A stretch of 64,000 nucleotides of DNA, from assembly GCF_040938485.1 (NCBI RefSeq), contig NW_027271461.1, positions 372,001 through 436,000 on the forward strand, written 5' to 3'. Position 1 is the first letter of the stretch. The number at the start of each line of letters is the position of its first letter. The notes under the pieces are model-generated. The model ran no database searches, was not told the DNA's origin, and saw nothing but the letters and a program-made list of their open reading frames with translations. This DNA comes from Diadema antillarum (lineage: Eukaryota). Below are positions 1 to 64,000 of this stretch, piece after piece. The position numbers were made by a program, and so were the translations under genes.

Positions 1-195
1 GTGCAACGCACTTTTATTTCACGCGTACTCATCTTGCGTTATGACTGTGTGGAGATCAGCGAAACAAAAGGGACTATCAACATAGAGTGTAACGAACTTT
101 TCTTCTCAGGTGATGTGATGGGCAAAACTACGCTTCATCACGTGATCAGCTCTTGACCAATCCTATTGCAACATTCTTAGTATGTGGAATATAAA
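1..195. repeat. Left arm of long inverted repeat (partner 1753-1963), truncated by window start
   Basis: 1-195 (gtgcaacgcacttttatttc...tcttgaccaatcc...tatgtggaat) is the near-exact reverse complement of 1753-1963. Confidence 0.85.
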
Positions 196-699
196 CCACA
201 ATATCTGTGGTATAGCCTTCGGAATTTAGAACCTCATTTCGTTTTCGGAATAAAGCCTTTCGAATATCTTTTTCATTTTCAGAGTCACAACCTTCGAGAT
301 GACAAAACTTCGAAATAACTAAACTTCGGAAACTGTAACCCGAACCAATGTGACTGTTTTTGTGAAACACAAAAATACTCTGAAATTCAGTGAATAGGTC
401 TATCTGCGTTTGTCTTTATCAAACTATGCCGCTTGCAATTTCGTTTGCTTATTTTGTAAAAGAGGCAAATGAATCAGTATATAATTATAACATGCATGGA
501 GTGAGATTTTTTTTAAGTGTAATATTAACTGATCATTACCGCAGATTGTGATGTATTCTAATTAGGTTATAGAGAATAGTTTTATGATAAATATGATTAT
601 GACATTGTATGCAATACATAGAGCGTACATTATAAGGCCCATGAGAGTCGCAAGATTTTTGAATTAATGATCATCAATATAGGGCCTATGGATTCCGGA

Positions 700-1500
700 A
701 TAATTTTTTAGCTCTTATGAACATTTCGAACAAAATTGTTGATGCCTTTGAACAAAACTCATTTCTAGCTGGCGTATTAATTTACCTCTCAAAGGCATTT
801 GACATCATTAATCATGATAAATTAGTTTGTTATATGAATTATGGAAAACGTGGCGTCGCAACACTGACTGGTTTCACAGTTTATACCTTCAATATACTAA
901 TTGTATGTCTATTTTATCGGATTTTAAAGAAATTGTTTGTGGTATCCCACAAAGGTCCTCATAGGACCACTCCTACATCTATACATCAATGACATATAAG
1001 TAATGTTATCGACGCATATTCTTATACAGTATCTAATATGCATGGAGATGTTGCTCTCTTTGCTCGGAGTATGATTAATTTACTCTGTGAAACAATAAAT
1101 CATAATTCAATTTAATGAATAAATGGTTGAATGCAAATCGACTCTCTGTTGATATAATCGACAAATGTTATTTAGTAATCATTTACGATCCCGTGCTGAT
1201 CTAACAATATTCAATCTTACTTTTTTTATATATAACATGCTATTGTGAACAATAGTCAACAAGGCGTAACACTATAAGTATCAAGATCATGCATACAAGA
1301 TCATACATAACAACCTCATGGCCTAATCAAGGGTTCACAGCTTTAGTTTACTTTGAATGGTGTTAATCTTCCACTCCGTGTTGATGTAACGAAATTTCTT
1401 GGAGTATAAAGATATGGATTCTAGACTATCGTGGAAGGATAATGAGGTTCAAAGGAGAATTTCTAAACATACCGGTATCATAAAGCAAACTTTTCACATA
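700..1500 (+). pseudogene. Degraded non-LTR retrotransposon reverse transcriptase (CR1/L2-like)
   Basis: Frameshifted fragments give IVDAFEQNSFLAGVLIYLSKAFDIINHDKL..YG, CGIPQRS-IGPLL-LYINDI, KWLNANRLS and TKFLGV. These match the LINE RT motifs DLSKAFD, GVPQGSILGPLLF-YINDI, WF-NKLSLN and KFLGV; multiple stops and frameshifts. Confidence 0.8.
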
Positions 1501-1752
1501 GGCCTATATTGCCGAGTAACGTCTTTCGAATAATATCTTTTAGTGATGGTGAATTCTGTAATCTCATTGGTCAATCACGTATGATAAAATCCGGTATTAC
1601 CTGTGTTACTCAGACCAACCACCGAACATTTCCAGTATTCCGTGAATAATGTCATACTGTGCGCATGCGCTAAATCCGCCACTGAATATTTTCCGTATTC
1701 CGTGATATGACGTCATGATGGTACACAGGCAAAGACGCTTAATTAATTATCT

Positions 1753-1963
1753 TTAGATTCCACATACTAAGAATCTTGCCATGGGATTGGTCAAGAGCTG
1801 ATCACGTGATGAAGCGTAGTTTTGCCCATTACATCACCTGAGAAGAAAAGTTCGTTACACTCTATGTTGATACATGTATAGTCCCTTTTGTTTCGCTGAT
1901 CTCCACACAGTCCACACAGTCCTAACGCAAGATGAGTACGCGCGAAATAAAAGTGCGTTGCAC
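1753..1963. repeat. Right arm of long inverted repeat (partner 1-195)
   Basis: Reverse complement of 1-195 with two small internal insertions. Confidence 0.85.
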
Positions 1964-2205
1964 TGTGGACTATCATGTGACCTAGGTCACTTGTTATAGT
2001 ACACAGTGCAACGCACTTTCACTTCGGTGCCGCGCGGTGCGCGCAGCAAATTCATTGTTTTGTCATCTACGCGCACACGTAGCCCAAGCCCTAAGGATAC
2101 CTGAAGACAGCTAAAACGGTTTCAGATGTGGAATAAAATGGGAATTTCTAGGACCCTAGATGTGGAATATAAAGCAAATAATCAACTTTTAGTTTCAGGC
2201 AATAC

Positions 2206-2309
2206 ACAAACTATCACTTCCTCGTCGATCTGAATGTGTACTCTATCTTTCCTCAGCTGCGCTTCGGAAAGATAGCTATATCCAGATCGCCTCGGAAGTG
2301 ATAGTTTGT
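2206..2309. repeat. Hairpin / foldback MITE-like element
   Basis: Arms acaaactatcacttcc..gatctg..ctatctttcc and ggaaagatag..cagatc..ggaagtgatagtttgt around a short loop. Confidence 0.7.
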
Positions 2310-2554
2310 CCCATCAACTTCACCAACGTTGCTTACTACTATCTTTGGCACACAGCCAGCTGCGCGTGTACGTATGATGCGCGCATAATCAGCTCGAGAG
2401 ACGTAAGTCAACATGGCTGACCGCCGGCGATTTCAACATTATTCGCGAGAGGAAATCAGCGAGAAGAAGTTTAACCCAAAAATTGCCTGTGTAACTTTAC
2501 CAGTGAGATTACACTACAGAATTCATGTAGATATAAACTTAAAAAGATAAAATC

Positions 2555-2692
2555 GTTACCCCCTGCTTGTTCTTACGAAATACGGGAAATATCTACGGTC
2601 TGGTGCCATATTCCATTCGGCCTCTGGCCTCATGGAATATGGCACCAGACCGTAGATATTTGCCCGTATTTCATGAACAAGCAGGGGGTAAC
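2555..2692. repeat. Near-perfect 138-bp palindrome, foldback MITE-like element
   Basis: gttaccccctgcttgttc...gtctggtgccatattccat / loop tcggcctctggcctc / atggaatatggcaccagac...gaacaagcagggggtaac. Confidence 0.8.
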
Positions 2693-3282
2693 TAATAGTA
2701 TTCTTATATTCTTCCGCTTTTATCGTATTGTAACACAGTACGTATTGGCAAACACATCAACTCAAATCTAAAACATTCAATAGTTATATACAAAATAAAG
2801 TAATCCGAATAATTTCAAGAGCACAGCTACGATCACAATCATGTTAAACCCCTTTATCACGGATTGAAACTTCTAAATTTTATATATTCACTCAGCGTAT
2901 GCAATACAAAGAAGATATTTTTATCTACCTATACCATGTAGTGGGTCAATGGCCTGCTGCCAACTCAATTCTCTAATTTGTTTTCATTTACTGACTCTCA
3001 TTGTCAATACAACCGTTCCTCTCTATCTTCGCACCTGCGCATACCACGCCACCGGACCCTTCAACATAATGTCAGAATTACTGCAATGGCCCAAAAATCT
3101 TGAACGAGTTGCCACCCTGCATAAAAGCTTCCAGTTCGCTCAACAACTTTAAAACTATAGGTCTATATAAAGACTCATCTTATTTCATAATGTTCTTTAA
3201 TTCTACAATATAGACCTACCCACTTTTTAAGACTATAAGCGTGTGGCGTTGTGAATGTATATAATTTTTTAAATCTTTTTAA

Positions 3283-4168
3283 AGGGACTGTAATACACAC
3301 TGTAAAAACATCGGTGTTAGATTTAACACCAGGGGTGTTAAATCTAACACCGATCAAACTTCAATATAGGACCACACCCACAGGTGTTAAAAATGCACTG
3401 TGATGGTGTTGAAAAGTGTTCACTTGACACTTCGTGGTGTTAATTTGACACTGTACCTGGTGTTATTTTGACACTGTACTGGTGTTAATTCAAAAATGAC
3501 ACCACATGGTGTTGATTTGATATTTGTTGGTGTTAATATCAATGGTTTAACACCCGTCCAGCTTCAATAAGAGACCACACCAGCTGGTGTTACTTTGGTG
3601 TAAATTTATTTTCACATTTTTTCAAAAATCTAGTATTTTAATGTAAAATTCTTGATCGTCTTGTTTAAATGAAAAATCAACAAGAAGTGCAGTTACTAAG
3701 AAACTCTTCAAAAAACAGTTTAAAATTTGGAAATGACACCCGGAGGTGTTAATTTAACACCGTAAATGAGCACTGAAAATTTAACACCAGCTCGGTGTTC
3801 ACTATTTAACACCGGACTTTTTGCAGTGCAGTAATGGTTTAGGTGAGGATTCAGCTTTTTTGTAACGTTTTGCAAGATATTTAGAAACCACTCTATGAAA
3901 TGTTAAAGAGCATACCAGTTTTGAAATGACTGAGACATAGAAAACAAGGTTAAACAAAGAAATCCTAATAAAAGTTGTGCCTTGTCAATTTATTTTATAA
4001 GGATCTTTTTTTTTTAATATCTCCGCCATTTCAAGGCCAATTTTCGTCAAATAAACGTTGTATCCTTCTTGAAATTACACGCTCTTTCATATTTCATGAG
4101 GTTTGTCATTATCTCACAAAAAAGTAATAAACCTATATCCTCGCCTCAACCAGTACTGTAGAGTCCGT
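3283..4168. mobile_element. Kolobok-like TTAA non-autonomous element, interrupted in its left TIR by a CACTG element
   Basis: Starts ttaa|agggactgta; after the insert it resumes cagtaatggtttaggtgagg, which matches the reverse complement of the right end cctcgcctcaaccagtactgtagagtcc. The body resembles 47549-47930. Confidence 0.6.
3298..3828. mobile_element. CMC-EnSpm-like (CACTG) MITE, copy 1
   Basis: TIR cactgtaaaaa / tttttgcagtg, 2-bp TSD CA, many internal ttaacacc/ggtgttaa subterminal motifs; near-identical inverted copy at 16861-17391. Confidence 0.85.
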
Positions 4169-7100
4169 GTAACTGTCTGATTGCTGCCCTCCACCCCCTC
4201 CCCCATTTTACATTATTTTGTATACCCTCTACAATCCCCCTATATGCTACACGTTAAACTTGTAGGGACCCATGTCCCTATATCGTTATACAATACTATA
4301 TAGTACTTGTATAAGTCGAAGTTGATGTCCCTGTCAATGCCAATGTCCGTATTATTATGTCCCTGTCTTTGTTTCTGTTACTATGTCTCTGTATCTGTTT
4401 TGTCCTATATAAATAAGCCATATCCTCGGTTTTTTATTTTTATTCATATGATACTGCATATCGAATTTAATACTTATGTAAAGTCACACGCGTCACAAGT
4501 CTTTGTACTTAATTAGAGATGCGCCCCCAGCATGTTCAAATTGACCGCATGTTGCATGTATACTTATATATTCCTATTTGCTGGAAATAAATGTCATTGA
4601 ACTTGAACATTAATGGTCGTATAAAACATACAAATTACACAGAAACTGGAGGAAAGCAGATGATGATGGAAAACGAGAAAGTTCAGTTGGGATTTGGTTA
4701 TGTTATTGGATATGCCTATTAAAGAATACATGCGATGACTTATTCGAGTCTCAGCTGAGTAATGTTTTCAATAAAGCAGCATCGGACTAGTTAGCAGAGG
4801 AAAAGATGCAGAGAATTATCATTCAAATGACACATAGGCCTACATGGACGACTTGCGGGGCTTCAGTGAAGTGCGAGGCTTCAGTGAAGTGCGAAATGCA
4901 AAGTAAGCCTTAAATATCGTCATCTAATATTAGAAGCCATTAGTGATAATGTCGCAGTGAACGTTGTGATAATTCAATGCTTCGGGATAGGAATCCACGA
5001 GTAAAGTGTGGTCCCATGGAGAGTATGATTCTTTCAATAATGGGTATAAACAATGAAAAAATAAACATGTATTATGCAAGCAGAATTTAGAGTTTAATGA
5101 ATAGTTCGTAAAATGTGTCTCAAGAAAATAATCACAAGAAGGAAAACTGTAAATATAAAGGATGTAAAAGCATTACATCTATTGGTATCGATTACCCGAG
5201 TTACAAGAGCTGTCCTGGAGGATCTGTGATGCTTGATATTTATCTTGTATACGATACACCCTCATTCTGTTGGTCTTTTTTGATGACAACGAGAAATGTA
5301 TATGATTGTATCCCAATCAAATGTGGGAAGAACGGCATGTTGTATTTAGATACATTAGCGCACGGCGCAAGATTTTGACGTACGGACCTAACTATATAGA
5401 CTGACAACAATGATAAAACCCGTAACTTCAAAAGGAGTTGTAAACAGTACATCTCGCTGTATTTTAAGACATACACAATTTGTCGGTCTATAGTAACTGT
5501 TGTATATTGATTCAACATATTCATTGCAGTGCGTATTATAGTTGAGTTTTAAAAGTTATATTTTAAGACATAAGACATTTTAAGACATAACTATGGGACA
5601 CTATTGTCGGTCTATCCAAGATTCAACATATTCATTGCAGTGCATACTATTATTCTAGTTGAATCTACACACATCGACAATAATGATAAAACCTTATACA
5701 TTGTACGTTAAAATACAGTTGTCAAAAACACATCTCGCTATAGTTTATGGCACATGCCACAGTGTTAATACGTGTAGTTGAATGGGGCAACTTTAAAAAT
5801 CATATCATATTCTTCATAATAGATTATTACGTGCACACTTTTGTTTGTGATCAATGCTTACTTTTATTGTTTTTTATTTATGCGGCCTTCAACGGTTTGC
5901 TGAAAATGAGTCTCGTCTGATCGTGTATTCCACTCTGAGCCTTGTCTCAGACTGCACTGAATAAGTGGTCCAAAGATGCGCTTTCAATCTGATGGTGTGT
6001 ATCTCTGATATCATACAATGTTGGTAGGCCTACCACCATCGTTTAAACGTCTCAACAGAACTATTGTCAACACGATTACAAATGCGTTTGAGCATTGGGA
6101 AAATGCATTTTTTTTTTAAACGGAAAATACAATATCTTTCCAGGACGAAACTCTCCCTCTTTTTACCTAATTTCTTAATTTTACGATCCTGTCATAATAA
6201 GGCGAGAACATCAATATCACATTTTTCATAAGCGATTGTTACCCATCTCGCTTTGTTTTCACCGGGAACACCTTTTACAGTTGACGACTCTAGTGTACTA
6301 CAAAGTATATTATGTTCTCTTTGGTCGAGTCAAAAAGCTGGAAAGTTGTTTAAATTCCACTCACGTCCAGTCTGATCCCAAGGGTCTCGTGAACAAATTA
6401 GTCAATGAGGTTCAAGAGATGAGTTCCAACGAGCAACAGTTATTTTTACACATCTGCCAGTTTTCTGCATGGATGCTCAAAATAGTTCACAGGTGCATTG
6501 TGTCTTTGATCTTGGCGTTTAATGCTGCTATCTTTCTGAGCAATTTGAAGATTCATTTTAACAGCGAACATAATATCGAGTACATTTTGCTTGTTTATTC
6601 GTTGAATTGAATAATCCTCCAGCCAATGATAAAATACATGTATATGAAACAAAAGTCAGTCAGTCAGTCGAAAAATGTTGGCAAAAGTGTAAATGTGAGC
6701 TATATGTTGTGAAGTGTTTGAATAATATTGTACCTTCCTGGAAACCAGATTTCATCACTATTCCAATGATTAAGACAAATGCAAGTGAGTGGTAAAATAT
6801 TCAAATATCAGTTCTTTATAAATTAATACGTCAGATTCTTGTCCAGACAATGTCCAGACGAGTAGGGCCTTGTAGGTTGGTATATACACACACAAAGTAT
6901 TCACATTTATATATAAGTTCATAAAGCTTTTTCGCGTTAAACTAGACAGACAATACAACATTTTCCTCTCCCTATTAAAATTCCGGTCAACTGCATGCAA
7001 CAAGATTTATGTAGCTTATTTTATACACTTTATTTAAAAAAAAAAAACATCCGTTACGGCCACGCTATAAATAAGCAATCACACAAAGAGTTGTTATTTA

Positions 7101-8840
7101 ATGTGATTTCAGTTTTGTTTATTTCACTATTTGTATAAAATTTCATCCCGGTGAACGAATGAAAAATGCAGTACTGTACAATGCATGATACCAATTACTG
7201 TATTCTAAAAGAGCTTCCAACGAACATTCGTATTACGGGGATGGTGTGGCTATTACACACTATATACAGTAGGTCATCAAGATTTTCGTTAACGAGACAT
7301 ACAAACGCTTTGACCTGCATCATTCAAAGAAACGTCAGAAAATGGCGTGTATTTTCATTTCGTCATTGTTGAAACCACATATAAAAAATAACCACGACTA
7401 AAGTGTACACATAGCGCTGCAAATTTGTTTTGACAACTAAACAGTATGTATTGATATCATGTTTATAACTTGCCTTATAATAGTGTTATTTTTCACGATT
7501 TTTCCCCATGGGAAGCATATCGCATACATCCAACATGATTATCTTTAATGTAAAGATCTGAAGCCATGTAATAGAAAAATAAAAGCGATCAATATACATA
7601 TCACAAGAACGTGGCAGTTTTGACTCGATTCTCCCATATCACTCCCCACAGCCGAGTGTTGATGACCTATTAGCACCTGACTTGGTAACTTTCACACAAC
7701 AGAATATGCCCTTAAAGTGATTTATGCGGCATAAGTTAAAAGATATTCACAAGATCATTTTATAAGTACTAACAGGCTGAGTGACAGCGTTATATGATAA
7801 TATGAACATAAACATCGAACAATACAAATTCTTTTTTTTTTAGTCGAAATCACATGCTACCTGCACTGATAGTGTTCTGATACACAATACTAATTAGCAT
7901 GAAAAATCGCTTAGTCGATTGTAACTCGTAGAATTGATCCTTCGTATATCTATTACAGCTCCACATCTGAGTTCAGCATACAGTGTTCCTGTTTGGCATG
8001 GACAAAATATTGCTTGATTCATTTCTTTGGTATAGAAGTTGCCAGGAATTATACCCGAAAAATGTAATAGGCTCGAATCCCTTGAAATGACACATTGACA
8101 TTTAAATCAATGGCAGACACATTGACATTTAAATCAATGGCAGACATCTTTCAAGACATATCTTTTCAATTCAAATTGGTAGGATCCTTACGCACCGTTT
8201 TCAATCCGGTTTTTTTTTTCTAATATCAATAAAAACATCACAAAACATCCGTGTATTTTGCGATGTATGAAAAGAGATAATTAAGATGATGCTAATGGTG
8301 ATGAAGATGAAAGAAAGTACACGCTATACACAAAATCAATGAAAATCTATGTTCGGGCCAACGAGATATACAATTTGAATGTCATTATACCCTATCTAAC
8401 AAGGGATGAGGCCACTTCAAAAGAGAGTGGCTTTGACGATGCTCGAGCAACTGTCGAGTGGAAATCTTGAAAACTCCTGAGCTTCATTATATCATTATGA
8501 GTGAAATGACCACAGTGTCACATTATCTAAGTTCCATTTCTCAGTGAATATCATGCTCTGGATATCTTTTTTAAAAGAAAAATAACAATAATTATTTATC
8601 ATCAGACAGAAAGGGAAGATAATTATGCTGAACGTGTACAATTTTGTCAAGGGGTAAAACCTTGATCTGCCTTTGGCGACCTTTGAGGTGTAATCTGCGC
8701 AGATTAGGGCAGGATGGAAAGGAGGATGTGCTTTTGCGCGCGTCCTAATAGAAGGTGTCTGTGTCTTACCAAACAGCACTTAATGGTGAAGTGAGTTTTT
8801 TTTTTGTTGTTGTTGTTTTTCTAGTTCTTTTTATTTTGCC

Positions 8841-9132
8841 TCAGTCCTGTTTGGGCTTACTACTTATCATACGTCTACATGTCAGTTTGCAGCAACGACA
8901 GGTTAATTTGCACGTGTAGTAAAATATGACGACAAAAAGCAGAAAGCAGGTGAAAAGGAAAGCATAGACATCTATCAGGTAAAGTTGCACAAAGTTCAAA
9001 TCTTTGACGGGTGAGCGTAGGTCTTTCCCACCGTATTTCATGACATGTTCCACCCAAAAGGCAGCCCGATCAGCAGGGGACTGTGGCCGGTCGCGGTAGA
9101 TTGCAGACAGTCGCTTTGCCGTTTTCATGTAC
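8841..9132 (-). CDS. UGT constant exon 3 (last; TM helix and ER-retrieval tail)
   Basis: Acceptor catgtag|G; YMKTAKRLSAIYRDRPQSPADRAAFWVEHVMKYGGKDLRSP...hydrophobic helix...KPKQD*; 292 bp. Confidence 0.95.
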
Positions 9133-9502
9133 CTACATGGGAGATAAGTATGACCAGCATAATGGCAAACAAAACAAATGAAGTTATACCATATGATAAT
9201 ATCGCATTGCACTGCCTGGTCACAACACACACAAAAGCCTAAAAATGGACATTGAAAAAAACAGATGCCCTTCTAAAAAGCCCTTCTGAAAATAAAGTTG
9301 AAAGTTGAATCAGTTCTTGTCCGTAAGTCACACACATCGAAATAAGGCATTATGCACAATGCAGAGTCTTAAAAAATCCAACAAACTCTAGAGTTTGCAA
9401 TACATTGTACCTAATGACATGAAAAAAAAAACTGCACCACATGGCATCATGTATGTTGGCATCAGAGAAATAATAACAATAATGATAATAATAATAATAA
9501 TG

Positions 9503-9549
<47 letters not shown>

Positions 9550-12420
9550 TGCATTTATATGGCGCTTTATACTGGTGTTTCTAAGCGCATTGGTGCTATT
9601 CATACACAATGAAAAAAAGTACGTGTGATACAGTGATACAATAATAAATGACTGACTGGGTGCGCCTCCAGAAAAAAAAATAATATGGCTGTAAGTTTGA
9701 TATGCTACTCATTGACGCTATTTGACTTTCATTGAAAGCAGCAATCACATCTAATACGATGTAACTTCAAGGACACAAACTACGGCGGAGGATACGAGTT
9801 TCGACTGCAATTTTATACACCTGTATAAAACAAGAGACCCGCGGGTATAGCGCTCACCTGAGTATCGCAAGTTCACCTTTCACGCAGTCACTAATCTAAA
9901 TTATTCACAGCTCTACCAAAATTTGACCAGGCATTCTCAAGTAGAAGATGAAAATGTACAATAAATGCCAAAATTTTTAAAGATTCCTTAATTTGGGGGG
10001 ATTGGGGCCCCCTGGGGCCCTCTGGGTGGGGCATGGTGCCCATTTTGATAAATTGAGATCCTGACCCCCTAGGGATGCTACCTGCCAAGTTTGACGAAAA
10101 TCCATCATGATGTTTTCAGGAAGAAGATGAAAATGTACAATTCAGGTCCCTATTTGGACCTTCCCAACCCCCCCCCCCCCCCCCCTGCCCCCAAGAGGGG
10201 CACCCCTGGATCTGCTATGAACAAACTTGGAACTACAGTCATTAATGTACTCACTCATAGTATTATCTTAGCTCTGAGCATAGTTTCTGATTCTAGAGAA
10301 GATTTTTAAAGATTCCTTTTTTTGGGGGGGGGGTTTGGGCCCCCTGGGGGCCCCCTGGGTGGGGCATGGTGCCCATTTCAACAAATTGAGATCCTTAACC
10401 CCCTAGGGATGCTACCTGCCAAGTTTGGTGAAAATGGGTCATGGGGTTCTCAAGAAGAAGATAAAAATGTACAATTTAGGTCCCATCAGGTGAGCTAAAA
10501 AGCGTCGGGAAGTGCTAAGGTGATGCGCAAGTTTACCAGCTCCGACTAAGCCCAGGGCACTGTTTCATGAAAGTTGTTCGCCCTGACAAGTTGTCAGTCT
10601 CTGATAATTCCAGTAAAATCCTTGGTTTTGATTGGCTGAGAAGTTCGGTCACGGACCGTTACTACGGTAATTGTCAGACTGACAACTTGTCAGGGCTGAG
10701 AACTTTGCTGAAAAGGTGCCCTGGTTTGTTCTAGTACACTCACGTGTTGTTTTGGGTGACAGTGTTAATAGCCGCCTCCAAATTCTCTGCAGTGATGGAG
10801 TGGATACTGAGTGACACGCCCATTCCCTTTTCCGTCACTCTAGCTGCTACACTCAGCTGATCGGAAAACACTGGTAGCACCACGATGGGTACTCCGTGGT
10901 ATAAGGCCTCGTACAAACCGTTGTTACCGCCCTGATACATGAAAAGCCTTGTTTGGGGGTGACCTGTAAATACAATAATCATTATTCGACTTATTTGCGA
11001 TGAGAGATGGGTAAACGTATTAATGTGTGCAAGACGTTTCTTGTCGCTACCTCACAACACACCGTGGCTTCAGATCATCAGTGTGTGCGCTACAGGCCTA
11101 CGCAAAGAAAGGTTAAAAAATCTTTCAAAGTTTTAATACTAATTTCAGGGCAGGTGCATTTCTAACGGAAATGAAACATGCATTCCCAAAGGACCATTTC
11201 ATAAAGGGGGTTTACATTATCGGCAGATGCAAGAATTTTTGTTGCAATAGATATAAAGATATTCAATCACCAAGTGCCGTGTGAATAAGTTTTCACCATG
11301 CACAATTTGAAGTGCAACTATTGCAGCTTAAAATGAGATTGTAATCGCAAACATTCTTAAAACGCGCCCACGACATCATTTCTGTCGTTTCTGCTTCATT
11401 CTACACTTGGGCCAATTAATGCTCAAACGTGTTTGTATATTTATGCATACATCATGCAGATGTACTCAAAGTATTATATGATTAAAATGAAAATATGATA
11501 AGGTTCATCAATTCGAAAATGTATAGAGACGGCGCGCACTAACGAACCTTATTTCATTTTCGGATTATTGAACCTTTGGAATAATCAACTATAATATAAT
11601 CGATCTGCGTATATAGATTTATGTGCGGAACAATAGTTTCTCTATAGGTGTGTGCCAATCACACAGAATCACTACACATGATACTTATGCTGAAAAGCGT
11701 AAATAATAAAGCATCAAGTCAGAAGAGTGACTTTACCAAGGAGATCATTTTGAGGCAGCCATTCCATGGTCTTGATGTTGTCTGCAAGTTTTGTCGGAGT
11801 CCCGTCAGGAAGCTGCCACACCACTTTCTGCGGAAGTCTCGCAAACACGGAGGCGAAAAGATCGTTGTATCGCTGCGGCATGGCCTTGACGTATGTCCCC
11901 AAGGAGAACACAATGACGCCCTCATCGCCAGCACTATTCATGAAGTCATCGAGTTCCTACAGGAGAATTGGTTCAAAGAATAGAAAGCGACGATTCAAAG
12001 GGGGCATTCCAGACGATTTTCGTAATCATGTAGTACATAAATCAGAAGTTCCATGTATAGACTTGTGGTATTTAATTCAAATTATTGTGGCCCTTGAGTA
12101 TAGAGATACCAATAATCTGAAAATCTTAAACAAATTACATTGAACAGTCGTGATGACTCAGAAGCCTCACATATTTAAGAAATGTATAAATGTAATATTA
12201 TTCCATTACAAAACTGGTTGCTTAACAACTTCACTTGTGTACAATCTATTCGTGCCCCCTTATTTTGCGCTGCTTCCTGGAGCCCCAACTCATGCGTTCT
12301 TCTGGTGAGGCTGCCATGTTACCATCCTCGTTCATTGCAATGTTACAAATTTTGAGAACATTATCATTCCTCATTCCAGTCTCTATAAATTCTGAAACTC
12401 TGTACTCAGTACATTTATAA

Positions 12421-12458
<38 letters not shown>

Positions 12459-13228
12459 AAGGTCCCCTTTAAAGGAAATGTTCCGATTTGGAAAGGAGAT
12501 GCGAGAAGAGATTAAAAAAAATGTGCGTACGTATTGATATGTATACAATTTACCATTCTACAGGACACACACAGCGAAAGAGGTGAATAAAGTATTACTA
12601 TACAGTGTGATACTTCATATCACTGATTCCTGTCAACTAAGATCATTTCTAATGATTATCATTAGACAATAGTCAGTTAACCAGTAAAATGTCGTATTAT
12701 GCTTTTCGTGACGACGCTGAAAAATTTTACATTTTGTTCCCAAAATGTCTGAAGAATGAGCGTTGTGCAAAGTTCAACCTTTTCCCTAACTTTATACAGT
12801 ATTTCAATGTCTCCTACACACAAAAAACCCCACACAAAACAACAAAACAAAAACACACACACACAAACATGAACAAACAAAATCCAAAAACGAAGCAAAC
12901 AAACAACCAACGAAAACCCATGAACAAAAAAGAAAAGAAGAAATCAAGAGCTTAGTATCATATCGGCAAACGCATTTAGCCCTGCTATGATGTTCGCATT
13001 GTTTTCTATCCATTTTTTTCTGACCTACTGTTGTTTGGGGTTTTTTTTACCGCAAATCATATTCTTCCATAATTCTAGAGAGAGAGAGAGAGAGAGAGAA
13101 AGGGGGTTATAAACTGTATAATCACTTATTGGGAATTGCGGACAAAAATTATGTTTATCTATCGTTGTTTATCTTTTTATTTGAAACATACGTCGGCGGC
13201 AAAGAGAGCTTCTTTACTAAAACACACA

Positions 13229-13261
<33 letters not shown>

Positions 13262-14281
13262 TTACTTGCTATTTTGAGTGTTACGATGGTAACTGAAGGA
13301 AATGAAAACTAATCTTGTGGCCGTTGTTACGGGGCATTATTTCCCTGAAATTTGTTTGCTCAAGCGTGTACAATGTTTCTCATGTAGACTTTATATGGAA
13401 TGACGAAAATCTTACATTTTGCAGGTATACGAACATAATGTATTGCCATTCAGCTTAGTGCTGTACAGTTTAACACTTTTTTAGATGTTGTGCGTACACA
13501 CTACTGTTCTTTTTTGTGTCCACACACACCGACCGAAATAACAAACCTGTCCATAACACATTCTTGCGCCGTTAATCGCTGTGACTGTTACGTGTTAGGC
13601 CTATACTGTCGCTCAAAACTCAAACCAATGTAAAATGGATGCTCCAAACTTTCAAAAACTACCTTCTCACAAAGATTTATAGTATTCTCTCATATAGAAA
13701 GTGATTTTCACTTCCTTTAATGCGAAAGTATCAAACTTTGCGACATTCCTATTTCGCAATGCTTCATATCGACCAGGCCATACTTATGGTTTCTTTACTA
13801 TAAACAAAACTATCAACTGAAAAAACCCCAAACGTTGCATCTGCTGTCTGCATATTTTATAGGCCTCAGATTACGATCAACCAACTGGCTCTTAGCAACA
13901 CTCACTAAATAGTGAGTTACATGTATTATTTCATTTTTGCTCACTGCATTTATACTGGTATCATTGACGAATGTATCGGCTGACGTCGTGGACTGTTTGT
14001 GAATCATTATTAGGAATAGATTTTCAAATTCGATGGTTTTGTTTTTACTATTCAGAATAAAGTCTGTGGGTTGTCTGCTATGACAAACTGCATGTATCCT
14101 CAACAGTCGTCTGGCAGACTTAACGGTAACAAAATGTACATTAGTTCCCCGTATTACTTCCACGTGACTTCCGTATGCACACGAATGATAGGTGCGTTTA
14201 TTATTATGCATGAACTACGCATGCATCTAATCAACAAAATATAAAATATGTCACTATCAAGGAGATTTATATATATCTCTC

Positions 14282-14348
<67 letters not shown>

Positions 14349-17300
14349 TGTATGTACTGTTCTAATAGGTCCTTATCTTATATTACCATGCAGTTTACAT
14401 GCATATGTGTGTTTGGGTTTGTTCGCAAAAGCATTATAAAACCAGAGGTGACGTATTTCTTCTTTATGTTTTAGTACACTTTCTTATGGAGAACCCTAGC
14501 TGAGACTTTAATGATACGTACCCGAGTTAATTTGTTGGCAGGCCTTGTCAACAGGCCACCAACTTCAATGACTGATGGAGGCATCGGGGCCACTAAATCG
14601 ATCACAGGATCGGAGTTTGTCAACGTCAGTACAGACTTTTCTAAAAACTCTGTCATCGTCTGTTCTTCCATTATACCGAACTCATGACGAAGGGGATTGG
14701 CAATTCCCACAAAATATTCCATGATGAAGTACCTGGCCAAAACGGTTATGATCAAACTCTTGAGTCTCTGCCAAAAGTTCATCCTCTGTGGAGTGCCAGA
14801 GAGGCCTTCGGGGATGACTGCAGGCATGAATGGTGCACCGGCGAGTTCTGCTACGGAGTATTGGGAAGCTAGAGGATTATAGAAAACGGTTGGAGTGCCA
14901 ACATACGCGTTTAAAAGGATGCTGCATCCCCATGTAATATCAACGATAGTGATGTCAAACTTTGCATCACGTAACCTTCCCATCAGCGCCTCGTCGCTGA
15001 GAGCCGCCCGACAGTCCCAGACTAATGGCATTAGCCATTTCGACGGGGATAAAATGAGATCGGTGTTAAAATCTGCCTGGAAGGCAAAGGCTGCAATCTC
15101 ACGCGTGCGTCTGTACACCTTCTCCACGGGAACGGAGTGGTTGAAGATCTCGTAGCGAAAGAGTTTGGAGTGTACAGGATGTCTTGCACGGTACTCGTAT
15201 GCATTGCTAATCAGGTAGGTGACGTTGTGACCCCGCTTCACCAGGGCTTCGCCGATAGCTGTGGACGAGACGTAATGGCTACCCTCACCGTAAGTTACGG
15301 TTATGAACACGTTGAAGGGTAAAACACCAGCAATAAGAGAGGCAAAGACAAGTAATATGGCTTCATGTCGATCCGTCCGTATCATTCTTACCCCCATTGT
15401 GACTGAAAATTTGCCGCCAATCATCAAAATTACGCGATGTGTATAATTATTACACTAATCTCCGACAGGGAAAGGCTTCCAGCTAATTCACGTAGGGCCC
15501 ACTGTTAGTGCTTCGATCGCTTTTCCCGCACGTGTTATACGGAAGCTATTTTTGCACTGCCCGGCCACACTGTTTGCTTACTCGCTTTGATCAAACAAGG
15601 TCAGGGCATAAGCCGAAATTCACACGCACATTTTTATAGGGCCTATCATGTTCATTGCCACTATACTACTGCAACTAATGTCGTTCAAAACGGATCCCAC
15701 ATAGGCATGAATTCATGAGATCACAATATTAGCCACTCATCCGACAACCAGGACAACCGTGGAAACGCAAATTATGCAAAAGAAAGAAATTTCCATATTG
15801 CGATATTCAAATCACGTGGATATCACTTCTATTGTCCACTTTAGTCAAGAGTGAACATTTCCACTCATTTTCTTTTCTCGAGAGAGTATACCTCTTTAAG
15901 ACGATGTTGGCACTGAAGACGATAGTCACATAAGACGATAAGCACCACTGTCTCAATACCATACCACTTGATAAGACAATATAAACCACTTCCAGTGAAG
16001 ACAAAGTATAAGTACATTGTTAAAATGTGTTCAGCCTGTAGGCAAACCGAAAGACTGTTTTAGGTGCTTGCGTATAGGCTATAATAATAACTATCCACGG
16101 AAGGATTATAGTAGCAGATTACCATACATCGATGTGCACAGAGTACACCACGAAGAATCCTCATTATTACATGCATGACTTCCCTGCTTGGAAATTTCAT
16201 TTGACATGCTTGGGGTGTTCAGGGTTTCCATAGCACACACACTACACACAAACACACGTACAATCCATATCATAGAAGATGCCTGTTGAGATTTGACTTA
16301 TTAAAAGTTATAAGAAGCTTTGTCAAAGACGTTATTTTCTTCATTCTTCGCTAATGCTTTTGCAATCGACCCCTTTTATCATTAATCTAATGGAATTATA
16401 GCTTTTGGAAATGCATGATAACATGACTTGTATCCCTTTTTTAACATGTCTGTGTCGCTAAACAGGAAAATAGTGATAAACAGGGGCTTAATTTCCTGAT
16501 GGTGTAAATAAACATACCATATATTATATTATATAGCAAAGAATCTCTCATCTGTATCATCCACATGTTGACTGAATGGTTTCGTATTCACATAGACCTA
16601 ACGTGAGATTCTTGTCAGAGTGGGGAGGGAGAGTAGGCCTATAGAAGACATAATACTCAGTGTGTACATAGCAATTGCTTACTATCGCTTAAAATATTCC
16701 CCATCGAAATTTGACATACATGTATGGAGCTTTAACTGAACTATGACACATCAGTATCAGTAAATCAAAAGCACGTGATGTTTAATGTACACGCTCGTGA
16801 TCTTTGCCCCACGTCTATCAGGGAAGTGTTACAAATAAGTAACACCGATATCACCGAGTACACTGCAAAAAGTCCAGTGTTGAATAGTGAACACCGAGCT
16901 GGTGTTAAATTTTCGGTGCTCATTTATGGTGTTAGATTAACACCACCGGGTGTCATTTCCTAATTTTAAACTGTTTTTTGAAGAGTTTCTTAGTAACTGC
17001 ACTTCTTGTTGATTTTTAATTCAAACAAGACGATCAAGAATTTTACATTAAAATACTAGATTTTTGAAAAAATGTGAAAATGAATTTACACCAAAGTAAC
17101 ACCAGCTGGTGTGGTCTCTTATTGAAGCTGGACGGGTGTTAAACCATTGATATTAACACCAACAAATATCAAATCAACACCATGTGGTGTCATTTTTGAA
17201 TTAACACCAGTACAGTGTCAAAATAACACCAGGTACAGTGTCAAATTAACACCACTAAGTGTCAGGTGAACACTTTTCAACACCATCACAGTGCATTTTT

Positions 17301-20300
17301 AACACCTGTGGGTGTGGTCCTCTATTGAAGTTTGATCGGTGTTAGATTTAACACTCGTGGTGTTAAATCTAACACCGATGTTTTTACAGTGTACCTCTTT
17401 CTGTGCCAATGGGTCAAACCTTCACACTCATGGCCTGGAAATCAATGTGGCAAGAAGAGGGTTAAATGGCCGTCAGTTTTTCTCAAGCAGTCACTATAGT
17501 GAGCTCACGAGCATATAGCGAGACATTGAGACAGAGCAATAAAAACGTTTGAACCACGATGCATACTGTTACAAAACGTTTATCATTTTGTTCTGTAGTT
17601 ACGGAAATACAATGTATTTCTCTTAATCAAAAATGTTTTGCAAAAAAAGAGGGATTTCAACATAGCTACGGCTATATAATTCCTACCCTGTGGTTTGTTC
17701 ATCTTGCTTAAATAACAATGGATAACCCAATATTTGATACCTTTTCTACCGGTAGAGCTGGCCTTGTAAGAAGTCCGCCAACTGCGATGACGGATGGTGG
17801 GAAAGGAACAATACAGTCTATCACTGGGTCCATGGCCATAAGAGCTAGATGAATGTTTTCTAAATATTCTACCATAGATTTGTCTGTCATGAGGTGAAAC
17901 TCTTCCCTCAAGGGGTCAACCAGGCTAACATACCAATAGAACATCCGCTTCACCATAACCAACGACACTGCATTGGAAACTCGCTGGAGGAAGGTCATAC
18001 GCTGTGGAAAATCAAACAGTCCTGGTATTACAGCCGGAAGAAAAGGTGCTCCTGAGAGCAAATTTGCCACGTAATACTGGGACGCCATGGGGTTGAGGAG
18101 CACGTTGGTTGTATTCAGGTATCCACTGAGTAACAGGCTACATAGCCACGTGGTATCGAGAATTGTCACATCAAATTTGGCGCGTAACAGGCGATCCATA
18201 AGATCTTTGTCTCCCAGAGTGGAGCGACAGTCTTCTATGTAAGGAGAGATGAAATTAGAAAAGTTGACTAACAGATACCACTCAATACGCCACTCAAGAG
18301 CACATTTTACAGCTGCATCTGGTCTATTCTTCACTTCCTCAGCGGGAAATGGATGTTTGAATATTTCAAACGTGAAAAGTTTTGAGTGGATTGGATGATG
18401 AGCGCGATGTTCGAAGGCATCACCGATCAGAACCGTCACGTTATGTCCGCGTCGTACGAGGGCTTCTCCCACAGCAGTGCCCGCCATGTAGTGGCTTCCC
18501 TCTCCAGCGGTTGCGGTGATAAAGACATTACCACCTGATGAAAGCGACACACAACCAGAGACTATCGCCCCTATCACGAGAATTGCTTCCCTGATTTTGT
18601 ACATCATACTCATGGATCGTACTTATGGTTGTATCAAAGTTATGTAAGCATCGTATGCGCAACACATAAAACAGTGATCTTTCACAATCACATCGTGTGC
18701 AGGATCCCCACTGTATGATAAAGCACGTCAAAGCGCTATCCATGCGTAGTCTACTTTCCAGGCGGTCTATTCATTCCAAAATCTGTCCCAACTTCCAAGT
18801 AACTGTAGGTGTGAAACGCTTCCACGTGAAAAAAAGACTATCCAAAGTAGAAGTTATTCTTAATCTTCACAGAAAAACTAGCGTTACTTTGAATTTACAT
18901 TACACCACTCTCTTATGGGTTCCCATAACGGTTAATGCTTTTTATGAAAAATGTAGGGTCCAAAGTTTCTGTCTATATGGACTATTTTATATGTACACAC
19001 ATCATTTTTACTAATATGTTCGTTATTCCTTTCTTGATATTGCGTCATGCACTGTGTCAGGACACGGGGAAAAGACACTGACAGGTAAAATACAATTTAA
19101 ACTATATAGGAAGTCAATATTAACGTCACTTTGTAAATGATATAACTGCAGTGTCACAGATTATGAGATTTTATGTTTGTTTGGGTTACAGATAATAACA
19201 ATAAGCTCTACACCATTAATTTATCAAGTCATTAAAGGCACTATTCACCATTTGCAGATGCAACAAAAACACTGCTTTAGTGCTTCAGTTTTTAAATGTG
19301 AGTTAGGGATAGAAACAATCAATGTAAAAAAATGAATAAGTATAAGCAATGGTAATTATTGTTAAATATACAAAGTATGAACAATACTTGTAACAAAATG
19401 TTTCTAGACTAAACCGTCTATACGGTTATCATAATATGGTTTATTGAGAAAATAGTGATCTCCTTATATTTTAGGCTTTCTGGCGAAATTTTTATATGGT
19501 AGAATGTTTTGTGATATAACTAAATTACACTAAATACTTCGAACTTTTTATATGGCTGCGCCCAATGGTAAACAGTTTACCTTTAAACATAATGACATTC
19601 ATAGTCTATTTAAGTCCACAGTTGCCCATGACTCATCACATACTACATCCTTCACTGCGCTGACTGAATCTAACTTACCTAGACACAAGTATATACCCAA
19701 TGAATATATCAAATGGTGAACACTTTGAGAGAAAAGGAGTATTGCTTACCATGATTCAGAATAAGGTTTATGATCGATATAAAATTCGGGAGTGTGAAAT
19801 GTCTCTTAAATCACTCTTTCGCAATTGGATAGCCAATAACAATGTAAACATTGCCTTTATACACAGGCCACGATAGCGAGTTCCGTAAAACCAAATAGGG
19901 TCCTACATTTACATGACAATCTCATCTTCAACCACAAAACAAATCAAACAACCCAGAAACAACTTGAACTACCCTAAAAGCGAAATGATACTTCACCTTG
20001 TTTAGTTGTTGAGCTGGCTTTGTAAGCAATCCACCGACTTCAATGACAGAAGGAGGGAAAGGAACGATAAGATCCATCACTGGATCCATTGACATCAGAA
20101 TAAGGGAAAAGTTTGCCATGTAATCTGAGACAGATTTGTCTTGAAGTATGCCAAACTCGTCTATAAGTGGATTAATCAAAGTCCCGTACAGGTGGAATAA
20201 CTGTTTTAAGACAGTAAACCAGACTACATTGGTCACCCTTTGGAGGAAGGACATTCGTTGTGGTAATCCGAGTATTCCTCCTGGTATTACAGCGGGAAGA

Positions 20301-23300
20301 AAAGGTGCACCTGAAAGTAAATTTGCTATGTAATACTGGGACGCCATGGGGTTGAGGAGAATGTTGGTTGTATTCAGGTATTCACTGAGTAAAATGCTAC
20401 ATAGCCACGTGGCATCAAGGACTGTCACGTCAAATTTGGCGCGCGACAGGCGATCCATGAGATCGCGATCTCCAAGAGTCGCTCGACAATCCTCAATAAA
20501 TGGAGAATATATTTCGCTGAAATTCGTAATCAGTTCTAGATTGAGAGTCTGCTTGAAAGCCTGGCTGATTATTTTTTCCATTCGTGCGTGTACCTCATTA
20601 GCGGGAAATGGATGTTTGAATACTTCAAATTTGAAAAGTTTTGAGTGGATGGGATGGTGAACGCGATGTTCGAAGGCATCACCGATCAGAACCGTCACGT
20701 TATGTCCGCGTCGGACGAGGGCTTCTCCCACAGCAGTGCCCGCCATGTAGTGGCTTCCCTCTCCAGCGGTCGCGGTAATGAAGACATTGCCACCTGATGA
20801 AAGCGACACACAACCGAAGACTATCACACCTATCACGAGAATTGCTTCCCTGATTTTGTACATCGTACTCATGGATCGTACTTTAGGTTATAAGGCACCT
20901 ACAGTGTATTTATGCGCAGCACATAAAAACACTGAGCTTTAAAAATTTTTCACAATCACATAGTGTGCAGGGTCCCCGCTATACAAAAACACGTCACAGC
21001 GCTATCCGCTCGTCTACTTTCCAGGTGTTCTATTCATTTCAAAATCATTGGCCCGTATTCACGAAATGAAGCCATGGTTTGAACCTTGGTTTAAACTATG
21101 GACAAAAACGATGGAGCGCCAAGTTTAGTGTCGCAAGGAATATTTCGTTACGAAATTGGTCATTTCGTTGACAAAATAACCGTTTTGTTAACGAAATCAC
21201 CATGGACGAAATGTTCATTTAGTTACAGAATGTTGTCATATCGTTACAAAATAATCATTTCACCGACGAAATGACTGATTTCGCAACGAATTATTCCATG
21301 CGACACTTGGCGCTCCATGGTTTTTGCCCATGATTTAAACATGGTTTCATTATTTTGTACCACCTTCGTGAATTCGGGCCATTGTGTCCCAACTTCCAAG
21401 TAAAACACTGTGGGTGTGAAACGCTTCCACGTGAAAAAAAAAAAAGACTATCCAAAGTAGAAGTTATTCTTAATCTTCACAGAGAAACTATAGATTTACT
21501 TTGAATTTACATTACACCACTCTCTTATGGGTTCCCATAACGGTTAATGCTTTTTATGAGAATTGTAGGGTCCAAAGTTTCTGTCTATGGACTATTTTAT
21601 ATGTACACACATCATTTTTACTATTATGTTCGTTATTCTTTTGTTGATATTGCGTCATGCACTGTGTGAGGACATGGGGAAAAGACACTGACAGGCAAAA
21701 TACAATTTAAACTATAATGTAGTCAATATTAACATTACTTTCTAAATGATTTAAACTGCCGTGTCACAGACTATGAAATTTCGTGTTTTTTTAAATCTTA
21801 AGCTAATACAGATAATAACCATTATTTTTTAAGCTATAAACCATTTATCAAGGCATTAGAGGCACTATTTACCATTTGCAGATGCAACAAAAACCCAGCT
21901 TTAGTGCTTCAAAATACTTCTGAAAGTAATGTGAGTTAGGGACAAAAACAATCAATATAAAAAAACTGAATCAGTGTAAGCAATGGTAATTATTGTTAAA
22001 TATACAAAGTGTGAACAATAGTTGAAATAAAATGTTTCTAGACTAAACCGTCTATGTACGGTTATCATTTTATGGTTTATTGAAGAAATAGTGATCTCAT
22101 ATTTTAGGCTTTCTTGCGAAATTATTATAAGGTAACAGAATATTTTGTGATATAACTAAACTACACTAAATATGCATTAAATGTGATACCTCGAACATTT
22201 TTTTAGTGGCTGCGCCCAATGGTAAACAGTATACCTTCAGACATAATTCATATACAGTGTATATTATAGTCCATTTAAGTCTATGACAATTACTCATGAC
22301 TCATCGCATATTACATCCTTCACTGCGCTGACAGAATCTAACTTGCCTATCCAACACAAGTATACCCAAAGAATATATTGTATGGTGAACACTTTGAGTA
22401 AATGAGTATTGCTTACCATGATTCCGAATAAGGTTTATATTCGATATGAAATTCAGGTGTATGAAATGTCTCTGAAATCACTCTTTCGCAATTGGAGAGC
22501 CAATAAAGTCTTTGCCTCTATACGCAGGCCATGATAGCGAGTTACGCTTAAACCAAAGAGGTTTGAGAAATGGAGTAACAACAGTCTCATTTCCTTTGAT
22601 CCCATGTTTCATGCCGCCACTCAAAGATATTTGAAGTACGTGGTAAACTGGCGATGCCCCACAGATAGGAAGACAATTGATTCATGTGTCATTGCATCAT
22701 GACTCGTCACTCTCAAAGGAAGATATGTCTTTATGATGATAATTGATTTTCGCCGTCCCTTCTTAGAAAACAAGCGGCACATTAATAGCACAGGCACGGG
22801 GATGTGCGAATAAACATTTTACAAAAATTGATGAAATGAAAATCAAAATTACTCATTTTTACATGACTTTACACTAATCTAACATATAGATGTATAAAGA
22901 ACAATACTCGAAAATTACACCATATCAGTTTCATTTGTCGGAAGCGATCGGAAAGATGATAAAATCAGCTTTGTAGTGGGGGTACAGTTACAGATATTTT
23001 CACGACATACAGCTCAGGTTTACATTTTTGCGCATAATCTTGGACGGGATTTACTTTTGTTTCATATGCTTTATCATTAAGAGAACATTCATTCTATTTG
23101 ACAAATAAACAAGCAGAATATAGACGATAGAATGTTAGAGTTTAAAATGAATCTTCAGATTGCTCAAAAAGACGGCGGCATTGAACCCTGATCATCAAAG
23201 GCACAAGTGCACCTGTGGAATTCTTTTGTGCATCAATAGAAAAATGGCAGCTGTTTGAATAATTACAGCCAGTTGGAACTCCAGCTCTTAAACCTCCTTG

Positions 23301-24254
23301 CTTAAACTAAATAGGGTCCTACATTTACATGACTCCTCCCCCACAAAACAAATCAAACAACCAAGAAACGATTTGAACTACCCTAAAAGCGAAATGATAT
23401 TTCACCTTGTTTAGTTGTTGAGCTGGCTTTGTAAGCAATCCACCGACTTCAATGACAGAAGGAGGGAAAGGAACGATAAGATCCATCACTGGATCCATTG
23501 ACATCAGAATAAGGGAAAAGTTTGCCATGTAATCTGAGACAGATTTGTCTTGAAGTATGCCAAACTCGTCTCTCAGTGGATCAATAAAAGTCCCATACAG
23601 GTGGAATAACTGTTTTAAGACTATTAACGAGACTACATTGGACACCCTTTGGAGGAAGGTCATACGTTGTGGTAATCCGAGTATTCCTCCTGGTATTACA
23701 GCGGGAAGAAAAGGTGCACCTGAAAGTAAATTTGCTATGTAATACTGGGACGCCATGGGGTTGAGGAGAATGTTGGTTGTATTCAGGTATTCACTGAGTA
23801 AAATGCTACATAGCCACGTGGTATCAAGGACTGTCACGTCAAATTTGGCGCGCGACAGGCGATCCATGAGATCGCGATCTCCAAGAGTCGCTCGACAATC
23901 CTCAATAAATGGAGAGAATAATTCACTGAAATTCGCAATCAGTTCTAGATTGAAACTCTGCTTGAAAGCCTGGCTGAATATCTTTTCCATTCTTGCGTGT
24001 ACCTCATCAGCAGGAAATGGATGTTTGAATATTTCAAATTTGAAAAGTTTTGAGTGGATGGGATGGTGAGCGCGATGTTCAAAGGCATCACCGATCAGAA
24101 CCGTCACGTTATGTCCGCGTCGGACGAGGGCTTCTCCCACAGCAGTGCCCGCCATGTAGTGGCTTCCCTCTCCAGCCGTCGCGGTAATAAAGACATTGCC
24201 ACCTGCTGTCAACGAGAAAAGCATACATAAAATCAATATAATATGCCATTCCAT
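8841..24254 (-). CDS. UDP-glycosyltransferase locus: four alternative first exons sharing three constant exons (products about 526-535 aa)
   Basis: V exons 24254-23406, 20872-19997, 18613-17741 and 15397-14522 each join in frame to 11956-11737, 10963-10744 and 9132-8841. Products carry a signal peptide, catalytic GSH, the UGT signature WLPQNDLLGH...DQ, a TM helix and a KxKxx tail. Confidence 0.85.
9469..9549. repeat. (ATA)n microsatellite
   Basis: About 27 aat/ata units. Confidence 0.95.
9828..10501. mobile_element. Helentron/HINE (DINE-1/pearl-like) non-autonomous element with internal tandem repeats
   Basis: Starts aaacaagag...gctcacctga and ends tcaggtgagctaaaaa (subterminal inverted repeat). 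Contains about three internal units with gaagaagatgaaaatgtacaa and cccctagggatgctacctgccaagttt. Confidence 0.65.
10552..10724. mobile_element. Short MITE (cagggcac...gtgccctg), copy 1
   Basis: Terminal inverted repeats plus internal tgacaagttgtcag palindromes; related copy at 55187-55326. Confidence 0.7.
10744..10963 (-). CDS. UGT constant exon 2 (UDP-sugar binding signature)
   Basis: tttacag|GT [38 protein letters not shown]...QNNT, AC|gtgagt; 220 bp. Confidence 0.95.
11737..11956 (-). CDS. UGT constant exon 1
   Basis: ctcctgtag|GAA: ELDDFMNSAGDEGVIVFSLGTYV...WLPQNDLLG, G|gtaaag; phase-0 acceptor; 220 bp. Confidence 0.95.
14270..14345. repeat. Compound (CT)n(TA)n microsatellite
   Basis: Direct reading. 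Confidence 0.9.
14522..15397 (-). CDS. UGT variable first exon V1 (aglycone-binding N-domain)
   Basis: Signal peptide, GEGSHY, KFDITIVD, PPSVIEVGGLLTRPANKLTR, CGG|gtacgt phase 0. The start could also be 15427 or 15385. Confidence 0.92.
16861..17391. mobile_element. CMC-EnSpm-like (CACTG) MITE, copy 2, inverted relative to copy 1
   Basis: ta|cactgcaaaaag...tttttacagtg|ta, 2-bp TSD TA; about 95% or more identical by eye to 3298-3828. Confidence 0.85.
17741..18613 (-). CDS. UGT variable first exon V2
   Basis: MSMMYKIREAILVIG signal peptide, GEGSHY, ...GGLLTRPALPVEK, AAG|gtatca phase 0; intact 291 codons. Confidence 0.92.
18614..19996. repeat. Inter-exon spacer copy S' (duplicate of 20873-23405)
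   Basis: Collinear with 20873-23405 (e.g. ccacgtgaaaaaa.gactatccaaagtagaagttattc, ctagactaaaccgtcta) apart from two large indels. Confidence 0.9.
19236..19582. mobile_element. Kolobok-like TTAA MITE in spacer S' (paralogous copy 21860-22236)
   Basis: ttaa|aggcactattcaccatt...aatggtaaacagtttacct|ttaa: imperfect TIR with TTAA TSD; present in both spacers, so it predates the duplication. Confidence 0.6.
19997..20872 (-). CDS. UGT variable first exon V3 (V2-type leader, V4-type body)
   Basis: MSTMYKIREAILVIG..., GEGSHY, ...GGLLTKPAQQLNK, AAG|gtgaag phase 0; intact 292 codons. Confidence 0.92.
21050..21380. mobile_element. PIF/Harbinger-like palindromic MITE in the V3 upstream region
   Basis: att|ggcccgtattcacgaa...ttcgtgaattcgggcc|att: 16-bp TIR, 3-bp TSD ATT; absent from the paralogous spacer; related copy at 54908-55129. 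Confidence 0.8.
21860..22236. mobile_element. Kolobok-like MITE in spacer S
   Basis: Paralog of 19236-19582 with decayed TTAA ends. Confidence 0.55.
23406..24254 (-). CDS. UGT variable first exon V4
   Basis: MEWHIILILCMLFSLTAGG signal peptide, GEGSHY, ...GGLLTKPAQQLNK, AAG|gtgaaa phase 0; intact 283 codons. Confidence 0.92.
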
Positions 24255-25148
24255 AGCAGTTCTGTGATGGTTGTTGAAGCAACATAGGTCAAACATTTTG
24301 AATATGGTGCACTTGTGGTGCAAAGGATTTCCGTGTAGTGATTTCTTCTCTTCCGGTGTCTCGGCGCGGCGACCAGCATACAGCTTTTCGTGATTGAGTG
24401 ATCAAAGTGTGTTGCACGCGAATTGATGTCAACATACTAGCCAGCCGCGAGCGCGAGGTTTACTTGTACATGTACACTTGACGGTTGATAACGAACGTGC
24501 ACTCGGCACTCCAAAATCTCCATGGCACATTTTCTTTTCACTGTCCACCCCCACCCCTCCCCGTTTTTATGGCAAGCCAAGTGTGTGTAATATGCATTGT
24601 CTTGTTCACGGTGGTTTCTGCAATAGCTCCGAATCGGGTGTTCTAAACGCTGAACCACTTACACAGTTATGTAGTGTTAGAAGAACACGATGAAACAGAT
24701 CTGTGTTCCTATTCGCATGTGAATTTAAGATCAGGCTCAAAACATGACTCGATCATCTATATTTTTCTTGTATTGCTTGAAGGTCTTTTTTTCTTTTCTT
24801 TTCTTTGTCTTCTGTTCTGGTGCATGGATAATGTACATTTATTAGTCCGCCAACATTGTAAGATATCACAGTATAGAAGTTAAAATTGCAGGCACACAGC
24901 TCAAGAGAGAGAACAGACGGAGAGATTGTATGGAGTGAGATATGGCAAGCATGGCATGATGGCATATCCCTCAGTGAAGGGTTTGACAGATCTAATGTTT
25001 CGATTTCCCTTGGGGAAGGTTATACTCCAAACAGTTCTGCTTATACTCACGGGGGCCCCTAGAAGGAGGAAAGGCCGCCTCTGTATGCTATTAACCACAA
25101 TGATGGCAGTTTGTATAGTTCATGTATGGTGTTTGTTAGGCTTGTTAA

Positions 25149-25716
25149 AGGACAAGTTCACCTTCATAAACATAAGGATTGAGAGAATGCAACAATATTA
25201 GTAGAACACATCAATGAAAGTTTAAGGAAAATTGGACAATCGATGCAAAAGTTATGAATTTTTAAAATTTTTGTGTTGGAACCGCTGAATGAGGAGACTA
25301 CTACAGCTTGTGAGTCATATGCGTACAACAGTATAAAGAAAATGTAAAGAAAATTCAACATATTTTCACTTTTTTCGCATAATCAAAGAGCACTTGACTT
25401 GACTCTTTCTAAAGGCAGGGGGAATAATATTACCCATAACATTTGTCGGTAACGAGTCGGGGGAATGTGTACTTTTTGCAAAAGATGAAATTTTGTGAAA
25501 TTCTCTTTATATTTTCCTTATATTGTTGTACGCATGTGACATCTAAGTTATTCACACACTGCAGTAGTCTTCTCATCCAGCGGTTACTGCACAAAAACTT
25601 CAAAAATTCATAACTTTTGAACGGATTGTCCAATTTTCCTCAAACTTTCAATGATGTGTTCTACTAATATTGCTACATTCTCTCAATCCTTATGTTTATG
25701 AAGGTGAACTTGTCCT
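25149..25716. mobile_element. Kolobok-like MITE with long (about 125 bp) TIRs
   Basis: ttaa|aggacaagttcaccttcataaacataaggattgagag... and ...ctctcaatccttatgtttatgaaggtgaacttgtcct|ttaa; TTAA TSD, purine-purine start. Confidence 0.85.
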
Positions 25717-25847
25717 TTAATGCGGCAAATGCATCAAAATAAAACGACTATCCATCCTGCCCTCGCCGCGAGAGGACGTCAGCCAATGTGAACAAGTTTT
25801 CTTCTACTAGTATTCTTTTGTACTGCCACTCCCGAGGTAAAACAAGA

Positions 25848-25850
<3 letters not shown>

Positions 25851-25888
<38 letters not shown>
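25851..25888. repeat. (GT)n microsatellite
   Basis: Direct reading. Confidence 0.9.
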
Positions 25889-25890
<2 letters not shown>

Positions 25891-26319
25891 TGTTGGTGGG
25901 GGGGGGGGGGGGGGGCAAAGTGCTGACATATCGCTATGTATTCCTATGTGTAAGGGTTCAAAAAAGGGGGAGGGCCCGATCGAGCCCCCTGCCCCCTCCC
26001 CCTGTTCCGCCGGCCCTGTATAGAGTCACTCATGGTGCATGGTGAAAAGTAATTCAAAGGCAAAATTCGTTTTATCATTATTATGTATTATATTGATAAC
26101 ATACGAATCAACGTGCGGTTTTACTTGCCTACTTCAAAATCATCATCAGCAGGCCTATGTTAAAATGGTAAATATTAGGTGTATTACGCACTTAATCTTG
26201 CTACATTTTTATAATTATCCTTTTTGACTCGTGCACAGAGAATCCACTAGCCTAAACAAATCAAATTATAAAAGACGCTTATTTCGTGCACTGTACCCAA
26301 AATTCATAATCAGGTGATG

Positions 26320-26860
26320 TTCGTTATTTCGAAATGCACAAATTCGTATACAATGTACCTATAGATTTTCGTGAATCCAAAAATGATGAAAGTGGGTTCC
26401 TTTAACCGCTTTTGTGGTGTTTTTAAGAAGCTTCATTGTTTCGAAAATGAAATAAGGCGCGTTATACTGCAGGTTCGTTATTCCAAAGTTTCCTTAATCC
26501 GAAAATGAAATAAGGTTCGTTCATTCGAAAACGAAAAGAAGACATGCGCATGTGTCTTTTTGCTTTTTAGGGGACCTCTCATTTTTTTTTTTTTTTTTTT
26601 TTTGGTCAACTGAAGCATAACTTTGTATTTTTGCTAGTTTGCATTCTTATGTTTATCTGTATCATTATTTTTATCCATTGTAAAGTCAAATGTTTATGAC
26701 GAGTTACGAACCTTATTTCGTTTTCGGATTAACGGATTTTCCCTATGGACTAGCGAACCTTTTTTTTTTTTTGCCATTTTCGGAATTATGAAATTTCGAA
26801 ATAACGAACCTCCGGATTAACGAACCACATAATCGTTTTCATCTTCGGATTACGAACATT
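26320..26860. repeat. Dispersed modular TTCG/CGAA foldback repeat
   Basis: Left half has gttcgttattcc / ccgaaaatgaaataaggttcg modules; right half has their reverse complements. The family recurs at about 205-400, 11480-11600 and 31215-31905. Confidence 0.6.
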
Positions 26861-27184
26861 CGACGCCTCACTATTCCTCTGTGAGAAAAGTAAAAAATAA
26901 AGAGAGAGAGAGAGAGAGAGAGAGAAGGCATAAAAAGGCAGATGTGATTTTGTGTAGCGTACATATAATTTTACATCAATTCAAAGACATATACTGCCGA
27001 GCCACGGTGAATAAAGGGATATGGCGCATGCATGGCTAACATAACAAAAAGGGTTATGATACTTGAAAATATACGCCTGTGCACATTTACGATTCCTAAC
27101 CAAACTTGACCTGTTTCAGAGCCAGTCGTGATAAGTCAGTGTGATATATGCCTTTGGAGATCCTTCTACTTGATTCCTACCAAA

Positions 27185-27198
27185 ATGATTAATACAGG
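27185..27198 (+). CDS. HSDL2: HSDL2-like exon 1 (14-nt coding micro-exon, MINT-G)
   Basis: caaaATG ATT AAT ACA GG|gtaagt; phase 2 fits the acceptor cttcag|G at 30215. Confidence 0.75.
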
Positions 27199-30100
27199 GT
27201 AAGTTAACAGTCTTACTTTCATGCGCTTCCATGTGCTATCATGGTCATGCATACGTCTTTTTTTTTTGAGAGAGAGAGAGAGCAGGTGATTTGAGGGCTA
27301 ACATCTCTGTAATGTCTTACCATGTAGTTACCGTATGCGATACCTACATATACGATATCACAATGGTAACAGGACGTACGTAGTATTATGGTCATAGCCG
27401 GTAATAAAGTGCCTCAAAGTACTTCACGCTGCACAGAAGTGATCCTGCTACTGTCCCTGCTACAAAATCATCTAGAAATGCACATGCACTGCATAGAATG
27501 TTCCTCTGAAATGTAAACTGGGCTACGTAGTTGTTCATCTGAAAAATTAATGTCACGTATATCTGGCTAGTTAGCGGAATTCGAAAATATCTATTAAAAA
27601 AACGGAAGAAAAACATTATTTAAATATGAAAGCTACATCTCTGGATTGGTCGTCTGTGTGCCATCGATTGCTCAGAAATGATACATGTACTGTCATATCA
27701 ATCATAAGAATTTAATATAATTATTATCTATACCATCATCTTTTCAGAATTTCACAACCCTATCTACAAAGAAGTTACTGCATGAAAGTCGACTTCTGAA
27801 CTTCAGATGAGATAATACGTTATATATTCATTGCATGTGAACGTATTTTGATCCTTATATTCGTGAGATTAGTAAGGAAGCATCACAATACCTATCTTGA
27901 AATAGGGAAAGAATGAAGCAGCTTTATCTAGACGCGTCAGTAGACGATAGCTACACATGCAATATGTAAATAAGAAGGGCTTATGACCTGGAATAAAGAT
28001 TAGGTAGAAAGGCAATTTCAGTTCTTTTTCAACAGCACACATGCCACATAATAGATGAATAACTTAATTAAAATACAGGTAGATTTATGGCAACAAGGCA
28101 TGTACTGGTTTACTGTACTAATTTAACAGATTGACGAGCTTTTAGACATTTGAAATCATGGCTGATTAAGAGACTATCGCAGTCGATTAACACCAATAGC
28201 ACAGTCTTTTGATAATAAATCGTACGCAAATGCATCGCACGAGCGTCTTAAGGGCTTTTTACACTTGTGTTTCTTAACCCCGGACTTTCTCTGACCCAGG
28301 ACTATCGTTAGTCCCGTACCAATTTTTTCAGCTTTTTACACTCGCCAATTAGTCCCGTACTATCTCTTGTCCGGGGCTAAGGAGAAAACTGACCTTTTTA
28401 CACTCGTATTTCTTAGCCCCGGACTTTCCAAACCCCATGAATATTCATAATTACGCTGTGTACTGTACACGTACACGCACGCACCGGCAGCACTTGATTA
28501 CCTCGTTTCTGATTGGTCAGTGAGGGTCGGACTTCGTCTCCGTCGCTTAGCCCAGGATTATTTTTTCGTTCTGTTTACACTCACTTGCTTGGCACCGCAA
28601 TTGCGGTGCTAACCCCTGCTATTTTGCAGGGCCAGATAGTACCGTACTATCGGTGGGGCTAGCCCACTTTGGCAAAAACGAGTGTAAACAGAAAGTGGGC
28701 TAAGGATAGTCCCGTACCAACGGTGGGGCTAAGGCCCCCCCCTTAGCCCCACCGTTGGTCCGGGGCTAAGCAAAAATTTACAAGTGTAAAAAGCCCTTAA
28801 CTTTTTCTTTTAAAGGACAAATTTGTTTGGTTATACATTTTCGTTTTTCAAATTCCATTAAACCGTCTTATCTGTCTAATAATAATATCTCTATATTTGA
28901 TAGCTATATAGGGTGATTCCATTGAGAACTGAAGAAAAGTTAAGGAGAGAATTTCTAAATCATTACCATCCCATCTGTCGTCATGTACTAGAGCCAAGCG
29001 AGTGTTTAGACATGTTTATCAGCATACACGTTTGAGAAAGTATGAATTGGCTAGTCCACATAAAATAATGACTTCATTAAGATTGACATTTCCTTATAGC
29101 AGAAAATGCAAATTAAGCAAAAACTTTTAGCACTTTGGGCAATTTTGCACTGTATCATTAAGTAAACATGTTCCTACAATATCTGACAAAATGATGACTG
29201 CATTTGCTCCATACTTGTGGAGACTTAATATGTTGGTCACGAGTAAATGATAAAGAAAAATATTCAAAGTCCATTTCTGGTAATATCTACCACATAATGT
29301 TAAAGAAGCATATTCAAAGTCCATTTCTGATAATATCGACCACATTGGCCATCTATTTACAGCGTAAACCTTGAACAGCACGTTGGTATTATGAACGTTG
29401 GAATTTGGAAGTGTTTGGGTCAGTAAGGTCACACAATCACTACTAGTATGTCAAGAGACGTCAATAACAAATCGTCACCTCCTGAATCAGGAGGAAAGAG
29501 GATGCATGTACTAGTACTCGACACGATCTCTCGTTTTATGCCAATATGCCGTATGAAATGTTTGCGCAATTAACATAATTTTACAAGTATATAGAGAGGG
29601 CCGAGGGATTGGTTTTAAAGCAACTATACGGTGCACTTGATCGGCAACACCATATATAACACACAGTTATGGACTCACCCAGTTNNNNNNNNNNNNNNNN
29701 NNNNNNNNNNNNNNNNNNNNNNNNNNNNNNNNNNNNNNNNNNNNNNNNNNNNNNNNNNNNNNNNNNNNNNNNNNNNNNNNNNNNNNNNNNNNNNNNNNNN
29801 NNNNNNNNNNNNNNNNNNNNNNNNNNNNNNNNNNNNNATGTTTAAAATTTTCATTTTGATATACAAATATAATCATAATCACGTTTTTATGTTTGCATCA
29901 GAAGTCTCCACGAATCCCCTTATTGTGCTAAAGGCCAAAAAGTGATTGAAAACGAATCATCGTACCATAGCAGTTGCTGCCATGAGGCAAATATATATAC
30001 ATTATGGATGTATAATATATATTTTTTCAGCTATAGTTTCGATTTGAAACGAACTCGAAATCAAACTGATGGCTGTATATAGACCTGTTGAAGCCTGCGT

Positions 30101-30806
30101 ATTCTCTTTTTTTTTTACCATTTTGAAACATTCTGAAGTTTATGAGTTGCTTTGTAGCATTTACTTTTTTGTAATATAACAAATTATCTCTCAAAAAATG
30201 TTTGAAACCTTCAGGAAACTCGCTGGAAAGACATTGTTCATCACCGGGGCGAGTCGAGGCATTGGGAAGGCCATAGCACTCAAGGCAGCCAAAGATGGCG
30301 CCAATGTTGTCATAGCAGCCAAGACCTCAGAGCCACACCCAAAACTTCCTGGAACCATCTATACTGCAGCTGAAGAAGGTTTGTTTGTTTCGAATTGTTA
30401 ACCCCCCCCCCTCCATTGTATAAATGTTGTATGAAATACAAGCCCTGCGTATAAAGGGTGATGGATAGGGATAATAATTGTTTGCTGCAGTATCTTTTCT
30501 TATCAATAATATAAGACTTCGAGTAGGAAATAAAACATGGCACTATTATTGTTTATTTATTTATACTTTGTCTCTTAGCTTGTTTGTTTGTTTGTTTGTC
30601 CTTGGTTCCCTTTTCGTTGCCACAATCAAGCTTTCTCAAAATCTGTGCGTGATGAAAACGATAACTACATATACTAAGCGACAACAATGCACCACACGTT
30701 TCTCCATGCAGCGGATTACACGAACAAGTTTCTAAATTGCTATTTGACTTTGATATCTCTATACAGTGTGAGGCGATTAAATTGAACACATAATTTTTTT
30801 TATTAT

Positions 30807-30868
<62 letters not shown>

Positions 30869-33323
30869 TATATACTGTATATATTCCAGTGGAGAAGAAC
30901 GGCGGACAGTGTCTGCCGTGTGTGGTAGACGTGAGAAAAGAATCCCAAGTTGTGTCTGCGGTCGAGAAGGCCGTCAAAACCTTTGGTGGCATTGACATCC
31001 TCGTCAACAACGCCAGCATCGTCAGTCTTACAGGTTCGTGGATTTAGCCATAGGAATAGTTTTTAATTTGATCTTCATGATTTAATGGTGGGTAAGACGG
31101 CAGCACATGCCAACAATAGTGTGTTTCTCATTCCGTTGTATATGTAAATGAGTTACCATTGACAATCTACATAATATTTATCCAATATGATAAAAACGTG
31201 GACATTTAGCGCTTACAGTTAGTTATTTCGAAGGTTTGTTATTTCGAAGGTTTGTCAATTTGAAAATAAAACAAGATCCGTTATTTCGAAGGTTCAGTCC
31301 TAAAATGAAAACAAAAAGTTCCTTATTCTGAAGGTTTGCAGATCCGCAAAAGAATCAAGGTTGGTAATTCCAAAAGTTCGTTAGTATGACCAGGGGCGGA
31401 TCCAGGAATTCCGTAAAGAGGGGCGCGTTTAAAAAAATTAAAGGGGGGGGGGGGGGGCGCACGCACCCCTCCCCTTTTTTTCTTTGTATTTCTTTTGTTT
31501 CAACAAAAAATAAAGGGGGGGGGGGGGCGTGCGCCGGTTGCGGTCCTCCCTGGATCCGCCACTGATGACGGACCTTTACCACTTTCGGATGAACAAGCCA
31601 TTTTTCTTTTCCGGACTAACAAACCTTCAAAACAAGGACTCTTATTTCATTTTCGGACTGGAACCTTCGGAATGATAACGAATCTTTGGAATGATAACGG
31701 GTCTTCTGAATAACACACAAATGTTAAGTTAAACGAACACAACTTCATTTTCATATTAACGTTTTCATATTAACGAAGAGAATCTAGGTATATTATGGAA
31801 TTTGTGTGTTTCGAAACAACGGACCTTCCGGATAGGGAAACTTATTTCATTTTTCGACTAACGAAACATCAGAATAACGAAAGCCATTCCATTTAGCAAC
31901 AGTTCTTGCTAGTGGAATGGAGCTAGCGTAATCCATGGCAGTTGTATAGTTGTCTTTCGAAGCATCAATTAAACCTGGAAGTATATTGTATATCGCATGA
32001 ACGATTGCTGTTTTGTGCGTGTTTGTGTGTTTGAGTGTTTAATCTAAGACCTTATTTCCTTCGATACAGGCACCGCTGAGACATCCATGGACAAATACGA
32101 CCTCTTGAACTCCATTAATGCTCGGGGCACGTACCTTTGGTGAGAGCAGGGTTTGACTGATCATTTCTTTGTTTGTTTGTTTCTTTATTTGTTTTTAATC
32201 ATTGTTAAATACTGATTTCAAATGCAGAAGGCAGGTACATTAATTTACATATCAAGGTTATATCAAAATCACAGCAACGTATCAGTATTTCCAATATTTA
32301 AAATCATTTCCTGAAAAAAAAAAAATGATTGTATAGGGATCAAAGACGGGGAATAAGAGAGATAACTCATTATTATATCATCGATCTTTAAGGTTGTTGC
32401 AGAGGTCGCATCTGATTGCAAAGGCATTGGTTTTAGGTGTTCTATGTTATGAGTTCATTCCAACCATCAACCAAGCATTCATAGCAAGTGACGAATAATA
32501 TCACTCGATGAGATATGCTTTATGCTCTTTTGATTGGGCGCCTCCCAACATGAACCACATCCATCGAATACAATAACCGTGGGCTGTATTCTATGTGAAG
32601 TAATGTGCAGTGAGTTGAATGTAACGTAGCTGAAAACAGTCAAACGTTGTTGGCAATGATAAGATTGAAAATATTTTGACCAGAGCTTGTTCTACATGTA
32701 CATTGTAATCTGTGACGCGTTGTCTATCATTAAAAAGAAAACAAGTTTCATTATTCACCTAGAGGGCGGCAGACTTGTATCGTTGTCATTATGATATCAC
32801 GATCACAGTTCCAAAGTCTGCCTCCCACACCTGAAGAATGGAACCAATCCTCACATTCTCAACATCAGTCCACCACTGAACTTTGAACCAAAATGGTTCA
32901 AGGGCCATGTCGGTAAGACAAGATACACGTGTAGTTATGATTTAATTGTTTTATCACAATATTGCCTACACAATACCGTTTTTAAACCTACCGTAAATTA
33001 AACTTTTAAACCTTGGTGTAAAATTTTGTTGTTCTTTTTTTCAAATTGAAAAACTGGCATTCAAAATGTAATTTGACCACAAAAAAAAAAGAGAAAGAAA
33101 GATGTAATTAAGGACATTGGAAGTATTCAGCAAACACATCTACTTTTATGTGAGATGATTAACCAACATACACAAAAAGAAATTCAAACAACTTTTAGAC
33201 CCCAACATCTATATTATTATTATCATTACATGTATCTATTTGGCATTTGCAAGACAATACAGTGATAACATATAAGATTTTATTGTGATGATAACATAAT
33301 TTGCCCCATTTATGTTAATGATG

Positions 33324-33367
<44 letters not shown>

Positions 33368-35132
33368 ATATACACATGATTGTGTGTGTAGGCCTATGTT
33401 TATGTGTATACATTGTACATACTTATTCCTACTGATCATCAATATCTTGAATCATTCCACTTTTTAAACTATGAATAGTATGAATAATATGAATACCATG
33501 AATAGTATTCTCAAGTAATCAAACCCATTGACATTAAATCTGTCTATTATCATGCATAGTCGAATTGCATCTACCTTCTGTAGAGTTGGCCAATCATTAT
33601 GTCATACTTTGATTATAGCCTACTCCATGGCCAAATATGGTATGTCACTGTGTGTCCTGGGAATGGCCGAGGAGTTCAAAGCAGACGGGATTGCTGTCAA
33701 TGCCCTGTGGCCACGGACTGGTGTGTATTTCAGTATTTTTACCACGATAATGTAACGCTTTTACAATATGTGCAACAGTAGCGCAAGGAGTGTTGGTAAT
33801 CTCAAATTGAAAACAGGAAATGGAATGATTGCAGAACTTTGATTTTATATTCATTTGGCATGATCCCACATACGTATGCAGACAAAGAATATGTAGGCCA
33901 AACCATGTGTAATTTGCCAAACTGTATTAATTTTAATGTACCGGTACTCACTTTTGGGCGCCATGGTCATGGAATAATGTTAACTGAATGCATTCAAGTC
34001 GATTACTAGAATAGCCGACAACAGTCAGAGTTAGAGATGGGTTGTTTACTCACCAGGGTATATTCTCAAGAATACTTTGTCAGTAGGTATTTTAAAGATG
34101 GCTGTTGGCTTAACTAACCGGTATCATCGTTTTCTAATCTTGGCAACGCGTTTGATGGATGAGTCTCTTAATCATTGTGGATTAAACCAGAAAGTGTTTG
34201 TTAATCGGATCTTGAAGTATCAGTCATACTATGACCATCGCTGAATCCTACTCTTTCCTAGCCATCTGGACTGTATCCATGGACATGTTGGGTGGATGGA
34301 ATGAATCCACCATAAAGGGTTGTCGGTCTGTTGACATCATGGCTGATGCAGCGTACGCTATCCTCTCCAAAGACAGCCAGTCCTTCACAGGCAACTATTG
34401 TGTTGATGACGTCATTGTCAGGGCGGAAGGAATCAATGACCTTGAGCAGTATGCTTGTGTCAAAGGTCAGTCTTCTTTACGACTTCAAATTTTCACTCCA
34501 AAATATTTTTAAAAAGGGAAATGGATATATACCCTCATCAATATTATGATTTGCATGCACAGTGTAGAAATAAAACTAAATGGGTTATGATGGTACTGTA
34601 TATTGCAATATGAACCTAATACATTGTACATGTACTTGTTATTATGTCTGTTAGAAGTATACAGTTGCAAAATTTCATTTTTTTTTTTTTAACATCACAT
34701 TTTCTTTTTAAACACTACAGATTAAGCCCTATGATTTCCGGTATAGACCAGTCATGTATCTATCCCACATGAATATGATACATGTACGTGGCATTGTTTA
34801 CCTTCAACTACTTGGGTAGTGTGGCCTTTTAGAAATTAATACCTTTGATATAGATATAATGTACTGTTAAAATACACTAATTATACAGACAGCTGCTGTT
34901 GACGGAAAATAATCATTTTCATATAACATCTTGACATCTAGGCCAATGTTGAATACAGAAAGCAAAATTCATGAATATTAAATTGATGTCATAACTACAT
35001 GTATGCTGATGTCATACATTGTTTTCTGTCTGGTCTCTCACAGGACAGCCTCTCATTCCAGACTTTTTCCTGGAGCCTGATCCAGACATGGAACTAGCTA
35101 CTGAAATCATCAAACTCACTGCTAAAGAGTAA
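27185..35132 (+). CDS. HSDL2: HSDL2-like short-chain dehydrogenase/reductase, 8 coding exons, 296 aa, SDR domain only
   Basis: join(27185-27198,30215-30378,30890-31033,32070-32139,32809-32912,33619-33720,34262-34465,35044-35132) = 891 nt, all GT-AG and in frame. Motifs TGASRGIG, KTSEPHPKLPGTIY, LVNNAS, HILNISPPL, YSMAK, NALWPRT, PDFFL. Confidence 0.9.
28252..28796. mobile_element. TTAA-flanked MITE (Kolobok-like) in HSDL2 intron 1
   Basis: ttaa|gggctttttacacttg...caagtgtaaaaagccc|ttaa: 16-bp perfect TIR; internal agccccgg / agtcccgtac repeats. Confidence 0.85.
29685..29837. other. Assembly gap (153 N) in HSDL2 intron 1
   Basis: Run of n characters. Confidence 1.
30215..30378 (+). CDS. HSDL2: HSDL2-like exon 2
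   Basis: KLAGKTLFITGASRGIGKAIALKAAKDGANVVIAAKTSEPHPKLPGTIYTAAEE, G|gtttgt; 164 bp. Confidence 0.93.
30810..30864. repeat. (TA)n microsatellite just upstream of the exon 3 acceptor
   Basis: Direct reading. Confidence 0.9.
30890..31033 (+). CDS. HSDL2: HSDL2-like exon 3
   Basis: ttccag|TG: EKNGGQCLPCVVDVRKESQV...GGIDILVNNASIVSLT, G|gttcgt. Confidence 0.92.
31215..31905. repeat. TTCG/CGAA modular repeat carrying a nested MITE
   Basis: Same modules as 26320-26860. Confidence 0.55.
31391..31564. mobile_element. MITE with CAG...CTG ends and 5-bp TSD
   Basis: atgac|caggggcggatccagg...cctggatccgccactg|atgac. Confidence 0.8.
32070..32139 (+). CDS. HSDL2: HSDL2-like exon 4
   Basis: gatacag|GC: TAETSMDKYDLLNSINARGTYL, TG|gtgaga. 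Confidence 0.92.
32809..32912 (+). CDS. HSDL2: HSDL2-like exon 5
   Basis: cacag|T: SKVCLPHLKNGTNPHILNISPPLNFEPKWFKGHV, G|gtaaga. Confidence 0.93.
33619..33720 (+). CDS. HSDL2: HSDL2-like exon 6 (catalytic YxxxK)
   Basis: gattatag|CC: YSMAKYGMSLCVLGMAEEFKADGIAVNALWPRT, G|gtgtgt. Confidence 0.93.
34262..34465 (+). CDS. HSDL2: HSDL2-like exon 7
   Basis: ttcctag|CC: IWTVSMDMLGG...CRSVDIMADAAYAILSKDSQSFTGNYCVDD...QYACVK, G|gtcagt. Confidence 0.93.
35044..35132 (+). CDS. HSDL2: HSDL2-like exon 8 (terminal)
   Basis: tctcacag|GA: QPLIPDFFLEPDPDMELATEIIKLTAKE*. Confidence 0.8.
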
Positions 35133-35907
35133 GGCTGAAAAACAGCTGATAGTGGAAGGTCAAAGTTCAAATGATCTACTGGATGGATTCAGGAAGAATG
35201 GATATAGAACCTCGGGTACACACACAAAAAACAAACAAACAAACAAACAAACAAACAAAAAAAACAACAACCCAAACCTTAGTACATATATCCTGGAATA
35301 TAAATGTAATGTGAGAATCGATAGCACATTATACAGTGCATCCAGGCAAAAAACAAAAACAAAATTCCTAAAACAAAGGCTTAGTGCAGAAGCAATGGGG
35401 TGTATCTACTTGATGATTTCGAAGTTGAAGCTTATGAATGCTTATCCTGCATACACTTACATGTATTACCTGTTACCTAGTCAGCTGCATGAGACAAGTA
35501 CCTCTAGTATCACTACACTAATCCCACTTTGTATGTCGGTCTGCTGTATTGTATACTGCACTGCATTGCATTTTAAATTACATTGCACTAATTAGTGTAA
35601 GTCAATATTCAGATTTTAATGTCCTCTATCATACTTAATTTGTCCAATAACAAAATGGGACTGTGGGGACTGAGATTTAATGAATTCTGTGCAGCCATAA
35701 CAGAGTTATAGTCAACTTTGCCCAAGTCTGCCTAACATAAGTCCAAAAAATTCAATAAGTTAAATAAAATTTTACCTCAGATATACACATGTGTTAATTC
35801 TATTGTGTAAGTCAAAATTTATGTCTCAAAATTTTCTCTTGTCCCTTAAGATTCTGCTTAGGTGAGGTTGACTGTACAGCATTTATCAATATTAGTTTAA
35901 TGTGTTC

Positions 35908-35913
35908 AATAAA
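35908..35913 (+). terminator. Candidate polyadenylation signal of the HSDL2-like gene
   Basis: AATAAA about 780 bp after the stop; another lies at 35763-35768. Position only, no transcript evidence. Confidence 0.4.
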
Positions 35914-35974
35914 TGCTTTACAAAGCTTGATTCACAATACACAATAGACATTTCATTTGAAAGTATAAATTTCT

Positions 35975-35980
35975 TTTATT
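35975..35980 (-). terminator. Candidate polyadenylation signal of Dachsous
   Basis: tttatt on plus = AATAAA on minus, at the far end of a 4.7-kb AT-rich stretch after the Dachsous stop. Position only. Confidence 0.3.
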
Positions 35981-38900
35981 TGGCTTCAGAGAAGACAAAT
36001 TAATAACATTCATAGTATTTTTACAAACTGAAAGAAACATAATTTGTCAATAGACAGCAATATGAAACTTGTAATATTTCTGGGATTGTAGATGTACATT
36101 CAAAGTTTTTGTTAGGCCTGTGACATTTAAAATGACACTTTTGAATGTACAAAATGAATACATCTACATTAATTAATATTACTGCTAATAAAATGTTGTG
36201 TATGAAAGGAGATGAAAACAATTTATTTGTACCAAATGAATCTCATCAAATATAATTGAATACAGGATCTTACACTGAAAGTTAATGCGGCAGAACATCT
36301 CATGTATATCAGACTTGTTAATATCATCCTTCTAGTAGCTAGAAAGCGATACAGGTGTATAAACAAATTTATATGCACAAGAGAGCTGAACCAGTTTGTT
36401 GACAAACCTCACAGAATTGCTTGTACAGTGCACTCCTGTTATAAATTCTTGTTACAACAAAGTACAAATTAATATCTCAATATTCTCATCAATCTGCATA
36501 TCTTTATATGCTTTTCTGTTCGGCTTTAATGAAATTTTGATATTAAAAAAATAAACAACAACAACTGCCAGTCCCGAGGACTTCGTTATAATGAGAGTCG
36601 CCTGTATTAGTCACTATCACTGCGAAAATTGGTCTGATACTGTTGCCCTACATGAACACTGGACATTCAATGTTTGAAGTTGCTGCAAACATTTATGGAT
36701 AAGAATACTTCAGAAAATATCATGACCCACATTAAACCTTAAAATGTGTTATGATTTCTCCTCCAGACTTCATTTCTATCAGGAAAAAACACAAACAAAA
36801 CAAAACAAAAGAAAAGAGAGAAAACTCCATGGAGCTGATGAGATAAGAAGAGGAAAGGAGCCAATGTGGAAGACGCTGATAGGAGCATTAACTATGTTAT
36901 AGCTTCAGCAATCATAATACTGTTTTGTTCCTTATTTCAGCTCAGATACACTGTGAGCTTGCTTTAGATGTGTGCTGGACGATACTAGTCTCCTGGCACT
37001 CAGAGAATACATGGTGAAATCAGCTGTGTGGCCAAAATGACACCACACAAATCAGGACATAAAAGCACACATTAAAAGCTGACAGAAAATAGGCTTTTAC
37101 CTATTCTCCACAGACAAAGAGACAAATATTTTGTGCAAATCACATACATACATTAAATTTTCTACTGTTTGGTGGCCAGAAACAAGTAGTACTAAAATCA
37201 ATAACCTCATTGAGAACCACATACATGGACTAACATAGACTACATGTGTGAACATAAAACAAAAGCTCCTGTCTGACATAAGTACAAGCACTATACACAC
37301 ATTAATATATTGCCTTTTCATTAAGAAGAAACAACAAAGCTAATGCCAAGATTTCACCACATTCAAGTCAACTATAACTAGCCTACTCCACATAGTCAAC
37401 AGATACATGGATGCAAACTATACAATGAATCAAATAAATTACTTGCTGTACAGTATAAAAACGTATTGGCACCAACCAAATCAAAATGTCTGTAAGACTT
37501 CCATACATATAGCTACAATATATGTCTGCTCCCTGTGTTCATTTAATAACAAACAAGACCAGACATCACCATAATCATACATGTCCACTAACATGGCAGT
37601 ACATCATAAAAGCAGTTGGAACAAGCTGACTACTCACACTTGTGGAAAAATAACAGTGGCAACTTCTAAACAAGCTGCTTCCTCATCAGAATACTTAAAG
37701 ATTTTAGGAATTCAAATGGAATTTTGTGCACCTGTCATGGACGGTTAAAAATGCTTTTGTGGTTTTGCTGTCTACCTTGAATCAAAGTGTACTAAATGTG
37801 AATAAAATGTGACTAAAATTTCTAACAACTATTCTATAACACTTTTTACTTATCAAATGAATGATAGGACCATGGTGATCATATCTATACTGATGTCATA
37901 ACCAGTTCTCATGTGGCACTCACGATTATACCACAAATATATATAATTTTCAAAGAACTTAAAAAGCTTTCCAACAAGCTATGATCAGAGCCCACATAAT
38001 TTTTAATAAAAATGTCAATAAGAAGTAACTTAAAAAAATATTTTCTTCCTGGTGTCATTGCCAAGTACATCTAGAATGATATCCTTGTGACAAGTTTACA
38101 TGTCTATGAACTTCTGAAGACTAAGGGACATCAGCAGACACTAATGACTGATTTCTACAATAATGTCATACCATCTCTTTTTGTAATCATTAAAGTCTTG
38201 TCTATTCTTTGCACAAAACACTTGGTGAAAAGCCAAGTACCAACATAATAAATATTGTTGACTTTGATTGTTGGTCAATTTGTGTGATTCCTTCTGGTCT
38301 GAAGTGTTTTACAACAGCTGTGATGCATTTTAGGGGAAATATTTCTTTTTTTGAAGGTGTTTACATGTCAAGGAGTACTGAACCTAGTAAATCCACCAAG
38401 GCTTACATACATTACACTGTATGTGTACTATTTCTAATATAGTGGTATGATCCATTGAGAAAATATTTCAGTCCTAAATGACATCAAAAAAGATTATTTC
38501 CCTTAATGGCAGATGATAATCAAGTTCCCTGTATAAGTCATAACTGTACACATAAAGCTAACTTGACCATAGAATTGAAGTGATTGTACTGGTATTCAAT
38601 TAATATCTACTCATTCAACCATATGTGACAGAATTTAAGTACAATACGATATAAGTACAAGAAAGTAATTCATCCCGCATCCACTGTACAATCACAAAAC
38701 ATATGATCCATGCTTTTAACACAATAACATGTTCTAACAAATTTGTGCGAATATTTGGGGGAAATCTTGAGAGGGCCCCAGTGTTTACTCACTGTGCATT
38801 TAAAAGCAGTCAAAATCCATCTAATATTAAAGGGACACACCATCCTAATATCATGTTGCTTTGTAAAAAAACAGAAAATATCATAAATGAATTAGTGAAA

Positions 38901-40681
38901 GTTTGGGGAATGAATTGGACACACAAAAAAAGTTCTGAATTGATAAAGTTTAGAGAGTAAGAAAAATTGGCAAATCTGTGTGACGTAGTCATTGAGCAGC
39001 TCTCCACTTGGATTGTACACAAAAAGTCAGCAGTTTTCATATTTTAGCCGAAAAAAGAACAGACCTATTCTTAGTATAATTATAATAAGAGTAATACATT
39101 TCTGCATGTCCTTCTCAGTGATTAAGTTCTGTCTGCACCAAAATATTTACTTATCAATATATATTTTAAAAATGAGAATTAGTGAGATTGTGTGTATAAA
39201 AAAATATAGAGCTGCTGAACACCTACATCACACAGAGTTACCCATTTGTCTTAATCTCAAAACTCTGAACAGGTCATTACTTTGTATGTCTGATTCTCTC
39301 TCCCCCCCATCTTTCACAGATCTACTTCTCTGATTTGTCTGTTTTCACACAAAGCAACATATCAGGATGGAATTTCCCTTTAAAATACTAAGGTGCAATC
39401 ACTATACTGCTTTCCATTATTCAACACTACAACTGAGATGTTTAACAAATTGTATTTGAGTGACATAAAGTAAATCAGAGGATTACCCTTATGGACAATC
39501 TATTGTCTGCAAAGTTAGATTCACCATTTCTCTGGCTTTGTCTCAAGTTGTTTACCATGCATAACATGACATAAAACATTACAGCTGAAAATATCTCAGT
39601 GATAGACCACTTGGTCTATTAATAGTAGAAAAATGTGGTCAATGAATATCTCACTTGCATCATGTATGGAAATACCAACTAATACAACTAATTCTTTGGA
39701 ATAAATACAATGTAACTTTTTGTATTTTCCTTGCCAAATGTGGTGACATTTCACAAATGACCCACCCCCTCCCCCTCCCCCCCCCCCCAAAAAAAAAAAC
39801 CCTAACAAACCAAAACAAATGATATTTTACTTTTACTGTATTTATGCTCTTCCATCAATTCCAAATATAATGTACAGCCAATAAACTCTACCCAACATTT
39901 ACACAGCGTTGGTACAGTAATTAATACTACAAATTTACATTAAGTCATTTGGCATGGTATGGAATAGAAAAAGCAAATATGCCAAGTACTGGTAAATAAT
40001 CTGAATAAGTACATGTGCAAGGTGTTGCTTTATCATCTGATTAGAGACAAAACACATGTGACCTGCACTTCATGTAAACATGTCAAATCTAGAAGCTCAA
40101 GTCAGCTGTTCTGTCCACTTGCCATCCCCTCCTACCTTTCACATCTAGCATACATTTTGTCCATGGTAATCCATGATCATCTTTCAAGCATCATATGTGA
40201 GAAACTTGTGTGTCAGTTGTGTTTTTACGAGTCATGTAGGAAACAGCTTAAAATATCTCAGGTCGAGGATTACATCAGGCTGGTACCAGTAAGTCATGTC
40301 ATGGATCAAGTACAAGGCACATGTGTTTGCAAGGTTTGGTTGGACAAAAGGTGAATACTGCTGGCAGAGTTTTGCTTTTCCTACACACAAAACGTTTAAA
40401 GCTTGTTTAATTGAAGATTGACACTTTTCTTGGCTAACTACATCATTAGCACCAACACAATGCTAGCAGTGCAACGAATTATGTAGTCAGACAGTACCAA
40501 CACTTACTGTGACGTCAGTTTATATTTGTCAGTAATGGAAGATATTAGTATCTATATTCCTTACTACAGTACAGACTGACACATCAAATTGACGTATACA
40601 CATATTTCAAGTACACCTTCAAAAGCAAAATATACAGAGTTGTAATGCATAGGTTCATTACACAATGGAATGTTCTGAACT

Positions 40682-43416
40682 TTATATTTGGATCTCTTCT
40701 TCATTTGCTGTGGGGTGAGAGAAGACAATGCCTCCTCCATTATAATGCAATCTTTGAGGAGTGGTATTACCTGATGCTACTCTACTGCTCTGGGAGCTAA
40801 CTCCTGTGGATGTCACCAGGGGTGATAAGGATGGAGATCCTGGCGCAAGGGGTGAGAGTGAAGGGGAGAGGTCTGGTGAGACAACAGCAGGTACGAATGC
40901 ACTCTCCTGGACCACCGGTGACCTTGGCAAGTGATGTGGATGATTCATTATGGAGGTATTGTTCAGCACTCTGTGTGCTACGGGCTTGATAGGGCCCTGT
41001 GGAGTGTTTGTCAGTAATGGAGGTGGGTATGTCTTTACATTTGCTTGCAGGCTCTTCTTCTGCTGTAGTCGCGAGTCTGTGGTCTGTCTCTTGGCCACAG
41101 TGTCATCCTTCAGCTTGGCAATTTCTGCAAAAACATGCGCTAGTGGCTGAAACTGGGGACCCCAGTCTAATAAGTAGTCCCAATTATAGCTACCTGATAA
41201 TTCTTCATCACTGTTCACAATAGAGCTTAGTGAGCCTGCCATGGATGGATGGCCATCTTCAGTGAATCCAAAGACTCTGGTGCCATCCATGACTGCATTG
41301 TCTTCTTCAGCATCCACCTCATCCAGCCTGGCACTGATGAGGTGACCGATGTCAAGGCCCCCTCCGGCCTCCCCTCCTCCTTCCTCTCCAAACACATGCA
41401 TGCTTTCTACGCTGGTGGAATTCAAATAGTTCAGATGCTTCTCGCGTGGGGAATTAATATCAGACACACTTCCATCCTCATGGTCATGGGCTATGCCCGA
41501 GTCGATCACTTTCTCCCTGACATTGCTCTTTGGTGCTCCAAGTCCACCCTCATTGATTCGTCTGATTTCTTCATCTTCCATGGTTGTTGATCCCCGACCA
41601 CTGGAAGCAGAGTTGGACGGTTCTGACACATTGGTACGTGCCATAGTCCCCCCTGCACCAGGTATTACATACAGCTGGCTGTGAGGGTAATGACCAGAAG
41701 AATTCATACCAGGATTCACCATTCCTTGATCACCCATCTCCACTGGGTCCACTGGGTCAAGGGTCATGTCATATGAGCGTGGGGACATTGACCCAGCAAC
41801 ACTACGCTTGTCAGCTTGAGCTTGTTTTTTCTGACGTTCTCTGCGGTATCGCCATACAAAGATTATGATGAGAAGGAAGAGGACAACCACAACTGCTATG
41901 ACAACACTGACTGTAATGACCAGTGTCTGTGGCATCTGTGTAAAGGAACCAGTTCCTGGACCAGAATTTATCACCGTCACTGCAGCTGATGTGTGAGCAG
42001 AGCGAGAACCAGATTTGCCAGAACTTGCACTAATTAATAGGGCATAGATAACAGCACTGTCTGTTTCTCGCTTAGAACGCTCCTCTGATGTAAGGTCAAC
42101 ATTTCTCCTCTTGCGAGAATTTGCTGGTAATTGTTTGGAGACCTTCACAATACCCGACTGAGGTTCTATGTAGAAATATTGATGGACCAAACTGTAAATG
42201 ACAACCCCATCCTCACCACCATCTCTATCTGTTGCTGTGACTTGACCGATGGCAGTATTGACGGCTGCACTTTCATTGACTTCAAACTTGTATTCCTGGT
42301 CCAAGAACTGAGGGCTGAACTCATCTTCACCAGTAATGTTGACTTCAGTCTGGACAGAGTTGCTGAGTCCACCCAAATCCTGAGCTTGAACAAAGAATCT
42401 ATAGCTGTTGGTGGTCTCATAATCAAAAACTGCTGTAGTATAGACTGCTCCAGTGGATCGGTCAATGGTGAAGTAATCTACACCATTGGAGCTTGGGTGA
42501 CTTTTGTTGGTAATAGAATAAAAGATTTGACCATATTCACCAGCATCTTTATCCAGAGCAGTAACAGTAAAGACATATGTCCCTATTGGTGAATTTTCTC
42601 TGACCAGCTTGGAATAGAACAGGACTGTGAAGTATGGGGGGAACTCATTGAAGTCTGTGATATTGATAGTTACTGAAACCAGTGATGCTAGAGATGGGGT
42701 GCCTTTGTCACTGGCCTTCACAGTGAATTCTACTACATCATATTCTTCCCTATCAAGGCTTCCTTTGACAGTGACAATGCCTGTATCTGGGTGGATTCTA
42801 AAGAGATCTGTGTTTGAACCTGACGTGATGCTGTACACAATATCACCATTTTGTCCAACATCCCTGTCTGAGGCACCAACCCTCAATACTTCAGTGTTTG
42901 CAGTTGCATTCTCTGCAATTGATCCAAAGTAGTGCACATGATCAAACACAGGCTTCTGGTCATTGACATCATCAATGCTGATTACAACCTCTGCTGTAGC
43001 ATTATGCTGAGGATCACCACTGTCAACTGCCAGAACAATGAGGCTGTAGGAACCCGTTTCTTCACGATCCAAACTGCGCAGTACAGTGATGGCCCCAGTC
43101 TTGGAGTGGATCTGGAACATACCCTCCTCATTTCCACTGATAATACTGTAGTCAATATTACTATTCTCTGGCGAAAGATCGATGTCATTTGCTGTGACGG
43201 TTACAACATTTTCTCCCAAAGCAGCATTTTCAGGAACATGGCCACTATAGATGTCTTCCTCAAATTGAGGGGAGTTGTTGTTAACATCAGTTATCTCAAT
43301 TCGGACAGTGGTAAGTTGAGACAATACAGGATTTCCATGATCTTGGGCCTTGACATACAGCTGGATGGTGGTCTCACCCATGTTGAACACAATGGTCTGG
43401 TTTGTGTAGATTGTAC
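40682..43416 (-). CDS. DCHS: Dachsous terminal exon (last cadherin repeats, TM, cytoplasmic tail)
   Basis: atatgcag|GT ACA ATC; 2735 bp to TAA. Confidence 0.95.
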
Positions 43417-46400
43417 CTGCATATATAAGTAGAAAATCAACACAATATTTCTCAGTACTCAGTGATGTCTTGGTATCATTCCATATATGTTTTACTTTAG
43501 ACTGTAGTGAAGGCATAATAGTGAAATATCAAATGAACCATTACAGCCTCTACAAATGTGCCATTCAAGAACAAAGAAATACCCTCTCACATTTTGCAAG
43601 ACATATGAAGCTAAGTCAGAAAATCATTCCATTACTTCAGGATGTTCACATTCTCCTCCTAAACTAATCCTATCCACTTTTTAAAGACTTTAAGAGCATG
43701 TGATTCTAAAAATGGTGAACATGTTTACATCAAACTCGTGCAGAAACTCTGATACAACGAAGCCATACCAGCACTTAAACTCATGCAGTCACAATATTTC
43801 TCAGACAGTCATGTACCAAAACTGGCAAACTTACCTGATTCAGGACTGATGTAGAAAGCCTCTGTGGGATCTACAATAACATAGGTCAGCTGGGCATTCT
43901 GGCCACTGTCACTATCAGAAGCATTGACAGTAATGACAGGAACATTAGCTTGTGTCAGCTCAGGGAGGGTCACCTGCAGGATCCAAAGAAATCATACTCC
44001 AAAAGTTAGTAATGCAGCCATTGATCACAGACATTCAAAAGGAGATGCATTGTAATGAACACCATATTTTTCCTGTTTCATAGTACAAGGTGATAGAGGA
44101 AGATACATGTTACGCCTGCAGCACGATTCTGAGACTTAAACGACACCACTCTGTGATTGAAATGACAATTATGTAACATGCCGCACTCAATCCAATCTCA
44201 TATTTTGCCCACCTGATATGATTCCTGATGGAAGACAGGCTCATTGTCATTCTCATCCAAGACAATGATCTCCAGTGATGTTGTAGCCACATGTTGACCA
44301 TCAGTAGCCTCCAGCCCAAGGATGTAAGATTCCTGCTCTTCACGGTCCAAACTCTTAGCCAATGTGATCTCTCCACTAAATGGGGCAATGGCAAACTTGC
44401 CCCCAGGGTTTCCTCCACTGGCAAACCTATACTGGATGTTGGGATCTGTATCTGCATCACTGGCAGTCACCGTAGTAACCAAGGTCCCCACAGTACGACC
44501 TAAACAAAAATGTACATCCAGGAGTAATTATTCCTTAAACTGACGCCATTCAAATCAATCATGCAACAGATGCAATAAACCTGTTTTGTAAAAGTGAAAA
44601 CATACTAGAAATAGATGACAGCTACAAAAGCTTGAATCATGCTAAAACACTTAAAACAACAGCTTTCAATTAGGCACACACACACACAAATTATGATGGC
44701 TCATGAAGTCACTCTGCTGCATTGAGCTGAAATTAGTATGTCTTTCATCACCCAGACACTAAACTCAATTTAATGAAAAAAACAAAAAAACAAGATAAAG
44801 TGAAATAGATTTACATTTACATGGTATTATAGACATAAGTCAGAAGATTTGCTTCTTGCCTAATACTAGCAGCCTTATAACATAGAGAACTTACCTTCAC
44901 TGACACTAATAGGCTCCATAGTCCCAAACACTGGTTGGTTGTCATTAACATCCTTTATACTGATTCGTAGCATTGAGGTGCCAGTAAGCTGGGGTGTTCC
45001 TCCATCTTTGGCAATGATTGTCAGCCGATATGAGTCTTGAATCTCATAATCCAGACTTGTGGCTGTAGTCAGGATGCCTGTTGACTGGTCAATGTCGAAC
45101 GCGTTGTTGGTGTTACCACTGCTGATCTCATAATAGATGGCTCCATTTGTTCCCTCATCTGCATCAGTGGCTGACACCTGGAAAAAGCAGCAGCAAACAT
45201 TGGATAGTTGGGTCTTGCAAAAAAACAAACAAACAAACAAACAAACAAACAAACAAAAAAACAGCACAGTACTGCAAAAGTGGAAATTTTCGCAGTGTTG
45301 AAATTTTCGTGCATTTCGCGCAACCAGAAACTAGCGCAAAAATAAGAGCACACGAATTTATTTGCCTGCCATATGTTCCTGTGCATGATGTCTTGATTTC
45401 GCGGAATGAAAAATCGCGAAACTCTTCTTACCCGGCCAAGCGTGAAAAATAACTCGCGCAAAAATATCCACTTTTACAGTATGCCAAATTGGATCACTGT
45501 CGATAGCATATTTTATTTTGTTTTTTTAAATTAAATTCTATGATTAATGATAAAATCAATTTTAGCCAATTAAAGCCTTGAGCAGTGACTGCACTGGAGA
45601 GTGTAAACTCTTGCAAGACATTTAACATACCGAAGAGTGTTCCTTAGGTTGTAATCATTATTCAGTCAGCCTATATGCCAACAAGAATTCTTATTTCATT
45701 CAAATCAAGAACTAAGCATAAAGTTGACAGAAGTCTTGTAAGTTAGCATGTATTTATTATCATAGTGACATTGGCAACAACAACAATAACAAAAAGCTGA
45801 TGTTATGACTTAAGGGTTTCACCTGAATGACATAGAAGTTAGCATTGGGGCCCTCCCAGACTAGACTGTTGTAGCGGTCCTGGGCAAACTGAGGAGCATT
45901 GTCATTGGCATCCTGCAGCTCAACGAGGACAGTGGTGTAGCCATACTGGGGGCTAGCACCCTCAGGGGACAGGCTGGCTTCCACAACAAGGCGCAGTTCT
46001 GGCTCTGTTTCGTAGTCCAGCTGGCTAGTGTCTGCCACCATGAGTAGGGCATTGACTGTGGAACAGAGAACAATCAACATACTCCTTTTCAATGCAAATA
46101 CCAGCACATAATTCTGCCATACCTGTCACAGTCCATTATAATGCACACAATTTGATTTTAAAAGGAATCAACATTTTTTAACAGATTTTCTGCAGTTATG
46201 TAATCATCTTCACATGACAAAGTATGCTGTAAACTGGGGATAACAAGCCATTCACATGTTAACATTACAACCACAGAAGTCCAGGTAGAGCGTCAATGTC
46301 TGTAACATAAAGAATAAACACAAGAGTAATTTAGCTGACCTGAAGAAACCTGGATAGAGAAAGCTTGTTTCTCATTGCCACTGACTAGGCTGTATGTGAT

Positions 46401-49400
46401 GCTACTTGAGGCTGAGCCATCAGAAAGTCGTGCCTGGAGAGATAGGACTGTCATCCCATTCCCTTCTGCCTCTGACAACGCCACAATGTACTCAGGCTGT
46501 GAGAACTGAAGGCCACCAGATGTGGATGAGCCAACCCATACCTCCACGATGCCTGCAAGACAAAGAAATCACATTCTGGTTTACATCGTTTGGACATTGT
46601 TTAGCATTGTAGGAAGAATTGGAACATTTTTTGTCATCCCTTAGGGAGAAGGCCATAAGAATCTTGAGGGAAGATAAAGAGTCCCAAATTCTGCCACTTT
46701 TTCTTTCATCAAGAGCCCGGTAACTGCACAGACTGCAGCATGATGAATAAAATTTGTAACAATCTCTACAGGTGGCTACCAAGACATTTGATGTCTTACT
46801 AGAAAGCACTAGGAGACTTTCACAAAGCAGCTCATTTCCACGCACATACATGCATGCTGGAATCGCCCTTATTTCCATATGATAAAGAAGCCTTTCTGTT
46901 AAGTCTCAGAAGGCGTTTTCACATCAGCCCAATGTTTCGAAATAGCGCGCTATTTTCTGACATGAGAAGTTAAAAAATATCTCGAGCTTGGATTTTTATC
47001 GGGCTGATGTGAAAACGCCTAGAGTCTACCTCCTCAGCAGCTTACTGACCAATTGACAGCTGACAATTTACAATAACAATGACAATTATATCACTATTCC
47101 TCGTCACCCTTGTGGAGTATTGGGGAGAACAATGAATACATTTTACTGCAGGCTGTGCCTGGAGTGCATGCTCATCAGTGCCTGTAAATGCGCACCTCAA
47201 ATACAAACAGCTTGAATGCCCTGGTGTGAAGGTCCCATTTTCAAATGATTATCCTTAAAAAAAAGAAAAAAGTATCCTGTATCCAGATGGCAAACTGGAT
47301 CACTACCAACATTTTATCATCCGTTCCTTGCATCGTTATCAAGTTTTCCTGTAAATCTAATCCACATCTGTTCACTACTTTTTGAGTTATTTTGCTAACA
47401 GACAAACAAACAATGCCGGTAAAAATGTAACCTCCTTGGTAGAGGTAGACTAAACTTCTTTCCCACAAAATGGCCATAACAGAAGTCACAAAAGCCTAAA
47501 AGGCTCATTAGAATAATATATGTAGTTTACTGATTTCCTTACCATTAAAGGGATAGTACAGTATTGGTGGAGATGAAAATTTGGCTTTTAAATTTTTGCA
47601 AGATACCAAGAAAACACTTATGATATAATTCAGAGCATACCATTTTAAGAGGAATTCAAAATTTATTTGATGAAAATCGGGTTTGGAATGACTGAAACAT
47701 CCAAAAACAAAGTAAAACAAAGCGATCGTGATAAAGTGTGGGTCCCACACTTTATTAGAATTACTCTATTTTGGATATCTCAGCCATTTCAAAACCAATT
47801 TTCATCAAATAAACGCTGAATTCCTCGTAGAATTAAATGCTCTTTCATATTTTATAAGAGGTTTCTCATTATCTCACCAAAAAATGTTAGAAACCTGAAA
47901 TTAGGTCTCAACCAAAACTATACAATCCCTTTAAGATCTTTTTGTGCTAGAATCATCTCATCATTAAATCGTAGAATATGTATTGGAGTAAAATCATCAG
48001 AGATTCTCCCCTGGAATAAGAAATCCATCTATGTACAGTTCCTTCTGCAGAACACACACACACTCACTACAAAATGTACTTCAATTAGAATCACAGCACT
48101 GAATTACAGCACCATGTTTCACCCTTATAAAGTCACATACCAGTGCTGCTGAGTGAAGGTGAACCCCCATCTTCAGCCACCACCTCCAGACGGTAGAATG
48201 TGACACCTGCCACAAGATTCTTGGTAGTAATGACCCCATTGGTGGCATCAATGGCAAATGCTGAGGACTGCTGAGCAAGTCTGATTGACAGAATGACATA
48301 AGAAGTGAAATAGTTCTGTTGCTTTGCGCTTGTCTTAAAGCAACTCAATATTCACACTAGAAAAGTTTAAAAGAGTATTTTACCTTTTCAACTAGTACAG
48401 AGTCCCCATGGCAATATACAGATAGTGAATGGTCACGAGTGTGAAAGTTTGTTCCATTGCATGAGTAAAGACCATACACTATTTGTTTAATACAACATCT
48501 CGGACATCAACAGATGTGGTCCACACAGATTCTTGAATTAAGCACGGAAAAGGCAACCATTTTTTGGGAAAGGTAAATGAGTAGCACAGTCTTGGTCAGT
48601 GTAGTCGTATGTGTACATACACCACGCGAAACCGATCGGTTGAAGTTGTTTACAGAATGAGTGACAAAATGGACATTTGTAATTGTTGAGTGCACGCAGT
48701 AAATGTTTGTTGAAAGTGACATCAGAGCCATGCAGTGGAACAAAAACTTTGAGTTAAATGCCCTATTCATTTTTGCTCAAACAAAATTGCGGGGCGGCTG
48801 ACAGCAACAGCATGCAATGGAATTTCTCACTGCATGTCACATGGTGAGCAATCGACCAATCGGAATGCTACATTCTTTTTAGATGTTGTATAATGTCATA
48901 GAATCTTACACTTAGCTTGCCATCCTGTGAAGATTGAGATGTTGTCATTCAATAAACAAATTTTCAGAGATGGAAGTGAAATTCTTGTCATAGTTTGAGA
49001 GATACCTGTACGTGACTTCTCCATTGGTGCCACTGTCTTTGTCCTCTGCCTGGACAGCTGCAACCAGGGTGTTGGGGGATGAATCCTGGCTTACATTGGC
49101 TCTGACAGGGATTGTCTCAAACACAGGTGCATTGTCATTGACGTCACTGATATCAATTCTGACCTGCACTCGCTCACTGCGGGGTCCAAACATACCGTAA
49201 TCAGTAGCTGTAACCTGGAAGGTGTAGTGGGTCTCCTTCTCATAGTCAAATCTCCTGTGGAAAGATTCAGATAGTCTGGCATTATGTAGTTGAAGCAGAT
49301 GAGTAATGCAGGTAATGTTCATGTGGATGAGAAGTTGTAAATTGAGATTGTTGTCATAATAACCAGACAAGACCTTTCATCATCGTCATTGATCCAAATT

Positions 49401-60940: not shown

Positions 60941-63100
60941 CTGTAAAAAAAAAGAAGAAAAAAGTCATATTTAGAAAGATTCATTTGTATTCAGTCATAT
61001 AACGTTGGAAAAAAAAGAACCTTTGTATTTTAAGTCATGGGCACAAAAATAACGCTAGTCATAATGATATGAACAACACATCATCATTCATTGCGTGACT
61101 TGCAGTCGTTAGAGATACATGAGCAGATGCAAAGATCAGTTGCTGCCGGCTCTGTCCTCTGCACTGTGCATTACTTTGGGGCTATCAAGTTGTGTCCTTT
61201 GTCCTGTGCAACAATACATGCAACGCCTTTTACAGCAACATTTTGAAGTGCTTTACAGTTTAAGATGTATTACAATATGAATACTGAATTAACTTTAACA
61301 AAAGAAACAACTGGGAAGTCAATTACAAGTTAAAAAAATGAATTGCAATATCTTCATTATTATCATTTATCATACATAGTCTGCTTACAATCAACATTTA
61401 CGGGGGCCTACATTCTTAAGAGAAGGTGACACAGGTTGATAAGAGTATGGTGTTGCACTGAATTCTCATGTGTTCAGTAAGGAAAGTCATAACTGGCTGT
61501 AAGACTATTTTGAGAATAATCAGAAGACCGCATGCTGGCTCTACCACAAGCCTCATGTAAGCAGAACGAAAACCAACAAAATTATCAGGATATTGATACA
61601 CTTGTAAGCAGTGATAGACAATATTTTGGAGAAAACTCACGCTGCATTTTGCACTGAAATAGAGATTAAACCTATGTCACATATGGGGGATATGCTTCTT
61701 GGGTTTCCCTAAGAAGTTTTCAAGGATAAATGACAAAAAAGTGACAAAAAGCTTGGGTGAACAAGAGAGACTTGAAGCTGGTGTGTCACATTCCTGGCAG
61801 GTTTGAAAACCATCACAGAGCACTGCCTCCCAGTGATTCATTCTCTCTTCACAAACAAGCTTTTGGCCAGACTCAAGGAACTTGTCTTGTGACAACAAGC
61901 TGCAGTGAGATTTTGCTCAAAGCGCAGAGAAAACATTGCTTGAGCTTTGTTCCTCTCTTCAGACCGACAAGGGAGATGAGGAGAAGGGGAAAGGGGAGAG
62001 GGCTCTGTGCGGCTATCAGTGTGCTCCTACTATTGAGAAGTATTAAGCGTCTGCCACAGGGATTGTGGGATGTTGTTAATGGTGTTCTCACATGCACACT
62101 CTCACACAACTGACTCACAGCAAATCATATGGTATGTCTGCCTACAAAATAAAATATAAGAAATCCTACCAATTCTTGCCTATTGGCTCTCATAAAACAA
62201 AACAAAGACAACATACAAAAAAAAGCAACCTTACAATACACATTCTCTACAATTCTCTGTCACAGTGCTATTAAAATGCTAAGGGAGAGCGCAAAGCAAA
62301 AGAAAAGTCTACACTGTGACCTAATGATATTACAAAAGACAATTCACAATTACAACTTGCAAACAAGGTGTTACACACCATGTAACATGGAATTCCACTT
62401 ACTAGAAGGAATCCAATTATATTTTGATGACCCATGTGACTTCATCACAGTGGTGTCAATAAATCTCTGGTTTCCCAGATGAAAAATTCATGCATGAGTC
62501 TCATTTGTGAATTTGTATACTATTGAAGAAATTGCTGCAATAGGAGAACATTGATGCACATTTGACATAGCAGTATGCAATCTAGAGCAAACTATAGCTG
62601 TGATAAATATATTCTCCCAACTTGAAGGTGTTGCAGCTTTTCCCCACTGGCAGAAGGGGAGAAGAATAACACTGGCAGTAGTAAGGTCCTCCACTGGTCT
62701 AAAGGAGATTATAGACTGCCTGCAGCTTGTAACTTGCTTGTCTTCCCAACAGTCCAAAGCTTCGGTAACAAAAGAGTATTCCAAGCCAAGTCGTACTCTT
62801 AACTTACAGGGCTTCACCACATCGACCTCAAAGTGTTTGCCAGATTGGATTATTTACTGAAGTCTTGCAAGCATTCAGGATACCCAGAGTTTCAGCTTTA
62901 TTATGACAAAACACCTCACCATGTCATGAAAGCCTGAACACTCTACATATTTAAAGCCGGAAGACAAGATTCTGTTCAGAGAGTTCCTCTGATAAATGCA
63001 GAAAAAAAAGCGATATTTTCCAGATGCTTCTATCTGAATCAATATGGGTAACACACAAGAGACATGCAAAACACCTAAGTCATCAGTATATCAAACAATA

Positions 63101-63637
63101 CAGTGCACTCCCGTTACAACGAACACGGTTATAACAAAATTTCGTTATAACGAAGTAAATCTTCTGGTCCCAAAATTATCACCATTAAAGTCTATGGTAC
63201 AAAATTCGCTTATAACGAACACGGCTATAGCGAAATTTCCGTTATAACGAAGTCTTTTCCGAGCGCCACAGACAAAGAAAAACAAAAGAAATGTGCTCCG
63301 TTATAACGAAATGCGAATCGCTTTCGAAAATACGTAGCGGAACAAGCATATAGCGTTTCTGCATGGGTGAACGCTTCTCACCACTGTGTGTTCGCTCCTT
63401 GTGTCACACACAGTTTCTGAGGGGAACTTGCATTTATTATTGTAATACAGCTATCCCATCACATTTCACAGAGCTTTCCAGTGTATGATGAGTATTCAGC
63501 AAACAGAATATGATATATATATATACGTGGTTTCCTTGTTTTTGTTATATATTGTATTTGTTCGGTTATAACGAAATTTCGTTATAACGAAAGAAAACTG
63601 CCGGTCCCGAGCATTTCGTTATAACGGGAGTGCACTG
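63101..63637. mobile_element. Tc1/mariner (Tigger/pogo-like) MITE
   Basis: ta|cagtgcactcccgttacaacgaa...ttcgttataacgggagtgcactg|ta; TA TSD; internal ttcgttataacgaa repeats. Confidence 0.85.
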
Positions 63638-64000
63638 TATTTTAATACACTTCATCTACAAAAGTAGTTCTCGTCCACTGCATTTCAGAACATTGCTTCC
63701 TGGTAAAATGTTCATCACTGCACTTTTCTCACAACTTGCCGAGTTTGGGTTTTTTTTTGTCAGAAATCTCTGCTCTTATCAAATTTCTCTACATGTTACC
63801 AATTGGGAGAAGATTTTATCACAGATCTACCTACATTCCGTTAACACATAATCCCTCTTTGCTCCACCCTGATCTTCCCCCTGAGATAACCTATTTTAGG
63901 GCATGGGAAGGAGGGAACAATATCAAATTCAACTGCAAAACACAGCCAGGCAGCTTTCTACCAAGGTTGGGAATATTGACGGATCGACATGGGTTCCCTA

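What the first reader, a model, noticed from the sequence alone, without database searches (positions are those of the whole stretch)
17741..24254. V3 is a chimera of V2 and V4 created by unequal crossing-over
Seen: V3's leader (MSTMYKIREAILVIGVIVFGCVSLSSGG) and upstream DNA match V2, while its mature domain and downstream intron flank match V4 (e.g. HARMEKI.SQAFKQ, PAVIPGGILGLPQ, KPAQQLNK|VKYHFAF). The spacers V4-V3 (20873-23405) and V3-V2 (18614-19996) are collinear copies. Inference: misalignment of V4 with V2 in an ancestral V4-S-V2 array gives exactly V4-S-[V2 5'/V4 3']-S-V2, with the breakpoint near the end of the signal peptide (about 20600-20795). The result places a V4-type substrate pocket under a V2-type promoter, a captured birth event of a new cassette.
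Basis: partly seen in the sequence, partly recalled or inferred. Interest (0 to 1): 0.72.

Follow-up and report, generated by a model that had tools for sequence, protein, structure and literature searches.

The report
Hybrid first exon in urchin UGT
In a sea-urchin detoxification-enzyme gene with four alternative first exons, the third exon really is a hybrid of its two neighbours made by misaligned recombination, but it is an old, fixed duplication shared by two Diadema species and since blurred by gene conversion, so it is a tidy textbook case and not a fresh birth event.

Summary
The window is Diadema antillarum DNA. On the minus strand it carries a UDP-glycosyltransferase gene with four alternative first exons (V1-V4) and three shared constant exons.

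- **Hybrid exon.** V3 matches V2 at 22 of 24 informative sites in the leader. It matches V4 at 176 of 182 sites in the mature domain (MaxChi permutation p<1e-4).
- **Spacers.** The V4-V3 and V3-V2 spacers are collinear copies. They differ by two later transposon insertions.
- **Junction.** It is in frame and in register. It lies in a ~190-nt block where V2 and V4 are nearly identical, at about window 20597-20797.

An in-register tandem duplication by unequal homologous recombination between V4 and V2 is the best explanation (about 0.7).

It is not an assembly artefact. An independent D. setosum assembly has the same V4-V3-V2-V1 array with the same hybrid V3.

"Captured birth event" is overstated. 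The duplication predates the species split. V3 and V4 have since exchanged sequence: within-species synonymous divergence (dS) is 0.07-0.08, against 0.12-0.17 for orthologues. So the original crossover point and age cannot be read cleanly.

V3 evolves under relaxed constraint, and it carries a frameshift in D. setosum. Expression was not testable. The scan has noted the same UGT layout on other pieces of this genome.

The parts
23406..24254 (-). V4 variable first exon (own leader MEWHIILILCMLFSLTAGG; parent of the V3 body)
   Evidence: ORF and Pfam UDPGT. Donor AAG|GTGAAA. The RefSeq model P0001 contains it at 100% identity.
20873..23405 (-). Spacer S_A (V4 to V3), a collinear copy of S_B apart from two transposon insertions
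   Evidence: blastn self-comparison and piecewise MAFFT alignment.
22562..23303 (.). 742-nt dispersed-repeat insertion in S_A, specific to the D. antillarum lineage
   Evidence: Partial copy at 6403-6837. Read depth is 10^3-10^5 times the single-copy level. Absent at the orthologous D. setosum site.
21047..21384 (.). 338-nt palindromic MITE-like insertion in S_A, specific to the D. antillarum lineage
   Evidence: Self inverted repeat 21089-21340, with copies at 54908-55128. Very high read depth. Absent in D. setosum.
19997..20872 (-). V3 variable first exon, the hybrid (292 codons, intact ORF, donor AAG|GTGAAG)
   Evidence: The RefSeq model P0002 joins its donor to the constant exons.
20789..20872 (-). 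V2-type leader of V3 (signal peptide)
   Evidence: 6/84 differences to V2 against 23/49 to V4. The leader tree groups V3ant, V3set and V2ant with support 90/89.
20597..20797 (-). Interval that must contain the original crossover: the 5' mature block nearly identical in V2, V3 and V4
   Evidence: Site-by-site list for both species. V2ant differs from V4set at 3/176 sites, with identical runs of 98, 44 and 35 nt.
19997..20596 (-). V4-type body of V3 (acceptor-binding part)
   Evidence: V3-V4 differ at 25/616 sites against 189/613 for V3-V2. The body tree puts V3 with V4 and apart from V2.
18614..19996 (-). Spacer S_B (V3 to V2), copy of S_A
17741..18613 (-). V2 variable first exon (parent of the V3 leader and upstream flank)
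14522..15397 (-). V1 variable first exon (old, orthologous to S. purpuratus Vc; outgroup for the analysis)
   Evidence: The D. setosum model P0008 joins the V1 orthologue to the constant exons.
11737..11956 (-). Constant exon 2 (acceptor TAG|GAACTCGAT, phase 0)
   Evidence: Matches P0002 exactly.
10747..10963 (-). Constant exon 3 (UGT signature region)
8841..9132 (-). Constant exon 4 (transmembrane tail and stop codon)

Best explanation
The locus is a Diadema antillarum UDP-glycosyltransferase gene built like vertebrate UGT1A. It has four tandem first exons, each with its own start codon, signal peptide and 5' splice site, followed by one set of three constant exons.

In an ancestor of D. antillarum and D. 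setosum the array was V4-S-V2-V1. V4 on one chromatid mispaired with V2 on the other. They exchanged within the ~190-nt block at the start of the mature domain, where the two exons are almost identical. The duplication product is V4-S-[V2 leader/V4 body]-S-V2. This corresponds to an 'anti-Lepore' type hybrid.

Shown here: the hybrid structure, the in-register unit duplication, its presence in two species, and the later transposon insertions.

Inferred: the exchange mechanism and the exact crossover point.

After the duplication, V3 and V4 (and a short flank) kept exchanging sequence by gene conversion in both lineages, which keeps them ~95% identical. V3 accumulated amino-acid changes about three times faster than V4.
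For: 1. Switch in nearest neighbour: 22/24 versus 176/182 sites, MaxChi p<1e-4. Leader and body trees are incongruent.
2. Homology between the units begins inside V4 at the mature start and ends inside V2. V4's upstream and V2's downstream have no counterpart. The repeat periods are 3409 and 2259 nt, or 2329 versus 2259 without the two transposons.
3. The junction is in frame and in register. It falls in the block of highest V2-V4 identity: dS 0.22 against 0.89 in the body, with identical runs of up to 98 nt.
4. D. setosum (L001) has V4, hybrid V3, V2 and V1 in the same order.
5. S_B-specific indels of 7, 3 and 16 nt are shared by both species, which indicates one origin.
6. V2-, V3- and V4-specific short contigs occur in three D. 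antillarum samples and in a second organism.
7. The units differ by 4-12% plus two transposon insertions, against 2.52% heterozygosity (PMC13511894).
8. Conversion afterwards: dS for V3-V4 is 0.068 (antillarum) and 0.077 (setosum), against 0.165 for V4 orthologues and 0.124 for V1 orthologues (Fisher p=0.017).
9. Species-shared sites number 10 against 1 discordant (p=0.006). A species-shared 14-nt indel lies next to the exon's 3' end.
Against: - Divergence is not uniform across the duplicated unit: synonymous 6.6%, spacer 11.9%, proximal upstream 23%. Heterogeneity chi-square p=4e-9. The 'single event, single age' prediction therefore fails as it stands and needs later conversion and local replacement to be rescued.
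- Because conversion between V3 and V4 is demonstrated, the present switch point could be a conversion-tract boundary and not the crossover itself.
- No genome with the unduplicated V4-S-V2 state was found.
- The short contigs do not bridge the junction.
- No transcript data were available.
Confidence: 0.7

Rival explanations
1. Duplication first, conversion later. An in-register duplication produced a V3 that was V2-like over most or all of its length, with the crossover at or near the exon's 3' end. A later V4-to-V3 gene conversion then overwrote the body, stopping where V3-V4 homology ends at the leader.
For: - Ongoing V3-V4 conversion is shown: dS for within-species paralogues is below that for orthologues.
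- There are 10 species-shared sites against 1 discordant, plus a species-shared 14-nt indel beside the exon end.
- The V3-V4 body looks younger than the spacers at synonymous sites (Fisher p=0.03).
Against: - It needs two steps where one suffices.
- The first step is still an in-register V4 x V2 exchange.
- A conversion tract would have had to cross ~600 nt that were then only ~70% identical (V2-V4 differ at 175/613 sites).
- Both species have the same switch position.
Confidence: 0.2
2. Recurrent origin. V3 arose independently in D. antillarum and D. setosum by the same V4 x V2 exchange at the shared identity block.
For: - Within-species V3-V4 dS (0.068, 0.077) is below orthologue dS.
- Orthology-type sites in the mature exon are few: 5 against 1 discordant, p=0.11.
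- Spacer three-way branch lengths are star-like.
Against: - Three S_B-specific indels are shared across the species.
- V3ant-V3set dS (0.086) is lower than the cross-species V3-V4 values (0.11-0.12).
- The body tree weakly groups the two V3 exons, with support 75/81.
Confidence: 0.06
3. Assembly artefact. Two haplotypes of a V4-S-V2 locus were joined in tandem at the shared block, creating a false V3.
For: [quoted passage not shown] The short contigs break in the shared block and do not bridge the junction.
Against: - The same four-exon array with the same hybrid is in an independent D. setosum chromosome-level assembly.
- Copy-specific contigs for V2, V3 and V4 are present in several samples.
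- The units differ by 12% in the spacers plus two transposon insertions, against 2.52% heterozygosity.
Confidence: 0.02

Closest known systems
Haemoglobin anti-Lepore, red/green opsin and CYP2D6/2D7-type hybrid genes (products of unequal homologous crossing-over in tandem arrays; from general knowledge)
   Same: The hybrid has the 5' part of one paralogue and the 3' part of the other. The junction is in register within a tract of high identity. The intervening DNA is duplicated along with it.
   Different: Here the unit is an alternative first exon inside a single gene, not a whole gene. The product is fixed and shared by two species. It is not a polymorphic or disease allele.
Vertebrate UGT1A variable/constant cluster (Li and Wu 2007, PMC1885805)
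   Same: Tandem first exons of ~285 codons encode the signal peptide and the acceptor-binding domain. Each has its own donor site and joins one shared set of constant exons. The array diversifies by tandem exon duplication.
   Different: The organism is an echinoderm, whereas that paper calls the layout vertebrate-specific. There are three constant exons. The V2/V3/V4 exons are a Diadema-specific expansion. Gene conversion is evident here, whereas it was reported as rare in vertebrate UGT1.
Clustered protocadherin variable exons with gene conversion (Noonan et al. 2004, as cited in PMC1885805)
   Same: Neighbouring variable exons are homogenised in tracts while other parts stay distinct. Within-species paralogues are closer than orthologues.
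   Different: It is a different protein family. Only two exons (V3 and V4) plus a short block shared with V2 are involved.

Membership tests
UDP-glycosyltransferase (Pfam PF00201 UDPGT) | N-terminal acceptor-binding domain matching the family profile | tested here: met
   V1-V4 match PF00201 profile positions 7-264 with E 1e-20 to 1e-28.
UDP-glycosyltransferase (Pfam PF00201 UDPGT) | C-terminal donor-binding domain with the UGT signature, and a transmembrane tail | tested here: met
   Constant exons 2-4 encode WLPQNDLLGHPQTRLF...[13 protein letters not shown] and a hydrophobic tail. P0002 carries PF00201 as a precomputed domain.
Variable-first-exon / constant-exon gene (UGT1A type) | Several tandem first exons, each with ATG, leader and 5' splice site, and one set of constant exons downstream | tested here: met
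   There are four exons with phase-0 donors and a single phase-0 acceptor at 11956/11957. No other UGT C-terminal exons lie between the V exons.
Variable-first-exon / constant-exon gene (UGT1A type) | Each first exon is transcribed from its own promoter and spliced to the constant exons | not testable with these tools
   Only predicted RefSeq models are available: V3(Met97)+constants (P0002), V1set+constants (P0008), and S. purpuratus with three starts and one end. No RNA run held the stretch.
Unequal-crossover (NAHR) duplication hybrid | Single switch of nearest neighbour along the hybrid | tested here: met
   MaxChi is 141 with p<1e-4. Sites split 22/24 versus 176/182.
Unequal-crossover (NAHR) duplication hybrid | Junction in register, in a tract of high identity between the parents | tested here: met
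   The ORF is intact. V2 and V4 differ at 3-9 of 176 sites in the block, with identical runs of up to 98 nt.
Unequal-crossover (NAHR) duplication hybrid | The DNA between the parents is duplicated whole on both sides of the hybrid | tested here: met
   The spacers are collinear from exon end to exon start, apart from two later transposon insertions.
Unequal-crossover (NAHR) duplication hybrid | Uniform age (neutral divergence) across the duplicated unit | tested here: not met
   Divergence is 6.6% synonymous, 11.9% in the spacer and 23% in the proximal upstream region. Heterogeneity p=4e-9. This is explained by later conversion and local replacement, but the prediction as such fails.
Unequal-crossover (NAHR) duplication hybrid | An unduplicated parental arrangement (V4-S-V2) exists in a relative or as an allele | not testable with these tools
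   Only D. setosum (already duplicated) and S. purpuratus (its own separate duplicates) were reachable.
Interlocus gene conversion (concerted evolution) | Within-species paralogues closer than orthologues at synonymous sites | tested here: met
   dS is 0.068 and 0.077 for paralogues, against 0.165 (V4) and 0.124 (V1) for orthologues. Fisher p=0.017.
Interlocus gene conversion (concerted evolution) | Species-shared paralogue sites exceed the discordant pattern and cluster in tracts | tested here: met
   There are 10 against 1 (p=0.006). They cluster at V3 nt 102-242, at 429-511, and at the exon's 3' end plus the flank with the 14-nt indel.

The most novel reading that the evidence does not exclude
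The ~190-nt block at the start of the mature domain may be a maintained 'joint' in echinoid UGT variable-exon arrays. It is kept nearly identical among V2, V3 and V4. It sits exactly at the leader/mature boundary and is preceded by a usable 3' splice site (CATCAG|G). It would allow promoter-plus-leader modules and substrate-pocket modules to be re-assorted repeatedly by recombination. It might also allow re-assortment at the RNA level, by splicing of an upstream V donor into a downstream V exon.
Probability: 0.1. Interest if true: 0.6.

Novelty: new member of a known kind. Interest (0 to 1): 0.33.

Why it matters
This is a clean, two-species-verified example of how a variable-exon array grows. 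A single misaligned exchange makes a new first exon that combines one neighbour's leader and upstream region with the other's substrate-binding domain.

It also shows that in this echinoderm UGT cluster gene conversion is active. That contrasts with what was reported for vertebrate UGT1 (PMC1885805).

The mechanism itself is textbook, so the value is illustrative and not conceptual. The broader point belongs to the sibling finding: a UGT1A-like variable/constant layout outside vertebrates, shared by Diadema and Strongylocentrotus.

Tried and rejected
- **Global MAFFT of the two spacers** misplaced the large gaps. I replaced it with piecewise alignment anchored on blastn HSPs.
- **Long runs of species-shared or orthology-type sites in the spacer** (17 and 14 sites, permutation p about 0). 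I first took these as conversion tracts. They span only 54 and 17 nt, so they are compact replaced or misaligned blocks, and I do not count them as evidence for conversion.
- **Read laying** gave only short Logan contigs. They break in the block shared by V2, V3 and V4, so the hybrid junction could not be bridged. Depth is per contig and says nothing on copy number. Joints such as 19318->22029 lie inside a high-copy repeat and are not evidence for a haplotype lacking V3.
- **No RNA run held the stretch**, so expression could not be tested.
- **The look-up of encoding contigs found no record for P0002**.
- **AU tests on the V3/V4 quartet in the exon body** could not reject any arrangement (p 0.08-0.19).
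- **Literature searches** for sea-urchin or echinoderm UGT variable exons returned nothing relevant.
- The N run at 29685-29837 was left untouched.
Full report
**What is there**

The region lies in a minus-strand gene whose four long ORFs all match the N-terminal half of Pfam UDPGT (E 1e-20 to 1e-28).
- Each ORF starts with an ATG and a hydrophobic leader.
- Each ends at a phase-0 5' splice site: V1 CGG|GTACGT, V2 AAG|GTATCA, V3 AAG|GTGAAG, V4 AAG|GTGAAA.

Downstream there is one phase-0 acceptor (TAG|GAACTCGAT) and three exons at 11737-11956, 10747-10963 and 8841-9132. These encode the donor-binding half, the UGT signature and the membrane tail.

The word-index protein search identifies the source as Diadema antillarum. 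RefSeq model P0002 is V3 (from Met97) joined to the three constant exons at 100% identity. P0001 contains V4 at 100%.

Two other notes of this scan describe the same layout at other D. antillarum loci.

In sliding windows V3 resembles V2 (0.8-0.95) and not V4 (~0.4) over ~300 nt of upstream DNA and the leader. It resembles V4 (0.91-1.00) and not V2 over the mature domain and ~100 nt of downstream flank.

On a codon alignment, 22 of 24 informative sites left of V3 nt ~80 are V2-type, and 176 of 182 to the right are V4-type. The maximum chi-square is 141, and none of 10,000 permutations reached it.

Trees agree:
- The leader groups V3 of both species with V2 (support 90/89).
- The body groups V3 with V4 and away from V2.

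The two spacers are collinear from exon end to exon start. The V4-V3 spacer is longer by 338 nt (21047-21384, a palindromic MITE-like element with copies at 54908-55128) and by 742 nt (22562-23303, with a partial copy at 6403-6837). Both have read depths thousands of times the single-copy level, and both are absent at the orthologous D. setosum sites. They are therefore later insertions.

**Why unequal homologous exchange is the best mechanism**

Homology between the two repeat units starts inside V4 at the first codon of the mature domain and ends inside V2. V4's upstream DNA and V2's downstream DNA have no partner.

A tandem duplication with these limits forces the ancestral state V4-S-V2. 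The junction of the two copies is V3 nt ~80-276. That junction is in frame and in register. It lies in the block where V2 and V4 are most alike: dS 0.22 against 0.89 in the rest of the exon, and V2ant differs from V4set at 3 of 176 sites with identical runs of up to 98 nt. A non-homologous junction would almost never be in register, so homologous mispairing of V4 with V2 is strongly indicated.

Using both species, the crossover is bracketed between V3 nt 76/84 and 276, which is window 20797-20597.

**It is real, and it is old**

The D. setosum chromosome-level assembly (L001, fetched through P0008) has the same order on one strand:
- V4 at 3167-4015.
- A V3 with a V2-type leader and V4-type body at 5452-6328.
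- A 5'-truncated V2 with several frameshifts at 7333-7931.
- V1 at 10028-10903, followed by the constant exons.

Three indels specific to the V3-V2 spacer (7, 3 and 16 nt) are shared by the two species, which indicates a single origin before their split.

Short contigs specific for V2, V3 and V4 occur in three D. antillarum samples from two studies and in a second, related organism. The units differ by 4% in the exon body and 12% in the spacers plus two transposons. This is far above the 2.52% heterozygosity reported for the species (PMC13511894). The haplotype-merging artefact is therefore excluded for practical purposes, although no single read or contig bridging the junction could be seen.

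**It is not a frozen birth event**

Divergence is not uniform across the duplicated unit. It is 6.6% at synonymous sites of the V3/V4 body, 11.9% in the spacers and 23% in the last ~170 nt upstream of the ATG (heterogeneity p=4e-9).

| Comparison | dS |
|---|---|
| V3-V4, D. antillarum | 0.068 |
| V3-V4, D. setosum | 0.077 |
| V4 orthologues | 0.165 |
| V1 orthologues | 0.124 |
| V2 orthologues | 0.113 |
| V3ant-V4set | 0.121 |
| V4ant-V3set | 0.111 |

At synonymous sites the within-species paralogues are closer than the orthologues. The Fisher test on synonymous sites (V3-V4 within D. antillarum against the V4 orthologues) gives p=0.017.

In the four-sequence comparison of the mature exon:
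- 10 sites are shared by V3 and V4 within a species.
- 5 sites support orthology.
- 1 site shows the discordant pattern (10 against 1, p=0.006).

The species-shared sites cluster in three places: the 5' block (six of six informative sites), V3 nt 429-511, and the exon's 3' end. At the 3' end the last 139 nt of V3 and V4 are identical in D. antillarum. There a 14-nt indel in the adjoining flank is shared by both units of one species and absent from both units of the other.

So V3 and V4 have exchanged sequence by gene conversion after the species split. Consequently the V3-V4 identity does not date the duplication. The present switch point could in principle be a conversion boundary, and I give that rival 0.2. 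Recurrent independent origin gets 0.06 because of the shared indels.

**State of V3**

In D. antillarum the V3 ORF and its donor site are intact. Between species V3 has 17 non-synonymous and 15 synonymous differences, against 6 and 27 for V4 (omega 0.33 against 0.06; Fisher p=0.004). In D. setosum V3 carries a 1-nt insertion near nt 486. V3 is therefore under relaxed constraint or is diversifying, and the data do not tell which.

The 'V2-type promoter' claim is only half supported. A block ~170-470 nt upstream of the ATG is conserved at 3-5% both between the V2 and V3 units and between species. The proximal ~170 nt are much more diverged and include a replaced 17-nt block and an 11-nt indel. 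Expression could not be tested.

**Context**

S. purpuratus has three first exons sharing one set of constant exons.
- V1 is orthologous to its third exon.
- V2, V3 and V4 form a Diadema-specific clade.
- The two distal S. purpuratus exons are their own near-identical duplicates.

This is birth-and-death growth of the distal end of the array in each lineage. Li and Wu (PMC1885805) called the variable/constant UGT layout vertebrate-specific and found little gene conversion in UGT1. This urchin locus departs on both counts. The hybrid-by-unequal-exchange mechanism is classical, as in haemoglobin anti-Lepore, the opsin hybrids and the CYP2D hybrids (my own knowledge).

**Verdict**

It is a new member of a known kind, of modest interest.

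Noticed in passing
window 20698-20795 (-), with the V4 donor at 23406/23405: RefSeq model P0001 joins the V4 donor to an internal acceptor in V3 (CATCAG|GTG, exon starting at 20793), exactly at the leader/mature boundary. It then reads V3 out of frame to a stop at about 20697. The same CAG|G is present in V2 and V4. Together with P0002 starting at V3 Met97, this suggests V4-initiated transcripts may run through V3 as an internal exon.
   Followed up: partly
L001:7333-7931 and L001:5452-6328: In D. setosum the V2 orthologue has lost its leader and the 5' mature block and has several frameshifts, so it is a pseudo-exon. The V3 orthologue has a single 1-nt insertion in a T run, which is either a real frameshift or an assembly error.
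   Followed up: partly
window 18784-19080 and 21385-21690: A non-coding block ~170-470 nt upstream of the V2 and V3 start codons is conserved at 3-5% both between the two units and between species, while neighbouring spacer DNA differs by 12-18%. It is a candidate shared regulatory element.
   Followed up: partly
window 19188-19581 and 21749-22339: Both spacers contain an older high-copy repeat (read depth up to 10^5). It was therefore already in the ancestral spacer before the duplication.
   Followed up: no
window 25145-25720: A 576-nt palindromic element (self inverted match, 78%) lies about 0.9 kb upstream of V4. An orthologous copy is at L001:574-1142.
   Followed up: no
window 40682-56935 (-): Large ORFs with many cadherin-type repeats and a long cytoplasmic tail lie here. 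This is a Fat/dachsous-like giant cadherin gene neighbouring the UGT locus.
   Followed up: no
L002:5532-18848: S. purpuratus has three alternative UGT first exons (5538, 10007, 12590) ending in one shared set of constant exons. The two distal exons are near-identical, including their leaders.
   Followed up: partly
   Followed up: no
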